Assembly (NCBI GenBank): GCA_009392915.1 | Contig: CP045477.1 | Span: 544,001 to 608,000, forward strand | DNA length: 64,000 nt | Source: Candidatus Forterrea multitransposorum CG_2015-17_Forterrea_25_41 | Lineage (GTDB): Archaea > Iainarchaeota > Iainarchaeia > Iainarchaeales > CSSED10-239 | Direction of reading: 5' to 3' | Shown here: piece after piece, positions 1 to 64,000 of the stretch | How the letters are laid out: each line of letters begins with the position of its first letter | How positions within the stretch are numbered: the first letter of the stretch is position 1 | Translations under genes and position numbers: made by a program | Notes under the pieces: generated by a model | What the model was told of the DNA's origin: nothing | Seen by the model: only the letters and a program-made list of their open reading frames with translations | The model's database searches: none

Positions 1-153
1 ATAAAAAAACCTTATCAAATTATGTATCAACTTATAAATATTATATATTACAATAAGTTTAAATACATATCATTTTAGATATCAAAATGGATATTAAATA
101 TAAATATCATTCTTTTTCGTCATAAGTTATCTATTGACTTAAAAGGTGATGTT

Positions 154-294
154 ATGTGTAGAGTTATATTTACTCTTCCCAAATATATAAAACAAAAATT
201 AGAAAAAATAGCAAAAGAAAAAAATACAACACAATCTGAATTGATTAGAGCCTCTCTTTATTTGTATTTAGATAAGGAGAGTGATAATAAATGA
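154..294 (+). CDS. Ribbon-helix-helix (CopG/Arc-like) DNA-binding protein, 46 aa (not in the ORF track)
   Basis: Translation is MCRVIFTLPKYIKQKLEKIAKEKNTTQSELIRASLYLYLDKESDNK: a beta-strand (VIFTLP) followed by two helices, the classic RHH pattern. A GGTGAT Shine-Dalgarno sits 5 nt upstream of the ATG at 154. The stop TGA overlaps the next ATG (ATGA at 291-294). Confidence 0.6.
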   Translation: MCRVIFTLPKYIKQKLEKIAKEKNTTQSELIRASLYLYLDKESDNK

Positions 295-923
295 TATTCT
301 CAAAAGCACATAAAACATATACTAGTTGGTTAAAATCAGCTAGTAAAACAAGATATACATTTAAAATCATTAGAAAACATTCAATATTTCCTAACTATAA
401 CTTAAAACAATTAAGAAATACTAAACTAAGTGGTTATTTTCTTAATAAAACAAATTGGAATAATTTAACTAATATTCAAAAAGCTAATAGAAAACAAGTA
501 ACAAACGCACTTAGACAAATAAGAAAGGGCTATTCATTAAAAGATGTTGTTAAAATTAATGGAATTAACAAAGAAACAATACAAAAACACTTAGGAAATT
601 ATCTATTCAAAAGAAAAGGCAAATGGCAAGTAAGAAAAACAGATAGATTACAACTAAAACTAATGATTTTTGAAAAAAGAATGTGTGCAAGAACAATAAT
701 TACTACAAATTCTAAAGATAGACAATTAATTGGTAAATATTTTGCTAATGTTAAACTAGCTCTTAGAGAAAATAACCCTTATTATCTAAAACAATTCAAA
801 AATAAGAAAATAATTGATGCTTATGGAAAAGCACATCATTTTGAAACAGATTTAGATAGATTAAAAATGTGTGAAGAAGCTATAGAAGAGCCAGAATATT
901 TGGAAATATATAGAAATAGATGA
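291..923 (+). CDS. Hypothetical protein with a putative HTH segment, element-encoded
   Basis: 210 aa and basic. An HTH-like stretch (SLKDVVKINGINKETIQKHL) is present. It is translationally coupled to the upstream RHH gene. Function unknown; a terminal-protein role is only speculation. Confidence 0.4.
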   Translation: MIFSKAHKTYTSWLKSASKTRYTFKIIRKHSIFPNYNLKQLRNTKLSGYFLNKTNWNNLTNIQKANRKQVTNALRQIRKGYSLKDVVKINGINKETIQKHLGNYLFKRKGKWQVRKTDRLQLKLMIFEKRMCARTIITTNSKDRQLIGKYFANVKLALRENNPYYLKQFKNKKIIDAYGKAHHFETDLDRLKMCEEAIEEPEYLEIYRNR

Positions 924-927
924 TATT

Positions 928-1248
928 ATGACTGAACAAATAGGCAGTGGTCTTTCTTGTTATCTTTGTGGAGAAGACCATCCAGCAGTAATTAAGAAAT
1001 TAGAATTACATCATATTGATGGTAAAGCTAATTCAAATACCACTGTTGCTATTTGTCAAAATTGTCATAATAAAATTACTTGTGAACAAAATAAACTATC
1101 TCCTAAATTGAGATCTAATAAAAATAAAGATTCTTTGATCAAGTTAGGTTATCAATTATTAAGTCACGGGGCTTTATTGAAGACTTTAGGAGAAACACAA
1201 ATAAAAATTGGAAAAGAGATGATTGAATATGAAAAAAATAATACTTAG
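928..1248 (+). CDS. HNH endonuclease
   Basis: Motifs CYLCGEDHP...LHHIDG...N...CQNCHNKI give two Cys pairs plus HH-N-H, an HNH zinc-finger nuclease signature. Its 3' end overlaps the PolB start. Confidence 0.6.
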   Translation: MTEQIGSGLSCYLCGEDHPAVIKKLELHHIDGKANSNTTVAICQNCHNKITCEQNKLSPKLRSNKNKDSLIKLGYQLLSHGALLKTLGETQIKIGKEMIEYEKNNT

Positions 1249-2791
1249 AGCATTTGCTAATGTTAATACAAATAAGAAAGACTATACTACAGAAATTAAA
1301 AAACATAGAAGAGTTTTAGTATTTGATACTGAAACAACTACTGATGAATATCAAAACCTTAAGATAGGGTTCTTTCAGGTTTATCAAGATAATATTAAGG
1401 TAAATGAAGGTTTATTCTATATAAATGACTTACCTAATGAAGATATTAAGGTTCTACAAAAATATTCTAGAACCTACCCTACCTCACTATATACCTTAGA
1501 TAAATTTAAAGATATATTCTATAAAGAAGTGTATAATAGAGGTACGTTATGTATTGGTTATAATCTAGCTTTTGATATATCTAGAATAGCTCAAAAATAT
1601 GGATATTCTAGAAAATATAATAAGGGTGGGTTTACATTTACTTTATCTAAGGATATAAACAAACCTCCTATAATTATTAAAAAATTAGGTGATGCTAATA
1701 CTTTTAAATTTCAAAGAAATATTGCTAATAAAGGTAAATCTTACAAAAGTGGTTATTTTTTAGATGTTCAAACAATATCTAAAATAATATTAGATAAGAG
1801 AAGGATTAGTTTAGATAAATCCTGTGAAATATTAAATACAACAACTAAAAAAATGAAAAATATCACACATGGAAAAATAACTAAACTTTATATTGATTAT
1901 TTAATTACTGATGTGAAGTCTACATTTGAAGTATATTTAGAATTATTAAAAGAATTTAAAAAATATGATATTGATATTCCATTAGAAAAAACATATAGTT
2001 CAGCATCTCTAGGTAAACAAGCATTAGCTCAATTAGGAATAAAATCTTTTTTTAATTGTAATCCGAATTTTAGTAAAGAATTAATCGGAATTATAATGTC
2101 TACTTATTATGGTGGAAGATGTGAATGTGTTTATAGAAAAAAACCAGTTAAAATTGATTATCTTGATTTTACTTCAATGTATCCTACTATTACCTTATTA
2201 TATGGTATTTGGGACTTTATAATTGCAGAACAAATAACTACTGAAGATGTTACTGATGAAATAAAAAATTTAGTTGAGAATATAGATTTAGAAAGTTTAA
2301 AAAATAAAGAATTATTTAGACAATTTAATGTACTTGTGAAAATTAAACCAAACAAAGATTTATTGCCAATTAGATTTGATTATAAAAACAAAAATGAAAA
2401 TAATAACTTAGGATTAAATTATCTTACAAGTGATAAAGAATTATGGTATACTTTACCGGATATAATTTCATCAAAAATACTAACTGGAAAAGCACCTCAA
2501 ATACTTGAAGCTATTAGATTTAAACCCAATGGAATACAAAGTGATCTTAAAAAATCTAAAATTGTTGGAGTAAATATAAACCCTAAGAAAGAAAATTTAA
2601 TTAAAATTTGTGTAGATAAAAGACAAGAAATTAAAAAAGAGATAAAAGAGTTAAAAAAAGATGATTTAGAATCTAAAAGACTTGATGGTATTCAGAGAGC
2701 CCTTAAAATTTTAGTTAATACTTTTAGTTATGGTATATTTATTGAATTAAATCCTAAAGAGGTAAAAAATAACATTAAATTTATGGTTTAA
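1223..2791 (+). CDS. Protein-primed family B DNA polymerase, N-terminal part (3'-5' exonuclease plus pol motifs A and B)
   Basis: Exo I is VLVFDTETTTDEY (DxE). Exo II is YNLAFDISRI. Exo III is YIDYLITDV (Yx3D). A YxGG-like motif is YYGGRCE. Motif A is LDFTSMYPT (DxxSxYPS). Motif B is KILVNTFSYGIF (Kx3NSxYG). The ORF stops shortly after motif B. Confidence 0.7.
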   Translation: MNMKKIILRAFANVNTNKKDYTTEIKKHRRVLVFDTETTTDEYQNLKIGFFQVYQDNIKVNEGLFYINDLPNEDIKVLQKYSRTYPTSLYTLDKFKDIFYKEVYNRGTLCIGYNLAFDISRIAQKYGYSRKYNKGGFTFTLSKDINKPPIIIKKLGDANTFKFQRNIANKGKSYKSGYFLDVQTISKIILDKRRISLDKSCEILNTTTKKMKNITHGKITKLYIDYLITDVKSTFEVYLELLKEFKKYDIDIPLEKTYSSASLGKQALAQLGIKSFFNCNPNFSKELIGIIMSTYYGGRCECVYRKKPVKIDYLDFTSMYPTITLLYGIWDFIIAEQITTEDVTDEIKNLVENIDLESLKNKELFRQFNVLVKIKPNKDLLPIRFDYKNKNENNNLGLNYLTSDKELWYTLPDIISSKILTGKAPQILEAIRFKPNGIQSDLKKSKIVGVNINPKKENLIKICVDKRQEIKKEIKELKKDDLESKRLDGIQRALKILVNTFSYGIFIELNPKEVKNNIKFMV

Positions 2792-3804
2792 ATGAATTTT
2801 CTTCTGATGTAAAACATATAGAAAATATTGGTAAATATTTCAATCCTATATTAGGCACGATAATAACCTCAGGAGCAAGATTATTTTTAGCTATAGCTCA
2901 ATCAATTACAGAAAAACAAGGGTATAAGCACGTTTATATGGATACAGACAGTATTTTAGTTCCTATTGAGGTATCTAGTAAGGTAATAAATTATTTTAAA
3001 CCTTTAAATCCTTATTCTTCAGATATAGCTTTACTTAAAAAAGAGAAAGAAGATGTATGTTTCTATGGTATTTGTAGTAAAAGATATTGTTTATATAATT
3101 TTAAAAATAAAAAAATTGAACTTATGGATTATAAATTACATGGTTTAGGGCATCTTATTAATCCTTGGAGTAATAAAAAGGATTGGCATAAGGATGTTTG
3201 GTTAGATATATTGAATTTACATTATAATTATATTACATCAGCAGAAATTTATGAAAAATATTCTGTAGTTTATGGAATATCTAGATTTACAGTATCTACT
3301 CCACATTTAATTAAGAGATTTAATACAATTAATAATGATAGACCTTATGAAGAACAAATTAAACCATCTAATTTTTTTTATTTAGGGTTTTCTGTAAATA
3401 AGAATAATTCTGTAAAACCATTAGTGCCTTTTGGAGGAAATCCTCAAAAGTTGGTTTATGATGAATTTATTGATTATAATACTGGAAAGGTAATGCAAGG
3501 TTGTGAGTATTGGAAACCTTTAGGAAATACAATCTTAGAGTATATTGATCATTCAGAGTATAAGTTAGATGGGGGTATTGGGCAATTAGAAAGAAAACAT
3601 ATTGTTTGTAATGATATTCAGTATATAGGAAAAGAAGCAAACAATATTGATGAAGAAGCTATATCTTCTTTTAAACCTATTGAGTATAAGAACAATAATC
3701 AGTTTAAGAAGGATCTTAGGTCATTGAATAATAAGGAGTTGATGCAAAAGTACCATTTCAAGACTAGGAGTCACATCAAGTATTGGAGAGATAAATTATT
3801 CTAA
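2779..3804 (+). CDS. Protein-primed family B DNA polymerase, C-terminal part (Tx2GR, motif C, KxY). It lies in the -1 frame relative to the N-terminal part.
   Basis: The frame is open from 2779: IYWLNEFSSDVKHIENIGKYFNPILGTIITSGARLFLAIAQSITEKQGYKHVYMDTDSILV. ITSGAR is the Tx2G/AR motif of protein-priming PolBs. YMDTDSI is motif C (YxDTDS). KRYCLY is KxY-like. The two parts together would give about 860 aa. The first ATG is at 2938. Confidence 0.65.
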   Translation: MYGLNEFSSDVKHIENIGKYFNPILGTIITSGARLFLAIAQSITEKQGYKHVYMDTDSILVPIEVSSKVINYFKPLNPYSSDIALLKKEKEDVCFYGICSKRYCLYNFKNKKIELMDYKLHGLGHLINPWSNKKDWHKDVWLDILNLHYNYITSAEIYEKYSVVYGISRFTVSTPHLIKRFNTINNDRPYEEQIKPSNFFYLGFSVNKNNSVKPLVPFGGNPQKLVYDEFIDYNTGKVMQGCEYWKPLGNTILEYIDHSEYKLDGGIGQLERKHIVCNDIQYIGKEANNIDEEAISSFKPIEYKNNNQFKKDLRSLNNKELMQKYHFKTRSHIKYWRDKLF

Positions 3805-5013
3805 CGATTCATATTCATAGCAATGTTTTTTTTTAGTATTTTTAATAACTAATCTTTTATCCATATCTTTATAAACTTCAGGAGGCATAAAAGTATTTTT
3901 ACCAAAAGTTACAAAATTATATTTAGTCATATCCTTAATATCTGTTTTTAAAACACCTATAATAAATGATAATTTTTGTTTAGTTTTATAATATAAAGTC
4001 CAACAAGTAAATTTATTTTTAATTAAAATATCATCTTTTTTACCATTTGAAAAAGCGCAATAAATACCAAAATCAAAATTATCCCAACCTAAAAATCTTT
4101 GGACATAATTTTTATTAGATTTTTTAAATTCAATGTATTTCTTAAATATTTCAATACCAAAATTACATTTTTGAAATGAATTTAATTTTAAAATTTGTTC
4201 AATAAATAAATAATCATCTTGCGATTCACACTTTTCTAATTGAAATATTAAGTCATCTATAAATACACTATATTTTTCATTATTCTTTTTAATATCTAGT
4301 TGATTTTTTAAAAACTCTTTATAATTAAATTCATCAAATAATATTAAACTCGCATCAACCCACTTTTTTGTAAGTTCAGCAATACCGTCTTTATTTTGTA
4401 AGTAAATACCTAATATATTTCTTTCTGAATCTAATAAATTATTTTTATTTATGATTAGTTCTCTTTTATCTAAATAATCTATGAAGTCAACAGGTGTGTG
4501 TATATAATTTATAATTTCATTTATTTCTGTATAATTAAAAATATGTGGCATTATTTTAATATTTGATGATTCTTTTTGTGTAATTGATAACAATCCTTTA
4601 TTTGCTAATTCATAATTTCCATTATTAATAACAACACCATAGATTTTCTTAATTTTTTTAAAATTACTATTTGTTAATTTTATATTTTCATTAAATTTAT
4701 TTTTAATATTCACATGAATTTTATTTTCTTTGATTCTATTTATACTTGCACGTAATTGTTTTGTTGGATTGTATATAGCTTTTTGTATATATCTTTTATC
4801 GATAATATCATGTATTTTTGTTTTTATTTGAATAATTATAGCAACATCATTTAATAAAATAATGAAATCGCATAACTCTTTATTATTTTCTAATTGTGGA
4901 TTTGGAAAAACAAAATATTTATGAAAAATAGGTTGTAAAATATTATTATATATTTTTTCTTCAAAAGAATCTTTAAAGTTATAATTATTATTCATAAATA
5001 AATAATATTGCAA
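3796..5013 (-). CDS. Hypothetical protein with a possible PD-(D/E)xK / NERD-like nuclease motif
   Basis: 405 aa. The N-terminal segment CDFIILLNDVAIIIQIKTK resembles a D...(E/Q)xK restriction-endonuclease-fold core. The rest is unassignable by eye. Confidence 0.3.
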   Translation of the reverse strand: MQYYLFMNNNYNFKDSFEEKIYNNILQPIFHKYFVFPNPQLENNKELCDFIILLNDVAIIIQIKTKIHDIIDKRYIQKAIYNPTKQLRASINRIKENKIHVNIKNKFNENIKLTNSNFKKIKKIYGVVINNGNYELANKGLLSITQKESSNIKIMPHIFNYTEINEIINYIHTPVDFIDYLDKRELIINKNNLLDSERNILGIYLQNKDGIAELTKKWVDASLILFDEFNYKEFLKNQLDIKKNNEKYSVFIDDLIFQLEKCESQDDYLFIEQILKLNSFQKCNFGIEIFKKYIEFKKSNKNYVQRFLGWDNFDFGIYCAFSNGKKDDILIKNKFTCWTLYYKTKQKLSFIIGVLKTDIKDMTKYNFVTFGKNTFMPPEVYKDMDKRLVIKNTKKKHCYEYESLE

Positions 5014-5126
5014 AATATGTATAAATATTACTATTAGAACAAACGTACAAAAATAATTAGATATATATAACCCGGCTTCTTTTTATTATTTTATTTTCAC
5101 TCTTTGAAAGTTTTTTATTCTTTTCT

Positions 5127-5423
5127 ATGAATAAAGATTACAACAATTACATTATTTCAGTAATAGGAGGATTAACAACTGGTTTTATAATTATTATAAT
5201 TCCAGAATTATTAAAAGTTATATTTGATAAAAATATAAAACTATTTATTAAAATTATTTTTCTAATTGGGATGATATTATTTTTAATATGGAGTTTATTG
5301 TTTGTAGGAAATAAATTCTTTTTAAAACAAAAAAAACGTACTAAAGAATTAAACAAATTAATAATAACAAGTATTATATTTATTCTTATTAATATTATAT
5401 TAGAGTGCTTAATAAATCTGTAA
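5127..5423 (+). CDS. Small hydrophobic membrane protein (hypothetical)
   Basis: 98 aa with two or three predicted TM helices. It is preferred over the antisense 69-aa ORF because it is longer and more hydrophobic. Confidence 0.3.
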   Translation: MNKDYNNYIISVIGGLTTGFIIIIIPELLKVIFDKNIKLFIKIIFLIGMILFLIWSLLFVGNKFFLKQKKRTKELNKLIITSIIFILINIILECLINL

Positions 5424-5508
5424 TTATTATTTTTTTATTAAATTAACATAAATTATAAAAAAACATTTTTATTTAAAAAAATAATTTTTATATTTAATAA
5501 AATAAAAA

Positions 5509-6387
5509 TTAATGATAATGCACAGATAACGTTAAAACTCCCGCTTCTTTATATTCACCACGATAATTTTTTACATGCCCATGATAATGATATTTAAAAT
5601 TACATTTCTTTTTTAAATCATATATATTAATTGATCCTAAATTGTAAAACGTAATACCAGGACAGTGAGATACAAAAATTGTTTTATTACTAAAATAAGT
5701 TCTAAAAAAATCAATTCGTTTTTTATCCATTCTCAAACTATTATCAATTGAAGAAATATATTTTTCTTTACCAGATTTATCAGAATTAACTCCTGTTAAA
5801 TATAAATCTTTATTTAAATATATTAGTTCTAAATCCATAGGATTATAAAAATTAGGGTTATTTATAATTTTATAAATTATTGGAATATTATTAAAATAAT
5901 TATTTAATTCCATTAAATCTCCATTAAAAAATGAACCCATAATATATTTTCTTTGAGGAAAAGCCAATATACTATCGTGATTTCCAGAATAAAATAATAT
6001 TCTTATGTCTTTTTTAACACAATAATTTTCAAAATCAATAAAATTATCAATCTCATTTTTATTTTTAGAATAAATTAATTCAGATAGTAAATTACCAAAA
6101 TCTTCTGAAGTAATATTAAGTAAATTATTTTTATTTTTGTTTAAATAATCATACACTTGAAATTCATTCCAATAAGATTTTAAAAAAGAAAAAATATCTC
6201 CTAAAAACACAACTAATTTAATTTTTTTAGCACATAAAATTTTAATTAACTTTTTTTTTATTATTAAAGAAAATCTTTCAATATCTGATATAAAATAAAT
6301 TTCATCTAATTCAATATCTTTATTAAATAAACGATGAAAATCAAATTTTATATTAATTAAATTAGGCACTATTTTTTTATCCTTCAA
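5509..6387 (-). CDS. Calcineurin-like metallophosphoesterase
   Basis: Ordered MPE motifs: DxH-like (FDFHRLF), GD (FLGDIFS), GNHD (YSGNHDS), GH (HYHGHV). Confidence 0.6.
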   Translation of the reverse strand: MKDKKIVPNLINIKFDFHRLFNKDIELDEIYFISDIERFSLIIKKKLIKILCAKKIKLVVFLGDIFSFLKSYWNEFQVYDYLNKNKNNLLNITSEDFGNLLSELIYSKNKNEIDNFIDFENYCVKKDIRILFYSGNHDSILAFPQRKYIMGSFFNGDLMELNNYFNNIPIIYKIINNPNFYNPMDLELIYLNKDLYLTGVNSDKSGKEKYISSIDNSLRMDKKRIDFFRTYFSNKTIFVSHCPGITFYNLGSINIYDLKKKCNFKYHYHGHVKNYRGEYKEAGVLTLSVHYH

Positions 6388-6438
6388 TATTTATCTCCCC
6401 TATATACTTATTCACATTAAACAATATATTCAAAAATA

Positions 6439-7047
6439 TTATTTATAAAGTTTTATTCCTTCCAAAAGATCTATTCCAATAGATTTTTTTACTGCAATTT
6501 CCCTTATATATGAAACTATAGATTTATCTAAACAATCCCAATATCCAAATTTATCTATTAAATAAGCAATTAATTGAAAATACATATATTCAAATCTATA
6601 ATCTTCCTCATAATATAATGGGAAATGAATAAAATTATTTCTTTGATTTCCAATTAAATTAAATAAACTTTCGATTAATTCTTTATTTGAATCTTTATTA
6701 TTAATAATATATGAAAATAACTTAAATTTTAATTTACCTAAAGTTCTATTTTTAATTGGTATTTGTAAATAATTTATTGGATCTTTATCAATTAATATTA
6801 TTTTAACTAATCCTTCAACACAAATATTTAACAAAATAATATGAGAAATTTCCTCTGTAGTAGAATCTTCTTTTAATTTTTTATAATTATTTAACAAAAA
6901 TTTAAATTGCTTAAATAAATTAGCTATAAATTTTTGTTTTTTTTCATCTACATCAACTTTATCTAATAATTTACATTCCATAATTAAAGAGAGTTTTTGT
7001 AACTCTTTTAAACGATTATTTAATTCTTTAACCATAATTTCACACAT
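6439..7047 (-). CDS. Hypothetical protein with a HEPN-like Rx4H motif
   Basis: 202 aa, helical. GNQRNNFIHFPLY contains R-x4-H. Nothing else is recognisable. Confidence 0.35.
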   Translation of the reverse strand: MCEIMVKELNNRLKELQKLSLIMECKLLDKVDVDEKKQKFIANLFKQFKFLLNNYKKLKEDSTTEEISHIILLNICVEGLVKIILIDKDPINYLQIPIKNRTLGKLKFKLFSYIINNKDSNKELIESLFNLIGNQRNNFIHFPLYYEEDYRFEYMYFQLIAYLIDKFGYWDCLDKSIVSYIREIAVKKSIGIDLLEGIKLYK

Positions 7048-7065
7048 TTATTTTATAAATTTAAT

Positions 7066-7935
7066 TTATTTAATTAAATCAGATATTTTAACACTTAACA
7101 CATAACCAATTCTTGAAAGGTCTTTTGTTTCAATATTAATTACTCTTAAATTATTGTTTTCTAAAATCTTATTTTTATTTGCATATCTTTTTATTTCTTT
7201 ATTTCTTTTTTCTTCATTTAATGAATTTAATCCTCCATTAAATTCAATATAAATATCTTCTTTAGGTAAATAAAAATCAATTAATCTATATTCTGCTTTA
7301 TCACCTTTTAAAAAATCAACATAATATTCAGGAATATACCTAATTTTTAATTCTTGCAGAGAAAGTGCAACTAATTTTTCTCCTTCACTCCTAGTTTTCA
7401 AATAATTTTCTTTATTAATAGTTTTTAATTTTTTTTTATTAATATCTAATAACCAATTTACATACCATTGATAGGTATCCCATTGATCCCATTTTTCTCC
7501 TGCATAAAAATGTTTAGATTCATTATCTTTTCTATAATAAAATCTTCTCCAATCATGAGGAGTAGTTTTTATAATAAATGTAGTTTGTTTATCTTTTTTA
7601 ATATAAACATCCTCTTTATTAACTACTAAATGTTTCATATGATTAGGAAACATTTTTTCAGAACCTGGTTTTTCAATATTTGGATCATATCCACAAGCTA
7701 AATGAAAATGAATAGTAACTTTATTTATTTTTATATTTGCACAAAATTTTTTATCATCAATAATTACACAGTATGGTTCTGAAGGAAACCAATCTTTAAC
7801 CATATCTTGAAAAATTTCGGATGCTTTAGAATATTGACAATCTTTCTTAAATTTATCATATTTTTTTTTATCATACCTAGCATTAATTAATCTTTCTGAA
7901 TTTGTTAATTTGTAATCCTTTAATAAATAACTCAT
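7066..7935 (-). CDS. Hypothetical protein with a C-terminal DUF559/Vsr-like (PD-(D/E)xK) endonuclease-like segment
   Basis: C-terminal RLIDFYLPKEDIYIEFNGGLN...RNKEIKRYANKNKILENNNLRVINIE resembles the D...IExDG core of DUF559/very-short-patch-repair-like domains. N-terminal 200 aa unknown. Confidence 0.35.
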   Translation of the reverse strand: MSYLLKDYKLTNSERLINARYDKKKYDKFKKDCQYSKASEIFQDMVKDWFPSEPYCVIIDDKKFCANIKINKVTIHFHLACGYDPNIEKPGSEKMFPNHMKHLVVNKEDVYIKKDKQTTFIIKTTPHDWRRFYYRKDNESKHFYAGEKWDQWDTYQWYVNWLLDINKKKLKTINKENYLKTRSEGEKLVALSLQELKIRYIPEYYVDFLKGDKAEYRLIDFYLPKEDIYIEFNGGLNSLNEEKRNKEIKRYANKNKILENNNLRVINIETKDLSRIGYVLSVKISDLIK

Positions 7936-7945
7936 AATAACCCTC

Positions 7946-8515
7946 TTATCTTTTTTTAAAATTTCTTTTTCTTGAATGATTAAATTTAGAATTCTTATTA
8001 AAGCGACTAGATAAATTAGAAGGCTGTCTTTTAAAAGATCTAAATTTATTTACTTTTCTCTTTAAATAATGTGTAATTGTATAATATTTAATAAAATTTA
8101 AAATAATTATTGCAATTAAAATATAAATTAATAATTCTAAAATTAAAGAAAATAATGAAAAATCACTTAAATTAAGTATTATTTTTACAAATAAACCAAT
8201 AATAGGAATTAATAATAAACTAATATAAATTTCAATTAAAAAAAATCTATTTTTCGAATCTAATAAATACAGTCCACGTAACAGATTTTTGATAAAACTA
8301 ATAATTGTTTTAATAATTACAATAAATATAACTATTAAAGAAATAGAAAAATAAATTGTTTTTTTTATTTCACTAAGATTTGAAGATTTTATTAAAATAT
8401 TAATTAAAATAAAAAAAATCAATGTTGAGCAATAATATAAAAGGTTATTTTTATTTTCATTCCAAAAACGATGCCAAATATCTTTATGTAAAAAACTTTT
8501 ATGTTTTTTAATCAT
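7946..8515 (-). CDS. Polytopic membrane protein with a basic C-terminal tail (hypothetical)
   Basis: Four or five hydrophobic helices, then an R/K-rich tail. Confidence 0.35.
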   Translation of the reverse strand: MIKKHKSFLHKDIWHRFWNENKNNLLYYCSTLIFFILINILIKSSNLSEIKKTIYFSISLIVIFIVIIKTIISFIKNLLRGLYLLDSKNRFFLIEIYISLLLIPIIGLFVKIILNLSDFSLFSLILELLIYILIAIIILNFIKYYTITHYLKRKVNKFRSFKRQPSNLSSRFNKNSKFNHSRKRNFKKR

Positions 8516-8793
8516 ATATATTAAATTAATCCATTTATTTATAAATCTATTTAATTATATAAATTATTAAAATTAATATAAAATTTATTAATTAATTTAA
8601 TTTTATTTATAAGCTAATATATATTTCGAAAATCAGTATAATATTTATAAAAATACTACAAAAACTATATATTCTATAATAAATAACATTAAATCTCTTT
8701 TTAGGTATTAATAAAAATAAGAAAATAAATTATTTTTTTAAAGAAGGAATAATTTATTTTTCAAATTATTTATTTACATTTAGTATGTTTATT

Positions 8794-8964
8794 TTATTTT
8801 TTATGAGAAAATAAACCCCAAACTAAAAATATTACAAACAATACTACAAATATATAGAATAACACTAATGCAATGTTAGTTGCAACATCTGAAATTCTTC
8901 CAAAACCAAAAATTGCAGAAATTATTGCTATTACTAAAAATATAATTGCCCATCTAAGAAACAT
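8794..8964 (-). CDS. DUF1328/UPF0391-family small membrane protein, 56 aa (not in the ORF track)
   Basis: The reverse complement translates to MFLRWAIIFLVIAIISAIFGFGRISDVATNIALVLFYIFVVLFVIFLVWGLFSHKK. The start (MFLRWAIIFLVIA...FGFG) matches the conserved N-terminus of UPF0391 proteins. Confidence 0.55.
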   Translation of the reverse strand: MFLRWAIIFLVIAIISAIFGFGRISDVATNIALVLFYIFVVLFVIFLVWGLFSHKK

Positions 8965-9166
8965 ATAACATCACCTTCATATATTATAGTTGAAATATCT
9001 TATAAAGAGGTGTAATTAGCAGTTATACCTTAAATTACTAATATAAATGAATTAATAAATATAATTACTGAACATTTATTTATAAAAAACCTCTAAATAA
9101 AAATGTTTTGTTACTTAAATATATTATAACTAATTTTTTAAAAAAATAATTAATAAAGAAACACAT

Positions 9167-9913
9167 ATGCTTGAAATATATTTATACACACTAATCAGTA
9201 TCTTATTTGTAAGCCTAATATCATTAATAGGAATATTAACTTTATTTACAAATAAAAAACATCTCTCAAAAATGCTTTTATTCTTAATCAGTTTTTCTGC
9301 AGGTGCACTTTTAGGAGATGCATTTATACACTTAATACCAGAAAGCTTTGAAAGTTTTAATCCTCTAGTTATATCTTTTTCAATAATTGCAGGAATCTTA
9401 ATCTTCTTTATTCTAGAAAAAATAATACATTGGAGACACTGTCATATGCCAACTTCTAAAGAACACATTCACCCTTTAGGAAAAATGAACCTTATAGGAG
9501 ATATATTTCATAATTTTTTAGATGGTATTATTATAGCTACAAGTTATATTGTTTCAATTCCTTTAGGAATAGCAACAACAATTGCAGTTTTATTACACGA
9601 AATACCTCAAGAGATTGGAGATTTTGGTGTTTTGATATATGCAGGATATTCAAGAAAAAAAGCATTAATCCTTAATTTTTTAATATCTTTAACAGCAGTT
9701 ATTGGAGGAATCATAGGAATTGTTTTAAGTAAATATATTTCAGCTTTTTCAAGCATTATGATTGCATTTACTGCAGGTGGGTTTATTTATATTGGAGCAT
9801 CAGATTTAATACCTGAACTTAAGAAAGAAACAAGTATTAAAAAGACAACCATACAGATATTAGGTATAATATTAGGAATTGCTTTAATGGCATTATTAAT
9901 ATTTATGGAATGA
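9167..9913 (+). CDS. zupT: ZIP-family zinc transporter (ZupT-like)
   Basis: ZIP signature HEIPQEIGDFGVL, His-rich motifs and about 8 TM helices. Confidence 0.8.
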   Translation: MLEIYLYTLISILFVSLISLIGILTLFTNKKHLSKMLLFLISFSAGALLGDAFIHLIPESFESFNPLVISFSIIAGILIFFILEKIIHWRHCHMPTSKEHIHPLGKMNLIGDIFHNFLDGIIIATSYIVSIPLGIATTIAVLLHEIPQEIGDFGVLIYAGYSRKKALILNFLISLTAVIGGIIGIVLSKYISAFSSIMIAFTAGGFIYIGASDLIPELKKETSIKKTTIQILGIILGIALMALLIFME

Positions 9914-9919
9914 TATTTT

Positions 9920-10441
9920 ATGGATAAAAAGACAGACAAATTATTATATAATATTGTAATATTTTTACTAATTTTTGCATTAGTAATAAGTATTGTATTT
10001 ACTTTTGAAAGATTATTTTTAGAAAAACCAATTAATGAGTGTAATAATGTTTATCAAAAAAACTACATGAATGATAAATGTGAATATGATCAAGAAAATG
10101 TTGATACTTGTTATGCAAAAGAAGGAACAGTAATTTATAAAAGTGATTGTTCTATTGAGTGTGATTATTGTTATAAAGAATATAATAATAAATTAGAAAA
10201 TTATAATAATAATGCAAATCTTTTAAGAATAATATTATCATTTATTATAGCATTATCTTTGACATTAATAAATATTAAAGATAAAATAATTAAATATGCT
10301 TTACTTTCAGGAAGTTTAGTTTCATTATTTGTTGCAACATTAATGGCAATGAAGTTTATTGGAAGTTTACTTCCAATTGTAATTATTCTTGAATTTATTT
10401 TAGTACTTATAATTTATAAAAAAACAAAAGAGGAGAAATAA
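9920..10441 (+). CDS. Membrane-anchored Cys-rich protein (hypothetical)
   Basis: N- and C-terminal TM helices flank a Cys-rich extracytoplasmic segment (CxYDQENVDTCY...CSIECDYCY). Confidence 0.35.
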   Translation: MDKKTDKLLYNIVIFLLIFALVISIVFTFERLFLEKPINECNNVYQKNYMNDKCEYDQENVDTCYAKEGTVIYKSDCSIECDYCYKEYNNKLENYNNNANLLRIILSFIIALSLTLINIKDKIIKYALLSGSLVSLFVATLMAMKFIGSLLPIVIILEFILVLIIYKKTKEEK

Positions 10442-10442
10442 T

Positions 10443-10655
10443 ATGAGTGATAAAAAAACATCAGTTGAAATTGCTGGAACAGTTGGAGCATTTACTGTTG
10501 CAATTGCTGCAATTATTGTAATATTTGCAAGAGAATATTCTTGGGTAATAATATTTACAACATTAATTCTTTGTTTCTTTGGTATTGTTATGGCAAAAGA
10601 AAAAAATATTAACAATACTGAAAAACCAATTCAGAAAAAGAAAAAATCTAAATGA
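10443..10655 (+). CDS. Small membrane protein (hypothetical)
   Basis: 70 aa with two TM helices. Its ATG overlaps the upstream stop (ATATGA). Confidence 0.3.
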   Translation: MSDKKTSVEIAGTVGAFTVAIAAIIVIFAREYSWVIIFTTLILCFFGIVMAKEKNINNTEKPIQKKKKSK

Positions 10656-11370
10656 TTAGTTTGGCTCTATTTTCTCTGAGCCATTTACTTTTTTCTTTAT
10701 GATCTGGAACAAATTTTTCAACTAATTTCCAGAATCTCTTAGAATGATTATGATGAATAGTGTGACAAAGTTCATGAATAATCACATAATCAATCACATC
10801 TTTTCTTGCAAGCAAAAGAGAAGTTGAAAAAACTAGTTTTTTATCATAAGAACAAGAACCAAACTTTGAAATATTGTTCTTTAAAGAAATAGATTTAATA
10901 TTTTGCTTAAAATAAAGATCATTAAAGAAGTTAACTTTATCTTTAAGTAAAGGTAAAAGTTCTTTTGAAAGAATTTTTCCAATTAACTTTGAAATTATTT
11001 TATCTTCATTTAAAAGATTATCTGGAATCTTTAAAATAATTTGGTTCTCTTTAATTTTTGCAAGAGAAGTTTTTCTGTTTTCTTTTTGAATTGTTAATAT
11101 ATATTTTCTATCAAAAATTTCAATAATCTCACCAGAAACATATTTCCTTGAAGAAATTGGAGCATATTTTTCAGGATCTTTTTTTAAATAATCAATCAAT
11201 TTTAATTTCATATTATTTATCTGCTCTTCTCTTGCCTTTTCTGAAAAAAACTTAGGGACCCTTATGTTTATGTTCCTACCAATAGACATATATGTTGATC
11301 TTCTTCTTTCAACATATATTTTTAATAAATATTCTTTATTATTAAAAATTAGTTTTTCTTCTCTTAACAT
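10648..11370 (-). CDS. YgjP/DUF45-family zinc metallohydrolase (M48-like)
   Basis: HELCHTIHHNHSKRFWKLVEKFVPD matches the DUF45 HExxH...NHS..FW signature. Confidence 0.7.
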   Translation of the reverse strand: MLREEKLIFNNKEYLLKIYVERRRSTYMSIGRNINIRVPKFFSEKAREEQINNMKLKLIDYLKKDPEKYAPISSRKYVSGEIIEIFDRKYILTIQKENRKTSLAKIKENQIILKIPDNLLNEDKIISKLIGKILSKELLPLLKDKVNFFNDLYFKQNIKSISLKNNISKFGSCSYDKKLVFSTSLLLARKDVIDYVIIHELCHTIHHNHSKRFWKLVEKFVPDHKEKSKWLRENRAKLII

Positions 11371-11402
11371 ATTTAAAACAATCTTTCTATTTTAAAAAGA
11401 AT

Positions 11403-12779
11403 ATGCTACAAATATTTTATATAGATATCTTAAAAAAAAGAATAATTATGGAAAATATAATAGATAGAGTAAAACCTTTAAATAACTTTAAAGAAATAAA
11501 AGATAAACAAGAGATTGTTTACTGGATGACAAGAGAACAAAGAGTTGAAGATAACTACTCTCTTTTATTTGCAGACTATCTTTCAAAAAAACATAACTGT
11601 AAACTAAAAGTAATATTTACTTTAGTAGAAAAGTTTCTAGAATCACAAGAAAAACAATTTATCTTTATGCTTGAAGGTTTAAAAGAAGTTGAAGAAAAGC
11701 TTAATAACCTAGGAATTGAATTTATTATTTTAAAAGGAAAAGAACCTTTTAAAGAAATAACAAATTATATTAATAAAAATAAAATATCTGCACTAGTTAC
11801 AGATTTAGATCCATTAAAAATAAAGGTTAAATGGAGAGAAGAAGTATTAAAAGAAATAAAAATACCTTTTTTTATGGTAGATTCACATAATATAGTGCCT
11901 ATTGAAATTGCATCTAAAAAACAAGAGTATGCAGCATATACTCTAAGACCAAAAATTAATCATTTACTTGGAAGTTATTTAAAAGAAATTCCAAAGATTA
12001 AAAAAAGAGAACAAAAAACAGATTATAAAAATGATTTTAAAAAATTAATTAAAGAAAAACAAGATTATTCTTTTATTTCTGGAGAAAAAGCTTCTAGAAA
12101 AATATTAAAAGACTTTATTGAAAATAAACTTAACGATTATTCAACATTAAGAAACGATCCTTCAAGAAACTTTCAATCAAATCTTTCACCTTATCTTCAT
12201 TTTGGACAAATTTCTTCACAAAGAATAGCTTTAGAAGTTTTAAAATCAGAAAAAAACGAAGAAAGTAAGAAAGCTTTTTTAGAAGAACTAATTGTTAGAA
12301 AAGAATTGTCTGATAATTATTGTTATTATAACAAAGATTATGATAACTATAATGGTTTTCCTGATTGGGCAAAAAGAACTATAGAAGAACATAAGGATGA
12401 TAAAAGAGAATATCTCTATTCACTTAAAGAACTACAAGACTCTAAAACACATGACATCTTATGGAATTCATGTCAAAAAGAAATGGTATTGACAGGTAAA
12501 ATGCATGGTTACCTAAGAATGTATTGGGCAAAAAAGATTTTAGAATGGACAAAAGATATTAAAGAAGCTCAAGAATTTGCAATATTTTTAAATGATAAAT
12601 ATAGTTTAGATGGAAGAGATGCTAATGGATATACAGGGATTGCTTGGTCTCTTGGCGGGGTACATGATAGAGCATGGAATGAAAGAAGTATTTTTGGAAA
12701 AATAAGATTTATGAGTTTTAATTCAACTTCTAAAAAATTTAATCTTAAAGGATATTTAGAAAAAATAGAAAAAATATAG
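11403..12779 (+). CDS. phr: Class II CPD photolyase (deoxyribodipyrimidine photo-lyase)
   Basis: VYWMTREQRVEDNYSLLFA matches the class II N-terminus. The C-terminal FAD-binding region is MHGYLRMYWAKKILEW...GRDANGYTGIAWSLGGVHDRAWNERSIFGKIRFMS. The likely real start is the internal Met at 11448 (MENIIDRVK). Confidence 0.85.
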   Translation: MLQIFYIDILKKRIIMENIIDRVKPLNNFKEIKDKQEIVYWMTREQRVEDNYSLLFADYLSKKHNCKLKVIFTLVEKFLESQEKQFIFMLEGLKEVEEKLNNLGIEFIILKGKEPFKEITNYINKNKISALVTDLDPLKIKVKWREEVLKEIKIPFFMVDSHNIVPIEIASKKQEYAAYTLRPKINHLLGSYLKEIPKIKKREQKTDYKNDFKKLIKEKQDYSFISGEKASRKILKDFIENKLNDYSTLRNDPSRNFQSNLSPYLHFGQISSQRIALEVLKSEKNEESKKAFLEELIVRKELSDNYCYYNKDYDNYNGFPDWAKRTIEEHKDDKREYLYSLKELQDSKTHDILWNSCQKEMVLTGKMHGYLRMYWAKKILEWTKDIKEAQEFAIFLNDKYSLDGRDANGYTGIAWSLGGVHDRAWNERSIFGKIRFMSFNSTSKKFNLKGYLEKIEKI

Positions 12780-12801
12780 TTTTTAAAAAAAAATAAAAAA
12801 A

Positions 12802-13488
12802 CTATTCGTATTCAAGCATAAAATAATCTCCTTCACAAGAATTATTAACCATATCTCCTGTTGAAGAACAAACTGTACTATTATCATCTAAATAAAAACA
12901 ATCAACTGAACCATTAAAAGTATTAGTGTCTTTTTTATCAAGATAATCTAAAAGAGATTGAGGTGTTTCAAAATAACAAGTACCTTCAGTTCCAATATCT
13001 TCTTTTGAAACCATACTTTCATTAAAATCATTTTCACCTATAATTTCAATATTTATATCATAAAGAGAAAGATTTACTTTACAATAGATATATTCAATAC
13101 CATTTATTGTATATTCTGTAGTTCTTGTAAAAGATTTATTTTCAGTAGTTATTACATCTGTAAATAAAAATCTTGATCCTGATTTACATTCTGCAGCATA
13201 TTGTTTAAAACAATTTAAGTTTGTTCCACAATTTTCTGGATTTTCAATTTCTATAATTTCAATAATATTTAAATCTTCTGGAGAAACAATATTTTCATCT
13301 TCTAAAAGATTAGAATCAATATTTAAATCTATTAAATCATCTTCTAAAGAATTATTAATAGAGTCTTTATTTGTTTTTACAAAAACAAAAAGCACTATTA
13401 ATACTAAAATAATTACAATTATAATTATATATAACCATAAAAATTTTGATTTTTTAGATACTTTCTCTAAAGTAGTATTTTCATCCAT
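12802..13488 (-). CDS. N-terminally membrane-anchored Cys-rich acidic protein (hypothetical)
   Basis: A TM helix at residues about 18-38, then an acidic, Cys-containing domain. Confidence 0.35.
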   Translation of the reverse strand: MDENTTLEKVSKKSKFLWLYIIIIVIILVLIVLFVFVKTNKDSINNSLEDDLIDLNIDSNLLEDENIVSPEDLNIIEIIEIENPENCGTNLNCFKQYAAECKSGSRFLFTDVITTENKSFTRTTEYTINGIEYIYCKVNLSLYDINIEIIGENDFNESMVSKEDIGTEGTCYFETPQSLLDYLDKKDTNTFNGSVDCFYLDDNSTVCSSTGDMVNNSCEGDYFMLEYE

Positions 13489-13544
13489 AATTAATCAAAT
13501 AATATATATTATAAGATATTTATACACACATAACATTTAAAAAC

Positions 13545-14675
13545 TTATATTTTATGAGTATATACTTTATTAATATAATTATAGATTATTTTTGATTTAG
13601 AAGAATCTATTCCTTGTATTTTTGAAATATCAGATAAATTTAAACTTTTAATAGTTTTTAATGAATTTTGAGAATTAATTAAACTATTAATAGTTTTTTC
13701 ATCTATTTCTGTTATTTTAGAAAAAAATCTATAACCTCTAGGGAAATCAAATTCTTTTTGAGAAGTAAAATTTGAAAGTTCTAAGATATCTATTAACTTT
13801 TCTGTATCTGCAATTTTTCTAATACCTAGTTGTTTTAGAAAATTTATTTTTTCTAAACATTCTTCTTTTAGATATATATTGTTAGAATAATCTTTTAAAA
13901 TTAAATATAATTCTTCTTCAAGACCATATGTAATTTCATAAAAAGAATTAGAAATATCTTGACCTTGAGAACCAAGCTCTACTATTAAATCATCAACTTG
14001 AGTTTCATTTTTGAAAAAATATAAAATATTCTGTATTAAATCTAAAACTTCTGTTTTTAGATTATTTGATAAAATAATTTCTAAATCATATAAATTTTTA
14101 ATTTTTTTATCAATCTTTGATCTAAAATCTTTTAAATTGTTAATTGCATAACTTGCTTTTACCATTAAAATATTAAAATCTTGTAAAACATATTTTTGAT
14201 CTTTATAATAAAGAGAAATAACATTTCTTCTATGTGAAATTGCAATAACAGGTAAATCAGATTGCATTGCTGTTTGTTCAGCTGATCGATGTCTCATTCC
14301 TGTCTCTTTTGAAGAAATATCTCTATCTGGCATTAAATGTTTATTTGCACCTACAATCTTTGTTAAATCATTTGAAAGAACTATAGCTCCATCCATTTTT
14401 GAAAGTTCAAAAAGCTTTTGAGAAGAAAAAGGAATATCTAAATCAATTCCTCCTTTTAAAATAGGTTTTAACTTATCTGAATCACCTAAAACTATTAAAG
14501 CACCTAAGTTACCATGTAAAATTTCATCCAAACCACTCCTTAATTCTGTTCCAGGAGTTACAAGAGGGAGTATTTTAGTAATATCAATAACATCATTTTC
14601 ATGTATTTGACTGATTAATTTTGATTGAAAATCTTCTTCTTGAATAAAAACTTTTTTTTTTGGTCTTGTAGGCAT
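13545..14675 (-). CDS. DisA/DacZ-like diadenylate cyclase (c-di-AMP synthase, DAC domain)
   Basis: DAC motifs GALIVLGD, DGAIVLS, KHLMPDRD...ETGMRHRSAEQTA...LPVIAISHRRNVISLYY. The RHR motif and ISLYY closely match DisA-type DAC domains. Confidence 0.7.
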   Translation of the reverse strand: MPTRPKKKVFIQEEDFQSKLISQIHENDVIDITKILPLVTPGTELRSGLDEILHGNLGALIVLGDSDKLKPILKGGIDLDIPFSSQKLFELSKMDGAIVLSNDLTKIVGANKHLMPDRDISSKETGMRHRSAEQTAMQSDLPVIAISHRRNVISLYYKDQKYVLQDFNILMVKASYAINNLKDFRSKIDKKIKNLYDLEIILSNNLKTEVLDLIQNILYFFKNETQVDDLIVELGSQGQDISNSFYEITYGLEEELYLILKDYSNNIYLKEECLEKINFLKQLGIRKIADTEKLIDILELSNFTSQKEFDFPRGYRFFSKITEIDEKTINSLINSQNSLKTIKSLNLSDISKIQGIDSSKSKIIYNYINKVYTHKI

Positions 14676-14851
14676 AATAATCTTTTCCTTTTTTTATAAA
14701 AATAGTCAATTTATAAATCTATGATATTATAGTTATACAAATTGTTTATAAAGATAATGTGTTAGAATAACTTTGTTTTATGGTAAAATATTTAAAAAAT
14801 AATATTTTTAAATGAATTGGATAAATATAAAAATATTAACCGGTGTAAAAA

Positions 14852-15223
14852 ATGAAAATATTAATCTTTTCTGAAAAAGAGTTTTTTAAAGAACTTGGAC
14901 CAATAAGGCATTCTCTTACAAAGCATACTGGTATTTTTCAAACAACAGAGATTGGTAGGATTAACAAAGGGCTTTGTAAAGAGAAGATCATCCTTGATAA
15001 AGATATACAATTACTAAAAGAAGTAAATGCACTCTTAGTCTGTAACTTTAAGAAAGGAAAAGAAGAAAACCATGTTGGAGCTAATTCTTTATTAATTATG
15101 GCAATTGCCTATTCTCTTGGAAAAAAGATATATTTATTAGATGATATCCCTAATAAATATGTAGAAACATTAAAAAGTTTAGAAGTTAATCCTCTTAAGG
15201 GAGATTTAAAAAAAATAATGTGA
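14852..15223 (+). CDS. Hypothetical protein
   Basis: 123 aa. A GGTG SD sits 8 nt upstream of the ATG. No confident family. Confidence 0.35.
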   Translation: MKILIFSEKEFFKELGPIRHSLTKHTGIFQTTEIGRINKGLCKEKIILDKDIQLLKEVNALLVCNFKKGKEENHVGANSLLIMAIAYSLGKKIYLLDDIPNKYVETLKSLEVNPLKGDLKKIM

Positions 15224-15230
15224 AATATTT

Positions 15231-15857
15231 ATGATAAAACTAATAGCATTTGATTTTTGGGGAACTTTAGCAATTAAAAGAAATCCTTTTTTTCATTTTT
15301 CAGAAGAAATAAAAAAAGAATTTGAAATTAATTTATCTAAAGAAAAAATAAGTACACTTTATCAAGAAACAGTACAAATTAAATATTGGGAAAGCCAAGC
15401 AGATGCTTTTACAGAATTTGCAAGAAGACTTAAAATTTCTCCAACAAAAGATAATATTGTAAAATTAATTGGTATTAGAAATAAATCTGAAGATGGAATA
15501 TTAGTTTTTGATTTTGTAATACCATTACTTAAAAAACTAAGAGAAAAAAGATATAAAATAGCAATTGTTTCTAATTGTTCAATGTTTACTTATCAAACTA
15601 TTAAAAAAGAAACTAATCTTTTAAAATATATAGATTATGAGCATTTTTCATTTCAAGCAGGATACACAAAACCAAATCCACAGATCTATTTAGAGCTTCA
15701 AAGAAAAGCCAAGGTATTTAATAATGAGATGATAATGATTGGAGATGATTTTGAAAATGATTTTAAAGCTCCTAAAAAACTTGGAATAAATGCTATAATG
15801 TTTAAGACTTATGAAGATCTTTTAATCGAATTTAAAAAATATAATATTGAGTTATAA
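15231..15857 (+). CDS. HAD-superfamily hydrolase
   Basis: Motif I IAFDFWGTL (DxxGT), motif II VSNCS, motif III/IV K...GDDFEND. Confidence 0.7.
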   Translation: MIKLIAFDFWGTLAIKRNPFFHFSEEIKKEFEINLSKEKISTLYQETVQIKYWESQADAFTEFARRLKISPTKDNIVKLIGIRNKSEDGILVFDFVIPLLKKLREKRYKIAIVSNCSMFTYQTIKKETNLLKYIDYEHFSFQAGYTKPNPQIYLELQRKAKVFNNEMIMIGDDFENDFKAPKKLGINAIMFKTYEDLLIEFKKYNIEL

Positions 15858-15905
15858 GACTTTTTAGTAAAAATATTTTTACAACTCAATTTTTATTTTA
15901 GAAAA

Positions 15906-16175
15906 CTATTTTTTAAAAACTTTCATACATGGAATAATTGCAAAAAATACAAATAATATTAGATAAGCATACCATTCAAGAGAAAGGATATTAGGACATA
16001 ATTTTGCAAGCATTAATGTAAAAAATAAAACACTTAATTTTATTAAAGCAATGTCTGTCCATTTCATATTTTTTATTTTTTTATTTAATATTTTAAAACA
16101 CATAAAAACACCTCTTTTTATAATTAAAGATACAGATAATGTATTTTTAAATATATTTAAAATAAGAAATCTCAT
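15906..16175 (-). CDS. Small membrane protein (hypothetical)
   Basis: 89 aa with two or three TM helices. Confidence 0.3.
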   Translation of the reverse strand: MRFLILNIFKNTLSVSLIIKRGVFMCFKILNKKIKNMKWTDIALIKLSVLFFTLMLAKLCPNILSLEWYAYLILFVFFAIIPCMKVFKK

Positions 16176-16816
16176 TAAAAATGAGATTTCTCTTTAGATA
16201 AAATATAATCTAATCTTATTTTATTAGCTTCTTGAACATATTTTTTGTAATTTTGATCAGGCATTCTACTATGACTAAAACCACAAGTATAACATTCTTT
16301 TTTATGACCTGTTAAAACATCTTTGTTTTTAACTAATGCTTTTTCCCAATCTTTTGCAAAAGAATCATTTAAAATATTCCCTATAATTGTGTTAATTGTC
16401 CAACAAGTATAAACTTCACCTTTTGGAGAAATTAAAAGATCTTTACAATAACTATAACAAGGGACTATAATTTTTTCTTTTTTAAAATATTTTTTAATTA
16501 ACTCAATTCTTTCCTTACTTGTAATCTCTATATTATATTTGTTCGCAAGAGAAACTACTTTATCTATAGATGAAAGATCAATATTGAACTTATAGTTAGA
16601 ATTATTTCCAACACCATATATTTGAACAGGATCAAAGTCTATGAAAACTCCACCTAGTTCTTTAGATAACTCGACAATACTTTCAAGAGTAGAAATATTT
16701 TCATTTAAGATTGTACAATCAATCTCTATGTTTGGATGTTTATCTTTACTAATTATTTTTTTTAAACCCTCTACTGCTGAATTAAAAATTCCTGGGTAAA
16801 TTTCTGATTTTATCAT
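16175..16816 (-). CDS. Radical SAM enzyme, C-terminal segment with Cys-rich SPASM/twitch-like motifs
   Basis: IVPCYSYC...CW...ECYTCGF cysteine clusters. It overlaps the upstream rSAM ORF by 35 nt in another frame, and SPASM domains are normally fused to the rSAM core. Confidence 0.45.
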   Translation of the reverse strand: MIKSEIYPGIFNSAVEGLKKIISKDKHPNIEIDCTILNENISTLESIVELSKELGGVFIDFDPVQIYGVGNNSNYKFNIDLSSIDKVVSLANKYNIEITSKERIELIKKYFKKEKIIVPCYSYCKDLLISPKGEVYTCWTINTIIGNILNDSFAKDWEKALVKNKDVLTGHKKECYTCGFSHSRMPDQNYKKYVQEANKIRLDYILSKEKSHF

Positions 16817-17216
16817 GAATCTCAGGAAATCCAGAATCTATTGAAACAACAAGATTATCTACAAAATTAGAAACAACATCTACATGGTTGTTTAAAAGAG
16901 AACCATTTGTAATAATTTGTACCTTTAAATTTTTATTTTTTGCATGTATTATTAAATCATCAATATTTGGATGAAGCAATGGCTCTCCTCCCCATAAAGT
17001 TACCCATTTAAAATTAAGATCAGATAATTTATTTATTATTGAAAGAAGAGTTTCTTTTTCACCCATATAAGGATTTTTCCATATATTACACATAACACAT
17101 TTAGCATTACATGCAAAATTTACCTGCAGATAAGCATCTGTAGGAATTGAATTATTTTTTGCATTTTCAACATATAATTTCATTTTATCATATTTACTAC
17201 TTTCATTCATTTGCAT
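16782..17216 (-). CDS. Radical SAM enzyme, N-terminal core segment (probably one gene with 16175..16816, frameshifted)
   Basis: CxxxCxxC cluster FACNAKCVMCNIW and a glycine-rich SAM motif WGGEPLL. Confidence 0.55.
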   Translation of the reverse strand: MQMNESSKYDKMKLYVENAKNNSIPTDAYLQVNFACNAKCVMCNIWKNPYMGEKETLLSIINKLSDLNFKWVTLWGGEPLLHPNIDDLIIHAKNKNLKVQIITNGSLLNNHVDVVSNFVDNLVVSIDSGFPEIHDKIRNLPRNF

Positions 17217-17470
17217 ATTTTATCACCAATATATTTTTTTATAAATATTAAACCTATTTATGCTTAATCTATAAAAATAAATAGAACAATTATAAACAAT
17301 AAATAGATTTTTTAAAAAAAGAAAAATCTATTGGTGCCGTCTCACGAATACATGACTAGAGTTTACAAAAATAGTTTTATTTTTAATCATATATATCGCC
17401 TTAAAATTATATTAATAGCAAATATTTAAAAATAGTAGTATTTGATAAAAAGTTAATTTTATTAAAAAAA

Positions 17471-18289
17471 TTATTTTTCAAACCAATAAGGAGTCTTTTT
17501 ATTCCAACCAGTAACTTCTCTTATTTTTTTAGAACCGTTTTCTTCTTTTAAAAGTCTTTGATAAAAGTTAATAGAGGTAAGTATCTGAGAATCTAGAAAA
17601 TTAGAATGTTCTTCTTTCCAAATTTTAAAAGAATTATCTTTCATAAAGAACACCCATTTTTCAATAAAATCAATATGACTTTTATCTCTTTTAGTAGAGT
17701 ATACAAAAGAAGAATTATCTTTTAAACTATTATAAAGATGTTTATCTATCATTAATTTAATTTTTTTAATTTCCTCTAGACTAAGAACCTCTTTATACAA
17801 TAATCTTAGATGCAAAGCATCTTCATAGTCTTTATCACTTGAAAGATAATGTTCTTTATAAGCTATAGTTGATTCAATAGATGCAAAATAAATATCTAAA
17901 CCAGTTAAAGAAAGTTTAGTTCTTTTAAGTAAAGTATATTTATCAACTTCTGTTTTTACAAACTTAAGTTCAATGTTAGGAAGTATTGTTCCCTTATAAA
18001 CAAACCTTATAGATTCTTTTTTTATTAAATAATTATTATATATTTCTAAAGCATCATCAGATTGTATACACTCAAAATTAGAAGCATAAATATCTTCTAA
18101 AAATTTAAGAAATAAAGAAAAAGGTATTTTGTCAATAATAATATCTATGTCTTCAGTACCTCTTACTCTTCCGTTTGAAATTGCAACATAACCAGAGACG
18201 ATTACATATTTTGTATATTTTTCTAAAATCGAGGTAAACTCTATTACAAACTTGTCTAAGATGTTTCTATCAGATACAAGATTAATCAT
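17471..18289 (-). CDS. Pol-beta-like nucleotidyltransferase-fold protein (hypothetical)
   Basis: SGYVAISNGRVRGTEDIDIII fits G[SG]-x9-13-DxD of minimal nucleotidyltransferases. The remaining 200 aa are unassigned. Confidence 0.35.
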   Translation of the reverse strand: MINLVSDRNILDKFVIEFTSILEKYTKYVIVSGYVAISNGRVRGTEDIDIIIDKIPFSLFLKFLEDIYASNFECIQSDDALEIYNNYLIKKESIRFVYKGTILPNIELKFVKTEVDKYTLLKRTKLSLTGLDIYFASIESTIAYKEHYLSSDKDYEDALHLRLLYKEVLSLEEIKKIKLMIDKHLYNSLKDNSSFVYSTKRDKSHIDFIEKWVFFMKDNSFKIWKEEHSNFLDSQILTSINFYQRLLKEENGSKKIREVTGWNKKTPYWFEK

Positions 18290-18361
18290 AAATAATAATA
18301 TTTAGTTGAAAAGGGTTTTTAACTCTTTTTAAAGAGAGAGTACTTGGCCGAGAAACAATAA

Positions 18362-18928
18362 CTAATAATCATGCCCTGGGCAAAGAATCTCTATATCTAA
18401 ATCTTTTAACTTGTTTAAAGAAGAAGACATTTCTTTTGGTGAAGAAAAAGGAAGATCCATTCTTCCTATGTTATCTCTAAAGAAAAGAGTATCTCCAGAA
18501 AAAAGAATTTTTCTTTTTTTATCATATATACAAATTGAGCCTTTAGAGTGACCGGGTGTATCTATTACCTCTAAATAATCTGGAAGAGATAAAGAAGAAA
18601 TATCTTTTACATCAATATTAAATTTATCTGCGAGAGGTTTAAGTAAAATTGCTTTATATTTATCTTCTTCTAAAGAATCAACTGAATCCTTAGAAGCATA
18701 AAAAGAAGCATTTGTAAAAAGATGAAAGTTTCCTACATGATCATAGTGCATGTGTGTGAAGATAACTGTTTTAACTTCTTCTAAAGGAATTATTTTTGAT
18801 AAATCTTGTTTTATCATAAGCTCATCTGTAGGATAACCTGTATCAATCAAGAGGTTTTCTTCCTTTAAAAAATAAAGATTAGATTCTCCTGTAATTTTAA
18901 AAACATCTTTATAAATTTCTTCAATCAT
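18362..18928 (-). CDS. MBL-fold metallo-hydrolase
   Basis: THMHYDHVGN (HxHxDH), with downstream His/Asp ligands (PGHS, GD). Confidence 0.75.
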   Translation of the reverse strand: MIEEIYKDVFKITGESNLYFLKEENLLIDTGYPTDELMIKQDLSKIIPLEEVKTVIFTHMHYDHVGNFHLFTNASFYASKDSVDSLEEDKYKAILLKPLADKFNIDVKDISSLSLPDYLEVIDTPGHSKGSICIYDKKRKILFSGDTLFFRDNIGRMDLPFSSPKEMSSSLNKLKDLDIEILCPGHDY

Positions 18929-18992
18929 AAAAATTCATTTTTAAGTGTCCAACAAACATAGTTTTTAATATTAAAAAACCTTTTTCTAAAAA

Positions 18993-19088
18993 ATGGCTAC
19001 TACCTTTGGGGGTGAAGCACCTTTCCTAAAGGAGCTCTCTTGCGCGTGAACAAGAGCAAACATTGGGTGCGAACTGACCGAAACCAGT
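18993..19088. ncRNA. GC-rich multi-hairpin element, candidate structured small RNA of unknown class
   Basis: It is the only intergenic GC-rich island apart from the tRNAs. Four perfect local hairpins are present: GGTG-AAG-CACC, CCTTT-CCT-AAAGG, CTCTTG-CGCGTGAA-CAAGAG and GAACTG-ACCGAAAC-CAGTTC. It is not tRNA-like (no T-loop, no cloverleaf) and the strand is undetermined. Confidence 0.3.
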
Positions 19089-20783
19089 TCAGTGGGTAAA
19101 CCAAAAGTTATAAACCTTCTTCCCTTCCTTTTCCTCAATAGAATCAAGTCTTGCAAAACAGAATCTCTCAAACTGTATTATATCCCCAACAGATATTTGC
19201 TCAATTGTCTTTTCTGCCTTTGCATTTATCAATTCATGCTCAGGAGTAAAGATTGTAACATCTATTAATTGAGAAGGATCTTTTGGAAGGAAATGTATTA
19301 TTTTTTTATTTTCATTCTCTTCATTCTTAAAAGATAAATAATCCTCAGAATCAAAAACAAAAGAACCATCCTTTACTCTAAAATTAATATTATCCATAAG
19401 TCTTACAAGGTTTCCTTCCTTAAAAGAATCAAAATCTTCATTCTCTATTAAATAAACACCATTTGAAGTGAAATTTCTTTGTCCAAGATTTAATGAAGGA
19501 TGTAGAGATAAAGAATATTCTTTACAAACATCATTTTCAACAGTAATCTCAACAGGGTTTTTAATTGCAAAAAATCTTTTTGCAGAATCATTTAAAACTT
19601 TTTTATTATACTTAATTAAAGTATCCCAAGTTAAAACAGAACCTGCAGACTTTGTAATACCGGACTCAACAACCATTTGTTTTATTGCCTCAGGAGTAAA
19701 ACCTCTTCTCTTAAGTGCACGAAGAGTTGGAAGTGAAGGGTCATCCCAACCTATAAGCTCACCAGAGTTAACTTTTTCTCTAATAGCTCTTCCTGAAGAT
19801 AACATTCCTTCTAAGTTCATTCTTGAAAATTCATAAGTAACAGTATTATGTAAACCTAAAATTTTTCTAATATACTGATGAAGCTCACTTGCCATCTCAA
19901 ACTCAACAGTTCTTAACCTATGAGTAATATTAAAATAACCATCTAAAACAGCATTTTGAAAATCATAAGCAGGATAATTTCTATGCTTATAACCTATTCT
20001 TGGATGTTCACAATCAATTATTCTAAAGATTGTAGGATCTCTCATTCTTGAATTTTTATGTTTTAAATCTATTTTTAGTCTTAAGGAAGCTTTTCCTTCC
20101 TCGTAACCGTCCATTTCCTTCCACTTGATTAAGTTTTCTTGAGGAGAGACTTTTCTACAATTACAAGGAGTTGAAGTTTCTCTATTTTTACTCATCTCTT
20201 CAGGTGTACAGAAACAAACATATGCTTGAGATTTTAAGATTAATTTTTCTGCCATTTCTTTCATCATATCTATATAGTCTGATGCAAAAACAAGCTCGTC
20301 CCATTCAATACCAAGCCATTTAAAATCATCTTGAGAAATTTCATAGAATTCAGATCTTACAAGACGAGGGTTTGTGTCTTCAAACCTTAATTGAAATTTT
20401 CCAGAATATTTTTTTGCTAAAAGATAATTAAGTAAAACTGCTTTAGCGTGGCCTATGTGAAAATATTTTTCTGGGCCTGGTGGAAATGCAGATTTTACAA
20501 CATCGCCTTCTTTAATGTTTAAAAATGCAAAAATATTTCTTTCTTCTTTTTCTTTCTTTTCAAAAAAGCTAGGATTTATTTCTTTTAACATCTCTTGCTG
20601 TTTTTCAAGAGAAAGAGAATTAATTTCTTCAATTAAAGGAATAAGCTCAAGAGAAAGTTCTTTTGTTTTTTGTCTGTATTCAGGAAAGTCTTTAAGGATA
20701 GCTCCTAAGATATACTTAATTTCAGCTTTACCTTTATACTTTACAGCATTTTCTAAAATAATTTTTTTAAAAGTTTCTTGCAT
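19089..20783 (-). CDS. gltX: Glutamyl-tRNA synthetase, archaeal type
   Basis: HIGH motif (FHIGHAKAVLLNY), class I catalytic core, and an archaeal/eukaryal-type C-terminal anticodon-binding domain. 564 aa. Confidence 0.9.
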   Translation of the reverse strand: MQETFKKIILENAVKYKGKAEIKYILGAILKDFPEYRQKTKELSLELIPLIEEINSLSLEKQQEMLKEINPSFFEKKEKEERNIFAFLNIKEGDVVKSAFPPGPEKYFHIGHAKAVLLNYLLAKKYSGKFQLRFEDTNPRLVRSEFYEISQDDFKWLGIEWDELVFASDYIDMMKEMAEKLILKSQAYVCFCTPEEMSKNRETSTPCNCRKVSPQENLIKWKEMDGYEEGKASLRLKIDLKHKNSRMRDPTIFRIIDCEHPRIGYKHRNYPAYDFQNAVLDGYFNITHRLRTVEFEMASELHQYIRKILGLHNTVTYEFSRMNLEGMLSSGRAIREKVNSGELIGWDDPSLPTLRALKRRGFTPEAIKQMVVESGITKSAGSVLTWDTLIKYNKKVLNDSAKRFFAIKNPVEITVENDVCKEYSLSLHPSLNLGQRNFTSNGVYLIENEDFDSFKEGNLVRLMDNINFRVKDGSFVFDSEDYLSFKNEENENKKIIHFLPKDPSQLIDVTIFTPEHELINAKAEKTIEQISVGDIIQFERFCFARLDSIEEKEGKKVYNFWFTH

Positions 20784-20785
20784 AT

Positions 20786-21064
20786 TTAATCATAATTATT
20801 TTTATAAACATTATCTCTATGTTCAAAATATCTAAACAAAATTTTATTTTCTTTTTTTAAATATCTAAAAATTAAAACAAATTTCTGAGTAATGTGAACT
20901 CTTTTAAAAATTTGTAATGGTTTTTTTAAATTTTTATAATGTTCAACATCACTACAATTCTTAATTTCATCAACCTTATTAAGTACTTGAGCATACAACA
21001 CAGGATCTTTTTTAGAAATTTTTATTAAATCCTTTAATAATTCTTTATGAAATTCAAAGTCCAT
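20786..21064 (-). CDS. RelE/ParE-family type II toxin
   Basis: 92 aa. ...LKKPLQIFKRVHITQKFVLIFRYLKKENKILFRYFEHRDNVYK resembles the RelE/YoeB C-terminal core. It sits immediately downstream of a small RHH ORF. Confidence 0.5.
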   Translation of the reverse strand: MDFEFHKELLKDLIKISKKDPVLYAQVLNKVDEIKNCSDVEHYKNLKKPLQIFKRVHITQKFVLIFRYLKKENKILFRYFEHRDNVYKNNYD

Positions 21065-21316
21065 TTATTTTCCTTTAATATAATTATCTAAATCATCTAC
21101 AGAATTAAATTTTTTATAGTTAGAAGATTTATCTTTTTTATTATCAGATAAAACTTTTTTTATAAAGTCTGGTCTTAATTCTGGTTCTAGTTCTAAATCT
21201 GCATAATATTTTACAACTACAGAAATAGCTTCTACTTTATTTTTTAAATTATTCTTTGCTTTTATAATATTTAAGGTTTGATTTATATCTATTGGTAAGT
21301 CTAATAATGCTTTCAT
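21065..21316 (-). CDS. Putative RHH-type antitoxin
   Basis: 83 aa. The N-terminus ALLDLPIDINQTLNIIKAKNNLKNKVEAISVVVKYY fits a strand-helix-helix pattern. It abuts the toxin gene with no gap. Confidence 0.4.
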   Translation of the reverse strand: MKALLDLPIDINQTLNIIKAKNNLKNKVEAISVVVKYYADLELEPELRPDFIKKVLSDNKKDKSSNYKKFNSVDDLDNYIKGK

Positions 21317-21388
21317 GTAATCACCATATATATAATATATAGAAACATTAATAAATGTTAATAATTGTTAACAAATATTAATAATTAT

Positions 21389-21808
21389 TCATTTTTTATA
21401 AATTTCTTTTAAACTATATTTTTTAAATAAATTTTTAATAGGTAAAAATAATTTTTTAGGAAAAGCATCAATTGAAATCCATTTAACTTCTTTACATTTT
21501 TTAGGCTCTTTAATTTCTGGAGTTCCTGAAAAGTATTCTGCTTTATAAAAAATTGTAACATAATGTTTATCTGCCTTTATATAAAAATCATTTGTAATAT
21601 CTATAAACTTTAGATTTTTAATTTTTATTCCAACTTCTTCTAAAGTTTCTCGCTTTATAGCTTTTTCAAAACTTTCAAACATCTCAAGATGACCACCAGG
21701 AATTGACCAAGTGTTTTCCCCTATTTTTTTAGAAGATTTTCTTTTCATTAAAAGAACTTTATCTTCTTTAAAAATAAAAACTGCAACTCCTATCTTTGGT
21801 CTTGGCAT
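21389..21808 (-). CDS. NUDIX hydrolase
   Basis: Nudix box GGHLEMFESFEKAIKRETLEEVGI (Gx5Ex7REUxEExGU). Confidence 0.8.
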   Translation of the reverse strand: MPRPKIGVAVFIFKEDKVLLMKRKSSKKIGENTWSIPGGHLEMFESFEKAIKRETLEEVGIKIKNLKFIDITNDFYIKADKHYVTIFYKAEYFSGTPEIKEPKKCKEVKWISIDAFPKKLFLPIKNLFKKYSLKEIYKK

Positions 21809-21830
21809 AAAAAATCACTAAAAATTACAA

Positions 21831-22853
21831 TTATTCAGGATATGCCTCTTTAATTAACTCTTCTTTTCCTTCAAAGTTTTTTCTTATAGGTTCTAAAAGC
21901 TTATTAACTTCTTCTGCAACACCTGACTTAAGATCCATTGGGTGTAAAGCTTTTGATGCAAAGGCCTCTTGTAGATCTTCTTGAGTCTTAAACTTTAAAG
22001 GCCCACCCCATTTTTCTGGCCTATCAATTATAAACTCTTCACCTTTATCTTGTTTTTGAGTCATTATTAAAAGTTTTGCAAAATCTAAAACTCCATTTTC
22101 AATATTTCCTTCTTCACAATATGCTTTCTTTAATTTATTTTTAATAGTTTCATAATCATCTATTAAATCTATTTTTGAAGCTTGGTTTGAAGAAGACATT
22201 TTACCATCAGGAGTTAAGCCTCTTATAAAAGGAATCATAACTTCAACTCTTGGTTTTTCTCCAAGCTTTGGCAGGAATTCTCTTGCAAGAACAAATATTT
22301 TTCTTTGATCAATTGCTCCTAACTGCACATCAACATCTAAATGAACTTCATCAAGTGCCTGCATTAATGGATATAAAAGACCAGAAAGCTTAGGATTATC
22401 TCCTTGTTTTACAACATCACTAGATGCTTTTTCTGCATTTCTAACAGTTACTTCTGAAGACATTTTATAAAGATCTAAAACATATTCTTTAGATAATTGA
22501 AAATCTGAACCTTTAACAATTTCAAAATTTTCTAAATCTCCACCAAGTGCTTCAATCATTCCTTTAATAACTATTGAATAGTATTCGTATCTTTTTTCAA
22601 GTAAAGGCCAAGGAGTATTATCTAAAGCTCCATGAAGATCTGCTAAAAGAACTTTAACTTTAAAACCTGCATTAAGAAAATCATTTAACTTTTGAGCCCA
22701 GGTAAAATAACCTATATGAGGTCTTCCAGTAACTGATGTTCCTAAGTAAACAACTGGTTTTTCTTTTTCTTTTAAAAGTTTTAAAAGTTCTTCCTCACTT
22801 ATAATTTCTTGAGTATTTCTTTTTATTAATTTAAATCTTTCTTCAACATCCAT
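21831..22853 (-). CDS. tyrS: Tyrosyl-tRNA synthetase, archaeal type
   Basis: Close, co-linear resemblance to the Methanocaldococcus TyrRS: IKRNTQEIISEEEL, LLADLHG, KMSSS, KKAYC, IDRPEKWGG, LHPMDLK, EPIRK. Confidence 0.8.
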   Translation of the reverse strand: MDVEERFKLIKRNTQEIISEEELLKLLKEKEKPVVYLGTSVTGRPHIGYFTWAQKLNDFLNAGFKVKVLLADLHGALDNTPWPLLEKRYEYYSIVIKGMIEALGGDLENFEIVKGSDFQLSKEYVLDLYKMSSEVTVRNAEKASSDVVKQGDNPKLSGLLYPLMQALDEVHLDVDVQLGAIDQRKIFVLAREFLPKLGEKPRVEVMIPFIRGLTPDGKMSSSNQASKIDLIDDYETIKNKLKKAYCEEGNIENGVLDFAKLLIMTQKQDKGEEFIIDRPEKWGGPLKFKTQEDLQEAFASKALHPMDLKSGVAEEVNKLLEPIRKNFEGKEELIKEAYPE

Positions 22854-22882
22854 AATAAATCACATATTTTTTATTTAAAAAA

Positions 22883-23209
22883 TTATTTTAACTTAACAGC
22901 AGTTCCATATGCAAGCATTTCTGAAGCTCCTTGCATAACCATAGAAGTTGTAAATCTTAAACCTATAACTGCATCTGCTTTAAGATCAATTGCTTCGTTT
23001 ATCATTCTATTATAAGCTTCTTCTCTTGAATGAATAGTCATTTCTGTGTAAGTTTTAACTTCTCCACCAACTAAATTTCTAAGACCAGCACCAATATCTC
23101 TTCCAAGATTTCTTGATCTAACAGTATTTCCTTTAACAATTCCTAATATTTTTATTATTTTTTTACCAGGAATTTCTTGTCCAGTTGTAACAATCATTTC
23201 TTTTGCCAT
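22883..23209 (-). CDS. YbjQ/UPF0145-family protein
   Basis: 108 aa. The two-repeat YbjQ pattern (GIVKGNTVRSRNLGRDIGAGL...AVIGLRF) is present. A GGTGA SD sits 9 nt upstream. Confidence 0.7.
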   Translation of the reverse strand: MAKEMIVTTGQEIPGKKIIKILGIVKGNTVRSRNLGRDIGAGLRNLVGGEVKTYTEMTIHSREEAYNRMINEAIDLKADAVIGLRFTTSMVMQGASEMLAYGTAVKLK

Positions 23210-23218
23210 AATTAAATT

Positions 23219-23395
23219 TCACCTTTTTTTAATTTGTTCAATAACATCTTCTTTTTTATTAAATAAAATAAATAAAAATACAATAAATATTGGAACACCA
23301 TATATAAAAAATATAGGACTTATAATAATTCCTAAAAATATTAAAATCAAACTTAAAATTAAACCAATATAATTAATTATATTTTTATTATCCAT
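23219..23395 (-). CDS. Small membrane protein, 58 aa (hypothetical; not in the ORF track)
   Basis: Reverse-complement ORF MDNKNIINYIGLILSLILIFLGIIISPIFFIYGVPIFIVFLFILFNKKEDVIEQIKKR, with two TM helices. Its 3' end overlaps the SD of the downstream ybjQ-like gene. Confidence 0.3.
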   Translation of the reverse strand: MDNKNIINYIGLILSLILIFLGIIISPIFFIYGVPIFIVFLFILFNKKEDVIEQIKKR

Positions 23396-23500
23396 ATCAA
23401 ATTATCTCTTTTATAATATTATATATAAATTATAATAAGAAGTATATAAAAATATATAGATATAGTTAATATTTATTAAAATAAAGATAAAGATTTAAGT

Positions 23501-24952
23501 ATGTTTAAAAAAATATTTTCTAAAAAAATTAATATTATATTAATTATTATTTTTATATTAATAACTACATATTCAATGATAAACTACATGCCTTATTGGG
23601 ATGAAGCAGTTTATATTAATAATGGGAAATATTTATTTTCATTAACAGAAATTTCAACTTATGAATACCAAAGACCCCCTATCATGGGTATTTTAACAGG
23701 AGTTTTTTGGGTTCTAGGTTTAAATGAGATTTTGTTTACAAAAATCCTTCTTTCAATAATATTTATTCTTGGTCTTTTATATTTATTTAAGATTTCTGAA
23801 GATATTAAAAAAGGAAGTGGAATAATTACTACTTTAATATATGCATCTCTTCCAACAATATCTTTATTTACAAATAGAGTCTTAACTGAACTTCCTGGAA
23901 GCGCTTTATCTATTATAGGTTATTATTTTTTTACTAAAAAAAAATATATATTATCAGGATTAATATTTTCATTAGCATTTCTATTTAGGTATCCTACAGG
24001 ACTTATCTTTGGAATTTTAGGAATTTTTTTAATTATTGAAGTTATTAAAAAAAGAAAATTTAAAAATTTAAAAAATATATTAAAATATGGAATTGGTTTT
24101 TCAATATTAGTAATTCCTTTTATAATTATTAATTATATATTTATTAGAAATGAATATCTAACATTATCATTAATTAATAAACTACTTTTACCATTTATTA
24201 ATGCTTCTAAAATGGTGGCAGCAAATTCTTTTGATTTAGTTACAAATGGTTTTTTATATTATATTAAATATTTATTCTATGAAAACTTTTTATTAGTTTT
24301 TTTCATATTATTTTTAATACTTGGAATAATCTTTAAAAAAAGTAGAAAATTATTTTTAAAGAAAAAAGTAATTATTCCAATAGTAATTTCTATAATAGGT
24401 TATTTGTATATTTCATCACTTGTACACTATGAACCAAGATATTTTATTGTAGCATTACCTTTCTTTTCAATAATTGCAGGAGTTTCGATAATTGAATTTT
24501 TAAAAAGAATTAAATTAATAAAAATTAAACCAATAATTGAAATTGCACTTATAATATTTGTAATAGCAATATATATTTTTTTAATAAAACAACAAATAAT
24601 GAATAACCAGATTACTGAATTTAAAGAAATTGAAGAATACTATAATTATGTTAAAAGTATAGATAAAGATTATAGAGGATTGGTAGCTGTTGATAATCCT
24701 GTATTTGGAATTTATAATGAAAATAAATTTATTTATCTATCAGGACCTTTTTATGCAGCTTACATTCTAGAGAATAACCCTTCTGTAAAATATGTTTATT
24801 TTGAAGAAAGAACAATTACTTGTTTTAATAAAGAAGATAAAGAATGTATTGAAAAAGAAGAAAAATTTAGAAACTTAATGTCTCAAAAATATGATTTAAT
24901 ATACACAACTAATTTTCAAAAAAGTACTCAATATATCTACAAGCTAAAATAA
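23501..24952 (+). CDS. GT-C fold glycosyltransferase (PMT/ArnT-like, GT39/GT83-like)
   Basis: About 12 TM helices. A DE motif lies in the first extracytoplasmic loop (YWDEAVY). The domain architecture is like ArnT/PMT_2. Confidence 0.55.
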   Translation: MFKKIFSKKINIILIIIFILITTYSMINYMPYWDEAVYINNGKYLFSLTEISTYEYQRPPIMGILTGVFWVLGLNEILFTKILLSIIFILGLLYLFKISEDIKKGSGIITTLIYASLPTISLFTNRVLTELPGSALSIIGYYFFTKKKYILSGLIFSLAFLFRYPTGLIFGILGIFLIIEVIKKRKFKNLKNILKYGIGFSILVIPFIIINYIFIRNEYLTLSLINKLLLPFINASKMVAANSFDLVTNGFLYYIKYLFYENFLLVFFILFLILGIIFKKSRKLFLKKKVIIPIVISIIGYLYISSLVHYEPRYFIVALPFFSIIAGVSIIEFLKRIKLIKIKPIIEIALIIFVIAIYIFLIKQQIMNNQITEFKEIEEYYNYVKSIDKDYRGLVAVDNPVFGIYNENKFIYLSGPFYAAYILENNPSVKYVYFEERTITCFNKEDKECIEKEEKFRNLMSQKYDLIYTTNFQKSTQYIYKLK

Positions 24953-25690
24953 ATCATATTCTTTAAATTTTTTTATTCTAAACTTAGTTAAAAGATATTT
25001 AGAGATTTCTTTAATTATTGAAAGCCCATAAACTAAAGATGCCTTTAATTTTATTGAAGATGCTTCTGGAAAATATCTTGTTTCAACAGGAACTTCTTTT
25101 ATTTTGTATTTTTTAATAACAGTTTGTATAATAATTTGAGTATCAAAAACAAAATTATCAGAATTTTTATCTAATGGAATAGAAGTTAATAATTTTTTAG
25201 AATAAGATCTATAACCTGTATGAAATTCACTTAAAGAAGTATTAAGAAAAATATTTTCAAAAAATGTTAAAACTCTATTTCCAAAATATTTATAATAAGG
25301 CATACCCCCTTTAATTGGATCTTTTTTATTTAAAAATCTAGATGCAAAAACAGCATCTGCTTTTCCTTGAACAATTGGAATAAACATTTTATTTAAAATT
25401 CTAGGATCATACTGATAATCAGGGTGTATCATTATAACAACATCAGCACCTCTTTTTAAGGCTTCTTTATAACAAGTCTTTTGATTTGCACCATAACCTT
25501 TGTTTTTTTTATGCTTGATTGTCATAATACCTAGTTTTTTTGAAAGAGAGTAAGTATTATCAGTAGAATTATCATCAACTAAGATCATTTCATCTACATA
25601 TTCTTTTGGAATATCTTTAATTGTCTTTTCTAAAGTACTTTCTGCATTATATGCAGGAAAAACAATAATTATTTTTTTACCATCATACAT
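24944..25690 (-). CDS. GT2-family glycosyltransferase (dolichyl/polyprenyl-phosphate sugar synthase-like)
   Basis: IIIVFPAYNAESTL, DxD-like VDDNSTD, and overall DPM1/GtrB-like organisation. Confidence 0.8.
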   Translation of the reverse strand: MYDGKKIIIVFPAYNAESTLEKTIKDIPKEYVDEMILVDDNSTDNTYSLSKKLGIMTIKHKKNKGYGANQKTCYKEALKRGADVVIMIHPDYQYDPRILNKMFIPIVQGKADAVFASRFLNKKDPIKGGMPYYKYFGNRVLTFFENIFLNTSLSEFHTGYRSYSKKLLTSIPLDKNSDNFVFDTQIIIQTVIKKYKIKEVPVETRYFPEASSIKLKASLVYGLSIIKEISKYLLTKFRIKKFKEYDLF

Positions 25691-25774
25691 TCAAAATCAA
25701 TATTTATAAATATTTAAGCTATCACTAAATATAATATAGATTCCTAAATAAATAAAAACTAAACTGATTAAAAG

Positions 25775-26212
25775 ATGACAAACAATATTTTAGATAAAAC
25801 ATTTGATTTTCTTGAAAAAAGAAATAAACATTTTAAAAAAATTAGAACTATTGGAAAATATACAATCTTTTCTGTAATTGCAACACTTACAGATCTTTTA
25901 TTTTTATATGTATTTACAGAGTTTATAGGTTTGTTTTATTTAGTATCAGTAAAACTATCATACTTTATAGGAATGATTGTTGCTTTTTTTGGAAATAAAC
26001 AATATACTTTTAAAAAAACTAATAAAAGAAGCTATCATCAATTTATTGATTTTTTTATAATATCTGTTATTGATTTATGTATGAATGTAATACTTATTAA
26101 ACTATTAACTGAATATTTAGGAGTATGGTATATTTTATCAAAAATAATAACTGTAATAATTATATTCTTTGGAAAATATTTACTTCATAAAAAAATAGCA
26201 TTTAAAAATTAA
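25775..26212 (+). CDS. GtrA-family membrane protein
   Basis: 145 aa with 4 TM helices. YTIFSVIATLTDLLFLYVFTEF...YFIGMIVAFFGNKQYTFK matches the GtrA pattern. Confidence 0.65.
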   Translation: MTNNILDKTFDFLEKRNKHFKKIRTIGKYTIFSVIATLTDLLFLYVFTEFIGLFYLVSVKLSYFIGMIVAFFGNKQYTFKKTNKRSYHQFIDFFIISVIDLCMNVILIKLLTEYLGVWYILSKIITVIIIFFGKYLLHKKIAFKN

Positions 26213-26215
26213 AAG

Positions 26216-26288
26216 CGCCTCGGGTAGGATTTGAACCTACGACCTATCGGTTAACAGCCGATCGCTCCAACCACTAAGCTACCGAGGC
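26216..26288 (-). tRNA. tRNA-Asn (anticodon GTT)
   Basis: The reverse complement GCCTCGGTAGCTTAGTGGTTGGAGCGATCGGCTGTTAACCGATAGGTCGTAGGTTCAAATCCTACCCGAGGCG folds as a cloverleaf: a 7-bp acceptor stem, a CUGUUAA anticodon loop and a GGTTCAAATCC T-arm. CCA is not encoded. Confidence 0.85.
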
Positions 26289-26363
26289 AGATTACTAATA
26301 TTTTTAATAACATAAAATTAGTATTAAATAATTAAGAACATAAATATATTTAAACCTATTTTT

Positions 26364-27209
26364 TTATATAAAAGTTAAAGAAATCAGGAAAAGATTTCTT
26401 AAAGCTGTTGAAAAACCAATTATTATTATAAATAGCTTAAAATAGTTGTTTAAAGAAGAATCTTTAACATATTTATCAATTATAAATAAAAGAGCTAGAC
26501 AAAGAAATATTTTTACAAATAAAAAAACATAAGGATTTAAAGAAATTAAAAAATTTGATAAAACATGAATTTCTTTAAAATTATTTGGAATAAAACTAAC
26601 CATATAAAAAGTAATAAAAGAATCTAGAACTTGAGAAAAAAATGCTAATTGACTAGATTTTTTTAAAAATAGTCTTTTTTTAAAAATAAAATAAAAAATT
26701 ATAAAAATTATTGAAGAAAAGAAAATTAATTTTAAAAATAAAAAATAATTAACAAGATTTATAAAAAATAAAACTAAAAGAGGAAATAACAATATATAAC
26801 TTAAAAATAAAAGAATGTTTTCAAAAGAAAATTTAGTTTTCTTTTCAATAAATAAAGATAATTCAAAGAATATTAAAAAAAGTAAACCTAAAAATAAAAA
26901 AAGATTAGGATAATATAAATAAAAACCAATTGAAAAAGGATTATTTGAAGAAGGAATAAAAAAATCTAAAGAAGTAAAAGAAAAAGATAACATTCTTAAG
27001 AAAGCACCAATAACTACAAAATTAAAAACAGATAATATGAATCTAAAATTAATATTTATTTTTCTAAATATTAAATAAGGATAGATTAAAAAATAAATAA
27101 AAATACCAATTATTGAATAAGTCAGAGTATTAATAATATTATATCCATTATCTAAAAGATTAAATTTAGAAAAATAATAAATTACCCTTTCTAAAGAAAT
27201 TGGAGACAT
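26364..27209 (-). CDS. Polytopic membrane protein (hypothetical)
   Basis: 281 aa, about 9 TM helices, F/L-rich. Confidence 0.35.
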   Translation of the reverse strand: MSPISLERVIYYFSKFNLLDNGYNIINTLTYSIIGIFIYFLIYPYLIFRKININFRFILSVFNFVVIGAFLRMLSFSFTSLDFFIPSSNNPFSIGFYLYYPNLFLFLGLLFLIFFELSLFIEKKTKFSFENILLFLSYILLFPLLVLFFINLVNYFLFLKLIFFSSIIFIIFYFIFKKRLFLKKSSQLAFFSQVLDSFITFYMVSFIPNNFKEIHVLSNFLISLNPYVFLFVKIFLCLALLFIIDKYVKDSSLNNYFKLFIIIIGFSTALRNLFLISLTFI

Positions 27210-27226
27210 TTATTAAAAACCTTAAA

Positions 27227-27916
27227 TTAACCTCTAGGGCCTCTTCTAATAATTTTTTTCTTTTTTAAATTAGATTCTAACTTGCTTTGAAAATTTTTAA
27301 CTCTATTTTTATAATCAAAATTTTGAGTTGAAATATTTCTTTCAAGTTTTGGTTTTCTTTTAAAAATAAAACCTTTATCTATTAAATAAATAGGGTTTTT
27401 CTTTAATTGAGCCTGAAGCAATTCAACATTAAATTTATTTTTAAAAAGTGGATTTGTTGAAAAAAGAGTAAATAAACTATCTAAATTTTTTTTAACATCT
27501 TTATTTTTATATAACTCTTTAACTAAAGATTTAAATTGTTTATTTTTAGATTCTAAAATCTTAAGACTAGCTTCTGTATTAAGAGAAGAATTATTTAAGA
27601 CTTTTAATAATTTTTCATTAGCTTCAACATTATATTTATAAAAATCATACATTTTATTAAAAACAGCAGTATCTGTATATAATCTATCTACAATTCTTTG
27701 TGCATTTTTCTGATTTGAATCAGATAATTTATAAGGATAACTTTTAAAAAATTGTTCTACAGCAACTTTTTGTTTTAAATTTTTTTTAATATTAGCATCA
27801 ATAATTTTCTTTGCAGAAAATACAGATAAAAGTAAACTTAAAGAAATTGCACCCGAAATTATAGTTGATTTATTCATATAAATATCTATAACAGAATAAA
27901 ATATAAATATATGCAT
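27227..27916 (-). CDS. Signal-peptide/anchored basic protein (hypothetical)
   Basis: N-terminal hydrophobic segment, then a K-rich helical domain. Confidence 0.3.
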   Translation of the reverse strand: MHIFIFYSVIDIYMNKSTIISGAISLSLLLSVFSAKKIIDANIKKNLKQKVAVEQFFKSYPYKLSDSNQKNAQRIVDRLYTDTAVFNKMYDFYKYNVEANEKLLKVLNNSSLNTEASLKILESKNKQFKSLVKELYKNKDVKKNLDSLFTLFSTNPLFKNKFNVELLQAQLKKNPIYLIDKGFIFKRKPKLERNISTQNFDYKNRVKNFQSKLESNLKKKKIIRRGPRG

Positions 27917-28297
27917 CTAAATTTATTTATGAAACTTAAAATAACAGGATTTTCAAAATTTGAAATAACTGAAAAAGAATATAACAAATTCTTAAAAAAA
28001 AGTAAAGAAGAAATTTATATTTGCCTTAAAAAAACAAAAGATGAAGAAATTTATCTTGAAATTGTTGGAGATGATTTTGAGAAAATTAAAGAAACAGTAG
28101 TATATATTTTCTTTAAAATTAAAAAAATTAAGTTTTTTAAAACAACTATCCTAACATTTAGTAAAAAAATAAGCAAAAAAGAAATAAAGAACATAAAAAA
28201 TGAAATTATAACAGAAATTGAAACAAAAATGGATAATATAAATTATAGTTATGCTCCAGAAGATTTACTTGAGATAACAAAAGCTAAATACCTTTAA
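27911..28297 (+). CDS. Hypothetical protein
   Basis: 128 aa, charged. No motif recognised. Confidence 0.3.
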   Translation: MHLNLFMKLKITGFSKFEITEKEYNKFLKKSKEEIYICLKKTKDEEIYLEIVGDDFEKIKETVVYIFFKIKKIKFFKTTILTFSKKISKKEIKNIKNEIITEIETKMDNINYSYAPEDLLEITKAKYL

Positions 28298-28310
28298 ATA
28301 AAGATTTATA

Positions 28311-29363
28311 ATGGACAAAATAATTGGAATTAAAGTAAATAAAGATAAAGCACAAGAAACAATTTCTAAAATAAAAGAAGAAAATAACTTTAATTCAAGA
28401 TATAAGATAATTAGAGAAAAAGAAAACATAATCATACCTATTAAAAAAATAACTTCAGACTTAAATAAAAATAACATAGTAGAAATTAATAATCCAGAAA
28501 AACAAAAAGAAATTGGACTTACATACAAAGAAATACTTAAAAAAGAAATAAATTCTAAATATATAGATAATCTCCCTTCTTCTTATGATATTGTAGGAGA
28601 CATTATAATAATTAACATAGAAGATAAAGAATTTCTTAAAGAATATAGTTCAAATCTAACTAATTCTCTTAAAAAAATACATCCCCACATAAAAGTAGTC
28701 TTAAACAAATCAAAAGAACATCATGGAACCTTTAGAACACAAGATTTAGAATGGATAGGTGGCGAAAATAGAAAAGAAACAATTATCCAAGAAAACGGAT
28801 GTTATTTAAAAACAGATGTTGAGAAAGTATTTTATTCAACAAGACTTGCAACAGAAAGAAAAAGAATAGCCTCTTTAGTCTTAGAAAATGAAACAATAGG
28901 AGTTTTCTTTGCAGGAGTAGGTCCTTTTTCAATAGCCATTGCAAAACTTGCAAAACCAAAAGAAATTATTTCCATTGAACTTAACCCTATTGGTGTTAAA
29001 TATATGGAAGAAAATATTTTAAAAAATCAAATGGAAAAAATAATAACACCAATAGAAGGTGATGTTAAAGAAATATCTAAAAGATATCCAAACTACTTTG
29101 ATAGAATACCAATGCCACTTCCAAAATCTGCAGAAAATTTTTTAGATGATGCAATTTTTTCAATAAAAGATAAAGGAATAATACACATTTATAATTTTGT
29201 ATCTAAAAATGAACCATTTAAAGAAATTGAAAAAATAATAAAAGAAAAAGAAAAAAAGAATAATTGCAAGATAGAAATAATATTTAAGAAAGTTATTAGA
29301 AGTTTTTCTCAAACCACTGTACAGATTGTAATGGATTTAAAAATATCTAAAGATCTTTCTTAA
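28311..29363 (+). CDS. Trm5/Tyw2-family tRNA methyltransferase (Met-10+ like, m1G37 type)
   Basis: Class I MTase core VGVFFAGVGPFSIAIAK (GxGxF). The acidic/NPPY-like motif is ISIELNP. The N-terminal D1-like region is typical of archaeal Trm5. Confidence 0.7.
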   Translation: MDKIIGIKVNKDKAQETISKIKEENNFNSRYKIIREKENIIIPIKKITSDLNKNNIVEINNPEKQKEIGLTYKEILKKEINSKYIDNLPSSYDIVGDIIIINIEDKEFLKEYSSNLTNSLKKIHPHIKVVLNKSKEHHGTFRTQDLEWIGGENRKETIIQENGCYLKTDVEKVFYSTRLATERKRIASLVLENETIGVFFAGVGPFSIAIAKLAKPKEIISIELNPIGVKYMEENILKNQMEKIITPIEGDVKEISKRYPNYFDRIPMPLPKSAENFLDDAIFSIKDKGIIHIYNFVSKNEPFKEIEKIIKEKEKKNNCKIEIIFKKVIRSFSQTTVQIVMDLKISKDLS

Positions 29364-31716
29364 GTTTAGGTTTCTTTTTAGAAGTTTTAGATTTAGAAAC
29401 TTCTTTTGGTTTTACTTCTTCTTTTTTCTTTGAAGGTTTAATTTTTGAAACTATTTTTTTAACACTTTTAATAGAATCACTTTTTTCATTTTCTAAAAGA
29501 AGTTTCTTTCTTTTCTCAAGTTCAAATATTTGTTTATCAATAATTTTCTTTTCAAAATCAACTGAAGCACTATCATAAATAGTTTTAGATTTAGAATCCT
29601 TTAAAACATCTTTATTTTTTATTCTTTCAAGCTCTAAAAGATATTTATCTCTCATTTCTTTATAAGTGAAAGGACTTATTTTTCCTTCAATTAATTTTTC
29701 ATCTAAATAACCTATTTGTTTAATTATTCCTTCCTTTGAATGATGTTTTTTAAATCTTTCAACTTCAAAGACAATTGTTAAAACCATTAAAAACAAAGCT
29801 GCAACAAATAAATAAAGATAAACATCTTTCTTCTCTTTTGAATAAATATAGATGTTTTGAGAAGAAGTTTCTTTTTCTTTACTTACATTTTCATCTTCAT
29901 CAGAAACAATAATTACAGAGCCTTGATTTGAAGAACTAATATCAATAACTAATGTTTCAAGATCTGTATTTAAATAATAATCAAGAACTATTTTTTCTGT
30001 TTCATAAAGATAATGTGCAAAATTAAGTATAGAGTTTGCAACATTTAATTGAGATTTTGCTTTTTCTTCATCTTTATTTTTATAGAAATCATGAGCATTT
30101 TTATAATAAATACCATGATCTAAGAAAGTTTTAGACCAAACATAATTTTCATTATTCATTGCACTTTGATTTCTTAAATCTTTAGTTAATTGATCATATT
30201 TAATATTAAAATCATTTAATGTAAAATTATTTTTACTGTCTTCTTGTGTTTTTATAACAGCTAAAGCAGTTGCTGAATCATAAAGTGAAGTTACATACCA
30301 TCCTCTTTGGTAATTAATCTTTGCAGCATTAAGTCTTCTTTTTAAATCTTCAGTATCTGCTATGTTTGGAGCAACTAAAATTAATTGATTTTCAACAGAT
30401 ATAATGCTTTCTTGTGCTTTTTCTTTAAAAAAGTTAGATTCTACAAACTTTAAATCATTATTTGTTGTAATTGATGCATCTAAAAAATCATTTGCAATTT
30501 CTGTCCATGCTAAAGCATAAGCATATTCTTGTATTTTTGAAAAATTATTTATAGTTTGCTTTTCTTTTAAAGATTCAACTTTATCTCTTGCCCAAGTAAT
30601 TCTTTGTCTTCCACCAACACACCATTCTAAATATTCAATTGAACAGTTGTTAGATCTGTTTTCTGTTAAAGTTATTTTTTCATCAAGTTCAGAAACTCTA
30701 AGATCAAAAATAATTGAAGAATCTGCTAAAATTGATGGATTTGTAATAATTTCTTCAACAGAGATTATATTAATATAAGCTAAAAAAGAATTATTTGCTG
30801 CTGAATAAAAATAATTATTTTCATAAAACTTTTTTGAATTTTCAACAAGTTCTTCAGAATAAGTAACTGTTGATAAAAGTGTATCTAGAACATCTAAATC
30901 TTTTATGTTAGAGGAAGATATTTTAGAATTAATTGAAGATAATTTTTCTTCAGTATTAAGAATATATTCTTCAGTTATTTTTTTTAAAGGTTCAACAGCT
31001 TTAGAATATTCAATTTTATTATAAACAAAATCATCTACTTTTTCTTCTTGAATAGAATTTACATCAATTGAAGAAACATCTTTAAAAGCATAATCTAGAA
31101 CATCATCAATAGTTGATACTTCAATAATCTTTAAACCCCATTCATTATAAGCATGCTCAATTAAATCAACTTGTTTAATTTCATCATCTTCATTAATCAC
31201 TTGAGATCTATTTCCTTGAGGTATGAAAAATAAATCAACACCTATTTCAGAAGCTTTTTTTGCTTTATAATAAATTCCACCAACATCTCCAATATATCCA
31301 TCAATTGAAATTGAACCAGTCATACTTACATTTTCAGGAACTGGAGAATCTTTAAACATTGAAATTATTAAGAGAGCCATTGCACCACCTGCAGATGGAC
31401 CATCTATAGTGTGTGCATTTGAAGTAATATCAACTGTAAAATCATACTCTTGCTTAATATCTTCTTTTATAACTGAATCTGCAACTGCAATTGCATTTTT
31501 AAAAGATTCTTGTGTTGAAGAACCTACTATTGATTCATCTATTGAAGAATATATTTTTCCAGTACCAGGTATAATTTTTACATTTAATTGTGCATCTTTT
31601 GCACTTGTTTCACCAGATACTGCGAAAATCTTCATATTAGCATCAGAAACTAATGCAAAAAGATTAGGCATTAAAAGTATTAAAAATAATAATATTGCAA
31701 TTGATTTAATTTTCAT
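29347..31716 (-). CDS. Secreted/membrane-anchored protein with a Lon-like S16 peptidase domain
   Basis: N-terminal signal peptide (MKIKSIAILLFLILLMPNLFAL). The Lon proteolytic domain IDGPSAGGAMALLIISMF...VSMTGSISIDGYIGDVGGIYYKAKKASEIGVDLFFIPQGN carries the catalytic Ser in DGPSAG and a downstream Lys. A large middle domain is followed by a C-terminal TM helix and a Lys-rich tail. 789 aa. Confidence 0.65.
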   Translation of the reverse strand: MKIKSIAILLFLILLMPNLFALVSDANMKIFAVSGETSAKDAQLNVKIIPGTGKIYSSIDESIVGSSTQESFKNAIAVADSVIKEDIKQEYDFTVDITSNAHTIDGPSAGGAMALLIISMFKDSPVPENVSMTGSISIDGYIGDVGGIYYKAKKASEIGVDLFFIPQGNRSQVINEDDEIKQVDLIEHAYNEWGLKIIEVSTIDDVLDYAFKDVSSIDVNSIQEEKVDDFVYNKIEYSKAVEPLKKITEEYILNTEEKLSSINSKISSSNIKDLDVLDTLLSTVTYSEELVENSKKFYENNYFYSAANNSFLAYINIISVEEIITNPSILADSSIIFDLRVSELDEKITLTENRSNNCSIEYLEWCVGGRQRITWARDKVESLKEKQTINNFSKIQEYAYALAWTEIANDFLDASITTNNDLKFVESNFFKEKAQESIISVENQLILVAPNIADTEDLKRRLNAAKINYQRGWYVTSLYDSATALAVIKTQEDSKNNFTLNDFNIKYDQLTKDLRNQSAMNNENYVWSKTFLDHGIYYKNAHDFYKNKDEEKAKSQLNVANSILNFAHYLYETEKIVLDYYLNTDLETLVIDISSSNQGSVIIVSDEDENVSKEKETSSQNIYIYSKEKKDVYLYLFVAALFLMVLTIVFEVERFKKHHSKEGIIKQIGYLDEKLIEGKISPFTYKEMRDKYLLELERIKNKDVLKDSKSKTIYDSASVDFEKKIIDKQIFELEKRKKLLLENEKSDSIKSVKKIVSKIKPSKKKEEVKPKEVSKSKTSKKKPKLKKDL

Positions 31717-31780
31717 GTTTTCTTCCTCTCAAATAAATAGTTTTCAATGTAATATATATTATATAATATTTATTTAAAGG

Positions 31781-32245
31781 TTACTTTTTCTTGTTTTTGA
31801 AAAGAAGATTAAATTTTTTAGTTGTAGAAAGAATATTTTTCCTTCCTTTTTTTTCAATTGAAATTAAATCTAGTTCTTTAAGTATTTTTAAGTCTTCAAA
31901 AGGTCTTTTCTTACTTATTTTTGATTGTTCAACAGGAGCATTTAAAGAAATAAAAGCTAAAGTTTTAAGTTCAGATTTTGAAAGAGTTGTTCCTGTTGCA
32001 AAAATATTAAAAGAATGGAATTCTGGTTTTACAACAATTTCTAATTTTTTATTATCTTTAACAATAGAAAGAGAAGTTTTTCTTTTATTATAATCATTGA
32101 TTAAATCATCTATCTGAATATCAATTATTTTTTTATCAATATTTGGAAATGAAGAATAAATTTTTGAAATTAAAGTTGATTTTGGAGATAGAAACAAAAT
32201 AGCTTCAATTGCTTGTTTTAAATAATCACTACTTGTTTGGTCCAT
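31781..32245 (-). CDS. scpB: ScpB-like segregation/condensation protein (winged helix)
   Basis: The N-terminus LKQAIEAILFLSPKSTLISKI resembles the ScpB EALLF motif. The size (154 aa) is compatible with archaeal ScpB. Confidence 0.4.
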   Translation of the reverse strand: MDQTSSDYLKQAIEAILFLSPKSTLISKIYSSFPNIDKKIIDIQIDDLINDYNKRKTSLSIVKDNKKLEIVVKPEFHSFNIFATGTTLSKSELKTLAFISLNAPVEQSKISKKRPFEDLKILKELDLISIEKKGRKNILSTTKKFNLLFKNKKK

Positions 32246-32266
32246 TATAAATCACATGTTAAAAAA

Positions 32267-33043
32267 TTATTCTCTTTTTGCAGTTAATGTTTCATTACGT
32301 GCAGGCATTATGTAAACAAAATAATCTCCCTCTGAAACTTTATCTCCAGTAGATTTTTCAATCCAATAAACAGTAGAGTCATCTTCTGATTGACTTAAAA
32401 AACTTATAGATCCGTGAACCACATCACCTGTTTGATATTCTCCAGCTCCATTAAGAATAGGTTGAGAGATTCCAGTATCATTTTCTAAAGTTAAAGTATA
32501 AGTTTCTGGCTCAGAAGATTCTGCTTGAAAAATTGCAGTAACTGATTTATTTTGAGTCATTGTAACGTCACAATTTATAGCAGCAGTATCACAATTTCCA
32601 GTCCATCCTTGAAAAGTATTTCCTTCAGATGCATTTGCATTTAAAGTAACTGAAGTTCCTGAAGAATAATTTTGAGAACAATCAGTTCCACAATTAATAC
32701 CTACTGGATTTGAAGTTACAGTTCCATTTCCAGAAACATTAACAGTTAATGTATAATTTTCAGGATCTGGTTCATCTGGTTCATCTGGTTCATCTGGTTC
32801 AGGATCTTCTCCTCCAGGATTAGGATTAACATTATCTATTTCTTCAACTTGAGAAGAATCATTTAAATCTTCAATAAACCCATCAACTGTTGAATCTATT
32901 CCTTCATTAATTTTGTCAGATTGACTTACTTTCTCATTTGAAAAATTAATAAAGGTTGTTGCAAGAACAATTGTACCTAAGACTAAAACACCAACTATAA
33001 TTACCATTTCTAAAGAAACTTGAGCTTTTTTATTTTGAATCAT
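32267..33043 (-). CDS. DUF361-type archaeal type IV pilin-like protein with Flg_new-like repeats
   Basis: Class III signal peptide MIQNKKA|QVSLEMVIIVGVLVLGTIVLATTF (Q at +1, E at +5). A (PDE)n linker. Repeats with GINCGT(D/N)CS...GTSVTL...G(N/H)xFxGW, as in Listeria-Bacteroides (Flg_new) repeats. Confidence 0.7.
   Translation of the reverse strand: MIQNKKAQVSLEMVIIVGVLVLGTIVLATTFINFSNEKVSQSDKINEGIDSTVDGFIEDLNDSSQVEEIDNVNPNPGGEDPEPDEPDEPDEPDPENYTLTVNVSGNGTVTSNPVGINCGTDCSQNYSSGTSVTLNANASEGNTFQGWTGNCDTAAINCDVTMTQNKSVTAIFQAESSEPETYTLTLENDTGISQPILNGAGEYQTGDVVHGSISFLSQSEDDSTVYWIEKSTGDKVSEGDYFVYIMPARNETLTAKRE
32764..32800. repeat. 9-bp tandem repeat (about 4 units, TCTGGTTCA) encoding a (PDE)n linker in the pilin-like gene
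   Basis: ggatctggttcatctggttcatctggttcatctggttcagg is seen directly. It encodes EPDEPDEPDEPDP on the minus strand. Confidence 0.8.
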
Positions 33044-33072
33044 ATTTATTCTTATTTTATATTTTTATAATA

Positions 33073-35190
33073 TTATTCTAAGCCACCATCAGTAATAGTC
33101 CAATTATAATTATTAATTAATATATTTTTTGCATCAACTGCAGAACTATCATAATTAACTGCTGTTGCACCTAATGTAACATTACTTTTTAAATTAGTTA
33201 AATTTGACCATCTAATTAAAATATTAGAATAATTTACAGTAGATAATGCATAATCAAACATATGAGCCATATCAGTTACATTTGAAACATCCCATGCACT
33301 AATATCTTGATCAAAACAAATATCAGAAATACTAAAGAAACATTGAAACATTCTGTTCATATTTGTAACATTTGAAACATCCCACATACTTATATTTTGA
33401 TTAAATGAATAATTATTATAAAACATAGAAGACATATCAGTTACATTTGAAACATCCCAATTATTCAATGGTTGATTAAATCTAGTACATCTAAACATTG
33501 CAGCCATATTAGTTACATTTGAAACATCCCAATTATTTATAGAAGTATTAGTCCATGAAAATACACCATTATTTGGAGGACTACTTACACTACAATTTTG
33601 ATAACCACTAAAAGTTCCTGCTAAATTTGTAATTCCGTTTAAATCAGGAACATCAGTTGCAGTTACAACTAAATTTGTAGCTCCAGAGAAATAATATCCA
33701 CTATTTCCAAATTTTAAATTACCCCATTGACTAATTTCAGTTAATTTTAATTTATCTCCAGAATTATTAAACCTAAAACCTTCAATAAAACCTGTTATGA
33801 TTACATCATATATCCCAGAACTTGAATATGTGTGAGTTTTATCAGGATCACTATAACTTGTAACCTCTGATGTAGTTCCATCTCCCCAATAAACTTTAAA
33901 ATTATAATTATTACTATAAAGAGAAGCAGAATCTAAAGGTAATGTAATTTGATTTGCATTTGAAGAACCAGTACTAATTTTTGTAGTATCCCATTTAGAT
34001 ATAAATGCATCTGAAGTAGGTATAAAATTTGCAGTTAAATTCACATTACTTGAAGGCATTGTATAACTAAATGAAGGATCTGTACTTACTACAGTACCAT
34101 TTTGATCAATCCAATTTACATAAGAAAATTCAGCAATAGAAGAGACAGATATATTTGCAACATCTCCAGGATTATAATTTCCTGCACCATTTAAACTAAT
34201 ATTTACTGAATCTGGATTTTCAATTAAATTTAAATTATAAGCAACAGGCAAACTAAAAGTTGCAGTTACATTTTTAACTTCAGTCATAGAAACAGAACAA
34301 CTAATTTGAGGTCCAGAACAATCCCCAGACCATCCTTCAAAAACATATCCTGAAACTGGAGTTGCATTTAATTGAACAGATTGTTGATCAGGAAAAGTTG
34401 CAGAACAGTTTGTTTGAGATTCTAAACAATTAATTCCAGAAGGATAAGTTTCAACAGTTCCTCCAATTGTTTTAGTTAAATTTAAAGTATAACTGTTTGG
34501 AAGATTAAAAGTTGCAGTTACATTTCTTGCTTGAGTCATGGAAACTGTACAAGTAAGATTAGTTCCTGAACAAGCACCTGACCATCCACCAAAACTATGA
34601 CCAGTAACAGGATTTGCAGTTAAAGTAACTGAAGTGCCTGAAGAATAATTTTCAGAACAATTAGTTCCACAATTAATACCAGAAGGATTTGAAGTCACAG
34701 TTCCATTTCCCGCACCACTTAAAGATACATTTAAAGTATAAGTTGATGGAGCAGTTGATGAAAAATTTGCAGTTAAAGAAGTATTTGAATTTAAATTAAA
34801 AGTATATGGATTTGTGGAAAGTGAACCTGTTGGAGTTGTCCAATTATTAAAAGTATAACCTGAAAGAGCAGTTGCAGTTGCAGTAACTGAAGTTCCACAA
34901 CTAAAAGTTCCAGCTCCTGAAACAGTACCACCTGCTGGAGGGTTTGAAGATAAAGTTAAAACACAATTACTACCAACACCTGAAATTGGTTCATAATCTT
35001 CAGGATTTGTTAAATCTTTAATAAAACCATCAATTGTTGAATTTGTAGCAGCATCAATTTCTCCTGCTTGATCTACTTTTTCATTTGTAAATCCAATTAA
35101 AATAGTTGCTAAAATAACAGCACCTAAAATCAAAACACCAATAATAATTATCATCTCTAAAGAGACTTGAGCTTTTTTACTTTTATTCAT
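33073..35190 (-). CDS. Large DUF361-type pilin-like adhesin with Flg_new-like repeats and BspA/DUF285-like C-terminal repeats
   Basis: The class III signal is MNKSKKA|QVSLEMIIIIGVL. The ORF-track start at 35265 adds a 25-aa Lys-rich extension that is probably untranslated. Four repeats have the form ...NPSGINCGTNCSENYSSGTSVTLTANPVTGHSFGGWSG... C-terminal 25-aa repeats are NWDVSNVT(N/D)M(A/S)xMF. Many NxT/S sequons. Confidence 0.7.
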   Translation of the reverse strand: MNKSKKAQVSLEMIIIIGVLILGAVILATILIGFTNEKVDQAGEIDAATNSTIDGFIKDLTNPEDYEPISGVGSNCVLTLSSNPPAGGTVSGAGTFSCGTSVTATATALSGYTFNNWTTPTGSLSTNPYTFNLNSNTSLTANFSSTAPSTYTLNVSLSGAGNGTVTSNPSGINCGTNCSENYSSGTSVTLTANPVTGHSFGGWSGACSGTNLTCTVSMTQARNVTATFNLPNSYTLNLTKTIGGTVETYPSGINCLESQTNCSATFPDQQSVQLNATPVSGYVFEGWSGDCSGPQISCSVSMTEVKNVTATFSLPVAYNLNLIENPDSVNISLNGAGNYNPGDVANISVSSIAEFSYVNWIDQNGTVVSTDPSFSYTMPSSNVNLTANFIPTSDAFISKWDTTKISTGSSNANQITLPLDSASLYSNNYNFKVYWGDGTTSEVTSYSDPDKTHTYSSSGIYDVIITGFIEGFRFNNSGDKLKLTEISQWGNLKFGNSGYYFSGATNLVVTATDVPDLNGITNLAGTFSGYQNCSVSSPPNNGVFSWTNTSINNWDVSNVTNMAAMFRCTRFNQPLNNWDVSNVTDMSSMFYNNYSFNQNISMWDVSNVTNMNRMFQCFFSISDICFDQDISAWDVSNVTDMAHMFDYALSTVNYSNILIRWSNLTNLKSNVTLGATAVNYDSSAVDAKNILINNYNWTITDGGLE
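33271..33540. repeat. Four copies of a roughly 75-bp periodic repeat (core agttacatttgaaacatccca) within the large adhesin gene
   Basis: Near-identical 25-30 nt cores at about 33271, 33364, 33436 and 33509. They encode the repeated NWDVSNVTxMxxMF units. Confidence 0.75.
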
Positions 35191-35279
35191 ATCTTTATCC
35201 ACTTTTTTTACTTTTTTAGATTTTATTATTTTTTTAGATTTAATTTTTTTAACTTCTTTTTTCATAAATATCTTTTCTC

Positions 35280-35663
35280 TTAATTAAAATTTGCTGTAAT
35301 ACCAGTATTAAAATTTAAATCAAAATAGAATATTTCAGTTTTGCTCATAATAGCTCCAGAAGAATCTTTCCAGTTTAAGAAACTATGACCTGTAGCAGGA
35401 ACAGCTTCTACTCTTACTTGAGTTCCACAAGCAAAACTACCATCTCCTTTAACAGTGCCAGCATCTTGAGGATTTACTGAAATTACTAGATTACAAATAA
35501 AGTTATCAACAATTTCATCTGTTTGTTTATTAATTGCATTAGATTGATCTGCTTTTGAAGAAGACATATTAATAACAATTGTTGCAAGAATAATTGTCCC
35601 TAAAACTAAAACACCAACGATAATCATCATTTCTAAAGAAACTTGAGCTTTTTTATTTATCAT
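35280..35663 (-). CDS. DUF361-type type IV pilin-like protein (short, with one Flg_new-like unit)
   Basis: MINKKA|QVSLEMMIIVGVLVLGTIILATIV, plus ...GTVKGDGSFACGTQVRVEAVPATGHSFLNWKD. Confidence 0.7.
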   Translation of the reverse strand: MINKKAQVSLEMMIIVGVLVLGTIILATIVINMSSSKADQSNAINKQTDEIVDNFICNLVISVNPQDAGTVKGDGSFACGTQVRVEAVPATGHSFLNWKDSSGAIMSKTEIFYFDLNFNTGITANFN

Positions 35664-35778
35664 AAAATATAATCCTTTAATTATAAATATAATATAAATA
35701 TAAATACATAATATATATAAATGTATTTGTTATAGAAGAATAAGTAAATAGTTTTAAAGATAAATAATTTTAAAGATC

Positions 35779-36444
35779 TTAAATAACTTTTATAAAAATC
35801 TCAGAAAAGAAATCATCTTGCCAAACATTTATCTTCTGATCTTGATGAAGAAATAAAAGAGGAATAAATAAATTATTAACAATATCAAAATTATCAATAT
35901 TTTTTGAAAAAAGATTTTTAAAAGTTAAACAACCTTCCTTATCTGCTTCTTTTTTAATTGAAGAAAAAAGAGAATCAATTCTTAAGTTAATATCTTCAGT
36001 TGATTTTGGAACAAAAAATTCAACTTCTGCTTTTTCTTTAATCATTTTTTCAATGTTTTTTTTAGTTGGTTTATTCATTATAGTATCTATTGCTTCAATT
36101 AAATCATCTAAAGAAACTTGACTTTCTTTATTTCTAATTGGATTTTCTAAGTTTAAAGCATTAAGTAAAATATCATCTTCTTTAGGTATTATTAAATCAT
36201 CTTCAGGATCAATACTTGAAAGCTTTAAAGTATATGTTTTAATTTTAAGAAGAATACTTGCAGCTAGAAGTGCATTTGCAGGAATCATTAAATTTTCTTC
36301 TTTAAACTCTATTATTTTTTTTAAATAGAGATCTGTAAGAGAAATAATATCAATATTCCAAATATCAAAATCATTTGATTTTACAAGATCAAACAAAAGT
36401 AGTTTCCAGTTTGGTTGATCTATAATGTTTACTAATTCTTCCAT
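35779..36444 (-). CDS. scpA: ScpA-like kleisin (segregation and condensation protein A)
   Basis: The N-terminus WKLLLFDLVKSNDFDIWNIDIISLTDLYLKKIIEF...IPANALLAASILLKIKT matches the ScpA N-terminal pattern LDLLL.LI....DI.DI.I..IT.QYL.Y......L..A...LVMAA.L..IKS. Confidence 0.5.
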   Translation of the reverse strand: MEELVNIIDQPNWKLLLFDLVKSNDFDIWNIDIISLTDLYLKKIIEFKEENLMIPANALLAASILLKIKTYTLKLSSIDPEDDLIIPKEDDILLNALNLENPIRNKESQVSLDDLIEAIDTIMNKPTKKNIEKMIKEKAEVEFFVPKSTEDINLRIDSLFSSIKKEADKEGCLTFKNLFSKNIDNFDIVNNLFIPLLFLHQDQKINVWQDDFFSEIFIKVI

Positions 36445-36496
36445 ATATAAAAGATATCTTCAAAAAAGAATAAAAAGAGAAAGGTTTTTTAGTTTT

Positions 36497-37180
36497 TTAA
36501 TCTTCTAAAACCTTTGCATTAAAATTGTTTGCTTCAATATCACATAATTTAATTTTTTTACTTTGGCCTTCAATATATAAAACAGTATCTTTTTCAAAGT
36601 AAATTGTTACAGAATCACAAACTAATCTAAACCTTACAGATTTAGATTTTAGTAATTCATCAAAAATTAAATCTATATTTTCTGAAAAAACTATAATATC
36701 TATTCCTTGTTTTTTACCTTTAATTTTTGTTGAAATTTCATTTAAATCAATAGTTCCAACAACATTAAACTTTAAAATAAACTCTTTAATATCAAATGAA
36801 GAAATTAATTTTTGAATATATTCTTTAGCTTTTATAGTGTCTGAAAAGATATATGTTCTATAAGCTCTATATTTTTCAAAAAACTTATCAGCTTCACCCA
36901 TTTCTTTATAAAAACTATCCATTTCTTCTTTAATATTTGAAACTGTTGAATTCATTTTCTTAAAAAGAGAAATTAATTCTCTCTTATTAATTTCAGATTC
37001 TATATCTTTTTCTAAATATTCATTCTTTTTAACAATATCATTAATTTCTTTATAGTCATTTATAAGACTATTTAAAATATCATGAAGTGGATTGTAAAGC
37101 TCTAAAACCTTATTTGTTCTATATAGATTTTTATTTAAAGACTCAAAAGACTTTTTAACTTTATTATTAATATCAACCAT
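36497..37180 (-). CDS. Hypothetical coiled-coil protein
   Basis: 227 aa, helical and charged. Confidence 0.35.
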   Translation of the reverse strand: MVDINNKVKKSFESLNKNLYRTNKVLELYNPLHDILNSLINDYKEINDIVKKNEYLEKDIESEINKRELISLFKKMNSTVSNIKEEMDSFYKEMGEADKFFEKYRAYRTYIFSDTIKAKEYIQKLISSFDIKEFILKFNVVGTIDLNEISTKIKGKKQGIDIIVFSENIDLIFDELLKSKSVRFRLVCDSVTIYFEKDTVLYIEGQSKKIKLCDIEANNFNAKVLED

Positions 37181-37277
37181 TTTTTAAAACCCCTTTTTTA
37201 AATTTGAAAAAATTCCCCTATAATAATATGATAAATGGTAATATTTAATAAAGCTATCTTTTTATGTAGATAACAGA

Positions 37278-38198
37278 TTATTTTTCAGACTTTAAATCTA
37301 AAAACATATGATATGATGCAATTGCTCCTTGAGAAGTAGAAGTTACAATTTGCTTAAGTTCTGTATGGTTAGTACAATCTCCAGCTGCAAATACACCTTC
37401 AATATTAGTTCTTTGAGCTTTATCTACAATAATTTCACCATGATCATCAAGTTTTATACTTAATTTATCTAAAAGCTCTGTATTTGGAACATGACCTATC
37501 TCAATAAATATTCCATCTAATACCATTTCATTATCATCTTTTAATTTAATTTTTTCTAATTTTTCAGAACCAATTAATTCTTTTATTTCAGAATTATAAA
37601 CAACTTCTACATTTTCTTGTTTAAATAAAGAATCAAGCCACATAGGTTCTGCTCTTAATTGAGAGCCTCTATATATTAAATAAACTTTCTTTGCAATTTC
37701 AGAAAGTAATAAAGCAGCAGTTACAGCAGCATCAGAACCACCAATAACACCTACAATTTTATCTTTATAAAAAGCTCCATCACAGGTAGCACAATAATGA
37801 ACCCCTTTACCTAAATATTTTTCTTCATTTTCAATATTTAAAGTTCTTTTTTTCTTTCCTATTGCAAGTAAAACTTTTCTTGCTTTTACAGTTTCTTGAT
37901 CAGTATTTACTATGAAAAAATCATCTTGTTTTTTAATATCCATAACTTTTTCATATTTTATAGGAATTTCTAAATTATTAACTTGTTCTACCATTTTTGA
38001 AATTAAATCCATACCAGTTACTTCTAAAAAACCAGGATAATTCCAAATAGTGTGAGCAGTAGAAGTTACTCCTCCAAAAGAATCTGTAAACATTATAGTT
38101 GACATTTTATATCTTCCTGAATAAAGTGCACTTGAAAGTGCTGCAACACCACCACCAACAATAACTAAATCATAAATATTTGAATTATTTTCATTCAT
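37278..38198 (-). CDS. trxB: Thioredoxin reductase
   Basis: FAD-binding GxGxxA (VIVGGGVAALSSA), redox-active CATCDG, second Rossmann motif GGSDAAVTAAL. Confidence 0.85.
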   Translation of the reverse strand: MNENNSNIYDLVIVGGGVAALSSALYSGRYKMSTIMFTDSFGGVTSTAHTIWNYPGFLEVTGMDLISKMVEQVNNLEIPIKYEKVMDIKKQDDFFIVNTDQETVKARKVLLAIGKKKRTLNIENEEKYLGKGVHYCATCDGAFYKDKIVGVIGGSDAAVTAALLLSEIAKKVYLIYRGSQLRAEPMWLDSLFKQENVEVVYNSEIKELIGSEKLEKIKLKDDNEMVLDGIFIEIGHVPNTELLDKLSIKLDDHGEIIVDKAQRTNIEGVFAAGDCTNHTELKQIVTSTSQGAIASYHMFLDLKSEK

Positions 38199-38285
38199 TT
38201 TTTAATCACATTTCTAATTTTTAAAGTATTTTTCACTTGTATATATTTACAAGTATATATATTTACTATCCAAAAAATATATAAA

Positions 38286-38747
38286 CTAAACCTTTTCAAA
38301 CCTATCCCAAGGAAAAATCAACCAATCAACATTAGTTTTTGAATAGAAATCAGGATAAGAAGTACAGTTTTTTTTATTTACATAAAGACTTGCAATTTTT
38401 ACATCTTTTGGTTTATATTTTTCTTTTAATAAAGAAGAAATAAACTGAATAGTTTTACCAGAATCAACAATTTCATCTACAATTAAAATAGTTTTATTTT
38501 TTAGAAATTCTTTTGCAGGAAAATTAATTAATTCGATCTTACCTCTTTTTTCTTTAGAGTAAGATTTTACAGCAATACTAAAAAGATTTTTATTATCAAG
38601 AAGTCTTGATAAGTGAATAGCTGGAAAAAGGCCACCTACAGAAACACCTAAAATAACATCTGGAATATAGTTTTGTTTTTTTAATTGCAGAAATATTTTT
38701 TTACAATCATTTTCAATTTGAGTATAAGTAAGTTTTATTTTTGTCAT
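38286..38747 (-). CDS. Purine phosphoribosyltransferase (type I PRTase)
   Basis: PRPP-binding motif ILIVDEIVDSGKTI. 153 aa. Confidence 0.7.
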   Translation of the reverse strand: MTKIKLTYTQIENDCKKIFLQLKKQNYIPDVILGVSVGGLFPAIHLSRLLDNKNLFSIAVKSYSKEKRGKIELINFPAKEFLKNKTILIVDEIVDSGKTIQFISSLLKEKYKPKDVKIASLYVNKKNCTSYPDFYSKTNVDWLIFPWDRFEKV

Positions 38748-38815
38748 ATAATATTAATAAAACGAATAAAATAAAAATAGTATCTTAAAAAAAATAAAAA
38801 AAAGAAAGAGAAAAA

Positions 38816-39721
38816 TTATTCTCCATCTATATTAAGATTTAATTTTGCTTTAAGTTCTCTATATCTGTTTCTTATAGTAACTTCAGTTACACCAGCAACA
38901 TTTGCAACTTCTTTTTGAGTTCTTCTCTCACCTGTCATTAAAGCAGCTATATATACTGCAGCTGCAGCAACACCAGTTGGACCTCTTCCAGAAATTAAAC
39001 CAGATGCAATTGCTTTTTTAACAATTTGTTTAGCTTTATTTTCAACTTCTGAAGATAAAGTTAAAACAGAAACAAATCTTGAGATATAGTAACTTGGATC
39101 TGTTAAAGGAACAGCAATATCAAGTTCTTTTACAATGAACCTATATGTTCTTCCAATTTCTTTTTTTGTTAAACCTGAAGCTTCAGCCATTTCATTTAAT
39201 GTTCTTGGAACATTATATGTTCTACAGACAGAATAAAGAACAGCAGCAACAACAGCTTCAATTAATCTTCCTCTTATAAGTCCTTTTTCAACAGTTTTTC
39301 TATAAAGTAAAGCTGCAGTTTCAACTAAAGGATTTGGAATATTTAAATATGATGAAATTCTTTTAAGTTCTGTTAAAGCAATTGATAAATTTCTTTGAAC
39401 AGAGTTTGAAATTGAAGATCTTTTATGCCATTTAATTAATCTATACATTTGAGCTCTTGATTTTGTAGAAAGTTTATTACCTCTTAAATCTCTACCTGAT
39501 CTTTCAATCATAGTTTCAAGACCTTTGTTTATTTTTGTATATTTCATTGGTGAACCAGTACTAACATTATCTTGTTTTTCAGCATTATCAAAACTTCTCC
39601 AATCTTTTCCAGTATCGATTTGATCTTCTGATAAAACAGTATGACATTTACTACAGATATATTCTCCAGTTTTTGAATCTCTGTAGACTTTTGTGTTTCC
39701 ACATTCTGGACATTTAACCAT
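38816..39721 (-). CDS. tfb: Transcription initiation factor IIB (TFB)
   Basis: N-terminal zinc ribbon CPECGNTKVYRDSKTGEYICSKCHTV, a B-reader/linker, and two cyclin repeats with a C-terminal HTH (TQKEVANVAGVTEVTIRNRYREL). Confidence 0.9.
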   Translation of the reverse strand: MVKCPECGNTKVYRDSKTGEYICSKCHTVLSEDQIDTGKDWRSFDNAEKQDNVSTGSPMKYTKINKGLETMIERSGRDLRGNKLSTKSRAQMYRLIKWHKRSSISNSVQRNLSIALTELKRISSYLNIPNPLVETAALLYRKTVEKGLIRGRLIEAVVAAVLYSVCRTYNVPRTLNEMAEASGLTKKEIGRTYRFIVKELDIAVPLTDPSYYISRFVSVLTLSSEVENKAKQIVKKAIASGLISGRGPTGVAAAAVYIAALMTGERRTQKEVANVAGVTEVTIRNRYRELKAKLNLNIDGE

Positions 39722-39905
39722 TGTTTACACCTCTATATTTTTTAAAAATTATAAAATTAGTTTACCATTTAATCTTTCTTTGTAATTTTTGTAAAACCTT
39801 GTATTTTATATAAGTTTTTGAAAAATAAGCAAACCTATATAAATATAATAGTTTTTCTAGTATTTAAAGGTTTTTATTTTTAAGTTTTCAAGAGTTTTTT
39901 TAAAA

Positions 39906-41342
39906 TTAAATATCTTCTTTAAACTTATAATTTATAACACTTGAAGTAAAAGTAGGTCTGAAAAGTAACCTTATAGCATCTCTATTTGGATAATAAATAA
40001 CCCCATCATTATCTTTAATTGAAATTATCTTTACAGAAGATAAATTACCATCTCTAAAATCAACTTCAGATTTTGAAGTTGTTAAAAAATTAAGAGTACT
40101 ATTATCTTTAATTATTTGTTGGATACTACTTCCTAAATAAATATTATTAAAAACAAAACTTAATTCAGGGAAAACAACTAAAACATCATCTTTTAAATTT
40201 AAAGAAATATCTTCAACAATACCTTTTATAAAATAAGGAGCAATAGGATCTTTTGGATTAATATTTATTAATTTTACAGAACCAATGTTTTGATATCTTT
40301 GTTTAAATAATACAGAAACATTTGTTTTATTAAAAAAAGAACCATATTTTTTATCTAAAACTATTAATTTTGATAAAACTCTTAATTTTTCAAAATCATT
40401 GATTTCATTTGTAATTTTTATAGCTTTAACTTTTGTAATTAAATCTTTAATTGTTATAATATCTTTTGAAAAAACTTGATTAATTATTTTTAAAGAAACA
40501 TCTTTAAATGAAAAAATATTTACAAAAGCATCAAAAGGAATTTTTCCTAATGGCATTTTAATATCAGAATAATTTATTTTTTTAACAGGAAACCCAAAAG
40601 GATCCATATTAAGTTCAAATTTATCTAAAACTTCAGAATTCTGTTGAGGATAACCAAGACTTATAAAATTATTAACAGTATCAAAAACAATAACTGTTTT
40701 TGAAGAAAGCAAATAATTTTCACAAATAATTTTAGATATAAATAATCTATCATCAAGATTTGGACCATAAACAGAAACACTTTTTAAATTTGAAAGAGAA
40801 GTTGTAACAGTAATATCTTTCTTTTTACCTAAAATTAATTTATCTAAAGGAGTTGAAGATTTAAAATCTAAAGACAAAGGCATATTTGATAAAGATTTAA
40901 TAACTTCAGGATCTGAAAAGAAATAATCATTATCTCTTTTTTCTGCAAGTTTTAAAGAAATTAATTTTATATTATAAGATTTAACAACAGAAATTACAGA
41001 ACCTACCATCTTGTTTAGTTCAGTTATTTTTTTATCTACATGATAAGATAAAGTATTAATGTCTACATATTCTGTTTCTGTATGTAGTAATAAATATTTA
41101 AAATTATTTTTTGAACCTATGTCAATATGTTTTTGATAAACAATAGCTGGAAATGGAAGAGTATTTGCAAAAGTTTCTAAATCTCCTTTAACTACAAATA
41201 CCTTATATACTTGTATGAGTACATTAGTCTTATCTCTTAGTCTTAAAAAAGACACAAAAATATCATCCTTATACAAAATGTTTAATTCTTGATTTCCGTA
41301 TTTTCCTTCATATAAGGTATTCCATGTGTTTAAAGAAATCAT
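39906..41342 (-). CDS. Hypothetical protein (478 aa)
   Basis: Long ORF with good coding periodicity. No Walker motif or other signature recognised. Confidence 0.4.
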   Translation of the reverse strand: MISLNTWNTLYEGKYGNQELNILYKDDIFVSFLRLRDKTNVLIQVYKVFVVKGDLETFANTLPFPAIVYQKHIDIGSKNNFKYLLLHTETEYVDINTLSYHVDKKITELNKMVGSVISVVKSYNIKLISLKLAEKRDNDYFFSDPEVIKSLSNMPLSLDFKSSTPLDKLILGKKKDITVTTSLSNLKSVSVYGPNLDDRLFISKIICENYLLSSKTVIVFDTVNNFISLGYPQQNSEVLDKFELNMDPFGFPVKKINYSDIKMPLGKIPFDAFVNIFSFKDVSLKIINQVFSKDIITIKDLITKVKAIKITNEINDFEKLRVLSKLIVLDKKYGSFFNKTNVSVLFKQRYQNIGSVKLININPKDPIAPYFIKGIVEDISLNLKDDVLVVFPELSFVFNNIYLGSSIQQIIKDNSTLNFLTTSKSEVDFRDGNLSSVKIISIKDNDGVIYYPNRDAIRLLFRPTFTSSVINYKFKEDI

Positions 41343-41451
41343 AATTTACTCTCTTAAAAATATATATTATATTTATTATTTAAAACAAAACATTTTTAAT
41401 AACTTACATTTAAGATATTAACTATTGAAAATTTGGAAAAATTGAAAACTT

Positions 41452-42084
41452 ATGGTAGATAAAAAACTTATTCAAGATACTATTGTTGAATTACTAGATG
41501 CTAACATAGATAAAGACACTATTTATTCAACATTAAAAGATATTGGAGTTTCAGAAGATGAAATTGAAGAAAATTATAAAGAAATGATTGCTTCAAGAAA
41601 AGAAGGTGGGGAAAAAGACACCTCTCCTAAAGAAGAAACTGAAGAAGATGATTCTAAAGAAGAAGAAACTAAAGAAGATGAACCTGAAACTAATGAAGAG
41701 GATACTGATAAAAAAGAAGATGAAGAAATTGAAGATGACGACATCTTTGCAAATAATGATTCAGAAGATAAAGAAGAAGCTGTAAAAAAACAAACTACAA
41801 AAACAGACTTTCTAGAAGAAAATAAAAAAAGAGATGAAGAAAAACAAGAAAAAGAACTTAAAGAAACTTCTGAAACTGTTGACAAAGAAACTAAAAAAAG
41901 TATTTTTGATGATATTGAAAAGAAAAATACTGAAAAAAAAGAAGTGCCTTCTAAAATTAATTCAAGCCAACTTGCAGACATAGAAGAACAAGTTAGAGAA
42001 CTGAAAGCACAAATGAATGCCTTAACAAAAATAATGAAAGATATTTTAGAAGAAAATAGAAATATTTTAAATAAATTAAAATAA
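41452..42084 (+). CDS. Highly acidic (E/D/K-rich) protein with a C-terminal coiled coil (hypothetical)
   Basis: 210 aa. The low-complexity acidic middle region explains the antisense and alternate-frame ORFs at 41574..41981 and 41588..41785. Confidence 0.45.
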   Translation: MVDKKLIQDTIVELLDANIDKDTIYSTLKDIGVSEDEIEENYKEMIASRKEGGEKDTSPKEETEEDDSKEEETKEDEPETNEEDTDKKEDEEIEDDDIFANNDSEDKEEAVKKQTTKTDFLEENKKRDEEKQEKELKETSETVDKETKKSIFDDIEKKNTEKKEVPSKINSSQLADIEEQVRELKAQMNALTKIMKDILEENRNILNKLK

Positions 42085-42087
42085 AGT

Positions 42088-42474
42088 TTAATCTCTTAAA
42101 AGAAAACCATATTCTTTATTATTAATATGATCTAGAATATCTAATAAAACATTTTCTCTTTCTGCTGGAGCTAAATCTCCAAAAATATATCTAATCATAT
42201 CTTCTATTTGCTCAAGAGAAAAATCAGAAAAAACATATGCAAGTAAAGCCTTAAGATTAGATTTTGTAAAAAAAGATTTATTTTTCGATAAATATTCTTT
42301 AGAAGATTTTTTATTTCTTAAAATATTTTTAACGAATTCTTTTCCTTTATTAAAAAGAGAAGGCACATCTTTTCCTTTAATTTCTTTCTTAATAGAAGGA
42401 TTCTTAGGTTTAGTTAAATAATTTTTAATTTCTTTTTTAACTCTTTTTACAGAAGATTTAATTATTTTATGCAT
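42088..42474 (-). CDS. Hypothetical basic protein
   Basis: 128 aa, K-rich N-terminus. Confidence 0.35.
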   Translation of the reverse strand: MHKIIKSSVKRVKKEIKNYLTKPKNPSIKKEIKGKDVPSLFNKGKEFVKNILRNKKSSKEYLSKNKSFFTKSNLKALLAYVFSDFSLEQIEDMIRYIFGDLAPAERENVLLDILDHINNKEYGFLLRD

Positions 42475-42495
42475 AATTGTTTAAACCTATTTTAA

Positions 42496-42804
42496 TTAAT
42501 TTCCAAAAAGTTTACTAAAATCAACATCTCCAACATCATCTTCTTTTTTACCACCAGAAAAGTAATTTGTAATAACTATAATTAGTAAAAGAACTACTGA
42601 AGAGATTAATAAAAAATTAATATCACTTGCAAGAAGGAAGAAAATTAAAAAATAACCTGCTAAAACTAAAAGATTCCACCAACTTTTATCAAATAAAAAG
42701 TAAATACCTAAAATAAAAGGAATAAATATTAAAAGATCATACTTAATGCATAAAATAACTATAACCAACAAAAAGATTCTTGATAATATAGCTTCCAAAT
42801 GCAC
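42496..42804 (-). CDS. Small membrane protein (hypothetical)
   Basis: 102 aa, 3 TM helices. Confidence 0.3.
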   Translation of the reverse strand: MHLEAILSRIFLLVIVILCIKYDLLIFIPFILGIYFLFDKSWWNLLVLAGYFLIFFLLASDINFLLISSVVLLLIIVITNYFSGGKKEDDVGDVDFSKLFGN

Positions 42805-42812
42805 ACGTCCTT

Positions 42813-43079
42813 TTAAATTCTAAAATCCTTTAATAATTTTTTAATATCTGGTTTGCTTACAGAAAATAAAAGTGCACCAATTACTGCAAACCAAACAAAA
42901 TCAGGATATTGTACAAATAATAAATATACAATAACAATTGTAATAATTACTGAAAAAGTATTGTTTGCAACTTTACTTTTTGTCCAGGAATATATTACCA
43001 TTGAAATAACAATTAAAAGCACAATCCAGACAACATGCTGGAACGCACTTAAATATATAATATTATTCATACCTCTCAA
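42813..43079 (-). CDS. Small membrane protein (hypothetical)
   Basis: 88 aa, 2-3 TM helices. Confidence 0.3.
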   Translation of the reverse strand: MRGMNNIIYLSAFQHVVWIVLLIVISMVIYSWTKSKVANNTFSVIITIVIVYLLFVQYPDFVWFAVIGALLFSVSKPDIKKLLKDFRI

Positions 43080-43106
43080 TTAAATAAAGAAAGAAAAGAT
43101 TTAAAA

Positions 43107-43715
43107 CTATTTAGCTTTTCTTAATTTTGCTCTATTTGAAGGACCAGCTTTTTCAGTTCCTGTTCCTTTCTTCACAAGACCTCTATTTTTCTTACCTGCA
43201 CTTGTAAGTCCTCTTTGAGCTCTTGAAGAATGTTTTTCAGAAACTATCCAATTAAGATCCATATCATTAATTATTGATGGGTGATTTGGATCAACCATTA
43301 TAACTTCAAAATATTTCTTTTGACCATCTTCGCCAACATAATATGAATTTAAAACTTCTAAATTTTCAAAAGCCTTATCTGCTTTTTGTTCTGCCATTCT
43401 TTGAATAGAAACTCTTCTTGTAATTTTATTTATTCCCATTCTTTTTGGTCTTCTAGCGTTTTTAGGTCTTAAAATTAAACCTCCACCTTTTCTTACCTTA
43501 ACAAAAACAACAGAAACTCCTTGTTTTGCTTTATAACCAAGTTCTCTTGCTCTAGGTATATTTGATGGTTTATCAACTTTAACTATTGAACCTTCTAATT
43601 TTCTAAATTCAATTAATTTTTTTGTATAAATTTGTCTATAATCATAATTAGTATCTCTTTTTTTCTTATATTCATTTTGAATTGTTTTCTGAATATATTT
43701 ATTTGCACTTGTCAT
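43107..43715 (-). CDS. rpl15e: Ribosomal protein L15e
   Basis: KYIQKTIQNEYKK...LGYKAKQGVSVVFVKVRKGGG...PKRMG matches L15e throughout. Confidence 0.9.
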   Translation of the reverse strand: MTSANKYIQKTIQNEYKKKRDTNYDYRQIYTKKLIEFRKLEGSIVKVDKPSNIPRARELGYKAKQGVSVVFVKVRKGGGLILRPKNARRPKRMGINKITRRVSIQRMAEQKADKAFENLEVLNSYYVGEDGQKKYFEVIMVDPNHPSIINDMDLNWIVSEKHSSRAQRGLTSAGKKNRGLVKKGTGTEKAGPSNRAKLRKAK

Positions 43716-43871
43716 AAAAAAATCACACTCTTTTTAATTTGTTTTAAACTATTATTATTTTATATTTAAAATAATTATAAATAACTATGAAACGAAATGT
43801 TTATATATTAGATGGAAATTAAAGGCTAAATTAACCTTATTTTCATAAAAAATAACAAAATAAGAAGTATT

Positions 43872-44051
43872 ATGCTTAAAAAGAAAATAACAATAACAAA
43901 AAATGACTTTAATAAAACTTTAAGAGATATACTAATAGATCTTAATATAAATCCAGAAACAGTACTTGTAAAGATAGATGGAATATTTAAACCAATATCA
44001 ACTGTTATAAAAAAAGAAACTGAAATAGAAGTTTTAGTTGTAATAAAGTGA
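43872..44051 (+). CDS. ThiS/MoaD-like beta-grasp mini-protein lacking a C-terminal Gly-Gly, 59 aa (not in the ORF track)
   Basis: MLKKKITITKNDFNKTLRDILIDLNINPETVLVKIDGIFKPISTVIKKETEIEVLVVIK follows the ThiS pattern (I.I......TL.DLL..L.I.PE.V.V..NG.I.........D.IE.V) but ends in VIK rather than GG. It lies 7 nt upstream of an NcsA/TtuA-like gene. Confidence 0.4.
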   Translation: MLKKKITITKNDFNKTLRDILIDLNINPETVLVKIDGIFKPISTVIKKETEIEVLVVIK

Positions 44052-44058
44052 AAAAAAT

Positions 44059-44994
44059 ATGAATATTAAATGCGATAAATGTTCTAAAGATGCTTTAATA
44101 TATTTAGCATACGGAAAGCATAATTTCTGTAAAGATCACTTTAATGATTTTTTTGAAAGTAGGTTTAAAAAAACAATTAGACAATTTAAACTTTTTTCAC
44201 AAAAAGATTATTTAGGAGTTGCAACTTCTGGTGGAAAAGACTCAATGGTTTTACTTTATTTAATAAATAAAATATTTAGAGAAAAAAGAATTAATTTCTG
44301 TGCAATCTTTGTTGACGAAGGAACTGATAATTATTCAAATAAAACTTTCCAAGTTGTTAAAGATTTTTGTACTAAAGAAAATATTAAACTTGTAACCTCC
44401 TCTCATAAAAAAGAATTTGATATATCAACACAAGAGATTGGAGAAAAATATGATAAAAAAGAAGGAACTGTTTGCACTTATTGTGGAGTTTTAAGAAGAA
44501 AAACATTAAACAGACTTGCAAATAAAGAAAAAGTTTCAAAACTTCTAACAGGACATAATTTAGATGATGAATGTCAAACTATTTTAATGAATCTTTTAGA
44601 TAATGATACCTTAAGATTTTTTAGAACAGGTCCTGAAACAGGAATTATTGATATTGAAAATACAAGACCTAGAATTAAACCATTTTACTTAACTCCTGAA
44701 AAAGAAATTGCAGCATATGCTCTCTTTAATCAAATACCTTTTCATGATTGTAATTGTCCTTTCTTTAGAACAGCTAAAAGAAATCATTTTAGAAATTTTT
44801 TAAATGAAACAGAAATTATACATCCTGGATCTAAATTTTCATTAGTTAAAAGTTTTTTAAAAATAAAAGAACTTTCAAATCTTAAAAAAATAATTACTAA
44901 AAAAAATCTAAAAAAATGTAAAATTTGTAAAGAAGATACAAGTCAAGATATATGTAAGGCATGCGAGTTAATTTCAAAAATTAAAAAGATATAA
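44059..44994 (+). CDS. NcsA/TtuA-family tRNA 2-thiolation PP-loop ATPase
   Basis: N-terminal Zn finger CDKCSKD...CKDHF. PP-loop VATSGGKDSMVLLYL (SGGxDS). Catalytic Cys region CTYCGVLRR. C-terminal CxxC...CxxC. Confidence 0.8.
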   Translation: MNIKCDKCSKDALIYLAYGKHNFCKDHFNDFFESRFKKTIRQFKLFSQKDYLGVATSGGKDSMVLLYLINKIFREKRINFCAIFVDEGTDNYSNKTFQVVKDFCTKENIKLVTSSHKKEFDISTQEIGEKYDKKEGTVCTYCGVLRRKTLNRLANKEKVSKLLTGHNLDDECQTILMNLLDNDTLRFFRTGPETGIIDIENTRPRIKPFYLTPEKEIAAYALFNQIPFHDCNCPFFRTAKRNHFRNFLNETEIIHPGSKFSLVKSFLKIKELSNLKKIITKKNLKKCKICKEDTSQDICKACELISKIKKI

Positions 44995-45025
44995 AAAGCT
45001 ATTTTACCTTATAATATAATTGTTT

Positions 45026-45098
45026 GGTCCTGTGGTCTAGTGGTTATGACGTCGCATTGACATTGCGGAGATCCCCAGTTCGATCCTGGGCAGGACCA
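45026..45098 (+). tRNA. tRNA-Val (anticodon GAC)
   Basis: GGTCCTG acceptor stem, anticodon stem TCGCA/TGCGG with loop TTGACAT, T-arm CCCAG-TTCGATC-CTGGG, 3' acceptor strand CAGGACC, discriminator A. CCA is not encoded. Confidence 0.85.
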
Positions 45099-45122
45099 CT
45101 TATAATTTTATAAAGAAAATTT

Positions 45123-46760
45123 ATGAATCCTATAAAAGATTTAAAAACTGCATCTGAAAAGATAAAACAAAATAGTGAAAAACTAAAAGATGACTTTATT
45201 AATTATAAATATATATTAAATCAGATTAAGCAGATTATAGATTTTCAAGACGCTTTAATTGACCCTTTAAAATCACAAAAGAAAATTTTAAAGAAAATAA
45301 TTAAAAGAAATAAAAATACTGAGTATGGTAAAAAATATTCTTTTTCTAAAATAAAAACTATTGAAGATTTTCAAAAACAAGTACCAATTATAAAATATAA
45401 TGATATTTCAGAAGATATTGAAGAGATAAAAAAAGGAAAACAAAATATTTTTACTAGAGACAAAGTAGTATACTTTGCATCAACCTCAGGAACTACAAGT
45501 AAGATTAAACTTATACCTGTTACGAAGCAAAGAATAAAAAATTATAATAAAGAATTTGCTTTATGGGCTGTATATGTTCTAAAAGATTATGTGAAAATTG
45601 CAAATGGAAAAACACTTTATTTTGCAGGACCTTATTTTGAAGGTAAAACAAAAGGTAAAATACCATATGGTAGTATCTCTGGATACCTTCCTTTTAAATC
45701 ACCTTGGTATGTTAAAAAGAAAATATCAAATCCAATAAATGTTTATAACGAAATGAATTTTAATAAAAAAATTAAAAAAATGGCAATCCATGCACTCCAA
45801 GAAAATATAACCCAAATTGCTTTCACAGCACCAATTGAAGCCATTCTTTTTTTAGATTATATAAAAGAAAATAAAACTAAATTAATAAAAATAATTAAAA
45901 AGAAAAATTCTAAAAGAGCAGAATATCTATCCAAAATTGATGATTTTAAAGCGATTAATATTTGGCCAAATATAGGACTTGTAAGTTGTTTTAGATCAAA
46001 GACAAATGAAATGTATATTGACACATTAATGAAAAAAATTGGTAAAAAAATTGAAATTAGAGATCCAGGTATAAATGCTTCTGAAGGTAGAATATCTATT
46101 GGTATATCAAAAGATGGTATTTCAGGAGTATTTCCATTAAATACAACTTTTTTTGAATTTATTGATTTTAATAAAGAAAAAAAAGAAATAATTACAGTAG
46201 ATAAATTAAAATTAAATAGAAAATATAAAGTAATAATTACAACTCAAGAAGGACTATATAGATATGATATGGGAGATGTTGTAAAAGTAACCAGTTTCTT
46301 TAAAAAGATTCCTGAAATTAAATTTTTTACAAGAGAAAATTATCTTAATATCGCAGGAGAACTTGCATATGAAGATGAAATTGTTAAAGCTTTAAAAAAA
46401 TCTTTCACAGAAGAAAATTTTAAAATTAAATACTACACTGTAATTCCATATCTTAAAGATCTTTCAAAAAAACCAAGATATGAAATATTACTTGATCTTG
46501 AAGAAAATAAAACTGAAAAAGAAATTATAAAACTAAAAGAAAAAATAGATTTAAATCTTAAAGAAACAATAAACGACTACAAACAAATGAGAGAAGAGTT
46601 TGGAAGAATGGATATGCCAGTTATATCTATTCTTGAAAAAAATAGTTATGATGAATTTAATAAAAAAAGAGTTGTAGGCTCTGGAAATCCAAAACCAATA
46701 AATATACATCCTGAGCAGAATTTTAGAGAAAATTTTAAAATAAAGAAAACATATGAATAA
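45123..46760 (+). CDS. GH3-like acyl-adenylate-forming amido ligase (ANL superfamily)
   Basis: 545 aa. GH3-type motif VVYFASTSGTTSKIKLIPVT (SSGTT-like P-loop), then YGSISGY and the typical GH3 length and organisation. Confidence 0.55.
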   Translation: MNPIKDLKTASEKIKQNSEKLKDDFINYKYILNQIKQIIDFQDALIDPLKSQKKILKKIIKRNKNTEYGKKYSFSKIKTIEDFQKQVPIIKYNDISEDIEEIKKGKQNIFTRDKVVYFASTSGTTSKIKLIPVTKQRIKNYNKEFALWAVYVLKDYVKIANGKTLYFAGPYFEGKTKGKIPYGSISGYLPFKSPWYVKKKISNPINVYNEMNFNKKIKKMAIHALQENITQIAFTAPIEAILFLDYIKENKTKLIKIIKKKNSKRAEYLSKIDDFKAINIWPNIGLVSCFRSKTNEMYIDTLMKKIGKKIEIRDPGINASEGRISIGISKDGISGVFPLNTTFFEFIDFNKEKKEIITVDKLKLNRKYKVIITTQEGLYRYDMGDVVKVTSFFKKIPEIKFFTRENYLNIAGELAYEDEIVKALKKSFTEENFKIKYYTVIPYLKDLSKKPRYEILLDLEENKTEKEIIKLKEKIDLNLKETINDYKQMREEFGRMDMPVISILEKNSYDEFNKKRVVGSGNPKPINIHPEQNFRENFKIKKTYE

Positions 46761-47805
46761 ATATTTTTCAGAAAACTATTTTCAAGCAAGAGAAAAATTT
46801 AGAAAAAGTACAGCTAAACTTAAGAAAAGTAATTATCATATAATTGATGATTTAACTATTGATGTTGCTGAAAGCCATCCTAAAAAAAAAGAAAAACTAT
46901 TAATTATAATTTCAGGAACTCATGGAGTAGAAGGATATGTTGGAAGTGCTTTTCAATTATTTTTTATTGATAAATATCTATCTAAAATTAAAGATAAATA
47001 TGGGATATTATTAATTCATTCTCTAAATCCTTATGGTTTTAAAAATAATAGAAGATACAATGAAAATAATGTTGATCTAAATAGAAACAATAACAAAGAC
47101 TTTTCAAAAATTAATTATTTTTTTAATAAAAATAAATTATTTAAAGAAGAAAATATATTTAATATTAAAAGAGCATTTCTAAGTGATAATTTTGAAAGAA
47201 TCAGATATAATTTACTATTGTACAAATTAATTTTAAAGCATGGAATATCTAAAACAATACAATTAATTGGACATGGACAAAATAAATATCCTAAAGGGTT
47301 ATGTTATTCAGGAAAAAATAAAGAAAAATCAATCTTATTTTTAGATAAAAAAATAAAAGAAATAACTAAAGATTATAAAGAAACAATATTAATTGATGTT
47401 CATACTGGAGCTGCAAAAAAATATAATTTAGATATATTTACTGCAAATAAACTAAATGAAATTAAAATAGATGTTCCTTTTAAGTCAACAAACACTAAAA
47501 AAAAAGGAACTGATCATATTGGTGGAATTGAGAATAGTTTGTTTGAAAATTCAAAATCAAAAAAAAATATTCATTTCACTTTAGAGTTTGGAACAATAAA
47601 TAAATATTCAACAGTAATCTCTCTAAATTATCTTAGTTATTTATTGTTTAAAGAAAATCAAATAACAAACTTTGGACCTTTTGAAAAAATACCAAAAATT
47701 AGACAAAAAATGAAAAAAGCTTATTTTCCAGAAAATAAAAAATTTAAAGAAAATATGTTAAAAAAAACAAAAGACTTTTTAGAAAGAATTATAAATTATC
47801 AATAG
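46753..47805 (+). CDS. M14-like zinc carboxypeptidase / AstE-AspA (DUF2817-like) family protein
   Basis: LLIIISGTHGVEGYVGS matches the GxHGxE zinc-binding motif of succinylglutamate desuccinylase/aspartoacylase and DUF2817 proteins, with downstream His (DVHTG). It overlaps the GH3-like gene by 8 nt. Confidence 0.5.
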   Translation: MNKYFSENYFQAREKFRKSTAKLKKSNYHIIDDLTIDVAESHPKKKEKLLIIISGTHGVEGYVGSAFQLFFIDKYLSKIKDKYGILLIHSLNPYGFKNNRRYNENNVDLNRNNNKDFSKINYFFNKNKLFKEENIFNIKRAFLSDNFERIRYNLLLYKLILKHGISKTIQLIGHGQNKYPKGLCYSGKNKEKSILFLDKKIKEITKDYKETILIDVHTGAAKKYNLDIFTANKLNEIKIDVPFKSTNTKKKGTDHIGGIENSLFENSKSKKNIHFTLEFGTINKYSTVISLNYLSYLLFKENQITNFGPFEKIPKIRQKMKKAYFPENKKFKENMLKKTKDFLERIINYQ

Positions 47806-48169
47806 AGAGTTTAATCTCTAAAATATTATTTTTATAACTTGAAACTATACTTTCTTTAACAACTTTAAAACCTAACCAAACTTCTTTATAGAAAGAAAAA
47901 TCGTGACTTCTTATCATTAAAATATTTCTATCATCATCAACATCAAATCTTATTTTATTTAAATTATGAGGAGTATACATGGTAAGATAAATACTCTCTT
48001 TATCAAAAACAAAACTATCAATATCGTCGCACATTTCAAAATCATCTTTATCTCTATTAAACTGTATATTAAGATTAATAGGTTCAGATTTTTCTAGTTT
48101 GTTTTTACGAGCAAAATCTAAGATCATTTGTTTAATTGCTTTGTCAATTTCATCAAGATTTTTTGTCAT
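47789..48169 (-). CDS. Possible small heat-shock protein (Hsp20/alpha-crystallin-like)
   Basis: 126 aa. The C-terminal beta-rich segment with ...NNILEIKLS resembles an ACD G/NxLxI motif. Weak. Confidence 0.35.
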   Translation of the reverse strand: MTKNLDEIDKAIKQMILDFARKNKLEKSEPINLNIQFNRDKDDFEMCDDIDSFVFDKESIYLTMYTPHNLNKIRFDVDDDRNILMIRSHDFSFYKEVWLGFKVVKESIVSSYKNNILEIKLSIDNL

Positions 48170-48839
48170 AAAACCACCCTATTTTGTTTTGATATAATTC
48201 ATTCATAACATTATTTATTGTTTCCCATTTATCTCTTGCAAAAGGAGGAATCTTTTTATTTTTTATAATATATTCTTTTAAATATTTAATAGTCTTTGGA
48301 TCAGAAGAATATCCTGAAATATCAAGACCTGTTAATTCAGAAATCATTTGATCTCTTACAACTTTTGCTAAAACAGAAGCACATGAAACAGAAATATGAT
48401 TTAAATCTGCTTTATGTTCTGAAACAATATTAAATTTATAATCATACTTAAGTATATTAAAATTAGATATCATTCTTTTTTTATACTTTTCTGCACTAGT
48501 ATCAGGACAATCTAATATTAATACATTTGGATTAATTTTTAAGTTTTTAATCATTTCAGCAGTTTTTATAGCTTCAATCTCATTTAAAGAATATCTATTC
48601 ATTAAAACATTTAATTCTTCTGCTGGAATTAAAACAATACTAAATTCTGTTGATTTTTCTTTAATAATATTAAAAAAATTAATTCTTTTTGATTTAGATA
48701 AAAGTTTAGAATCTTTAACACCAAGTTCTTTAAAAAAAATCTCTTGCTCAGGATTTAAAGTACAAGAAGCTAAGACTAATGGACCTAAAACACACCCTCT
48801 TCCAGCTTCATCAACCCCACAATTTAGTACTTTTTCCAT
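48153..48839 (-). CDS. rnhB: Ribonuclease HII
   Basis: N-terminal catalytic motif CGVDEAGRGCVLGPLV, plus downstream DSK and SxAS motifs. Confidence 0.85.
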   Translation of the reverse strand: MEKVLNCGVDEAGRGCVLGPLVLASCTLNPEQEIFFKELGVKDSKLLSKSKRINFFNIIKEKSTEFSIVLIPAEELNVLMNRYSLNEIEAIKTAEMIKNLKINPNVLILDCPDTSAEKYKKRMISNFNILKYDYKFNIVSEHKADLNHISVSCASVLAKVVRDQMISELTGLDISGYSSDPKTIKYLKEYIIKNKKIPPFARDKWETINNVMNELYQNKIGWFYDKKS

Positions 48840-48983
48840 GTAATAATCACTATATATACTATATATGGTATTGTTTAAAAAGCCTAAGGTAGAATTTAGT
48901 AAAAAATAACCATTTAAAAAGAGTTTTGTTTTCTAATATATATAGATATAATATTTAAATATTTGAAAAAAGGTGACAATAAT

Positions 48984-49247
48984 ATGCAAGCAACAATTTT
49001 AAGTAACAGAAGAGGAGTTAGAACTCAATATAACAATCAATATATTTTAAAAGTTGATGACGAAAAATATAGTGATAAAAAAACAGTTTCTAGCCTTTTA
49101 GGTAAAAAAACAATTTATAAAACAGGTTCAGGAAAAACCATAACTGGAACTATTGTTTCAGCACATGGAAATAAAGGTGCTGTAAGAGTTATTTTTGAAA
49201 AAGGACTTCCTGGAACAGCAATCTCACAAAAAGTAGATGTTAAATAA
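48984..49247 (+). CDS. rpl35ae: Ribosomal protein L35Ae
   Basis: GTIVSAHGNKGAVRVIFEKGLPGTAISQKVDV matches the L35Ae C-terminal signature. A GGTGA SD lies 7 nt upstream of the ATG at 48984, so the ORF-track start at 48963 (a TTG) is probably upstream of the true start. Confidence 0.7.
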   Translation: MQATILSNRRGVRTQYNNQYILKVDDEKYSDKKTVSSLLGKKTIYKTGSGKTITGTIVSAHGNKGAVRVIFEKGLPGTAISQKVDVK

Positions 49248-49252
49248 ATTTG

Positions 49253-49708
49253 TTATTCAGAAGATTTTTCTTCTGAATCTTTTTCATTTTCTAATTTTTT
49301 ATCATTAATTAAGTTTTGGTTAATAGTTTTAAAAACATCAGCATAATTTTTATAACTTACATTTTGTTTAGGTATCTCTTTTGCTTTTTTTAAAGCTTTT
49401 TTAGATAAAGATTCTTTTTTAAAAACTACACTTGGGGACTCTATTGTTTCAACTAAAACTTCTTTTGGAGTTACAACTAAAGATTCTTCTTCTTTTACTG
49501 GAAGATTAAACTTTTCAATAACTTCTTTTTTTGTATATTTTGGAGCACTCTTAAGTTTAAATAAATAAATACCAGAAAATAAGATAATAAAAACTCCTAT
49601 AAATATTAAATAATTATTTTCTTGTACTAATAAATAATAACCAATATAAATTACACCTGAAAAAATAATTGAAAGGTATAAAGATTTAATTAATTTGTTC
49701 ATATACAT
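49253..49708 (-). CDS. N-terminally anchored K/E-rich protein (hypothetical)
   Basis: Two N-terminal TM helices, then a charged tail. Confidence 0.35.
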   Translation of the reverse strand: MYMNKLIKSLYLSIIFSGVIYIGYYLLVQENNYLIFIGVFIILFSGIYLFKLKSAPKYTKKEVIEKFNLPVKEEESLVVTPKEVLVETIESPSVVFKKESLSKKALKKAKEIPKQNVSYKNYADVFKTINQNLINDKKLENEKDSEEKSSE

Positions 49709-49786
49709 TCACTTTTAAAAACACATTGTAACAATATTATATAGTATAAACAACTATAAATATATTTAGTTTAGTTAAGAGAAAAT

Positions 49787-50539
49787 ATGAAACAAGAAAT
49801 ATTACAAATTACTAAGAATAAAGTAAAAGAAAAATTAGAAAAATCTGATCAAAAGATAATAAACCTATCTTTAATTGTAGAAAAACTACAATTAAAAATA
49901 AATGAACTTACAGAACTTCTAAAAATTATCTCTGATCAAGAATATCCATCTATTGATCAAATTTTAGGTATTAAAGATTATTGTAAATTTTATCTTTTAG
50001 AAGATAAAAGTCAAATAAGTACACTTAATTTTAAAGAAGAAGAAGAGATTAAAAAAATATTAGATTATAATATTGGAATTACAATTGAAAAAGATGTTAA
50101 AGAAATTACAAATAAACTTTGTAAAAATATTTTAGAGTTAATTGACACTAAAGAAAAAATTGATCTTAAAATAGACACATTAATTAAAGAAAATTATATT
50201 AACCTTTATAATATTGCAACACCTAAAATTGCATGTAAAATGATTGAAATTGCAGGATCTTTTGAAAGATTATCAAGATATCCAGCATCAACTATACAAT
50301 TATTAGGTTCTGAAAAATCTTTTTTTAAAGCTTTAAAGTTCAATAAAAAAACACCAAAATATGGAATTTTATATAATCATCCTTTAATTATAAATTTAAC
50401 AAATAAAAAGAAAGCTAAAATAGCAAGAAGCCTTGCATCAAAAATTGCCTTAGGGTTAAAAGCTGATGTTGAAAAAAAAGATATTTCTAAAGATTTAATT
50501 AATAAAATTAAAACAAAAATTAGTGAAATTAATGAATAA
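49787..50539 (+). CDS. nop5: Nop5 (Nop56/58) C/D box sRNP protein, short form
   Basis: Nop domain: LYNIATPKIACKMIEIAGSFERLSRYPASTIQLLGSEKSFFKALK...KYGILYNHPLI...KAKIARSLASKIALGLKADV, preceded by a coiled coil. Only 250 aa, so the usual N-terminal domain is reduced or absent. Confidence 0.75.
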   Translation: MKQEILQITKNKVKEKLEKSDQKIINLSLIVEKLQLKINELTELLKIISDQEYPSIDQILGIKDYCKFYLLEDKSQISTLNFKEEEEIKKILDYNIGITIEKDVKEITNKLCKNILELIDTKEKIDLKIDTLIKENYINLYNIATPKIACKMIEIAGSFERLSRYPASTIQLLGSEKSFFKALKFNKKTPKYGILYNHPLIINLTNKKKAKIARSLASKIALGLKADVEKKDISKDLINKIKTKISEINE

Positions 50540-51131
50540 ACAAATAATTTTAAAAAATCAAAAAATATTTACAAAAAATAACTTAACTGAAAAAGTTAGA
50601 GAATGGGATCCAAATAGATCAAAAGTAGCTGCAGGGATTAAAAAAGGAATAATGCCAAATATTAAAGAAGATGACAAAGTACTTTATCTTGGAGCTGCAG
50701 AAGGTTACACAATATCTTATATATCAGATATTTTAACAAAAGGAAAAGTTTATGGTATAGATATTTCACCATACAGTATGCAAAAATTATTAATACTTGC
50801 AGAAAAAACAGAAAATATAATTCCTATATTAGGAGATTGTAACAAACCTTTTGAATATAATGAAATAATTAAAAAAAAATTTGATTATATAATACAAGAT
50901 ATTGCTCAAAAAAATCAAGCAGAAATATTAATTAAAAATTCAGATATTTTTTTAAAAGAAAAAGGTCTTGCTCTTTTAAGTTTAAAATTATCTGCAATTT
51001 CTCAAAAAAACCATAAAAAAACAATTGATGATCAAATAAACATACTAAGAAATAAATTTAGAATCATTAATCAAAAAAGATTAGATCCTTTTGAAAAGAA
51101 CCACATGCTAATTTTACTTGAAAAAAAATAA
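50523..51131 (+). CDS. flpA: Fibrillarin (rRNA/tRNA 2'-O-methyltransferase)
   Basis: KVLYLGAAEGYTISYISDIL (SAM-binding motif I) and fibrillarin-wide similarity. It overlaps the nop5 3' end, the classic nop5-flpA operon. Confidence 0.85.
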   Translation: MKLMNKQIILKNQKIFTKNNLTEKVREWDPNRSKVAAGIKKGIMPNIKEDDKVLYLGAAEGYTISYISDILTKGKVYGIDISPYSMQKLLILAEKTENIIPILGDCNKPFEYNEIIKKKFDYIIQDIAQKNQAEILIKNSDIFLKEKGLALLSLKLSAISQKNHKKTIDDQINILRNKFRIINQKRLDPFEKNHMLILLEKK

Positions 51132-52073
51132 TTATAAAAGATTAAATAAGAATAATAAAAACAAAACATAAAATGAAATTAATAATATTCCTTCTTGTAT
51201 TGTAATCTTTTTATCAAGAATTATAAAATAAATTAATATTGTTCCTAAAAACATTAAACCTAAAGGAAAAATTAAACTAGAAATATCAAAAGCTACTTTT
51301 CCAAAAATTGAAGAAACACCTAATATTCCTAAAATATTAAAAATATTAGAACCAATTATATTACCAACTGCAAGATCATATTTTTTAAGCTTAACAGCTT
51401 TAATTGAAACTATCAATTCCGGAAGAGAAGTTCCAAAAGCAATTGCACTAATAGCAATAATTTCTGTACCAATATTAAGAATTGTTGATAGTTTTATTGT
51501 AGCATCAATTAAATATTTTGCACTAATATATATTGCAAGTAAACTAATTGAAAAAATTAAAATATTTACCAAAAAATCTTTCTTTCTAGGTCTTTTTTCA
51601 ACAATTGTTTGAGATAAATCTATTTCTTTAATAGTGTATATTAAATAAAATACAAAAACAAATAATAATAATAAAGTTTCATAAAAAGAAACAAAACCAT
51701 TAAATAAAATTAAAACTAATAAAAAAGAAGTTCCTATAAAAAAAGGAAGATCTTGCTTAATTACATTTTCATTAACTACAATTTTTTTTGCAATAATTGC
51801 TGTAATCCCTAAAATTAAAAATAGATTTGCAATATTTGAACCAATAACAGTAGATACAACTATTTCTGAAGAACCTTTTAAAATTGCAAAAATTGAAGAA
51901 ATTAATTCTGGAAGAGAAGTTCCAATACTTAAAATTATTACACCTATTATTATTGGTGGTAATTTTAAAAAAATACCAATATTTTCAGAAGATTTTATAA
52001 AATAGCTAGATGCCTTTATTAAAAAAAATAAAGAGGCTAAAAAAACTAAAATCCATAAAAATAATTCTAACAT
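51132..52073 (-). CDS. CaCA-family cation/Ca2+ antiporter (YrbG-like)
   Basis: Two alpha-repeats: GTSLPELISSIFAI and GTSLPELIVSIKAV. About 10 TM helices. Confidence 0.8.
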   Translation of the reverse strand: MLELFLWILVFLASLFFLIKASSYFIKSSENIGIFLKLPPIIIGVIILSIGTSLPELISSIFAILKGSSEIVVSTVIGSNIANLFLILGITAIIAKKIVVNENVIKQDLPFFIGTSFLLVLILFNGFVSFYETLLLLFVFVFYLIYTIKEIDLSQTIVEKRPRKKDFLVNILIFSISLLAIYISAKYLIDATIKLSTILNIGTEIIAISAIAFGTSLPELIVSIKAVKLKKYDLAVGNIIGSNIFNILGILGVSSIFGKVAFDISSLIFPLGLMFLGTILIYFIILDKKITIQEGILLISFYVLFLLFLFNLL

Positions 52074-52108
52074 AATTAAGAAAAGAAAGAAAGTTTATTT
52101 AAAATAAA

Positions 52109-52786
52109 CTATTCTTTAATATAAACTTTTTTAATTATAACATCTTCAACAGGCCAATCTTGATAATAATCATACTTAGTTGTAGTTTCTAAATTTTCAA
52201 TTTTTAAAACTACATCCATACCTGAGACAACTTTACCAAATACTGCATAGCCTGGATTTTTTGAATCTTTATAATCTAAAAATAAATTATCAACAGTATT
52301 TATGAAAAATTGACTAGTTGCTGAATCAGGATCCATAGTTCTTGCCATTGAAACAGTCCCTTTAAGATTACTTAAACCAGTTATGTTTGTTTGTTCTAAA
52401 ACAATAGGATCAAAAGTATCTTTTTCAGAACCATCTTCATTAAAACCACCTGTTTGAACCATAAAATTTTTTATAACTCTATGGAAAACAACTCCATCAT
52501 AAAAATTAGATGACACATATTTTTTGAAATTTGCAACTGAAATAGGAGCATTCTTATCAAAAAGCTCAATTTCAATATTACCTTGTGTTGTTTCTATAAC
52601 TATCATGGTTGGATACCTCTCTTTTTTTGTAGCTTGATCTGTAGTTAAATTAAATATAAAATAAACTATTAAAATTAATAGAATTATTGATAAACCAAAT
52701 ATTATTATTTTTGTTTGCTTCATATTAATAATATGCTTAAAAAGATTTTTAAAATAATAAGAAATATTAAATGAAACTAATAACAT
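52109..52786 (-). CDS. Cyclophilin-type peptidyl-prolyl cis-trans isomerase, N-terminally membrane-anchored
   Basis: FHRVIKNFMVQTGG, SMAR...PDSATSQFFIN, YAVFGKVVSGMDVV. The probable true start is an internal Met (MKQTKIIIFGL, about 52723). Confidence 0.85.
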   Translation of the reverse strand: MLLVSFNISYYFKNLFKHIINMKQTKIIIFGLSIILLILIVYFIFNLTTDQATKKERYPTMIVIETTQGNIEIELFDKNAPISVANFKKYVSSNFYDGVVFHRVIKNFMVQTGGFNEDGSEKDTFDPIVLEQTNITGLSNLKGTVSMARTMDPDSATSQFFINTVDNLFLDYKDSKNPGYAVFGKVVSGMDVVLKIENLETTTKYDYYQDWPVEDVIIKKVYIKE

Positions 52787-52862
52787 ATGTTATTTAAAGT
52801 TTATGTTACATAATATATATACTTATTCTATTTAATTTAAAAAAAAATATTGGAGTGATTAA

Positions 52863-53426
52863 ATGATAAAAATAAATCAAGAAGCACCAAGCTTTAAAGA
52901 AGACGCATTTGTCAATAATGAAATAAAAAAAATTAGTCTAGAAGAATTTAAAGGGAAATGGGTTGTATTATTTTTCTATCCTGCAGACTTTACTTTTGTA
53001 TGCCCAACAGAACTTCAAGAACTTGCAAGACATTATGAAGAATTTAAAAAACTTGGAGCAGAAGTTATTTCTGTAAGCACAGATACTGCTTTTTCACATA
53101 AAGCATGGCATGATACTTCAGAAGCTATTAAACCAATTAAATTTCCTATGCTTGCAGATCCTGCAATGAGAGTTTGTAAGGCTTATGAAACATTAATTGA
53201 AGAAGAAGGTTTATCTTTAAGAGCAACTTTTGTAATAGATCCTGATGGAATAGTAAAAGCTTTTGAGTTCCATAATAACGATATTGGAAGATCAGTTCAT
53301 GAACTTTTAAGAAAAATAGAAGCTGCAAAATTTACAAGAGAACATAATGGTGAAGTGTGCCCTATGAACTGGCATCCTGGAGAAAAAACTTTAAAGCCAG
53401 GTTTAGATCTTGTTGGAAAGATTTAA
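52863..53426 (+). CDS. Peroxiredoxin (2-Cys Prx/AhpC type)
   Basis: Peroxidatic Cys motif FTFVCPTEL. A resolving Cys is near the C-terminus (EVCP). Confidence 0.85.
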   Translation: MIKINQEAPSFKEDAFVNNEIKKISLEEFKGKWVVLFFYPADFTFVCPTELQELARHYEEFKKLGAEVISVSTDTAFSHKAWHDTSEAIKPIKFPMLADPAMRVCKAYETLIEEEGLSLRATFVIDPDGIVKAFEFHNNDIGRSVHELLRKIEAAKFTREHNGEVCPMNWHPGEKTLKPGLDLVGKI

Positions 53427-53446
53427 ATCTTTCTTTTTCTTTTTAT

Positions 53447-53812
53447 TTAATAACTAAAAGGTAATTTTAAGATATTAAGTTTAATTAAAATTACAATTAA
53501 TAAAGTATATCCTATTGAAACTAAAATATTTATAATTAAATCTTTTTTTGTTAATTTATTTTCTTTTGAAACCATGTTTTTAATTCCAAAATGCATCATA
53601 AGCATACCTACAACATTTGAAACCCAATAAAAGAAAATCATACTTTCAAGAAAAATACCTTTTATTAAAAAAGATAATAAATAAGATAAACCATAAGCAA
53701 TAGGAATATTTACTAAAAAGTCATTCCAAAAAGACAAAGGTGAAAGAATATATCCAACTATAGTTAGAGCTCCACCTTTAAAATATTTTTTAAAATAGTT
53801 CTTAAAATTCAT
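53447..53812 (-). CDS. Membrane protein (hypothetical)
   Basis: 121 aa, 3-4 TM helices. Confidence 0.35.
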   Translation of the reverse strand: MNFKNYFKKYFKGGALTIVGYILSPLSFWNDFLVNIPIAYGLSYLLSFLIKGIFLESMIFFYWVSNVVGMLMMHFGIKNMVSKENKLTKKDLIINILVSIGYTLLIVILIKLNILKLPFSY

Positions 53813-53814
53813 AT

Positions 53815-55323
53815 CTAAAGATCCTTAAAATTAATCTTTTCAAAATAAAGATCAAATAATATTTTGGATAAATTAGAAACATTAACTCTCTTTTGATCAA
53901 AAGAATCTCTATCTCTAATAGTTACGGTATTATCTTCTTTTGTTTGATGATCAATTGTTATACAGTAATTACAACCAATTTCATCTAAACGAGCATATCT
54001 TTTACCAATAGAACCTTTTTCATCAAAAAAGACTTCAAAAACACCATAATTTTTGTCCAAGATATCTTTCAAAACATCTTGTCCAATCTCTAAAATACCA
54101 TCTTTTTTAACTAAAGGTAAAATTGCACAAAAATAAGGAGATATTTTTGGTTTTAAATGAAGAATATTTCTTAACTCTTCACCTTCTTTTTTAACTTCAA
54201 AAGAATTTTCTAAAAGAACATAGAAAAGTCTATCAAGACCTATTGAAGAAACTTCTAAAACATGAGGATTAATTACCTTACCTTCTTCTTTAACTGACAA
54301 ATCTTTTTTAGAACCTTCACTATGTGCTTTTAAATCATGATCTGTTCTATAGTTAAAAGAGAATAACTCTATCCAGCCTAAAGAAGAATTAACCTCTAAA
54401 TCAAAAGTTTGTTTTGAATAGAAGGCTCTATCATTATCAGGAACTTCTCTAAATCTTAAGTTTTCATGAGTTATACCAATATCATCTAAAAATTTTTGTT
54501 TTAAATATAAATAAAAAGTTAAAAGATTACCTAAAGAAATTTTATTTTCAGTAATTTCTTTTACAGTATAATCTTTTTCAACACCATCTTTTAAAAGTAA
54601 AAATCTTATTTTATAATCTTGAATATTTGATAAATCATAATCATTTATTTTATCAGGATCAAAGAACATTTCAGTCTCAAGTTGTTCAAATTCTCTACAT
54701 CTTATAAGACCTTGTCTTGGAGAAATTTCATTTCTGTAAACTTTTCCATGTTGTGAAAGAGTTATTGGAAGAGTATTTCTTGAAGATTTATATATTCTTG
54801 AAAAATCTAAAAATATAGATTGACAAGATTCTCCTCTCAAGTATCCTTTGTTACCATCCTGTACACCTACATTTATATAAGCCATAAGATTAAATCTTTT
54901 AATATTTATTAAATCACCACCATCTTCTGACTTAATACTATTATCTGTAATTAATTTTTGATATTCTTCAATTGAGAGACCTTCTGGTATTTCAAGGTTT
55001 AATTTTTCAGAAAGATATTTATCAAGTTTATAAGATTTTCCTGTTTTAGAGCATGTTGCAATTGGATCATCAAAGTTTTTAAGATGACCTGAAGCTTGAA
55101 AAACAGGTTCTGGTAAAATAATTGAACCAGAGATTTCTAAAAAGTTATTTCTATTTACAAATTCTTTTCTCCAGAAATCAATAATCTTTAATCTTATTTT
55201 GTTTCCTAAAGGACCATACTCATAAAAACCAGCAAAGTTTTTAGAATATATTTCAGCTGAAGGAAAATAAAATGATCTTGTAGATATCATTTCGTTAAAT
55301 CTATCTATTTTTAAATTATCCAT
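53815..55323 (-). CDS. glyS: Glycyl-tRNA synthetase (archaeal/eukaryal alpha2 type)
   Basis: N-terminal FYFPSAEIYSKNFAGFYEYGPLG, class II motifs, and a C-terminal anticodon-binding domain. 502 aa. Confidence 0.85.
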   Translation of the reverse strand: MDNLKIDRFNEMISTRSFYFPSAEIYSKNFAGFYEYGPLGNKIRLKIIDFWRKEFVNRNNFLEISGSIILPEPVFQASGHLKNFDDPIATCSKTGKSYKLDKYLSEKLNLEIPEGLSIEEYQKLITDNSIKSEDGGDLINIKRFNLMAYINVGVQDGNKGYLRGESCQSIFLDFSRIYKSSRNTLPITLSQHGKVYRNEISPRQGLIRCREFEQLETEMFFDPDKINDYDLSNIQDYKIRFLLLKDGVEKDYTVKEITENKISLGNLLTFYLYLKQKFLDDIGITHENLRFREVPDNDRAFYSKQTFDLEVNSSLGWIELFSFNYRTDHDLKAHSEGSKKDLSVKEEGKVINPHVLEVSSIGLDRLFYVLLENSFEVKKEGEELRNILHLKPKISPYFCAILPLVKKDGILEIGQDVLKDILDKNYGVFEVFFDEKGSIGKRYARLDEIGCNYCITIDHQTKEDNTVTIRDRDSFDQKRVNVSNLSKILFDLYFEKINFKDL

Positions 55324-55407
55324 ATACTATCACAATAATATTTAGTAATGAAATGTTATAAATATATATTGGTTTAATAAATATTTATAAATATATAATA
55401 AAAATAA

Positions 55408-55489
55408 GCAGGGGTACCCAAGTGGTCAAAGGGGCATGGCTTAGGACCATGTGCTTAGTGCTTCGCAGGTTCGAATCCTGTCCCTTGCA
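55408..55489 (+). tRNA. tRNA-Leu (anticodon TAG), class II with a long variable arm
   Basis: Acceptor GCAGGGG/CCCTTGC. Anticodon stem CATGG/CCATG with loop CTTAGGA. Variable-arm hairpin TGCTTAGTGCTTCGCA. T-arm GGTTCGAATCC. Discriminator A. Confidence 0.8.
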
Positions 55490-55503
55490 CTATTTTATAG
55501 AAG

Positions 55504-56541
55504 TTGAAAAATATGATGACTAATTTTGAAATACCAGAAGATAAATTTAATGTTAAATATTTAATTAACATAATAAAAGAAGATTTAAAAGAATATCAAT
55601 TTGAAACATTTAATTTAGGAATTAGTTATCCTTATTCTGTAACTGAAGAAGAAAAACTACTTTTAAAAAAAGAATTTCAATATGATTTAGTAGTAGGTAT
55701 TGAAAAAGAGCTTCTTAAAAAAAGAACAGAAGTCTCTTTTGGAGATATTGATATAATAATTGATTTTAATTATAAACAAATTGAATATAAAATAACCTCA
55801 CTTTATATTTATGGAATATATAATAAATATTCAAGAGAACTACCTCAAACAATTGATTTTTGTTATAAATGTAGAGGAAAAGGATGTTCTTTTTGTAATA
55901 ACACAGGTATATTGAGAAATATATCTATTCAAGAAATTATAGAAAAATACTTAAGAGAAAAATATAATTTTAAAGAACTTAAATTTCACGGAGCAGGAAG
56001 AGAAGATATTGATGTTTTAATGCTTGGAAATGGAAGAGAGTTTATAATTGAAATGACAGAACCTAAAGAGCGTAAAATTAATGAGAAAGAACTTTTAGAA
56101 ATTGAAAATAATATTAATAATAATGAAAAAGAAAAAATAAAGATATCTAATCTTAAGATTACAGAGAAAGAAAAAGTTGCAGAAATCAAAAATGAAAAAT
56201 ATTTTAAAAAATATAAAGTTACTGCAGAATGTGAAACTGAAATAAATCAAGAAGATTTAGATAAGATAACAATTAATAAAGAATTTAAAATAAAACAATT
56301 TACTCCAAAAAGAGTTGCAAAAAGAAGAGCACTTATAACTAGAGAAAGAAGTGTAGAAATATTAGAGGTTAAAAAAATTAACAATACTATTTTTGAAATA
56401 GAAATAAAAGCAGAAGCTGGTCTTTATGTTAAAGAATTTGTTTCTGGAGAAGGAGAGAAAACTAAACCTTCAATTTCAGAGATTATAAATATTAATTGTA
56501 AATGCATAAAGCTTGATGTTACTTGGATATATAGGGAGTGA
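55504..56541 (+). CDS. pus10: tRNA pseudouridine synthase Pus10
   Basis: Zn-binding CYKCRGKGCSFCNNTG. Catalytic motif HGAGREDIDVLMLGNGREFIIEM, which matches the Pus10 AGREDxDxRMLG core. 345 aa. Confidence 0.7.
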   Translation: MKNMMTNFEIPEDKFNVKYLINIIKEDLKEYQFETFNLGISYPYSVTEEEKLLLKKEFQYDLVVGIEKELLKKRTEVSFGDIDIIIDFNYKQIEYKITSLYIYGIYNKYSRELPQTIDFCYKCRGKGCSFCNNTGILRNISIQEIIEKYLREKYNFKELKFHGAGREDIDVLMLGNGREFIIEMTEPKERKINEKELLEIENNINNNEKEKIKISNLKITEKEKVAEIKNEKYFKKYKVTAECETEINQEDLDKITINKEFKIKQFTPKRVAKRRALITRERSVEILEVKKINNTIFEIEIKAEAGLYVKEFVSGEGEKTKPSISEIININCKCIKLDVTWIYRE

Positions 56542-56549
56542 TTTAAATT

Positions 56550-56858
56550 ATGAAAGAAATACAAGAAAAAATTAAAAAATTTTGTAAAGATAAAAATCTT
56601 GATAGTACACTTGAGATAAAAGTGCTTGATTTAGTTTCAGAAGTCGGAGAAGTATCTAAAGAGATTATAAAAGGAACAAACTATGGAAAAAAAGATTTTA
56701 AAATTACAGAAAACACAGAATCAGAGATTGGAGATGTTTTATTTTCCTTAATAACTATTGCAAACCAACTAGATGTTGATCTTGAAATTGCTTTAGAAAA
56801 AGTTTTAGAGAAATATCAAAAAAGATTTGAAATTAAAAAAGAAATTGGATCTTTTTAA
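56550..56858 (+). CDS. MazG-like nucleotide pyrophosphohydrolase (small, single-domain)
   Basis: EVGEVSKEI...ESEIGDVLFSLITIANQLDVDLE gives the EExxE/D metal-binding helices of the MazG fold. Confidence 0.65.
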   Translation: MKEIQEKIKKFCKDKNLDSTLEIKVLDLVSEVGEVSKEIIKGTNYGKKDFKITENTESEIGDVLFSLITIANQLDVDLEIALEKVLEKYQKRFEIKKEIGSF

Positions 56859-56862
56859 AAAA

Positions 56863-57501
56863 TTATTTTAAAACAGTTCCTGTTTCAAGATACCATAGAT
56901 AAAAATCAAGCTCACCTTGAGAAAGCTTTACTTTTTTTGAAAGACATTCTAAAATATTTTCAATTTCTAAATATTTTTGTCTGTTTAAAGATTTTGGTTT
57001 TTCTTTTAAATAACCATTCTTAATTAATATATCAACTATATGAAAATCAATTATAGCATAATCGTTATACCCTATGTTTCTTAAAAAATGAGAAGATTCC
57101 TTATAAGAGATACCTTTTATATTTTCAACAAACCAATCTCTTAAAGAGTTTTTTTCATTAAAGGCTTTTAAAACTTTTTTTAAAGAATCTAAATGCTTTC
57201 TATTAGATACTATATATTCTGCTCTTAAGTTTGGATATCTATAACCTAACTCTTTAAGCTTTAAAGAAAGATCTTTTAAAGAAAGAAAAAGAAACCCATC
57301 ATTTATTTTTTTTTGAATCTCAATTGCTTTTTTAGCATTATAATTTGCAGTTAATACACAAAAAGAAAGTTCTTTAAAAATCTCTTTATTACTTTTATTT
57401 TTTATTTTTGAAAAAGATTGTATTTTTTTATCAATAACTTGTTTAACATCTTTTTTCTTAAGAGAATTAATCTGACGTACTAAAGAAGACATAAATAACA
57501 C
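56863..57501 (-). CDS. ogg: Archaeal Ogg-type 8-oxoguanine DNA glycosylase/lyase (HhH-GPD)
   Basis: LSFCVLTANYNAKKA...GISYKESSHFLRNIGYNDYAIIDFHIV gives a HhH with catalytic Lys and a downstream Asp, as in Methanocaldococcus Ogg. Confidence 0.65.
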   Translation of the reverse strand: MLFMSSLVRQINSLKKKDVKQVIDKKIQSFSKIKNKSNKEIFKELSFCVLTANYNAKKAIEIQKKINDGFLFLSLKDLSLKLKELGYRYPNLRAEYIVSNRKHLDSLKKVLKAFNEKNSLRDWFVENIKGISYKESSHFLRNIGYNDYAIIDFHIVDILIKNGYLKEKPKSLNRQKYLEIENILECLSKKVKLSQGELDFYLWYLETGTVLK

Positions 57502-57590
57502 TACCTTTAAATAATTTAAGTATATTAAAAGTATATACCAAAGGTTTTATAAAAAAGATATATTTATTAAATATTTATACTTATATATAA

Positions 57591-58436
57591 GTGAGAAATA
57601 TGAAGAACATTTTAGAATATATAGATCAATTATTAATAAAATCAAGAGAGATTTATAGATTAATGCCAACTCCACTCTATAAACTTGAAAAAAAAGAACT
57701 GATTGATAAATTAAATGAAATAAAAACAAGCCTTGAAAGCTTATCAAAAGAAATCTTAGAACTTAATAAATATACAGTAATACAATATTCTTCAGAAGTT
57801 AATTTTTCAAAAATGGATCTATTTTATCAAAACTTTTTAATGATTTCTAATAATATTAATTCTCAAATGTTTTTAGAGATTAATAAAAAAGAAATAAATC
57901 ATGATTTAATAAATATTAAAGAAGCAATTACAAGACCACAGATTTTTTATGATATAGAAGAACAATTAAAAAATGAAATCACATTATTTTTAAGTTTTTT
58001 AGAAGAAGTTAAAACAAAAGTAAAGTATAAATATGTAGATTTATCTAATCAAAAAAAATCTATTGAAGAACTATTAAGAATAATTCAAGATAAAGAAGAA
58101 GATAATAAACTACTTAGGAAAAAAGTACAAGATTATAAGTGGCTAGAATCAAAAGAAAGAGCAAAAGAATCATTAATAACAAATCTTGAAAATGAATTAA
58201 TTAAAAAAATAAAAATTAATGAAAAGAAAAGTGTCTTATTAAATGTACATTTACTTAAAGTTGAAAAAGAAATTACAGAAATGTATAAAGTAATTAAAAA
58301 GCTAACACTTGATATAGATGAAAGTGAAAAAGCAAATCTTGAAAAAGAAAAATTAGCATTAGAGCTTATAAAAGAACTTAAAGACGAACTTTTAAGTACA
58401 AGATATGCATTATCAAAAGTATATGAGGGTAAATAA
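57591..58436 (+). CDS. Coiled-coil protein (hypothetical)
   Basis: 281 aa, heptad-rich, no TM helix. Confidence 0.4.
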   Translation: MRNMKNILEYIDQLLIKSREIYRLMPTPLYKLEKKELIDKLNEIKTSLESLSKEILELNKYTVIQYSSEVNFSKMDLFYQNFLMISNNINSQMFLEINKKEINHDLINIKEAITRPQIFYDIEEQLKNEITLFLSFLEEVKTKVKYKYVDLSNQKKSIEELLRIIQDKEEDNKLLRKKVQDYKWLESKERAKESLITNLENELIKKIKINEKKSVLLNVHLLKVEKEITEMYKVIKKLTLDIDESEKANLEKEKLALELIKELKDELLSTRYALSKVYEGK

Positions 58437-59918
58437 ATGGCTGAAAAGTTTGATCCATTTTCATCAGGAAGCACAAATTATTATAATCCAACTTCTGAAA
58501 AGAAAAAAAGTAATGGACTTGTAACATTTATACTTGTGATAATATTAATTGGACTTGGAATTTATTATGGTTCAAACTATTTATTTCTAAATAAAGTAGA
58601 TGTAACTTTTAATATTAAGAACACAGAAGGAGAAACTATTCCTGCAAACATACAAATTTCAAAAAGTCCTATGTTTACAGATACAGTTCTTAATTTACAA
58701 AATGGAACTACAGGAGAATTGAAGAAAGGTAGCTATTATTATCAGATACAAGCAACAGGATATAAGTTATATAAATCAAGTACAGAAAAAGAATTTAAAG
58801 AAACATTTAATGAAGACTTTGAACTTGAAAAAAATATTAGTCTAAAATTAGAAAAAATTACTTTTCCAGAAAAAGTTTTTAAAAACCAAATGGCAATTCT
58901 TTCAATTGAAGTTATAAATACTTCAGAAAAAGAAATATATACTCCATCAAATATCATTGTAGAAGGTGATATTGAAGAATGGAATTTTGAATATGTTGAT
59001 AATTATCAAGAAGTAATATCTGTTGAAGATATAGTTATTCCACCAAAACAAAGAATGAATATAAATTTAAGATATATTGTGGACGATACTGGAGATAAAG
59101 AAAATGATATTAAGGTAAGAATTAAATATAAATCAGATTCTAAAAAAACTAGTTTTGAAATCATAGAAATTCCAGAAATCACAATAAAAGCAGATATTGA
59201 AAAAACAATTGAAAGTGGAAGTAATAGTAATTTTACAATAAATATTGGAAATTCTAAGAATAGCAGTCCTATTTCAGACTTAAAAATAGCACTTGAAATT
59301 GAAAGTGAAGAAAATGAAACTGTAGAAGAATGGTTTAATTATGATAAAGGGAACATTGTAATCCCTGCTAAAAGAAATACAACTTTAAGTCTTTCAGTTT
59401 CAATACCTCAATATGCAAAAAGTGATACACTTAATGGAAATTTAATTTTTTCAAGTTCTGCATTTGATGAAAATAAAGTTATTCCAATAAAAATTACAAT
59501 TGAAGAACCAAGCATTGATTTTGATACAAAATTAAGTACAAGTGAAACAGAAATTAATTATGATGTAAATAATAACACTACTGATAAAAAATATATTACT
59601 TTAACTTTAGATAATAAAAGTTCAATTGATATAGAAATTGTAAACATATCTATTCTTAATTTAGATCCTGACAAAAAAGATTGTAATAACTACATATATA
59701 TTTCAGAAAACTCACTTCCAGATAAAAGAGTTATTAAAAACACAAAACCAGAAATACCAATTACAATATTTGCAAAAGATCCTTCATTAATTGGAGATCC
59801 AATAAATAACACCAGGATTTGTGGAATAAATGTAGAATACAAACATCCTTTTAGAATAGAAGAAACAATTAATATTTCTAAAAATATTATAATAAATATT
59901 GAAGAAAAAACATCATAA
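58437..59918 (+). CDS. N-terminally anchored extracellular protein (hypothetical surface protein)
   Basis: Single TM after KKKSNG (LVTFILVIILIGLGIYY), beta-rich ectodomain with NxT/S sequons. It is contiguous with the upstream gene (stop/start TAAATG). Confidence 0.4.
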   Translation: MAEKFDPFSSGSTNYYNPTSEKKKSNGLVTFILVIILIGLGIYYGSNYLFLNKVDVTFNIKNTEGETIPANIQISKSPMFTDTVLNLQNGTTGELKKGSYYYQIQATGYKLYKSSTEKEFKETFNEDFELEKNISLKLEKITFPEKVFKNQMAILSIEVINTSEKEIYTPSNIIVEGDIEEWNFEYVDNYQEVISVEDIVIPPKQRMNINLRYIVDDTGDKENDIKVRIKYKSDSKKTSFEIIEIPEITIKADIEKTIESGSNSNFTINIGNSKNSSPISDLKIALEIESEENETVEEWFNYDKGNIVIPAKRNTTLSLSVSIPQYAKSDTLNGNLIFSSSAFDENKVIPIKITIEEPSIDFDTKLSTSETEINYDVNNNTTDKKYITLTLDNKSSIDIEIVNISILNLDPDKKDCNNYIYISENSLPDKRVIKNTKPEIPITIFAKDPSLIGDPINNTRICGINVEYKHPFRIEETINISKNIIINIEEKTS

Positions 59919-59938
59919 ATTAAAAGAGTTAATATAGT

Positions 59939-61771
59939 ATGGAACACATAGATTGGATTGTATCATTTGTAATTTTTATATTTGTAATACTTGCAATAAT
60001 TACAGCAATACCAAGATTTCTTCCAGACAATTTAAAACAAGAAGATATATATACTTCAAAAATAGTTTATTCTCAATTAACTGAAAATATTGATAAATAT
60101 ACAATATATTCAGATAATAATTATCAAGATATATTTTTTTTAGAAGACATTAACAAAGGAAGAGCAATTTCTAATTTTATAATTGATGAAAATATTCTAT
60201 TTTTAGATTATATTAAAAAATCAAATTTTTATTATTATGATGCAAATAGTTCTTTTGAAAAACCAAAAACTATTATTTTTAAAGAAAAAATAATTGATGA
60301 AAATAGTTTAGTTAATTTTCAATTAGATCAAGGACAAATAATTAGCTTTAATGGAGAAGCATATGCCTATCAAGAAACTACATTAAAAAGTATAGAAAAT
60401 TATTCTAATGTTTATTTTGAGTATGTTGTAGAACCACAAGACATGAATGTTTATTTTAATTATGCAGATGTTAATAATTACTCACTTTGTTCAATAGATC
60501 AAAATCAGCTTAAATTATATGATCAAAATAGCTCTGGAAGTTATTTAGTAGATTTTGTAGATGTTAATTTTGATGAAGATCAGTATTTTATAACATTAAA
60601 AGTAAATACAAACTATACTGGAGAAGTTAGTTGTGTTATTGAGGATTATATAGCTGAAAATAATACACAAAGTTCTATTAATAGTGGGCAAATAATTTTA
60701 AAAAATATTAATGAACAATTTATAGATAGCTTTGAAATATACAAGAATAATTATCTTGAAATTAACTCAAATACAATCAATACAAATTATTTTGATCTAG
60801 AAATTACTGGAAACCAAATTGATGCAAATATTTTTGAAAATAGAAATCTTCTTGGAAATATAAAATTAAGTTTTGAAAATAATTTAGATTATAGCTTAAT
60901 TGAAAACAATAATCCAGGAATAATAAAAGATAGTTTATCAAAACAAAAATTAGTTATTTTTCCAAACACAAATCAATTAATAACAGTTATTGAAAATGAA
61001 GATGTTAATTTTGAAGTATCACAAGGACTTGAAATTAATAATTATGATTATGAAATAGAATATTTAACAGATTATTATACTTGGATTAAAATGGATGTTC
61101 TTGCAAATTCTCAAAAAACAGTTTATTTAAATAAAATTCAAGGATATCAACCAGAGAATGATTTTTCAAAAGTTTATGATAGCCCAACTCATCCAAGCAC
61201 AACAGTTACAAACCAAGGAAGTGGATTATTTAAAATTGATATAGATAATACTGGAGGATTAGAACTTTCAGATTATGAAATTAGAATAGATAATAATATT
61301 TTAAGTCTATCATCTACAACTGAAAGTTTATTGATTACAGATTCTAATTTTACAAATGTTAATAAAATAACACTTAAAAACAAAACAGAAAATAAATATG
61401 TAATTATTGAATTTTTAGATAAAGATAGAAATCTTAAAGAATGTACAGTAAATATTATAGATGATGGTTTTAATATAAATTGTACAAGCAAAACATATTT
61501 AAAAATAAAAATTACAGACACAACAGAACAAGAAAAAAGTAAATATTTAAAGAGTTCTGAAAAAATAATTACTAAAGAAAAAATAGATGATGTTAATCTA
61601 GATGTAATTGATAACTATAATTACTTTATTAAACTATATAATAATAAAGAAAACGTAGAAATTGGAAACTATGGATATTCAGGAGATTTTAAAATTCTCG
61701 AAAAAATATCTAAATATTTAAATGAAAAAGGACAAGAAGAAATAGTTAAAGTTTTAATAAAACCTAACTAA
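59939..61771 (+). CDS. N-terminally anchored large extracellular protein (hypothetical surface protein)
   Basis: TM at residues 5-25, 610 aa, N/S/T/Y-rich ectodomain. Confidence 0.4.
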   Translation: MEHIDWIVSFVIFIFVILAIITAIPRFLPDNLKQEDIYTSKIVYSQLTENIDKYTIYSDNNYQDIFFLEDINKGRAISNFIIDENILFLDYIKKSNFYYYDANSSFEKPKTIIFKEKIIDENSLVNFQLDQGQIISFNGEAYAYQETTLKSIENYSNVYFEYVVEPQDMNVYFNYADVNNYSLCSIDQNQLKLYDQNSSGSYLVDFVDVNFDEDQYFITLKVNTNYTGEVSCVIEDYIAENNTQSSINSGQIILKNINEQFIDSFEIYKNNYLEINSNTINTNYFDLEITGNQIDANIFENRNLLGNIKLSFENNLDYSLIENNNPGIIKDSLSKQKLVIFPNTNQLITVIENEDVNFEVSQGLEINNYDYEIEYLTDYYTWIKMDVLANSQKTVYLNKIQGYQPENDFSKVYDSPTHPSTTVTNQGSGLFKIDIDNTGGLELSDYEIRIDNNILSLSSTTESLLITDSNFTNVNKITLKNKTENKYVIIEFLDKDRNLKECTVNIIDDGFNINCTSKTYLKIKITDTTEQEKSKYLKSSEKIITKEKIDDVNLDVIDNYNYFIKLYNNKENVEIGNYGYSGDFKILEKISKYLNEKGQEEIVKVLIKPN

Positions 61772-61932
61772 ATCATTAATTTAAATATTAAAACCACAAC
61801 TACAAAAGCAATAGATAAACCAACTACTAATTCTGGTGAAAGCTTATAACCACCTAAACTTTCATTAAACTTCATAATACCAATAGCACTACTTGGTCCT
61901 TGACTATTACTCTTCATTTGCTTTAATTTCAT
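61768..61932 (-). CDS. secG: Preprotein translocase subunit Sec61beta/SecG (archaeal), 54 aa (not in the ORF track)
   Basis: The reverse complement translates to MKLKQMKSNSQGPSSAIGIMKFNESLGGYKLSPELVVGLSIAFVVVVLIFKLMI. The SAGLIRYxDE...K.xPE.V.G...AFV pattern of archaeal Sec-beta is present, with a single C-terminal TM. Confidence 0.6.
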   Translation of the reverse strand: MKLKQMKSNSQGPSSAIGIMKFNESLGGYKLSPELVVGLSIAFVVVVLIFKLMI

Positions 61933-62040
61933 AAATATTACACCTCTAATAATAAATATATATATAGAAAACTATTAAATAACTTACTCTTATATAATTT
62001 ATGTAAGAACAGTTAAAAAAAATTAAAAAAAGGATAATAA

Positions 62041-63018
62041 ATGATTAATAAAAAAATGATTTGGAAAACTGCAGTAGTTATAATAATGATAATTATTCTA
62101 CTATATCTTTTAGTATGGGCAGGAACAGTTAGATGTAAATCTATTCCTGGAATGTGTTCTATTTACTGGGGAACCCAAACATTAATTACTGGAAAACAAC
62201 AACCAAGCATATTAATTGTTTATAATCCATCAGATATAGAAGGTCTTGGAAATCCTTATCTTCTAGAGAAAACAATAAGAGATAATAAAATAATTGGAAT
62301 GAATGTAAGACTTGAAAATATAAATTATTTAAGTGAAGAAAAACTAAAAAATGAAGCAATGGTAATAGTTACAAAATCTAGAAAAATATCTACACCAAAG
62401 CTTGAAATGTTTATTAATTATGTATCAACTGGTGGTAGACTTATTTGGGTCGGAGATGCTGGAATAGAAAAAGAAACAAACTTAGATGTTCTTGCAACAA
62501 AAGGAGATATTGAAGGTTCATTTGATTCTAATATTGTAAGTGGCTGGGCAAGACTTGATTCTGAAAACTATATTTTAAGATTTGATAATTTCTTAGGAGT
62601 TAATTATCTTAATAATTATTGCCAAGTAAAAGATTGTCAAGATAAAATATATAAAGTTGCTAATGGTATTGAACTTAATTATAAAAAACCAATTGCTAAT
62701 AATGGAGTACTTATACCAAGTTCAGAACATCGTATGGTCTATGGACTTAGAAGTTATCTTGAAGTAAAAGATGATTTTGCAATTGTACAAACACTAAAAC
62801 CAATGACAACTCCTTTAAAATTAGATTTTGGATCAACACTTTTTGATTCAGAGAAAGTATCTTATGGAAATGAAGAAGGAGTATTCCCTTTAATAATATT
62901 AAGTAATTCAAATAAAGTTGCATACTATGCAATGCCTCCAGAATATTTAATTGAAGATGATGATAAAGAGAAATATTATTCAATAATTGAAAATATGATA
63001 TATGGTATGGTTAAATGA
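62041..63018 (+). CDS. N-terminally anchored extracellular protein (hypothetical)
   Basis: TM at residues 8-28. 325 aa. Confidence 0.4.
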   Translation: MINKKMIWKTAVVIIMIIILLYLLVWAGTVRCKSIPGMCSIYWGTQTLITGKQQPSILIVYNPSDIEGLGNPYLLEKTIRDNKIIGMNVRLENINYLSEEKLKNEAMVIVTKSRKISTPKLEMFINYVSTGGRLIWVGDAGIEKETNLDVLATKGDIEGSFDSNIVSGWARLDSENYILRFDNFLGVNYLNNYCQVKDCQDKIYKVANGIELNYKKPIANNGVLIPSSEHRMVYGLRSYLEVKDDFAIVQTLKPMTTPLKLDFGSTLFDSEKVSYGNEEGVFPLIILSNSNKVAYYAMPPEYLIEDDDKEKYYSIIENMIYGMVK

Positions 63019-63024
63019 TAATTT

Positions 63025-63396
63025 ATGATTAAATCTGTAGAAGCTGTTATTGCTGTAATGATTCTTTTTTTATTCATAATAACATTATTTTCAAGCTATA
63101 CAAAAACAGAAACTAGAGAAAACTTAATGATTGAAAAAAGTTCAGAAATATTTTTAATCAATGCACAAAATAAAGAATTTAGAGATTATATACAAGAAAA
63201 TAAAGGTCAAATAATATATAATGAATTATATGGTTATATAGATAGTAATTATTCAATAAAAATATGTGATTTTTTAGAAGAAAATGAAAACTGTGCTGAT
63301 TTTGGAGATACAGTTCCTGATAAAAAAAGTTTAAGCTCTTTTAATTATTATTTTTATGATATTAATAAAACTTTAAATATAATAGTGTGGTCTTAA
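63025..63396 (+). CDS. Small pilin-like protein with a possible class III signal peptide
   Basis: MIKS|VEAVIAVMILFLFIITLF has K at -2, S at -1 and a hydrophobic stretch. 123 aa. Confidence 0.4.
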   Translation: MIKSVEAVIAVMILFLFIITLFSSYTKTETRENLMIEKSSEIFLINAQNKEFRDYIQENKGQIIYNELYGYIDSNYSIKICDFLEENENCADFGDTVPDKKSLSSFNYYFYDINKTLNIIVWS

Positions 63397-63399
63397 AAA

Positions 63400-63858
63400 A
63401 TGAAAGAAAAAGGATTTACATACATAATAATTGTTGTTTTTATTATGATATTTGTAACTATGCTTTTTTTAATCTCAAAAAACATAAACTATTCAAATAA
63501 AATAAAACATTTAGTATCAAACTATAAAACTGAAATCAACTATCTTTCAGAAAATAACTTAATAGATGTAAATAGTTTAGATGAGTTTAATATAAATTTT
63601 AAAGAATTTATAAAATCAAATAACTATAATAGTAAAGCTTGTGGAATATATTTTGATGGTAATAAATACATTCTAAGTAATTATCTTGATGCAAATTATA
63701 CTCTGATACAAGAAAATCAAACTATTGAAATATTAGCAGAAAGTGTTTCAGAAGATATCATATTTGGAAATTGTGAAATGGATATTTCTTTAGAAAATTC
63801 ACTTTCTTTTTATATAGAAATTTATAATGATTCTGAGAAAAGTATATATAAACAATAA
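63400..63858 (+). CDS. Pilin-like protein with a class III (prepilin-type) signal peptide
   Basis: MKEKG|FTYIIIVVFIMIFVTMLF has KG at -2/-1 then a hydrophobic helix, the archaeal PibD/FlaK-type substrate pattern. Confidence 0.45.
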   Translation: MKEKGFTYIIIVVFIMIFVTMLFLISKNINYSNKIKHLVSNYKTEINYLSENNLIDVNSLDEFNINFKEFIKSNNYNSKACGIYFDGNKYILSNYLDANYTLIQENQTIEILAESVSEDIIFGNCEMDISLENSLSFYIEIYNDSEKSIYKQ

Positions 63859-63935
63859 AAAAAGATAGCTTTATAAAGTAAACGAACTAATAATTTATAA
63901 TATATTATATTAATAAATTTAGAAGGTGTTAATGA

Positions 63936-64000
63936 TTATGAACGAAATTAAAGAAAATATTAGCCAAATAGCATTAAAAAGTAATGAAATTGTAGCAAAA
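63936..64000 (+). CDS. 5' end of an ORF running off the window (hypothetical)
   Basis: The ATG at 63936 (MIMNEIKENISQIALKSNEIVAK...) stays open to the window edge. Confidence 0.25.

Follow-up and report, generated by a model that had tools for sequence, protein, structure and literature searches.

Casposons are transposons that carry a Cas1 integrase and their own DNA polymerase, and the spacer-integration machinery of CRISPR systems is thought to derive from them. The described members of family 2 reside in Euryarchaeota, mostly Methanosarcinales, and are targeted to tRNA-Leu, tRNA-Pro, or intergenic sites. Published descriptions of this family give a 14-bp target duplication, a 4-bp overlap with the tRNA gene, a 31-bp terminal inverted repeat (TIR), and a 3'-terminal C (PMC6977970; PMC4779613). 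Two HTH proteins are among the family-2 core genes (PMC4046053), and one of them is matched by the 210-aa HTH protein (HTH-210) of the locus described here.

We analyzed a stretch of 64,000 nucleotides (the window) from a low-GC, ~0.84-Mb DPANN (Iainarchaeota-like) archaeon. With a probability of roughly 0.9, positions 1-5073 belong to a complete family-2-type casposon of 8,368 bp, inserted at the 3' end of a tRNA-Thr(UGU) gene; its right-hand 5 kb or so lies inside the window and the left 3.3 kb outside. The casposon is a known type of element in a host group apparently not reported before. Its left part was recovered from a contig, L001, that is 100% identical to window positions 1-7952 and carries Cas1 (window coordinate = 7953 - L001 coordinate). 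Two divergent operons flank a conserved 153-bp spacer, the leftward one encoding HTH-277, the Cas1 casposase, and a membrane ORF, and the rightward one encoding RHH, HTH-210, HNH, and PolB; variable cargo (239-aa, 152-aa, and 405-aa ORFs) occupies both ends. An earlier note, made from the window alone, had recognized a mobile-element module at the left end and had placed the window's start inside it. Both points held. The ORFs that it named are all present, none is housekeeping, and the leftward contig shows 3.3 kb more of the element. An integrase gene, which according to the note could not be seen in the window, does exist directly to the left, in the form of the casposase. The note did not name the kind of element.

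Features of the casposon and its target, from the tRNA gene to the right-hand duplication. Plain coordinates refer to the window; those marked L001 refer to the contig that extends it leftward.
Feature	Coordinates	Strand	Remarks
tRNA-Thr(UGU)	L001 11256-11331		outside window
Left target duplication GGCTTCTTTTTATT	L001 11248-11261		outside window
Left TIR GGGTTATAGCTATTTCACTTTTTTTGTACG	L001 11218-11247		outside window
Cargo ORF, 239 aa	L001 10466-11185
Membrane cargo ORF, 152 aa	L001 9967-10425
Cas1 casposase, 393 aa	L001 8781-9962		Cas_Cas1 match
HTH-277 (277 aa)	L001 7951-8784		orthologues in L007, L006, L009, L008
HTH-277 start codon, last two bases	1..2	-	first gene of leftward operon, "HTH-h" orthologue
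Divergent regulatory spacer	1..153	none	five same-strand TATCA motifs at 13, 25, 68, 80, 105
RHH (CopG/Arc-like) regulator, 46 aa	154..294	+	Pfam RHH_1 E 1.2e-4; PHROG CopG-like 4e-7
210-aa HTH protein, conserved family-2 casposon core gene	291..923	+	weak HTH_40 match
HNH endonuclease, 106 aa	928..1248	+	CxxC...HH...CxxCH motifs; PHROG HNH 7.6e-6
PolB N-terminal fragment	1229..2791	+	exonuclease motifs I-III, polymerase motifs A and B; premature TAA 2789-2791
Frameshift site	2779..2780	+	1-nt deletion vs intact relatives
PolB C-terminal fragment	2779..3804	+	-1 frame; motif C (YMDTDS), KxY, thumb/C-terminal region
405-aa cargo ORF (399 aa from ATG 4995)	3796..5013	-	possible N-terminal NERD/PD-(D/E)xK-like domain
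Right TIR	5044..5073	-	reverse complement GGGTTATATATATCTAATTATTTTTGTACG
Right target duplication GGCTTCTTTTTATT	5074..5087	none	sequence match to left copy

The 14-bp duplication is exact at both ends of the casposon. A single exact copy occurs in the 64-kb window and a second at the tRNA-Thr 3' end in L001, where the duplication overlaps the tRNA-Thr(UGU) gene, its first 4 nt being also the gene's final 4. The TIRs are 30 bp long and imperfect, left and right agreeing at 24/30 nt by manual count from the aligned sequences; they terminate ...ACCC-3' and have conserved GGGTTATA and TTTTTGTACG blocks, in both TIRs and across the related loci L006, L007, L013, and L015. These TIRs came to light only once the tRNA and duplication had been located by eye; a blind search for inverted repeats (blastn-short) in the extended 20 kb yielded nothing but chance matches rich in AT and did not rank the true TIRs above noise. 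The borders and attachment site that the earlier note could not see are thus the TIRs, the 14-bp duplication, and the tRNA-Thr target, and its right boundary near 5100 agrees with a TIR that ends at 5073 and a duplication that ends at 5087. No second tRNA-derived attachment repeat was found to the right of the casposon. An exact search of metagenome and genome contig collections for the empty site (tRNA end, duplication, and right flank) was negative, so that this copy is only a candidate for mobility.

The Cas1 protein matched Pfam Cas_Cas1 with an E-value of 2.3e-62. Its match to the solved M. mazei family-2 casposase, 6OPM, had an E-value of 8.7e-132 and ran along the entire protein, C-terminal extension included (query residues 1-393 against chain residues 18-414). 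Comparison with 6OPM showed identical catalytic-region motifs, conserved catalytic residues, and the C-terminal HTH extension. Likeness to this family-2 reference structure, together with synteny, points to family 2. In a rough neighbor-joining tree of close relatives only, the DPANN-type casposases made a separate clade. The adjacent HTH-277 protein is 26% identical to its collinear Methanosarcina casposon orthologue, and searches of Pfam and NCBIfam detected no HEAT-repeat domain in it. A Cas1 protein search of genome contigs for related loci yielded no confirmed locus.

In the rightward operon, RHH has orthologues in L007, L006, and L008; HTH-210 is 45% identical to the collinear orthologue of Methanosarcina sp. 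WH1 and 32-59% identical to DPANN copies; and HNH orthologues are 42-65% identical, with the Methanosarcina casposon copy at 47%. A single operon-like chain of RHH, HTH, HNH, and polB genes, as proposed earlier, was borne out. Chaining by overlap applies to the ATGA at 291-294 and to the HNH/polB junction (20-26 nt), but HTH and HNH are only adjacent, the HNH start lying 4 nt past the HTH stop. Across the 64 kb, TATCA occurs on average 0.6 times per 153-bp segment; the spacer has the highest count among all 1,277 such segments, and its columns are 85% identical with L007 and L006.

Could the Cas1 gene instead belong to a remnant CRISPR-Cas adaptation module that lies beside a polymerase island by chance? 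Its NCBI label is "CRISPR-associated endonuclease Cas1", and the protein passes the generic TIGR00287 cas1 model, but no CRISPR-subtype Cas1 model attains its cut-off, and the casposase is the best PDB match by ~95 orders of magnitude. Moreover, the gene sits inside the TIR and duplication boundaries, there is no Cas2 or other cas gene, and neither a multi-copy direct repeat family in L001 nor a CRISPR repeat family in the window was found. We rejected this explanation, whose probability is negligible. A virus or linear plasmid with a protein-primed PolB (pPolB), in which capsid or tyrosine-integrase genes would lie off the window and HTH-210 would be the terminal protein, is very improbable, and is already refuted where the kind of element is concerned. 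Terminal proteins diverge fast, and it is thus weak evidence that Pfam, PHROGs, and NCBIfam showed no terminal-protein similarity for HNH and HTH-210, the proteins encoded upstream of polB. The terminal-protein role that the earlier note considered for the 210-aa protein gained no evidence; the protein is a collinear orthologue of a casposon HTH core gene instead.

The polB gene of the casposon is split in two, with an ORF at 1223-2791 in frame 2 and a second part that stays open in frame 1 between 2779 and 3804. We place its start at ATG 1229 (TTG 1223 in the program ORF list), which gives the range of overlap with the HNH 3' end. DNA comparison with L006, L007, and L008 traced the split to a 1-nt deletion, AAA ATT TAT to AAA TT TAT, and the frameshift is identical in the four contigs that span the site, which come from four samples and two assembly kinds. 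The frameshift was not mentioned in the earlier note. The fused protein aligns end to end (100% of its length), with no gap at the junction, to intact PolBs of 853-891 aa from Methanosarcinales and DPANN archaea. Its full-length identity to intact casposon PolBs is 47-63%, and it contains motifs Exo I-III, A, B, C, and KxY. No polymerase family was matched in a Pfam search of the window's PolB halves, and identification came through homologues rather than from that direct search. Among solved folds, that of phi29 polymerase is nearest to the casposon PolB, which is compact and has no N-terminal domain; the casposon polymerase matches archaeal-type PF00136 and Thermococcales PolBs in the PDB at least as often.

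As a result of the 1-nt deletion, the window casposon has most likely lost autonomous replication and begun to decay, while its casposase, TIRs, and duplication remain intact. These same intact parts would also suit a fully functional casposon, in which slippage during translation or transcription still yields PolB, its two halves cooperate as separate polypeptides, or PolB is not needed, the activity being supplied by the host's polymerase or by another casposon. In M. mazei, mini-casposons reduced to TIRs and target duplications do translocate (PMC10359463), and L015 is a relative bounded by TIRs and duplications that has no PolB at all. The PolB halves are otherwise stop-free and 57-64% identical to intact relatives, which fits a functional protein and indicates that the lesion is recent. 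Nevertheless, the site (ATT AAA TTT ATG) contains no zero-frame X XXY YYZ slippery heptamer and an A-run of 3 nt only, and polB is a single uninterrupted ORF in the full-length relatives L006, L007, L008, L009, and L011 and in the aligned homologue proteins; on these grounds programmed -1 frameshifting was rejected as unlikely. Separate translation of the second half would begin at the first second-frame ATG, at 2938 within motif C, at a cost of ~50 residues, and no intact near-identical PolB copy was present among 5.8 billion protein clusters. A fully functional casposon is thus unlikely, and we favor a copy that has lost autonomous replication.

All six core genes are collinear and orthologous with those of Methanosarcina sp. 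WH1 (L008) and of four DPANN or metagenomic loci. Four relatives (L006, L007, L013, and L015) adjoin tRNA-Thr(UGU) and have duplications that start with GGCT; both duplication copies are visible in L007 and L015. In Methanosarcina, tRNA-Leu is followed by CGCA plus AT-rich sequence and then by the TIR GGGATCTAGG..., a layout that agrees with the published description and thereby supports the casposon reading. Family-2 elements of Methanosarcinales (M. mazei MetMaz1FA1A3-C2 and L008) share with our locus the leftward HTH-h and Cas1 genes, rightward RHH, HTH (~210 aa), HNH, and PolB genes in equal order, a casposase with a C-terminal HTH extension (49-56% identical), ~30-bp TIRs that begin GGGA/T and end with a 3' C, and variable cargo at the element ends. 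They also share a 14-bp duplication that begins with the final 4 nt of a tRNA gene and continues as AT-rich sequence (PMC6977970; PMC4779613). By contrast, their host is a euryarchaeal methanogen rather than a DPANN archaeon at 22-24% GC, and their target is tRNA-Leu with CGCA rather than tRNA-Thr(UGU) with GGCT. PolB here is ~20-30 C-terminal residues shorter, it is frameshifted in the window copy, and the DPANN-type casposases group by themselves in the rough tree.

AciBoo-C1 of Aciduliprofundum boonei (family 2) is alike by its published description in its Cas1 casposase, with demonstrated integration at a tRNA 3' end, in its 14-15-bp duplications, and in a PolB of a divergent cluster related to the main and protein-primed groups (PMC6977970; PMC7544198). 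It differs, again by description, in its tRNA-Pro target and in that its PolB cluster is named for a CDTDS motif C, where the window clade has MDTDS. Family 1 casposons (Nitrosopumilus) and other pPolB elements (phi29-like phages, His1/His2, and pipolins) likewise encode a family-B polymerase without an N-terminal domain. Unlike the casposon described here, family 1 members have casposases without a C-terminal HTH, target aEF-2, and lack the HNH, two-HTH, and RHH module (PMC4046053; PMC8464041).

By analogy with M. mazei and A. boonei, the casposase would bind the TIRs, and the 3'-OH ends would attack the two target strands 14 bp apart in the GGCT plus T/A-rich stretch directly 3' of the tRNA, with the duplication arising through gap repair; the upstream tRNA sequence probably steers site choice. 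RHH probably represses the divergent promoters via the TATCA repeats. PolB would replicate the element ("self-synthesizing"), a step that cannot operate as described in the window copy with its broken polymerase.

Judged by sequence, the window locus and its relatives form a distinct casposon clade in tiny-genome DPANN archaea. This clade keeps the insertion geometry, a 14-bp duplication that overlaps the tRNA by its final 4 nt, and changes the tRNA (Thr-UGU) and the tetranucleotide (GGCT). The tRNA-Thr casposase represents a naturally occurring variant, altered in specificity, of a casposase with a known structure and could help to map how target choice is encoded. Public annotation is also corrected, as the casposase is labeled "CRISPR-associated Cas1" in genomes without CRISPR; the concept of the casposon is unchanged. 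A literature search of incomplete coverage found no link of casposons to DPANN hosts or tRNA-Thr, which is weak evidence. The locus draws attention to the priming mode of family-2 PolB. Conceivably, though quite improbably, this polymerase is protein-primed or self-priming rather than RNA-primed and uses a small upstream protein (e.g., HTH-210) as primer or terminal protein, in which case the DPANN clade that targets tRNA-Thr would be a lineage with mobility of its own that exchanges casposons with methanogens.

The 405-aa cargo ORF and the 3' end of polB share 9 nt. This ORF had no match in Pfam, PHROG, PADLOC, or PDB sequences and no homologue in related casposons; a word-indexed search gave one distant homologue. 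Its AF2 model, built from 3 sequences, had a pLDDT of 42.5 and was too poor for use. Among 178 distant homologues, 5 of 40 match Pfam NERD (best E 4e-4), giving weak support to its earlier description as nuclease-like. The composition of positions 1-5100, to which the earlier note had drawn attention, does differ from the remainder but only mildly, with a casposon GC of 0.217 against 0.237 +/- 0.012 for the rest of the sequence and a tetranucleotide distance ~2 sd over the mean.

The mobile element at the left end of the window is a casposon of the family-2 type. This kind of element is already known; new are its host group, previously unreported, its tRNA target, and its freshly broken polymerase. 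The host belongs to the Iainarchaeota, a lineage of the kingdom Nanobdellati (DPANN). A literature search found no casposon in DPANN or at tRNA-Thr, which is weak evidence of novelty because the literature searched was incomplete. From the sequence alone, the earlier note had proposed a mobile element, cut by the window start and ending near 5100. That reading was partly right: all three points stood, and the kind of element can now be added. The gene chain it had listed (RHH, HTH, HNH, polB, and 405-aa ORF) is present in both the ORF listing and the raw sequence.

Searching for exact matches to the 405-aa protein yielded five contigs from independent assemblies (Logan; ENA metaSPAdes and MEGAHIT), each agreeing with the window at 100% identity along a stretch of up to 8.9 kb. 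One of these, L001, reaches 5,795 bp beyond the left end of the window and carries the genes listed first in the table. In a PDB search, the best match to the Cas1 protein was the solved M. mazei casposase 6OPM (E 8.7e-132); the match runs the full length of the protein and takes in a C-terminal extension of the type typical of family-2 casposases. The second-best match was a CRISPR Cas1 (1.8e-37). The protein passed a generic cas1 model and none of the CRISPR-subtype models, and neither cas2 nor a repeat array was found among the ORFs and repeats of L001 and the window. NCBI labels this casposase (NCP71967.1 and others) 'CRISPR-associated endonuclease Cas1', despite a locus without cas2 or array. 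CRISPR counts based on cas1 could be inflated in DPANN genomes by such casposons.

Features of the casposon and its flanks, in order from the left; L001 coordinates convert to window coordinates as 7953 minus the L001 value
Feature	Position	Remarks
Host genes	left of tRNA-Thr(UGU)	161-aa ORF, then MacB/FtsX
tRNA-Thr(UGU)	left of window	beyond 239-aa ORF
239-aa ORF	left of window	fourth gene left of window
Membrane ORF, 152 aa	L001 9967-10425	third left of window
Cas1 casposase, 393 aa	L001 8781-9962	second left of window
HTH-277 protein, 277 aa	left of window	first left of window; start codon over window bases 0-2
RHH protein, 46 aa	154-294	Pfam RHH_1; PHROG CopG/Arc-like
HTH-210 protein, 210 aa	291-923	ATGA common to its start and the RHH stop
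HNH nuclease, 106 aa	928-1248	PHROG HNH families
Family-B polymerase	ATG at 1229	
405-aa ORF	3796-5013	convergent to polB
98-aa membrane ORF	within 5088-9100	
292-aa ORF	within 5088-9100	calcineurin-like phosphoesterase
202-aa ORF	within 5088-9100	
289-aa ORF	within 5088-9100	C-terminus: PADLOC PDC-S69 (E 3e-8), HEAT_CxxC_PD-DEXK; PHROG 4538
189-aa membrane ORF	7946-8515	in island 5088-9100

The leftward extension also revealed the terminal repeats and attachment site sought there. Past tRNA-Thr(UGU), the sequence reads …TAGAGGCT/TCTTTTTATT/GGGTTATAGCTATTTCACTTTTTTTGTACG…, and the 14-mer GGCTTCTTTTTATT occurs exactly twice in L001 and once in the 64-kb window, at 5074-5087, just short of the border predicted near 5100. 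Directly inside each copy sit 30-bp inverted termini, the left terminal inverted repeat (TIR) being GGGTTATAGCTATTTCACTTTTTTTGTACG and the right TIR (window 5044-5073) reading GGGTTATATATATCTAATTATTTTTGTACG as its reverse complement, with 24 of 30 nucleotides matching. Because the 14-bp duplications and inverted termini bound it, the casposon spans window -3294 to 5073, or 8,368 bp; the part outside the window holds HTH-277, Cas1, two ORFs, and the left TIR. The duplication opens with the final 4 nt of the tRNA gene, which leaves the tRNA intact. This border geometry is that published for M. mazei family-2 casposons, which have a 14-bp duplication overlapping tRNA-Leu by 4 bp, AT-rich sequence after a conserved 5' tetranucleotide, and a 31-bp TIR with a 3'-terminal C (PMC6977970; PMC4779613). 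We observed the same geometry directly in Methanosarcina sp. WH1 beside tRNA-Leu (…CGCATCTGTTTTAA/GGGATCTAGGTAAC…).

Loci retrieved for relatives of PolB and Cas1 show the same two divergent operons. Methanosarcina sp. WH1 has collinear orthologues of all six core proteins (Cas1, 49% identity; HTH-277, 26%; RHH, 38%; HTH-210, 45%; HNH, 47%; PolB, 48-49%), and most of the six are present at the DPANN loci. This shared core agrees with the family-2 core as published, which comprises Cas1, PolB, HNH, and two HTH proteins (PMC4046053; PMC4779613). The 239-aa, 152-aa, and 405-aa ORFs are cargo, as no relative compared has a counterpart. Four low-GC elements (L006, L007, L013, and L015) all adjoin tRNA-Thr(UGU) and have duplications starting with GGCT; both copies are present and identical in L007 and L015, and the L013 TIR matches the left TIR of the window casposon at 30 of 30 nucleotides. 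L006 faces the other way with respect to the tRNA, an arrangement also reported for M. mazei. In a rough NJ tree, the low-GC casposases form their own clade, apart from a methanogen clade and from a group including a Woesearchaeota MAG. Elsewhere, family-2-type casposases occur in the complete Ca. Iainarchaeum genome CP064981 and one Woesearchaeota MAG.

In three of these elements, methyltransferase or restriction-modification genes lie between Cas1 and the nearby TIR: an Eco47II REase and C5 methylase (L007 188-1831), a D12 methylase and 191-aa ORF (L013 4337-5856), and an N6/N4 methylase and MjaI REase (L015 5949-7690). In the window casposon, that interval contains the uncharacterised 152-aa membrane ORF and the 239-aa ORF. 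At tRNA-Thr in L015 (125-7776; also L014), TIRs and a perfect 14-bp duplication delimit an element whose Cas1 is 75% identical. This element retains HTH-277 and Cas1, has no detectable PolB, HNH, HTH-210, or RHH, and carries the N6/N4 methylase and MjaI-type restriction enzyme, an AsnC-type wHTH protein, and an ABC fragment; it seems to be a casposon derivative that lacks PolB. Directly past the right duplication, a TIR-like sequence (GGGATATA…) recurs in L007 (8526-8560), L015 (about 7777-7800), and L014 (about 5296-5320), which suggests tandem casposons or solo TIRs at one tRNA-Thr site, as described for Methanosarcina. In CP064981 (L011 9182-10004), two overlapping ORFs of 164 and 119 aa occupy the HTH-277 position, and tRNA-Arg(UCG) lies ~2.3 kb past Cas1; this may be a further casposon in decay, one whose target is a different tRNA.

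Five TATCA motifs lie on one strand of the 153-bp spacer between the operons (window 1-153), the highest number for any 153-bp stretch of the 64 kb. The spacer is 85% column-identical to its L007 and L006 counterparts; the adjoining proteins are only 36-60% identical. The equivalent spacer of the Woesearchaeota element also contains five TGATA/TATCA motifs. Window 1-153 probably serves the RHH regulator as operator and promoter region; the RHH protein is the obvious candidate to bind there.

The polB gene is split. Frame 2 stops at TAA (2789-2791), and the remainder (…GKYFNPILG…YMDTDS…) lies in frame 1 from 2779. The fused 860-aa protein covers 100% of intact 853-891-aa relatives and aligns without gaps over the junction (…SYGIFIELNPKEVKNNIK/IYGLNEF…). 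With two low-GC sequences, one of them from a 'Candidatus ainarchaeum' MAG, it shares 60-61% identity, and with proteins of Methanococcoides, Methanolobus, Methanohalophilus, and Methanosarcina ~50%. At the junction, L006 reads CAA AAA ATA TAT GGT TTA AAT GAA TTT and the window reads ATT AAA -TT TAT GGT TTA AAT GAA TTT, a 1-nt deletion relative to L006. Read in the zero frame, this site does not form a canonical slippery heptamer, and all full-length relatives examined are unshifted. The deletion is shared by all four assemblies spanning the site, and the lesion is therefore real and fixed in the sampled populations; it is recent, because both polB halves are otherwise free of stops. A 5.8-billion-cluster protein database contained no intact near-identical PolB. 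Most likely, this casposon copy can no longer make its polymerase; its casposase and both ends are intact.

As to the kind of polymerase, listed as protein-primed in the earlier note, neither half nor the fused protein matched a Pfam polymerase model; among 11 family members, eight matched PF00136 (best E 5e-7) and four PF03175 (best E 6.8e-15). A phmmer search of the PDB returned only Thermococcales PolBs, and no terminal protein was evident among the casposon genes. Casposon papers of 2014 and 2016 treat family-2 PolBs as relatives of RNA-primed PolB3, and a 2020 survey assigns the A. boonei casposon enzyme to a separate cluster with ties to the main as well as the protein-primed group (PMC7544198). 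Our results fit the separate-cluster view.

Outside the casposon, the window (GC ~23%) is ordinary archaeal chromosome, with archaeal-type GluRS, GlyRS, Lon, a ZIP transporter, DisA, and three tRNAs. Comparing the composition of 1-5100 with the rest, as the earlier note had proposed, identified a stronger outlier than the casposon itself: region 5088-9100 has a GC of 0.178, lower than all other 4-kb windows, and a tetranucleotide distance of 0.40, above the maximum for the rest. A search of this region found neither an integrase nor a second att-like repeat. The region could represent an older island or a defence island sharing the casposon's tRNA hot spot. The 152-aa casposon membrane protein and the 189-aa ORF of this region, both low-complexity membrane proteins, show weak similarity (40% over 43 residues, E 4e-4).

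Follow-up and report, generated by a model that had tools for sequence, protein, structure and literature searches.

Two overlapping ORFs in a 64,000-nt stretch of archaeal DNA (hereafter the window) are very probably a family-2-type casposon polymerase gene from which one base pair has been lost, a lesion that is probably recent and fixed and would leave the element unable to copy itself. The element belongs to a known class, and its polymerase is an ordinary, recently disabled member of that class. The host is a very AT-rich uncultured archaeon (23% G+C), whose nearest named relatives are probably Woesearchaeota and Iainarchaeum MAGs, as judged by a single marker gene and by the homologue that is closest to the polymerase.

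Two ORFs and One Family B Polymerase

An earlier note on this DNA had described two consecutive plus-strand ORFs which together carry nine motifs of family B DNA polymerases (PolB). Both were found (1223/1229–2791, and a frame open at 2779–3804), and all nine motifs are present in the order that was claimed.

1229..2791, plus strand: N-terminal ORF of PolB, 520 aa, codon phase 2
2779..3804, plus strand: C-terminal part of PolB, -1 frame, codon phase 1, 341 codons
2777..2782, plus strand: lesion site AAATTT, placed by stop-codon map, protein alignment, and DNA comparison with the related locus L002

The N-terminal ORF likely starts at ATG 1229 (TTG 1223 is the alternative in the ORF listing). 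It contains Exo I–III, YxGG, and motif A, followed by ~90 inserted aa at the TPR1 position and then by the fingers and motif B, and terminates with FMV and a stop codon past the frame change. The C-terminal part contains Tx2GR, motif C, KxY, the thumb, and a three-helix (HTH-like) C-terminal end. The first start codon in this downstream frame is ATG 2938, the Met of YMDTDS, which is why annotators have called an ORF of 288 aa.

The fused translation (858 aa) could be aligned end to end with intact homologues of 853–862 aa (60–62% identity). In residues of the fused protein, the motifs are FDTETT (32–37), YNLAFD (111–116), YIDYLITD (221–228), YYGGR (293–297), DFTSMYPT (313–320), KILVNTFSYG (493–502), ITSGAR (545–550), YMDTDS (570–575), and KRY (618–620), and every one of them occupies columns which are invariant when the family is aligned. 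There is no gap at the junction (marked by a slash), where NIKF/YGLNEF corresponds to EQKIYGLNEF of the homologue P0003 and to a family consensus of IxVYGLxxF. The fused PolB is also 47–54% identical to polymerases of ~890 aa from Methanococcoides, Methanolobus, and Methanosarcina genomes. On this alignment evidence the two ORFs are halves of one family B polymerase of ~858 aa, and the earlier proposal of a single polymerase with a -1 frame change agrees well with the collinear, gapless fusion.

The exact 520-aa sequence has been deposited as NCBI NCP71962.1 and under other accessions, annotated as "hypothetical protein [archaeon]". The two deposited "hypothetical proteins" (e.g., GW835_01030 and GW835_01025) are the halves of one casposon polymerase gene, for which a pseudogene annotation is appropriate.

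Position and Occurrence of the Frame Change

The shift had previously been placed around the A6 run at 2764–2769. This site was ruled out because the downstream frame has TAA codons at 2770–2772 and 2776–2778, and therefore both frames are jointly open only at 2779–2788. In the DNA comparison, AAA ATA TAT GGT TTA AAT GAA TTT of L002 stands against AAA TT- TAT GGT TTA AAT GAA TTT of the window; by this comparison, one base is missing in the codon (for an I/V/F residue) which precedes Tyr519, within AAATTT at 2777–2782. According to the secondary structure in a model of P0002, an intact homologue with 61% identity to the fused PolB, the lesion falls in a beta-hairpin insertion at the TPR2 position, between motif B and Tx2GR.

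The exact 520-aa product was detected on 39 contigs and in 88 index blocks, which come from JGI, ENA, Logan, and NCBI, the 288-aa product on 38 contigs, and the glutamyl-tRNA synthetase (GluRS) of the host on 42. One of these sources, L001, is a separate assembly which differs from the window by one SNP over their overlap (1–4273) and has the same split. This SNP (2726 A/G, Ser500Gly in motif B) is the only polymorphism seen and hints at relaxed constraint, though it is a single site. The lesion appears to be fixed in the host population; fixation across all sampled assemblies indicates allele stability only and is not proof of non-function. Among related casposon loci, PolB is found in more than one frame in 20 of 162 (~12%), at scattered positions.

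The Surrounding Casposon

The polymerase gene lies in a complete family-2-type casposon at the 3' end of a tRNA-Thr(UGU) gene. An integrated self-replicating element in an archaeal chromosome had been anticipated in the earlier note, with a casposon among three options, and the search that it advised past the left window edge yielded both a Cas1 casposase and a left terminal inverted repeat (TIR). The features are as follows (negative positions lie to the left of the window).

-3294..5073, no strand: casposon, whole element of 8,368 bp, with 1..5073 inside the window
154..294, plus strand: ribbon-helix-helix (RHH, CopG-like) protein, 46 aa (Pfam RHH_1, E 1.2e-4; PHROG CopG-like repressor, E 4e-7)
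291..923, plus strand: HTH protein conserved among casposons, 210 aa (Pfam HTH_40, a weak match with E 0.002)
928..1248, plus strand: HNH endonuclease, 106 aa (PHROG HNH endonuclease families, best E 7.6e-6)
3796..5013, minus strand: cargo ORF, 399–405 aa, between PolB and the right TIR
5034..5073, minus strand: right TIR, read inwards GGGTTATATATATCTAATTATTTTTGTACGTTTGTTCTAAT
5074..5087, plus strand: right copy of the target-site duplication (TSD), 14 bp, GGCTTCTTTTTATT, an exact direct repeat

The left 3.3 kb of the element, outside the window, was read on L164 (a JGI contig of 663,621 bp, 100% identical to window 1–14995) and on L001. It carries the left TIR, a 239-aa ORF, a membrane ORF of 152 aa, the 393-aa Cas1 casposase, and a 277-aa HTH protein. 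The casposase gene lies 0.8 kb left of the window in both contigs. Its product matches Pfam Cas_Cas1 (E 2e-62), and residues 1–393 align to 18–414 of PDB 6OPM (E 9e-132) with the C-terminal region included; by this alignment, the casposase carries a C-terminal HTH. The 277-aa HTH protein has no Pfam match, and homologues of it occur in nine loci including L002, L003, and L005. The 239-aa ORF by the left TIR was considered as the Eco47II-type restriction enzyme of L003 after loss of its methylase and was rejected, as tblastn revealed no similarity.

Related loci were retrieved with a three-sequence alignment as the query; single-protein queries, with Cas1 run against genomes and the fused PolB against metagenomes, retrieved none. 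Cas1 is present within the flanks of 118 of the 163 related PolB loci, and the order Cas1(-), HTH, HNH, PolB(+) is recurrent. By tblastn, homologues of the 210-aa HTH protein lie directly upstream of HNH-PolB in 67 of 163 loci, and those of the HNH protein, whose ORF overlaps the polymerase start by 20 nt in the window, adjoin PolB in 80. A gene is also present at the position of the RHH gene in L003 and L002. No match to the cargo ORF was found in Pfam, PHROG, or PADLOC, nor was a second copy of PolB or Cas1 seen in the window. Cas1, the ends, and the other genes of the element look intact.

The TIRs are ~40 nt long and imperfect, begin with GGGTTATA, contain TTTTTGTACG, and are identical at 24 of the first 30 nt; the left arm, GGGTTATAGCTATTTCACTTTTTTTGTACGCTTTTTAATC, was aligned to the right arm on L164. 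A blind inverted-repeat search of the left flank against the window returned AT-rich noise only, and the ends were located only once the related element L003 had yielded its own TIR of 57 nt. The left TSD copy is identical (GGCTTCTTTTTATT, -3308..-3295), and on L164 both copies are immediately outside the element ends. The tRNA-Thr(UGU) gene is located at -3378..-3303, and the left TSD overlaps its 3' end. L003, with the TSD GGCTTTCTATTTTT, has the same tRNA-Thr target as the window element, and L002 likewise abuts tRNA-Thr; tRNA-Thr(UGU) is thus a repeated target for a sub-lineage of family-2-like elements. When the empty tRNA-Thr site was sought in sister lineages, whose GluRS is 96% and 85% identical, synteny proved to be broken before the site.

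Possible Explanations for the Split

The deletion truncates the polymerase past motif B, inside the beta-hairpin insertion ahead of Tx2GR. By the explanation that we favor, the 520-aa product would be unable to polymerize because it is without motif C, KxY, and the thumb, and the downstream part has no start codon ahead of the Met of YMDTDS; given both, the element would no longer be self-copying. The lesion is probably recent, since neither half has a second frameshift or stop and both have kept all family-invariant residues. These same two observations would also be in line with a still expressed gene under selection.

A rival explanation is programmed -1 ribosomal frameshifting, which the earlier note had listed among its options. 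A slip on AAA-TTT-A would then supply scarce full-length polymerase and thereby limit its level. A -1 slip on TTT (2780–2782) would yield exactly the family-conserved KFYGLNEF, both halves are otherwise undamaged, and the allele is stable in all assemblies. However, the zero-frame codons are ATT AAA TTT ATG, and the heptamer A_AAT_TTA (2777–2783) is in the wrong phase, with AAT and TTA in the third frame, neither the upstream nor the downstream one; with the codons in their true phase, a slip would leave each of the two tRNAs mispaired at the first position of its codon. Nor is there a sign of downstream RNA structure in the 98 nt at 2783–2880 (MFE -11.2 kcal/mol vs. a shuffle mean of -12.5; z = +0.48). 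P0002 and P0003, the closest relatives, have an uninterrupted ORF, as does every other full-length protein among the 120 homologues that were listed, and the frame changes in the 20 related loci (of 162) are at positions other than that of the window. IS3-family transposases and dnaX, which do use programmed -1 frameshifting, resemble this gene in having two overlapping ORFs whose -1 fusion gives the full-length enzyme, but differ in that the window gene is without an in-phase heptamer, a downstream structure, or conservation of the site in relatives. We therefore consider programmed frameshifting very improbable. A functional split polymerase, whose 520-aa and C-terminal products would be made separately and then assembled, is slightly less probable still. 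Split family B polymerases exist in some methanogens; in the present gene both parts are intact, and the break lies in a surface beta-hairpin insertion and not in a core element (P0002 model). On the other hand, the downstream frame offers no ATG, GTG, or TTG ahead of 2938, and an independent product would therefore begin at the Met of YMDTDS, without Tx2GR and the strand leading into motif C. Moreover, the split is unique to the lineage of the window when compared with the listed homologues and the related loci.

The least probable explanation is that the true gene is intact and that a short homopolymer was misread in sequencing or assembly, although no assembly error is commoner than an indel of one base and the site is within A3T3. 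Assembly error, also among the options of the earlier note, can be set aside because the identical split occurs on 39 contigs from four collections, which represent different samples, assemblers, and archives and include L001 with its one SNP. In addition, 3-base runs are not error-prone, longer runs in the gene (A7, T7, T8) are all in frame, and an intact allele was not seen in a search of a 5.8-billion-cluster protein collection, in which the next match was 61% identical. A more far-reaching reading is unlikely, too, if somewhat less so than these three rivals. It would have the frameshift tolerated or even used, either through a trickle of polymerase from -1 slippage on AAA-TTT-A or in a polymerase-less casposon which has become fixed, with Cas1 and cargo, in a DPANN lineage; separately, it would have the host primase perhaps dispensable for family-2 casposons, whose polymerase is built like protein-primed PolBs (pPolBs). 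A polymerase gene disabled by one deletion thus remains the explanation that we prefer.

Protein-Primed or RNA-Primed Replication

The description of this polymerase as protein-primed in the earlier note is only partly supported. PDB sequence searches matched RNA-primed PolBs only (Pyrobaculum 5MDN, Pfu, KOD, Pol alpha). Tx2GR, which had been taken as diagnostic of protein priming, is not discriminating because the Deep Vent polymerase, which is RNA-primed, has VTAWGR in alignment with ITSGAR. The joined translation matched neither the pPolB profile PF03175 nor the general PolB profile PF00136 (E ≤ 0.1). Of the 11 family members (the fused PolB and 10 homologues), PF00136 matches seven (best E 5e-7), and PF03175 matches five of the aligned sequences (best E 7e-15).

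By fold, pPolBs of phi29, His1, and tectiviruses are matched about as well as RNA-primed PolBs, and the best viral fold matches are the His1 and tectivirus enzymes. Exo I is at residue 33, and therefore the polymerase lacks the N-terminal domain that RNA-primed PolBs have, in which it resembles the PolBs of phi29, His1, tectiviruses, and family 1 casposons; it also has insertions where TPR1 and TPR2 lie in these enzymes. The first (~92 extra residues vs. Pyrobaculum PolB, between motif A and the fingers) is predicted to form an alpha/beta module (residues 333–450 of the P0002 model). The second (~26–35 aa between motif B and Tx2GR; ~26 extra vs. the Deep Vent and Pyrobaculum PolBs) is predicted as four short strands (507–534 of the P0002 model) and matches TPR2 in position. 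Unlike pPolBs, the gene belongs to an integrated, Cas1-mobilized element, and its product has a C-terminal extension of ~240 aa past KxY. None of the genes in the element was recognizable as coding for a terminal protein, those ahead of PolB being the HNH and HTH genes.

Family-2 casposon PolBs have been placed either near archaeal PolB3 (PMC4046053) or in a cluster of their own that is related to both groups (PMC7544198). Our results suggest that this PolB family sits between RNA-primed and protein-primed PolBs. Given the protein-primed-like architecture, family-2 casposons might not depend on the host primase, contrary to a 2014 proposal. The architecture also bears on how these elements prime their replication. 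This point, part of which the literature has already noted, applies to the family as a whole and not to this locus in particular.

Comparison with Family 2 Casposons

To our knowledge, casposons have scarcely been described in DPANN-type hosts. With the present element, a casposon from a DPANN-type archaeon has been delimited in full, down to its two ends, its target duplication, and its tRNA-Thr target.

Family-2 casposons have five core genes, TIRs of 31–59 bp, and 14-bp TSDs with four conserved bases first and an AT-rich end; they target tRNA 3' ends in either orientation (PMC4046053, PMC4779613). In comparison with the casposons AciBoo-C1 and those of Methanosarcina mazei, Methanolobus psychrophilus, and Methanococcoides burtonii (PMC4046053, PMC4779613), the window element shares a Cas1 casposase with a C-terminal HTH, an HNH nuclease, two HTH proteins, and a PolB which has an HTH-like C-terminal end and is ~50% identical to polymerases of Methanosarcinales genomes. 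Cas1 and its neighboring HTH gene are on the strand opposite RHH-HTH-HNH-PolB. The imperfect TIRs of ~40 nt, the 14-bp TSD with conserved bases first and an AT-rich end, and the insertion at the 3' end of a tRNA gene, for which both orientations occur among relatives, are also typical of family 2. On the other hand, the element resides not in a euryarchaeon but in a DPANN-type archaeon of 23% G+C, the target is tRNA-Thr(UGU) instead of tRNA-Leu, tRNA-Pro, or an intergenic site, and there are an extra RHH gene and cargo genes without recognizable function. Motif C also differs, being YMDTDS vs. the CDTDS after which the AciBoo-type cluster of Kazlauskas et al. is named.

Inactivated family-2 casposon copies with stops in PolB have been published (PMC4046053, PMC4779613). 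The present gene has a single frameshift where those have multiple stops, and its lesion offers a clean example of the first step in casposon decay.

Two Reading Frames of One Polymerase Gene

The polymerase-coding region consists of two consecutive plus-strand ORFs, the second in the -1 frame, as seen in both the ORF listing and three-frame translations.

1229 (or 1223) to 2791, plus strand: N-terminal ORF of PolB, 520 (or 522) aa
2779 to 3804, plus strand: open C-terminal frame of PolB, one base behind the upstream frame

All nine polymerase motifs quoted in the earlier note were found in the order given there. The fused translation (1229–2782 joined to 2782–3801) has 858 aa and aligned end to end with the intact homologs P0002 and P0003 (853–862 aa, 60–62% identity); identity to the ~890-aa polymerases of Methanosarcinales, Methanoculleus, and Methanoregula was 47–54%. 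The junction is gapless (NIKF joined to YGLNEF, vs. EQKIYGLNEF in P0003 and the family consensus IxVYGLxxF), and all invariant columns of a 62-sequence alignment are kept in both halves. This collinearity with intact homologs and the retained invariant residues show that the two ORFs are halves of one gene, the single shifted polymerase that had been proposed from sequence inspection.

Nature and Position of the Lesion

The shift had previously been placed around the A6 run at 2764–2769. The stop-codon map rules this site out because the downstream frame contains TAA at 2770–2772 and 2776–2778; both frames are simultaneously open only at 2779–2788. In the closest named relative (L002, a “Candidatus (I)ainarchaeum” MAG), the corresponding DNA reads AAA ATA TAT GGT TTA AAT GAA TTT, versus AAA TT TAT GGT TTA AAT GAA TTT in the window. 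One base has been lost, in the codon of the I/V/F residue preceding Tyr519, within AAATTT at 2777–2782. Longer homopolymers of the same gene (A7, T7, and T8) are all in frame. The frameshift lies inside the hairpin at the TPR2 position.

An assembly error, one of the causes suggested earlier, is contradicted by the recurrence of the split: the exact 520-aa product was detected on 39 contigs and in 88 index blocks (JGI, ENA, Logan, and NCBI), with at least four NCBI accessions labelled “hypothetical protein [archaeon].” The downstream 288-aa product was present on 38 contigs and the host GluRS on 42. A JGI contig of 663,621 bp (L164) is identical to window positions 1–14995, and a separate JGI contig of 7,085 bp (L001), overlapping positions 1–4273, has the same split and a single SNP. 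No intact polymerase allele was found in a 5.8-billion-cluster protein collection, where the next best match was 61% identical. The frameshift is fixed in the DNA of the sampled population, and the lesion is a genuine single-base deletion.

The sole difference between the window and L001 is A/G at 2726, by which Gly replaces the conserved Ser500 of motif B (NTFSYG). A substitution at such a conserved site fits relaxed constraint following the frameshift.

Programmed -1 frameshifting, another explanation offered for the split, is very improbable. The phase of the heptamer A_AAT_TTA is not that of the reading frame, and in the phase actually read a -1 slip would leave both tRNAs mispaired at the first codon position. 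Folding of the downstream 98 nt is no stronger than that of shuffled controls (z = +0.48), none of the homologs listed is split at this place, and in the 20 of 162 other related loci whose polymerase occupies more than one frame the positions are scattered. Separate translation of the second half would yield a product without Tx2GR, since ATG 2938, the Met of YMDTDS, is the first start codon in that frame.

Protein-Primed or RNA-Primed Polymerase

The earlier note took Tx2GR as diagnostic of a protein-primed PolB (pPolB). However, the RNA-primed Deep Vent polymerase has VTAWGR aligned opposite ITSGAR, and the pPolB signature is the pair of subdomains TPR1 and TPR2 (PMC5695915). PDB alignments revealed extra residues at the positions of both, ~92 inserted after motif A and before the fingers, and ~26 inserted after motif B and before Tx2GR. 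Exo I is located at residue 33, and therefore an N-terminal domain is absent, which also points to protein priming. In the BFVD viral library, protein-primed polymerases ranked best, that of His1 at E 1e-15 and that of a tectivirus at E 4e-15. On the other hand, PDB sequence and profile searches returned RNA-primed PolBs only (best, Pyrobaculum 5MDN, E 6.5e-8). The pPolB label is not established. The fused protein matched neither the general PolB profile (PF00136) nor the pPolB profile (PF03175) in the Pfam search; among 11 aligned family sequences these matched seven and five, respectively, and are not discriminating. The A. boonei casposon polymerase has been placed near archaeal PolB3 (Krupovic et al. 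2014, PMC4046053) or in a cluster of its own with ties to both the main PolB group and pPolBs (Kazlauskas et al., PMC7544198). The mixed signals seen here agree with the latter placement.

Gene Content and Relatives of the Element

Contigs reaching left of the window share a fixed gene order. Leftwards from PolB are HNH (106 aa), helix-turn-helix (HTH, 210 aa), and RHH (46 aa) genes, followed on the opposite strand by HTH (277 aa) and Cas1 (393 aa) genes. Cas1 matched Pfam Cas_Cas1 (E 2e-62) and aligned from end to end, C-terminal part included, with PDB 6OPM (E 9e-132), labelled “CRISPR-associated endonuclease Cas1,” which we take to be the Methanosarcina mazei casposase. Of the integrated self-replicating elements envisaged earlier, a casposon is thus the one borne out by Cas1 beyond the left edge.

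Synteny was analyzed by tblastn in 163 loci (L001–L003 from exact protein look-up and 160 found with the polymerase alignment): the arrangement recurs, with Cas1 present in 118 loci, HNH present in 80, and the HTH protein of 210 aa in 67. Their hosts include Methanosarcinales, DPANN, Nitrosopumilaceae, and many bacteria. The loci with multi-frame polymerases (~12%), many from MAGs named “MFD...,” include L135, L141, L142, L146, L147, L149, L150, L152, L153, L155, L156, L159, L160, and L161, among others, with two to four frames; these represent either decayed copies or MAG sequencing errors.

The casposases of this element (L001 803–1984) and a related one (L003 1836–3017) are 89% identical, versus 61% for the polymerases, 64% for the HNH proteins, and 48% for the 277-aa HTH proteins. 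This disparity suggests module exchange between casposons with a common type of terminal inverted repeat (TIR) and tRNA-Thr target.

Many casposon-polymerase contigs end at query residues ~507–554, near motif B (L027, L058, L060, L065, L069, L071, L104, L119, and L121). L119 and L121 are N-terminal halves at both ends of one 23-kb Nitrosotalea contig (JBOGQT010000102.1), pointing inwards. Such ends probably reflect assembly breakage at a conserved repeat.

Element Ends and Target Site

The L003 element has a 57-nt TIR (86% complementary) and a 14-bp target-site duplication (TSD), GGCTTTCTATTTTT, and sits at the 3' end of tRNA-Thr(UGU). Guided by its terminal motif, we placed the right boundary of the element in the window at 5073, between ATATATAACCC and GGCTTCTTTTTATT. 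On L164, the identical 14-mer GGCTTCTTTTTATT comes after tRNA-Thr(UGU) and precedes the left TIR, GGGTTATAGCTATTTCACTTTTTTTGTACG. The TSD is perfect, and 24 of the first 30 nt match between the TIR arms. Negative coordinates lie left of the window:

-3378 to -3303: tRNA-Thr(UGU), read on L164
-3294 to 5073: casposon, 8,368 bp

L002 carries its own related element, which adjoins this tRNA in reverse orientation. Just past the right TSD of L003, positions 8541–8555 (GGGATATAGTTAA) resemble L002 ~4925–4940 after tRNA-Thr (GGGATATAGCTAA), either a conserved attachment-site flank or what is left of a previous tandem element.

Host and Neighborhood

Elsewhere the window has typical cellular genes, for GluRS, TyrRS, Lon, DisA, photolyase, and a ZIP transporter, together with three tRNAs. 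G+C is ~23%. Among named relatives, Woesearchaeota MAGs are nearest in GluRS (~50–55% identity), and an Iainarchaeum MAG is the best match in polymerase and synteny; from these we infer a DPANN-type archaeal host.

Directly right of the casposon, 5074–9100 is an island of 18–20% G+C in which most ORFs lack a family match. It may be a defense island or another mobile-element remnant beside the attachment site.

5509 to 6387: 292-aa ORF, metallophosphoesterase
7066 to 7935: 289-aa ORF, PADLOC PDC-S69 (E 3e-8), HEAT_CxxC_PD-DEXK (E 5e-5)

Outside the casposon, a membrane protein of 189 aa (7946–8515, minus strand) is a paralog of a 152-aa membrane ORF inside it (L001 340–798, minus strand), which adjoins Cas1 (35% identity over 99 aa, E 4e-16). 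Farther away, a 730-aa protein (33073–35265, minus strand) with DUF285 and Listeria-Bacteroides-type repeats (Flg_new) is probably a surface protein.

Comparison with Known Casposons

A single-base deletion very likely disables the polymerase of this family-2-type casposon, which is otherwise intact, has precisely defined limits, and resides in a DPANN-type archaeon. Considering the perfect TSD, the absence of a second lesion, and the conserved residues all being kept, the lesion is probably recent. Family-2 casposons have a five-gene core with an HTH on both Cas1 and PolB, 14-bp TSDs that start with conserved bases and finish AT-rich, TIRs of 31–59 bp, and tRNA 3' ends as targets in either orientation; casposons with a disabled polymerase are known already, as copies inactivated by PolB stops (PMC4046053, PMC4779613). 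The window's element resembles them in gene core, TSD, TIRs, tRNA target, and disabled PolB; what is new is its occurrence in this host group, its use of tRNA-Thr as target, and, across the family, the pPolB-like architecture.

What the first reader, a model, noticed from the sequence alone, without database searches (positions are those of the whole stretch)
5509..8515. Four-gene minus-strand islet next to the element (metallophosphoesterase, Rx4H HEPN-like protein, PD-(D/E)xK-like protein, membrane protein), a candidate defence or addiction module
These tightly spaced, same-strand genes encode a calcineurin-like phosphoesterase (DxH/GD/GNHD/GH motifs), a 202-aa helical protein with an R-x4-H HEPN-type motif, a 289-aa protein whose C-terminus resembles the DUF559/Vsr endonuclease core, and a polytopic membrane protein. 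None has an obvious housekeeping role. They lie immediately beside an integrated element, where defence and abortive-infection cargo is usually found. The combination does not correspond to a named system that I recognise.
Basis: inference. Interest (0 to 1): 0.55.

Follow-up and report, generated by a model that had tools for sequence, protein, structure and literature searches.

The report
Mixed nuclease gene islet beside a casposon
Four real, tightly packed genes in a tiny-genome archaeon sit just outside a casposon, and they look like a local pile-up of separate single-gene defence or toxin candidates, because their relatives never occur together in any other genome examined.

Summary
Window 5509-8515 carries four minus-strand ORFs with gaps of 51, 18 and 10 nt, in a 22% GC DPANN-type archaeon. 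They encode a metallophosphoesterase variant, a HEPN-like helical protein, a two-domain protein with a Vsr-like nuclease C-terminus, and a 4-TM protein with a basic tail. One detail is wrong: the phosphoesterase's conserved motif I is S-D-I-E, not DxH.

The neighbouring element is a casposon inserted into the 3' end of tRNA-Thr. It has 36-nt terminal inverted repeats (TIRs) and a perfect 14-bp target site duplication (TSD). The islet starts 421 nt outside that duplication, so it is not casposon cargo.

The single-module interpretation fails its own test. Across about 17 independent foreign loci, profile HMMs never find two of the three families together.

Each family does keep defence-type company:
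- HEPN-like relatives lie inside type I restriction-modification (R-M) operons in 3 loci, once directly behind an MNT gene.
- Nuclease relatives lie next to type I R-M and Cas4-like genes.
- Phosphoesterase relatives lie next to type III R-M, GmrSD and Mrr genes.

No known PADLOC system matches. My best reading is a lineage-specific islet of independent single-gene conflict effectors. Interest is modest.

The parts
5509..6387 (-). 292-aa calcineurin-like metallophosphoesterase variant. Motif I is S-D-I-E instead of DxH. GD, GNHD, SHxPG and HYHGH are conserved. The metagenome gene call starts at 6369 instead.
   Evidence: Pfam PF00149 E=7.3e-5, 23.7 bits against cut-off 21.5. Family alignment A3 gives the invariant motifs. 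Homologues P0035-P0038 and L033-L038.
6439..7047 (-). 202-aa all-helical HEPN-like protein. It has an N-terminal helical hairpin (residues 2-61) and a HEPN-type core (residues about 68-190). E78-x3-K82 lies in the first core helix. R136-N-x-F-x-H141 lies at the end of the third core helix.
7426..7935 (-). N-terminal domain (residues about 1-170) of the 289-aa protein. It is a family-specific, beta-rich, aromatic-rich domain of unknown fold, with conserved DWFPSxPY, FCANIK and HFHLxCGY. I presume it is the target-recognition module.
   Evidence: Alignment A2. AF2 secondary structure. This domain is found in only 4 representative clusters plus one fragment among 1.84 billion representatives. No Pfam or PDB sequence match.
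7066..7425 (-). C-terminal Vsr-like (divergent PD-(D/E)xK) nuclease domain (residues about 171-289). E186, D220, E231, N233, G234 and E247 are invariant. No histidine is conserved.
7946..8515 (-). 189-aa membrane protein with four predicted TM segments (about 25-43, 53-75, 91-113, 119-149) and a lysine/arginine-rich C-terminal tail. It is the first gene of the putative operon.
   Evidence: ORF. Hydropathy scan. No significant family hits.
5127..5423 (+). 98-aa ORF with three hydrophobic segments, lying between the casposon target duplication and the islet and convergent with it. It is not called as a gene on the source contig, so its status is uncertain.
   Evidence: Absent from the gene calls.
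5074..5087 (+). Right copy of the 14-bp casposon target site duplication, GGCTTCTTTTTATT. The left copy overlaps the 3' end of tRNA-Thr(TGT), just beyond the left edge of the window.
   Evidence: The match is exact, 14 of 14.
5038..5073 (.). Right terminal inverted repeat of the casposon (...TATAACCC). Its partner, GGGTTATA..., is at L002 6416-6451.
   Evidence: the repeat finder pair I20, 36 nt, 78% complementary. Sequences.
1..5037 (.). Right-hand portion of the casposon body. It holds a 210-aa ORF, an HNH protein (928-1248), a frameshifted family B DNA polymerase (1223-2791 and 2938-3804) and a 405-aa ORF (3796-5013, minus strand). Cas1 lies left of the window.
   Evidence: Cas1 PF01867 in gene calls. 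PHROG HNH and DNA polymerase hits. Frameshift.

Best explanation
The four genes are real and probably co-transcribed. Internal Shine-Dalgarno-like GAGGG and GGGGAG sequences lie before the second and fourth genes. The genes sit in host DNA downstream of tRNA-Thr, 421 nt outside a casposon that later inserted into the tRNA's 3' end.

They are not one conserved system. I read them as a lineage-specific juxtaposition of independently distributed, compact conflict-type effectors.

(a) The 202-aa protein is a HEPN-fold RNase. By analogy with HEPN toxins and abortive-infection proteins, it would dimerise and use R136/H141 to cut RNA, leaving 2',3'-cyclic phosphate ends. This would arrest translation when unleashed.

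(b) The 289-aa protein is a two-domain DNA endonuclease. A family-specific N-terminal domain would choose the target. A Vsr-like domain with an acidic/Asn active site (E186, D220, E231, N233, E247) would cut it.

(c) The 292-aa protein is a binuclear-metal phosphoesterase with a DxE variant of motif I. Its substrate is unknown, possibly nucleic-acid ends or a nucleotide.

(d) The 4-TM protein with a basic tail may tether or regulate the nuclease.

Shown here: the gene structure, the domain and fold assignments, the lack of co-occurrence, and the defence-type neighbourhoods of relatives. Inferred: all enzymatic activities, the operon, and the defence role.
For: No co-occurrence: profile HMMs for the three families hit the same locus only in the window's own genome, among 44 loci fetched. 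tblastn gave the same result.

HEPN assignment:
- The RNxFxH and E78xxxK82 motifs are invariant.
- Their placement matches the published HEPN definition: Rx4-6H at the end of helix 3, a polar residue after R, and Ex3[KR] in the first helix (PMC3710099; helices).
- Relatives sit between hsdM and hsdS in L007, L024/L025 and L031. In L024/L025 the gene overlaps an upstream NTP_transf_2 (MNT) gene by 4 nt.

Phosphoesterase: relatives lie directly downstream of a type III R-M (L033), next to Mrr_cat and a resolvase (L034), next to a resolvase (L036), and in a block with GmrSD, an MmeI-like methyltransferase and HsdS (L010).

Background: DPANN archaea are reported to be poor in R-M and CRISPR and enriched in compact single-gene candidates found by guilt-by-embedding (PMC12988326).
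Against: - No activity or phenotype is known for any of the families.
- No PADLOC model matches a full-length protein.
- HEPN support is sub-threshold by sequence. Foldseek is not significant, with best E 2.1. hhalign against HEPN proteins from the loci found nothing.
- Roughly half of the foreign contexts show no recognisable defence genes (L013, L015, L022, L028, L018, L044).
- Many contigs are short, so absence of partners is tested only within 2-10 kb.
- The tight same-strand packing in this genome could still reflect a functional link that evolved locally.
- All 24 population contigs read carry the islet, so I could not show that it is accessory.
Confidence: 0.5

Rival explanations
1. The four genes form one integrated defence or addiction module: a membrane sensor, a DNA nuclease, a HEPN RNase and a phosphoesterase acting together, possibly specific to this lineage.
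For: Same strand, gaps of 10-51 nt, and internal ribosome-binding-like sequences. REase-fold plus HEPN combinations are a recurring theme in the HEPN literature (PMC3710099). HEPN RNases leave cyclic-phosphate ends that a phosphoesterase could process (established knowledge, then inference).
Against: None of about 17 independent loci with a relative of one gene contains a relative of another. The closest relative of the nuclease (71% identity, L003) has entirely different neighbours. No PADLOC multi-gene system matches.
Confidence: 0.08
2. Only the first two genes form a unit. The 4-TM protein and the Vsr-like nuclease would be a split version of a membrane-anchored nuclease. The HEPN and phosphoesterase genes would be independent neighbours.
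For: Of the 146 best representative proteins sharing the nuclease domain, 104 carry one or more predicted TM segments C-terminal to it. The two genes are 10 nt apart. Small TM proteins also lie beside relatives in L011 and L017.
Against: The full-length 289-aa family itself has no TM segments. The neighbouring TM proteins in other loci are not detectably homologous to the 189-aa protein. Small TM ORFs are common in such AT-rich genomes. L003, L018 and L044 have no adjacent TM gene on the same strand.
Confidence: 0.15
3. The genes have no defence role. They would be unrelated lineage-specific genes, for example nucleic-acid turnover or scavenging enzymes of a host-dependent archaeon, or selfish nuclease genes, that happen to be adjacent.
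For: About half of the foreign contexts lack defence genes. The best structural match of the nuclease domain is a homing endonuclease. Phosphoesterases and nucleases are plausible salvage enzymes in organisms that lack nucleotide synthesis (inference).
Against: No signal peptides are evident at the N-termini (sequence). Relatives are repeatedly embedded in or next to R-M operons, and one is paired with an MNT gene. The strictly conserved HEPN catalytic motif is typical of toxins. No relatives of the HEPN or phosphoesterase families, and only three domain-level nuclease matches, were found in 2.9 million viral contigs. That argues against a phage homing-endonuclease lifestyle.
Confidence: 0.22
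4. The islet is the decayed remnant of an older mobile element that used the same tRNA-Thr site before the casposon arrived.
For: It lies directly downstream of a tRNA gene that is a proven integration site. Its GC content is 18.8% against 23.6% for the rest of the window. Phosphoesterase relatives sit next to serine recombinases in L034 and L036.
Against: There is no integrase and no second copy of the tRNA 3' end or att-like repeat in the window. The only extra partial TSD-like matches are at chance level. GC3 matches that of host genes.
Confidence: 0.12

Closest known systems
HEPN superfamily RNase toxins, including R-M-embedded HEPN genes and HEPN/MNT (type VII) toxin-antitoxin pairs
   Different: No Pfam HEPN model reaches threshold. 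The protein has an extra N-terminal helical hairpin. There is no MNT or other antitoxin-type partner in this window. RNase activity is untested.
Vsr / EDxHD (I-Bth0305I) / DUF559-type divergent PD-(D/E)xK endonucleases
   Different: No histidine is conserved at the position of Vsr His69 / I-Bth0305I His213. No NUMOD or HTH motifs were detected. The gene is not in an intron or intein. The N-terminal domain is unique to about 4 clusters at 50% identity.
PADLOC candidate single-gene systems PDC-S69 and HEAT_CxxC_PD-DExK
   Same: All 12 family members match the C-terminal nuclease part of these models (best E 1.5e-10 and 1.5e-6).
   Different: Only about 60-65 residues of models of about 289 positions align. 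The N-terminal parts are unrelated, so this is domain sharing and not membership.
Calcineurin-like metallophosphoesterases (PF00149; Icc/YfcE-type)
   Same: The match is above the Pfam gathering score. The GD, GNHD, H and GH motifs are invariant.
   Different: Motif I is D-x-E, not D-x-H, in every family member. No PDB relative is detectable by sequence. The substrate is unknown.
Defence islands and guilt-by-embedding candidates in archaea (PMC12988326)
   Same: Nuclease-type genes are clustered next to a mobile-element insertion site. Relatives are embedded in R-M operons. The genes are compact single-gene candidates in a DPANN genome.
   Different: No recognised defence system is present in the islet, and no experimental support exists.

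Membership tests
HEPN superfamily | Conserved Rx4-6H motif with a polar residue after the Arg | tested here: met
   R136-N137-x-F139-x-H141 is invariant in 21 sequences. Definition from PMC3710099.
HEPN superfamily | Conserved acidic residue in the first core helix, typically Ex3[KR] | tested here: met
   E78 and K82 are invariant and lie in helix 68-88 of the model.
HEPN superfamily | Rx4-6H located at the end of helix 3 of a four-helix up-and-down bundle | tested here: met
   R136 ends helix 122-137 and H141 lies in the following short element. This rests on a predicted model, pLDDT 84.
HEPN superfamily | Significant structural or profile similarity to known HEPN domains | tested here: inconclusive
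HEPN/MNT toxin-antitoxin (type VII) | Minimal nucleotidyltransferase gene immediately upstream of the HEPN gene | tested here: not met
   The upstream gene in the window is the 289-aa nuclease, and no NTase was found. The feature is met only for a homologue in L024/L025.
Calcineurin-like metallophosphoesterase (PF00149) | Pfam model above the gathering score | tested here: met
   23.7 bits against 21.5, E 7.3e-5. The margin is small.
Calcineurin-like metallophosphoesterase (PF00149) | Motif I D-x-H | tested here: not met
   The family-invariant motif is S-D-I-E (D35, E37). Glu could still bind metal (inference).
Calcineurin-like metallophosphoesterase (PF00149) | Motifs II-V (GD, GNH[DE], H, GH) | tested here: met
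   G63-D64, G135-N136-H137-D138, H241 and G270-H271 are invariant.
Vsr-like / EDxHD / DUF559 nucleases | Vsr-type restriction-endonuclease-like fold | tested here: met
Vsr-like / EDxHD / DUF559 nucleases | Catalytic Asp plus flanking acidic and Asn residues | tested here: met
   E186, D220, E231, N233 and E247 are invariant. The spacing equals that of I-Bth0305I E170, D196, N208 and D222 (PMC3239194). The correspondence is inferred from spacing, not from a residue-level structural alignment.
Vsr-like / EDxHD / DUF559 nucleases | Conserved histidine general base (Vsr His69 / I-Bth0305I His213) | tested here: not met
   No histidine is conserved between N233 and E247 in the 12 family members. 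The wider family's consensus has Trp there.
PADLOC PDC-S69 | Full-length match to the model | tested here: not met
   Only residues 218-285 align, to model positions 221-282 of 289.
Any named multi-gene defence system (PADLOC-DB v2) | Two or more islet proteins matching components of one system | tested here: not met
   Only the nuclease gives significant hits. The phosphoesterase, the HEPN-like protein and the TM protein give none.
Casposon (the neighbouring element) | Cas1 casposase, family B polymerase, terminal inverted repeats and a target site duplication of about 14-15 bp, often at a tRNA 3' end | tested here: met
   Cas1 PF01867. PolB and HNH. 36-nt TIRs. Exact 14-bp TSD overlapping the tRNA-Thr 3' end. 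The polymerase gene is frameshifted.

The most novel reading that the evidence does not exclude
The nuclease domain of the 289-aa protein belongs to a large family with no Pfam model: at least 878 clusters at 50% identity. Most members are membrane-anchored Vsr-like nucleases. The 4-TM gene plus the nuclease gene here would be a split form of that design. With the downstream HEPN RNase and phosphoesterase they would form a previously undescribed membrane-associated, dual DNA/RNA-targeting immune cassette of DPANN archaea.
Probability: 0.08. Interest if true: 0.6.

Novelty: new member of a known kind. Interest (0 to 1): 0.33.

Why it matters
DPANN archaea have tiny genomes and few recognised immune systems, so any compact effector genes they keep are informative.

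This locus gives three small, unnamed families with clear catalytic signatures and defence-type neighbourhoods elsewhere:
- a HEPN-like RNase
- a His-less Vsr-like nuclease with a unique N-terminal domain
- a DxE-variant phosphoesterase

These could be tested as single-gene defence or toxin candidates.

The work also shows that adjacency to a mobile element and tight packing are not enough to call a multi-gene system. If the pile-up reading is correct, the finding is an ordinary small defence-type islet rather than a new system.

Tried and rejected
- **PDB sequence and profile searches.** The three family alignments found nothing useful.
- **Foldseek.** The search of the HEPN-like model against the PDB was not significant.
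- **hhalign.** The HEPN-like family did not match the HEPN-type proteins encoded in the foreign loci, nor the 326-aa neighbour in L007.
- **GTDB species genomes.** A scan for the nuclease family found none.
- **Viral contigs.** Scans found no relatives of the HEPN-like or phosphoesterase families, and only three domain-level nuclease hits.
- **Strain variants lacking the islet.** Looked for through the flanking DUF1328 gene; all contigs read share the same arrangement.
- **Second att-like copy of the tRNA-Thr 3' end.** None found. Weak TSD-like matches are near chance level.
- **Islet as casposon cargo.** Rejected because of the TIR and TSD positions.
- **Cas4-like PDDEXK_1 partner.** It accompanies two nuclease relatives but has no counterpart in the window.
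- **EMARD.** A literature search returned only author names.
- **Promoter and terminator scans.** Not used, because the tool models bacterial sigma-70 sites and this is an archaeon with 20% GC.
Full report
**1. Setting**

The window is 23% GC. It matches a 231-kb metagenome contig and NCBI assembly GCA_009993835.1, which is labelled 'archaeon'. Relatives of the islet proteins come mostly from Pacearchaeota and Woesearchaeota MAGs. The host is therefore a DPANN-type archaeon.

**2. Observation**

The ORF listing finds the four minus-strand ORFs exactly where stated:
- 5509-6387 (292 aa)
- 6439-7047 (202 aa)
- 7066-7935 (289 aa)
- 7946-8515 (189 aa)

The gaps are 51, 18 and 10 nt. Independent gene calls on the source contig agree, apart from alternative starts for the first two proteins. 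Read on the minus strand, GAGGG precedes the 289-aa start and GGGGAG precedes the 292-aa start. This fits an operon that begins with the membrane-protein gene, but that is inference.

**3. The neighbouring element is a casposon, and the islet lies outside it**

I extended leftwards with L002, where window position w equals L002 position w + 9710. The following features are present:
- a Cas1 gene (PF01867), an HNH gene and a family B polymerase
- tRNA-Thr(TGT) at L002 6332-6407
- 36-nt terminal inverted repeats: GGGTTATA... at L002 6416-6451 and ...TATAACCC at window 5038-5073 (pair I20)
- an exact 14-bp direct repeat, GGCTTCTTTTTATT, overlapping the tRNA 3' end and again at window 5074-5087

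This is the classic casposon signature described in PMC4046053 and PMC5137440 (listed). The 405-aa ORF at 3796-5013 is inside the element. The islet begins 421 nt beyond the duplication, so it is host-side DNA and not cargo.

No second copy of the tRNA 3' end exists in the window. The islet is somewhat AT-richer than the rest (18.8% against 23.6% GC), but its GC3 is host-like.

**4. The proteins**

*Phosphoesterase (292 aa).* Pfam Metallophos is just above threshold, at 23.7 bits against 21.5. In the five-member alignment, GD, GNHD, SHxPG and HYHGH are invariant. Motif I is S-D-I-E in every member. No PDB relative is detectable by sequence.

*HEPN-like protein (202 aa).*
- Twenty-one relatives share invariant R136-N-x-F-x-H141 and E78-x3-K82.
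- The AF2 model (pLDDT 84) is all-helical. E78 and K82 lie in helix 68-88, and R136 lies at the end of helix 122-137.
- These are the features given for HEPN domains in PMC3710099.
- Foldseek is not significant, and Pfam HEPN hits are sub-threshold.
- I rate HEPN as probable, not proven.

*Two-domain nuclease (289 aa).*
- Invariant E186, D220, E231, N233 and E247 have the spacing of the I-Bth0305I active-site residues (PMC3239194). The histidine general base is missing.
- The N-terminal 170 residues form a conserved, beta-rich, aromatic-rich domain with no match anywhere.
- An exhaustive profile search found the full architecture in only four clusters at 50% identity. The nuclease domain alone occurs in 878.
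- No Pfam model covers that wider family.
- Of its 146 best representatives, 104 have TM segments C-terminal to the nuclease domain.
- PADLOC PDC-S69 and HEAT_CxxC_PD-DExK match only the nuclease part.

*Membrane protein (189 aa).* It has four hydrophobic segments and a Lys/Arg-rich tail. It has no informative family hits.

**5. Co-occurrence test**

I fetched genomic contexts for relatives of each family.

| Family | Loci |
|---|---|
| Nuclease | L003-6, L011-12, L017, L018, L044 |
| HEPN-like | L007-9, L013-16, L019-32 |
| Phosphoesterase | L010, L033-38 |

That makes about 17 independent loci. Neither tblastn with the window proteins nor hmmsearch with family profiles over all six-frame ORFs finds two families in one locus. 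The only exception is the window's own genome.

The nearest nuclease relative (71% identity) has completely different neighbours.

**6. What the neighbours say**

*HEPN-like relatives* lie between hsdM and hsdS in three loci:
- L007, which also carries a PF05168 HEPN gene and a 326-aa protein with an RNKISH motif
- L024/L025
- L031

In L024/L025 the gene overlaps an upstream 124-aa NTP_transf_2 gene by 4 nt, the canonical MNT-HEPN arrangement.

*Nuclease relatives* lie next to type I R-M and a Cas4-like PDDEXK_1 gene in two loci. One lies next to SLFN_AlbA_2, DUF3800, HicB and Fic genes. One lies next to another PD-(D/E)xK-type protein.

*Phosphoesterase relatives* lie downstream of a type III R-M (L033), beside Mrr_cat and resolvase genes (L034, L036), and in a GmrSD/MmeI-like/HsdS block (L010).

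Roughly half of the contexts show nothing recognisable. A 2026 survey reports that DPANN archaea are enriched in compact single-gene candidates found by embedding in R-M operons (PMC12988326). That fits these families.

**7. Conclusion**

The islet is best read as a lineage-specific cluster of independently distributed, single-gene conflict-type effectors downstream of a tRNA integration hotspot. The casposon is a later, unrelated arrival.

Confidence is about 0.5. All activities are inferred, and a purely non-defence reading is not excluded.

The most interesting residual possibility is that the TM gene and the nuclease form a split membrane-anchored nuclease, perhaps working with the two downstream enzymes. 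I put that at under 10% for the full four-gene cassette and about 15% for the two-gene version.

Noticed in passing
window 1-5087 plus L002 6332-9710 (left of the window): A complete casposon of about 8.4 kb in a DPANN-type archaeon, inserted at the 3' end of tRNA-Thr(TGT). It has 36-nt TIRs, an exact 14-bp TSD, and Cas1, HNH and PolB genes.
   Followed up: yes
window 2780-2800: The casposon's family B polymerase is split into two ORFs (1223-2791 and 2938-3804) by a single frameshift between motif B (KILVNTFSYG) and motif C (YMDTDS). The other frame reads straight through. The 520-aa and 288-aa gene calls are the same on both contigs shown, and the other population contigs were grouped with them as similar places. 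It could be a decaying element, or a recoding site at AAATTTATGG.
   Followed up: partly
window 3796-5013 (minus strand): A 405-aa casposon-borne ORF with no family hits. Its N-terminus has a PD-(D/E)xK/NERD-like pattern (CDFIILL...AIIIQIKTK). It may be nuclease cargo of the casposon.
   Followed up: no
proteins P0039-P0184: The Vsr-like nuclease domain defines a family of at least 878 clusters at 50% identity with no Pfam model. 104 of the 146 best representatives carry 1-3 predicted TM segments after the nuclease domain, so most members appear to be membrane-anchored nuclease-fold proteins.
   Followed up: partly
L007 964-9179: A type I R-M operon with three inserted genes between or after the hsd genes. 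They are a 326-aa protein with an RNKISH (Rx4H) motif, the 213-aa HEPN-like relative, and a PF05168 HEPN protein.
   Followed up: partly
L011 2910-4581 and L017 6300-8014: Two relatives of the 289-aa nuclease are paired with a Cas4-like PDDEXK_1 gene. The two PDDEXK_1 genes are 50% identical to each other, the gene order is reversed between the loci, and both pairs sit beside type I R-M. This may be a two-gene unit that is absent from the window.
   Followed up: partly
window 13545-14675 (minus strand): A full-length DisA-type diadenylate cyclase (NCBIfam PRK13482, E 9e-95) in an archaeal genome, next to a class II photolyase (11403-12779).
   Followed up: no
L033 9098-9658 and L034 6752-7318: A conserved protein of about 187 aa with no family hit (MxxxxxWxxxKAxGNIAExIVxFLI...) lies near the phosphoesterase relatives in two unrelated MAGs, a Pacearchaeota archaeon and an Ignavibacteriaceae bacterium.
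   Followed up: no

Follow-up and report, generated by a model that had tools for sequence, protein, structure and literature searches.

What is the short GC-rich segment that directly follows the gltX stop codon in a region so rich in A and T? The window, by which we mean the whole 64-kb stretch of DNA analysed, has a GC content of 23.2% (AT ~77%), and the best 80-nt interval over the element reaches 53.8%, about 4.7 standard deviations above the mean (23.2%, sd 6.5%) and a level equalled in the 64 kb only by three tRNA genes. In 100-nt intervals, positions 19000-19099 have 51% GC and positions 18900-18999 have 19%. The initial annotation had described a GC-rich, structured, non-coding island abutting gltX, and this reading is correct, as is its naming of the gene, which agrees with both the Pfam domain tRNA-synt_1c and the name given at the source (Table 1). 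An identical GltX protein is present in GCA_009993835.1, and a GltX relative at 85% identity comes from a MAG of Candidatus Iainarchaeum, a DPANN archaeon.

Known RNA classes were examined as possible identities. Rfam 15 at the gathering score returned only the three tRNAs in the 64-kb window and nothing over the element, and at E<=10 the interval 18900-19200 gave nothing credible, with no RF00005 and just three chance-level fragments of 12-17 bits. No Rfam family matches the element, riboswitches, ribozymes and SECIS elements included, and it is not 5S, SRP or RNase P RNA, none of which the initial annotation had been able to recognise in it by eye. ARAGORN found no tRNA at the element either in default mode or with introns of up to 120-150 nt allowed, settings that do detect intron-bearing tRNAs in three other loci discussed below (L013, L021 and L035) and elsewhere, so that the statement that the element is not a tRNA also stands. 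Manual parsing of both strands, together with Rfam and ARAGORN, likewise ruled out a split or permuted tRNA and 5S RNA. A C/D or H/ACA guide had been offered as one identity and is not supported: by eye there is no C box (RUGAUGA), C' box, K-turn or K-loop, no UGAUGA occurs on either strand of 18986-19094, and the sole CUGA seen there on the minus strand is the one that spans the stop codon. An archaeal origin-recognition box, an integron attC site and a CRISPR were also considered and rejected, as neither sequence nor architecture fits. The 61-aa open reading frame across the element (18986..19171) is spurious, as had been suspected; it overlaps gltX in a different frame, and the repeat period of 34 described below is not a multiple of 3.

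Compared with dinucleotide shuffles, the element shows no clear advantage in predicted folding energy (plus strand, z of -1.37; minus strand, z from -0.79 to -1.25). Thus, the hairpins alone do not go beyond what is expected by chance for GC-rich sequence, and what exceeds chance is the GC island itself and its homology to other loci.

Units X, A and B behind the gltX stop codon

Four inverted repeats are present in the segment: GGTG 19011-14 / CACC 19018-21, CCTTT 19003-07 / AAAGG 19028-32, CTCTTG 19037-42 / CAAGAG 19051-56, and GAACTG 19071-76 / CAGTTC 19085-90, the last arm of which shares 2 nt with the stop codon. The initial annotation had read them as four perfect hairpins in a row; all four repeats are where it placed them, but the first is nested within the second, and the segment thus forms three stem-loops. 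On the gltX (minus) strand, the stop codon is followed by units X, A and B, then by UAGUAGCCA and U6 (Table 1).

Table 1. Features of the gltX 3' flank, in positions of the window
Feature	Positions	Strand	Basis
gltX, archaeal-type glutamyl-tRNA synthetase, 564 aa	19089..20783	-	ORF list; Pfam tRNA-synt_1c, tRNA-synt_1c_C; name 'glutamate--tRNA ligase'
gltX stop codon TGA	19091-19089	-	sequence
Unit X: stem GAACUG(19090-19085)/CAGUUC(19076-19071), 8-nt loop, then GCACCCAAUG; begins within the stop codon	19057..19091	-	sequence, fold
Unit A: stem CUCUUG(19056-19051)/CAAGAG(19042-19037), loop UUCACGCG	19035..19056	-	sequence
Unit B: two-tier hairpin; outer stem CCUUU(19032-28)/AAAGG(19007-03), AAA bulge, inner stem GGUG(19021-18)/CACC(19014-11), loop CUU	model match 18996..19040; core 19036-19003	-	covariance model R2
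T6 run (U6 in gltX-strand RNA), 9 nt past unit B	18988..18993	-	sequence
Perfect 16-bp palindrome TTTTTAATATTAAAAA, TATA-like	18962..18977	.	inverted-repeat search
Downstream MBL gene, 188-aa metallo-beta-lactamase-fold protein (context, outside the element)	18362..18928	-	Pfam Lactamase_B, 92 bits

Several features suggest that the three units are related. The motif TTCAC recurs at spacings of 23 and 34 nt, the distance from A to B being 34 nt; MAFFT places unit A in a 34-nt register with the repeated units of the relative L005; and the stems of A (CUCUU/AAGAG) and B (CCUUU/AAAGG) differ by two compensated swaps. Furthermore, unit X of L005 is a full unit bearing B-type ends (CCUUUAGAAG...CACCCAAUGG). 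Unit A may thus be a shortened paralogue of unit B with a 23-nt period, and both X and A look like B paralogues. The segment is best read as a short and degenerate array in which three related, GC-rich hairpin units (~34 nt) stand in tandem. The initial annotation missed that the units form a tandem array, and that one of them is homologous to hairpins in tRNA introns of other archaeal phyla.

Turnover of the array at the gltX locus of relatives

We compared the gltX-strand DNA surrounding homologues of GltX, going from higher to lower identity. At 96% GltX identity (L003), the array is X-A-B with few substitutions, and in L088 a TAG stop codon is followed directly by B alone, with the same tail and T run as in the window. 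The order is X-A-X-A'-B', part of it decayed to AT, in L010 (88%), and X-B, with both units decayed, in L106 (87%), while L005 (85%) carries 5.4 near-identical 34-nt B-type units and then X. Nothing follows the stop codon in L011 (82%), and only a remnant does in L012 (81%); L006 (76%) again has nothing, L109 (73%) has TGA, a well-kept B and then a decayed X, L008 (70%) has X only, displaced, and in L108 (65%) there is no array and the MBL gene begins 12 nt after the gltX stop codon, with a GGAG motif between them. Unit X therefore adjoins the stop codon in L003 and L010 and lies behind B units in L005 and L109, the copy of L008 being displaced, and unit A recurs in L003 and, in decayed form, in both L010 and L012.

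Judged from these relatives, the locus holds no conserved multi-hairpin RNA and is a tandem array with fast turnover of unit number and order. The proposal of a discrete, conserved four-hairpin small RNA is not supported, as the number, order and sequence of units differ between close relatives; conservation of structure in relatives, which had been named beforehand as the point that could refute it, is largely absent for the element as a whole. At the level of single units the evidence on constraint is mixed. Unit B of the window is identical at 30/34 positions (88%) to that of L109, above the 76% identity of the gltX DNA of the same pair, and is also identical at 30/34 to that of the much closer L003, where its 4/34 changes approximate the synonymous rate (13% at third codon positions); in L106 it has decayed.

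Rearrangements at the end of gltX account for part of the variation. In L008 two further copies of the final 30-82 nt of gltX lie downstream of the gene (three copies in all, at 11576-11695, 12553-12582 and 13950-14031), flanking an inserted polyprenyl-synthase gene and an AAA_14/DUF4143 gene, and X stands right after the last repeat. In L006 a 55-nt repeat of the gltX end follows an inserted AAA_14 gene. These repeats bracketing genes indicate that small gene cassettes insert at the gltX 3' end, which explains the variable downstream genes and implies that some apparent absences of the array beside gltX are displacements. We reasoned that the hairpins, notably X with its 6-bp arms and 8-bp spacer, could themselves belong to an attachment site for DNA recombination at the gltX 3' end. 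The position of X immediately after the last of the three gltX ends in L008 and the 55-nt copy of L006 are compatible with this idea, which we nevertheless regard as very unlikely: the duplication covers the coding end of gltX but not the hairpins, the insertion of L006 comes without a hairpin whereas the window has hairpins without an insertion or a duplicate, and the inserted segments showed no integrase gene. That unit X itself takes a direct part in recombination at this site is possible but unsupported.

The layout of L005, with its repeats followed by a T run and then by a gene on the same strand, resembles that of type III toxin-antitoxin systems, in which an RNA antitoxin of ~34-36 nt repeats is processed by a downstream endoribonuclease, as in ToxIN. 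The ToxI antitoxin RNA consists of 5.5 repeats of 36 nt, and the gltX arrays are alike in having head-to-tail repeats of ~34-36 nt in 2-6 copies followed by a terminator, a probable one in the case of gltX. They differ in lacking an endoribonuclease toxin gene: the downstream gene encodes an MBL-fold protein (Lactamase_B) and is also present in relatives without repeats, and PADLOC finds no ToxN, CptN or TenpN-like protein nearby. The units of the window have, moreover, diverged from one another, and single units occur in tRNA introns. With the toxin gene absent, a ToxIN-like antitoxin is effectively refuted, and we assign it a negligible probability.

Homologous hairpins in tRNA introns, tRNA trailers and behind other genes

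A pattern scan of species-representative genomes for AAAGNNGCTTCACCCNNAAAGG returned 30 loci, roughly the chance expectation by our estimate, and most of them were scattered bacterial matches that were coding (e.g., in a MerR-type gene) or due to chance. In L013 (a DHVE2-group archaeon) and in L021 and L035 (uncultured archaea), however, the motif and matching flanks lie inside tRNA genes, and a metagenome scan with a related pattern added further copies; since scans of such large collections required near-exact patterns, they underestimate the spread and variability of the family. Rfam tRNAs span the hairpin in L013, L058, L072 and L103, ARAGORN in intron mode finds an intron-bearing tRNA at all these tRNA-hairpin loci, and Rfam reports nothing over the hairpins of related loci besides the enclosing tRNAs. 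By manual parsing, the hosts are tRNA-Ile(GAU), a CAU tRNA, tRNA-Asp(GUC), tRNA-Cys(GCA) and a tRNA that is either Arg(GCG) or Pro(CGG); in the intron of this last one (L045/L060/L067) the unit is antisense to the tRNA. The intronic copies occupy the canonical 37/38 position within a proper bulge-helix-bulge motif. For example, the anticodon arm of the L013 tRNA-Ile, folded together with its intron, forms a textbook series of a helix, a 3-nt bulge, a 4-bp helix, a 3-nt bulge and a further helix, with the shared hairpin as the distal helix.

Copies are found outside introns as well. Diverged ones lie behind the 3' ends of two of these tRNAs, in the trailers, and three tandem units directly follow the TAG stop codon of a DUF763 gene on an unrelated archaeal contig of 61% GC (L043). 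In all, the hairpin is found within the canonical introns of five or more different tRNAs, where it takes either orientation, in tRNA trailers, and in tandem arrays behind two unrelated protein genes. The archaeal lineages concerned are several and distinct, and they represent two phyla or more.

The family, as modelled in R1 and R2, is ~34-45 nt long and reads AGCCCC-UUUGG-AAAA-GGUG-CUU-CACC-C-CCAAA-GGG. The covariance model R2, built only from copies outside Iainarchaeota, matches the window at 18996-19040(-) with 41.8 bits (E 3.4e-11), its sole significant match in the 64 kb; the second-best, of 17 bits at 54008, falls in coding sequence and was dismissed. The same model scores unit B of relatives at 48.7 (L088), 48.0 (L109), 41.5 (L005) and 26.9 bits (L003). 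The hairpin in the DHVE2 tRNA-Ile intron is identical to unit B of the window at 31/34 positions, and is thus closer to it than the copy of the relative with 96% GltX identity (30/34). By this homology, unit B is a member of the tRNA-intron hairpin family of other archaea. We found no second copy within the 64-kb window by pattern, BLAST or covariance model, the exact pattern occurs in the genome of the L005 species only at the gltX locus, and IMG/VR pattern scans and BLAST against phage and plasmid collections gave no viral or plasmid copies.

Given that unit B occurs outside Iainarchaeota mainly in tRNA introns, the array could be what is left of a tRNA gene with an intron, formerly situated behind gltX, of which only the intron hairpin and scraps survive. 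The tail ...GUAGCCA ahead of the T run is loosely like an acceptor 3' end. We consider this origin highly improbable, however, as both flanks lack an exon-like signal (Rfam over 18900-19200 at E<=10; ARAGORN with introns of up to 120-150 nt), there is no T-arm, X and A resemble paralogues of B and not exons, and none of the relatives examined has a tRNA at the gltX-flank site. Nor should the copy in the window be spliced: at both the window and L088, minimum-free-energy folding and inspection gave a plain hairpin with unpaired flanks in place of a bulge-helix-bulge.

The distribution of the unit also disposes of other identities. A mimic of the tRNA-Glu anticodon arm for autoregulation of GluRS was rejected because the unit also follows the DUF763 gene and lies in Ile, Asp, Cys and Arg tRNA introns. 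A SECIS or stop-codon recoding hairpin was considered because a hairpin directly follows UGA or UAG, and was ruled out: read-through frames are unconserved, a period of 34 is not divisible by 3, tRNA introns contain the same unit, and no Rfam SECIS match was obtained. A bulge-helix-loop substrate of the splicing endonuclease was discarded as well, the AAA bulge of the sense strand being on the wrong side of the 4-bp helix; the geometry is right only on the antisense strand, which we treat as numerology.

Across the family, the B fold has 74% of cells paired and 0 compensatory pairs, and shuffles do equally well, the sequences being near-identical and retrieved by pattern. The primary sequence of the B loop region hardly changes from phylum to phylum, in contrast to that of its presumed pairing partner (GGUG, GCGG, AGAGG), and in the tRNA-Asp genes of three different organisms the intron hairpin is kept to about the same degree as the exons. 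These two observations would suit a stand-alone small RNA or a protein-binding platform, in which the hairpins, above all the invariant GCUUCACCC of B, are bound by a conserved factor or pair with a target and tandem copies would multiply the binding sites; a TATA-like TTTATAA ~25 nt upstream, within the last gltX codons, points weakly the same way in a genome of 77% AT. We judge such a role improbable. The element has no Rfam match, its architecture is unconserved among relatives, close lineages dispense with it, no candidate partner came to light, and the antisense copy in a tRNA intron would present the complementary loop. That antisense copy (L045/L060/L067) argues that the conserved entity is a DNA palindrome and not a strand-specific RNA.

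Strand, termination and origin of the array

Four independent base changes in the stems favour one strand. The B stem of L003 (GGUG/UGCC) and units 4 and 5 of L005 (UGG/CCG) keep pairing as G-U on the gltX strand only, the U-G pair in the X stem of L109 (GAAUUG/CAGUUC) works only on that strand, and the L043 stem (GGUG/CAUC) keeps its pairing as G-U only on the strand equivalent to the window minus strand. In most family members, the orientation that matches this same strand is also the sense orientation of the tRNA. In 6/8 lineages, not all of them independent, a run of at least five T starts at most 12 nt past the end of the array (background 0.126). Archaeal transcription terminates at oligo-T, and we know of no requirement for hairpins in this process. 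By analogy, the T6 run (18988-18993) is probably the oligo-U terminator of the gltX transcript. An intrinsic-terminator scan, which called for a GC-rich stem with a T run 0-2 nt behind it, did not report unit B because 9 nt separate its stem from the T6 run. At array-bearing loci, the T run and a palindromic TATA-like sequence come after the array, and in the window this palindrome, TTTTTAATATTAAAAA, is a probable promoter of the MBL-fold gene, possibly a bidirectional one.

The strand bias of the G-U pairs, the T run and the layout of L108 lead us to read the element as a structured 3' end of the gltX transcript, REP-like in its behaviour, an interpretation that we favour tentatively. Of the options offered by the initial annotation, a cis structure at the gltX 3' end fits best. 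Transcription of gltX would continue through the array, which would form the 3' untranslated end of the mRNA, and three independent stem-loops would fold just upstream of the oligo-U termination site, where the structured end may resist 3'-to-5' decay, define the 3' end of the message, or both. It would also separate gltX from the MBL-fold gene, with which gltX appears to be co-transcribed in relatives that lack the array. The units themselves may derive from a horizontally distributed hairpin module, seen today in tRNA introns, trailers and post-gene arrays. As the array is decayed or missing in close lineages (L106, L012, L011, L006), any benefit that it confers is dispensable.

The comparison with bacterial REP/BIME elements rests on several likenesses. 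These are GC-rich imperfect palindromes of ~35 nt located just after stop codons, often in tandem and with a copy number that varies between strains; as transcribed parts of the 3' UTR, they can shield mRNA against 3' exonucleases. The gltX array likewise consists of imperfect GC-rich palindromes just 3' of a stop codon, in tandem and in variable copy number. It differs in its archaeal host, in occupying one locus in 64 kb and not hundreds, in having no RAYT-type transposase known here, and in that the unit is also found inside tRNA introns.

The main rival to a structured transcript end is that the units are passengers, that is, selfish or neutral palindromic mobile or minisatellite-like DNA of the same origin without any host function, which persists where it is harmless (spliced tRNA introns, trailers, 3' flanks of genes) and turns over by slippage and unequal recombination. 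Indeed, all known sites lie in RNA that is removed or untranslated, both orientations occur within tRNA introns, copy number and order vary between close relatives, and some lineages decay to AT. The sporadic occurrence of near-identical sequence in distant archaeal lineages (4 species matched among GTDB representatives), the 31/34 identity of the DHVE2 copy and the near-synonymous change of unit B in L003 could be explained in the same manner. On the other hand, GC content is still ~50% despite the extreme AT bias of the genome, unit B has been kept better than gltX itself between the window and L109, and the oligo-T run recurs behind the array in 6/8 lineages. Nor is any transposase or recombinase associated with the element, and in Iainarchaeota one locus per genome is seen, which gives no sign of ongoing spread there. 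We hold the passenger explanation to be possible, if somewhat unlikely.

As to where the units come from, the ~34-nt sequence could be a mobile archaeal hairpin module that lands in tRNA anticodon loops, in trailers and behind stop codons and that has crossed phyla, an account that is conceivable and that we put forward with considerable doubt. Once in a tRNA anticodon loop, the unit would become the distal helix of a spliceable intron; after the stop codons of protein genes, it would amplify into tandem arrays. The phyla crossed would be Iainarchaeota, DHVE2/Thermoplasmatota-like archaea and others, and the gltX array would represent an extragenic copy of tRNA-intron sequence.

Archaeal C/D box sRNA genes occur in tRNA introns and overlapping or abutting the 3' ends of protein genes, and the gltX-array family shares these classes of location. 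The element is unlike them in that no C/C' box or K-turn is seen by eye and there is no Rfam C/D match (for the locations of C/D box sRNA genes in Pyrobaculum, see PMC6009581). In the Thermoproteales, related introns are found among different tRNA genes and have been attributed to 'tRNA intron transposition' (Fujishima et al., 2010, as summarised in the part of PMC4090602 available to us). In that part of the article, the resemblance among Thermoproteales introns is the only comparative evidence cited on the gain of tRNA introns, and extragenic copies of tRNA-intron sequence, tandem or otherwise, are not mentioned. As far as that source extends, the sharing of similar introns among Thermoproteales tRNAs is the closest described phenomenon. 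In both cases one intron family occupies tRNAs of different specificity, with unit B of the window as a sequence homologue in ours. In contrast, the copy in the window lies outside any tRNA, without bulge-helix-bulge flanks and in tandem in the 3' flank of an mRNA, and the hairpin family spans several phyla and not one order. A full-text literature search for the motif string gave nothing, and searches on tRNA introns of Aciduliprofundum or Iainarchaeota, and on archaeal tRNA introns together with repetitive elements or hairpins, returned nothing relevant. Thus, no match to the unit came from Rfam, from the phage, plasmid and IMG/VR sequences, or from the published work found by our literature search.

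For annotation, this locus warns against taking every GC-rich island of an AT-rich DPANN genome for an RNA gene. The natural gltX variants with 0 to 6 hairpins are a ready-made experiment on the effect of 3' stem-loops on the formation and stability of archaeal mRNA 3' ends. More broadly, the hairpin unit bears on how archaeal tRNA genes gain introns. If it is indeed mobile, it would be a tractable marker both for intron gain and for gene flow between DPANN and other archaea, and, should the reading as a mobile module be true, the gltX array would lend itself directly to tests of intron gain in archaeal tRNA genes.

Hairpin units in tRNA loci

In several loci outside the Iainarchaeota, the hairpin unit found beside gltX lies within tRNA introns, and some of these loci have additional features (see table). 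In L067, L045 and L060 the intron is 73–76 nt long and carries a partial sense copy of the unit (AAGAAGGCTTCACCCAAGAAA) followed by a full antisense hairpin unit. Given these two copies, GCUUCACCC and GGGUGAAGC are able to pair with one another. In L035, the intron-bearing tRNA-Asp is directly followed by a second copy of its own 3′ half, in which the T loop is broken by ~56 nt forming two hairpins (CUUCACC/GGUGAAG and GGUUCAGC/GCUGAACC). ARAGORN made no call for this interrupted copy, which could represent a non-canonical intron, a piece of a split tRNA or an integration scar.

Features of the gltX region, its relatives and the tRNA loci
Feature	Locus	Positions	Strand	Remarks
Perfect 16-bp palindrome TTTTTAATATTAAAAA	window	18962-18977		between hairpin array and MBL-fold gene
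MBL-fold gene	window	18362-18928	minus	
Split radical-SAM gene	window	16175-17216	minus	
Split radical-SAM gene	L001	13568-14609		
Variable gltX 5′ flank	window	20786-21316	minus	equivalent position in L005, L011, L106, L108, L109
gltX 3′-end copies	L008	11576-11695, 12553-12582, 13950-14031		
gltX 3′-end copies	L006	8455-8509, 10025-10079		
Perfect tandem repeat, 15-nt unit TATTTCCTTTATAGC	L005	13533-13602		4.7 copies; close to contig end
Palindrome GTGTTCGATACTATCGAACAC	L010	3590-3660		two copies
Second copy of tRNA-Asp 3′ half	L035	about 6480-6570	minus	T arm and acceptor
tRNA intron with sense and antisense units	L067	1380-1470		also L045, L060

Further palindromes and genes in the window and in relatives

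The palindrome TTTTTAATATTAAAAA is symmetric and TATA-like and could support bidirectional transcription, including antisense transcription across the hairpin array. The metallo-beta-lactamase-fold (MBL-fold) protein encoded beyond it has weak PADLOC matches to LmuA (E = 4e-6) and Avs1a (E = 2e-4) over residues 18–85, which probably reflect merely the common fold. Also encoded in the window is a radical-SAM gene apparently divided into two ORFs of 144 and 213 aa that overlap by 35 nt; the same split occurs in L001, from another assembly of the same lineage. The split could reflect a pseudogene broken by a frameshift, programmed frameshifting or a pair of genuine genes. In L010, another relative, a 185-aa gene and an AbiEii gene are preceded at ~200 nt by the two GTGTTCGATACTATCGAACAC palindromes, which are probably an operator pair.

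Gene content on both sides of gltX

The 5′ flank of gltX is variable, as is the 3′ side. It encodes an 83-aa DUF2683 protein and a 92-aa protein in the window and the relatives nearest to it, and a nucleotidyltransferase/HEPN pair occupies this position in other relatives; both pairs look like two-gene modules of the toxin-antitoxin type. On the 3′ side, L008 and L006 contain downstream repeats of the gltX 3′ end, 30–82 nt in length. In L008 the repeats flank single inserted genes, one for a polyprenyl synthase and one for an AAA_14/DUF4143 ATPase, and in L006 they bracket one inserted AAA_14 gene. It looks as though these genes had integrated site-specifically at the 3′ end of gltX, but no integrase gene was seen within the inserts.
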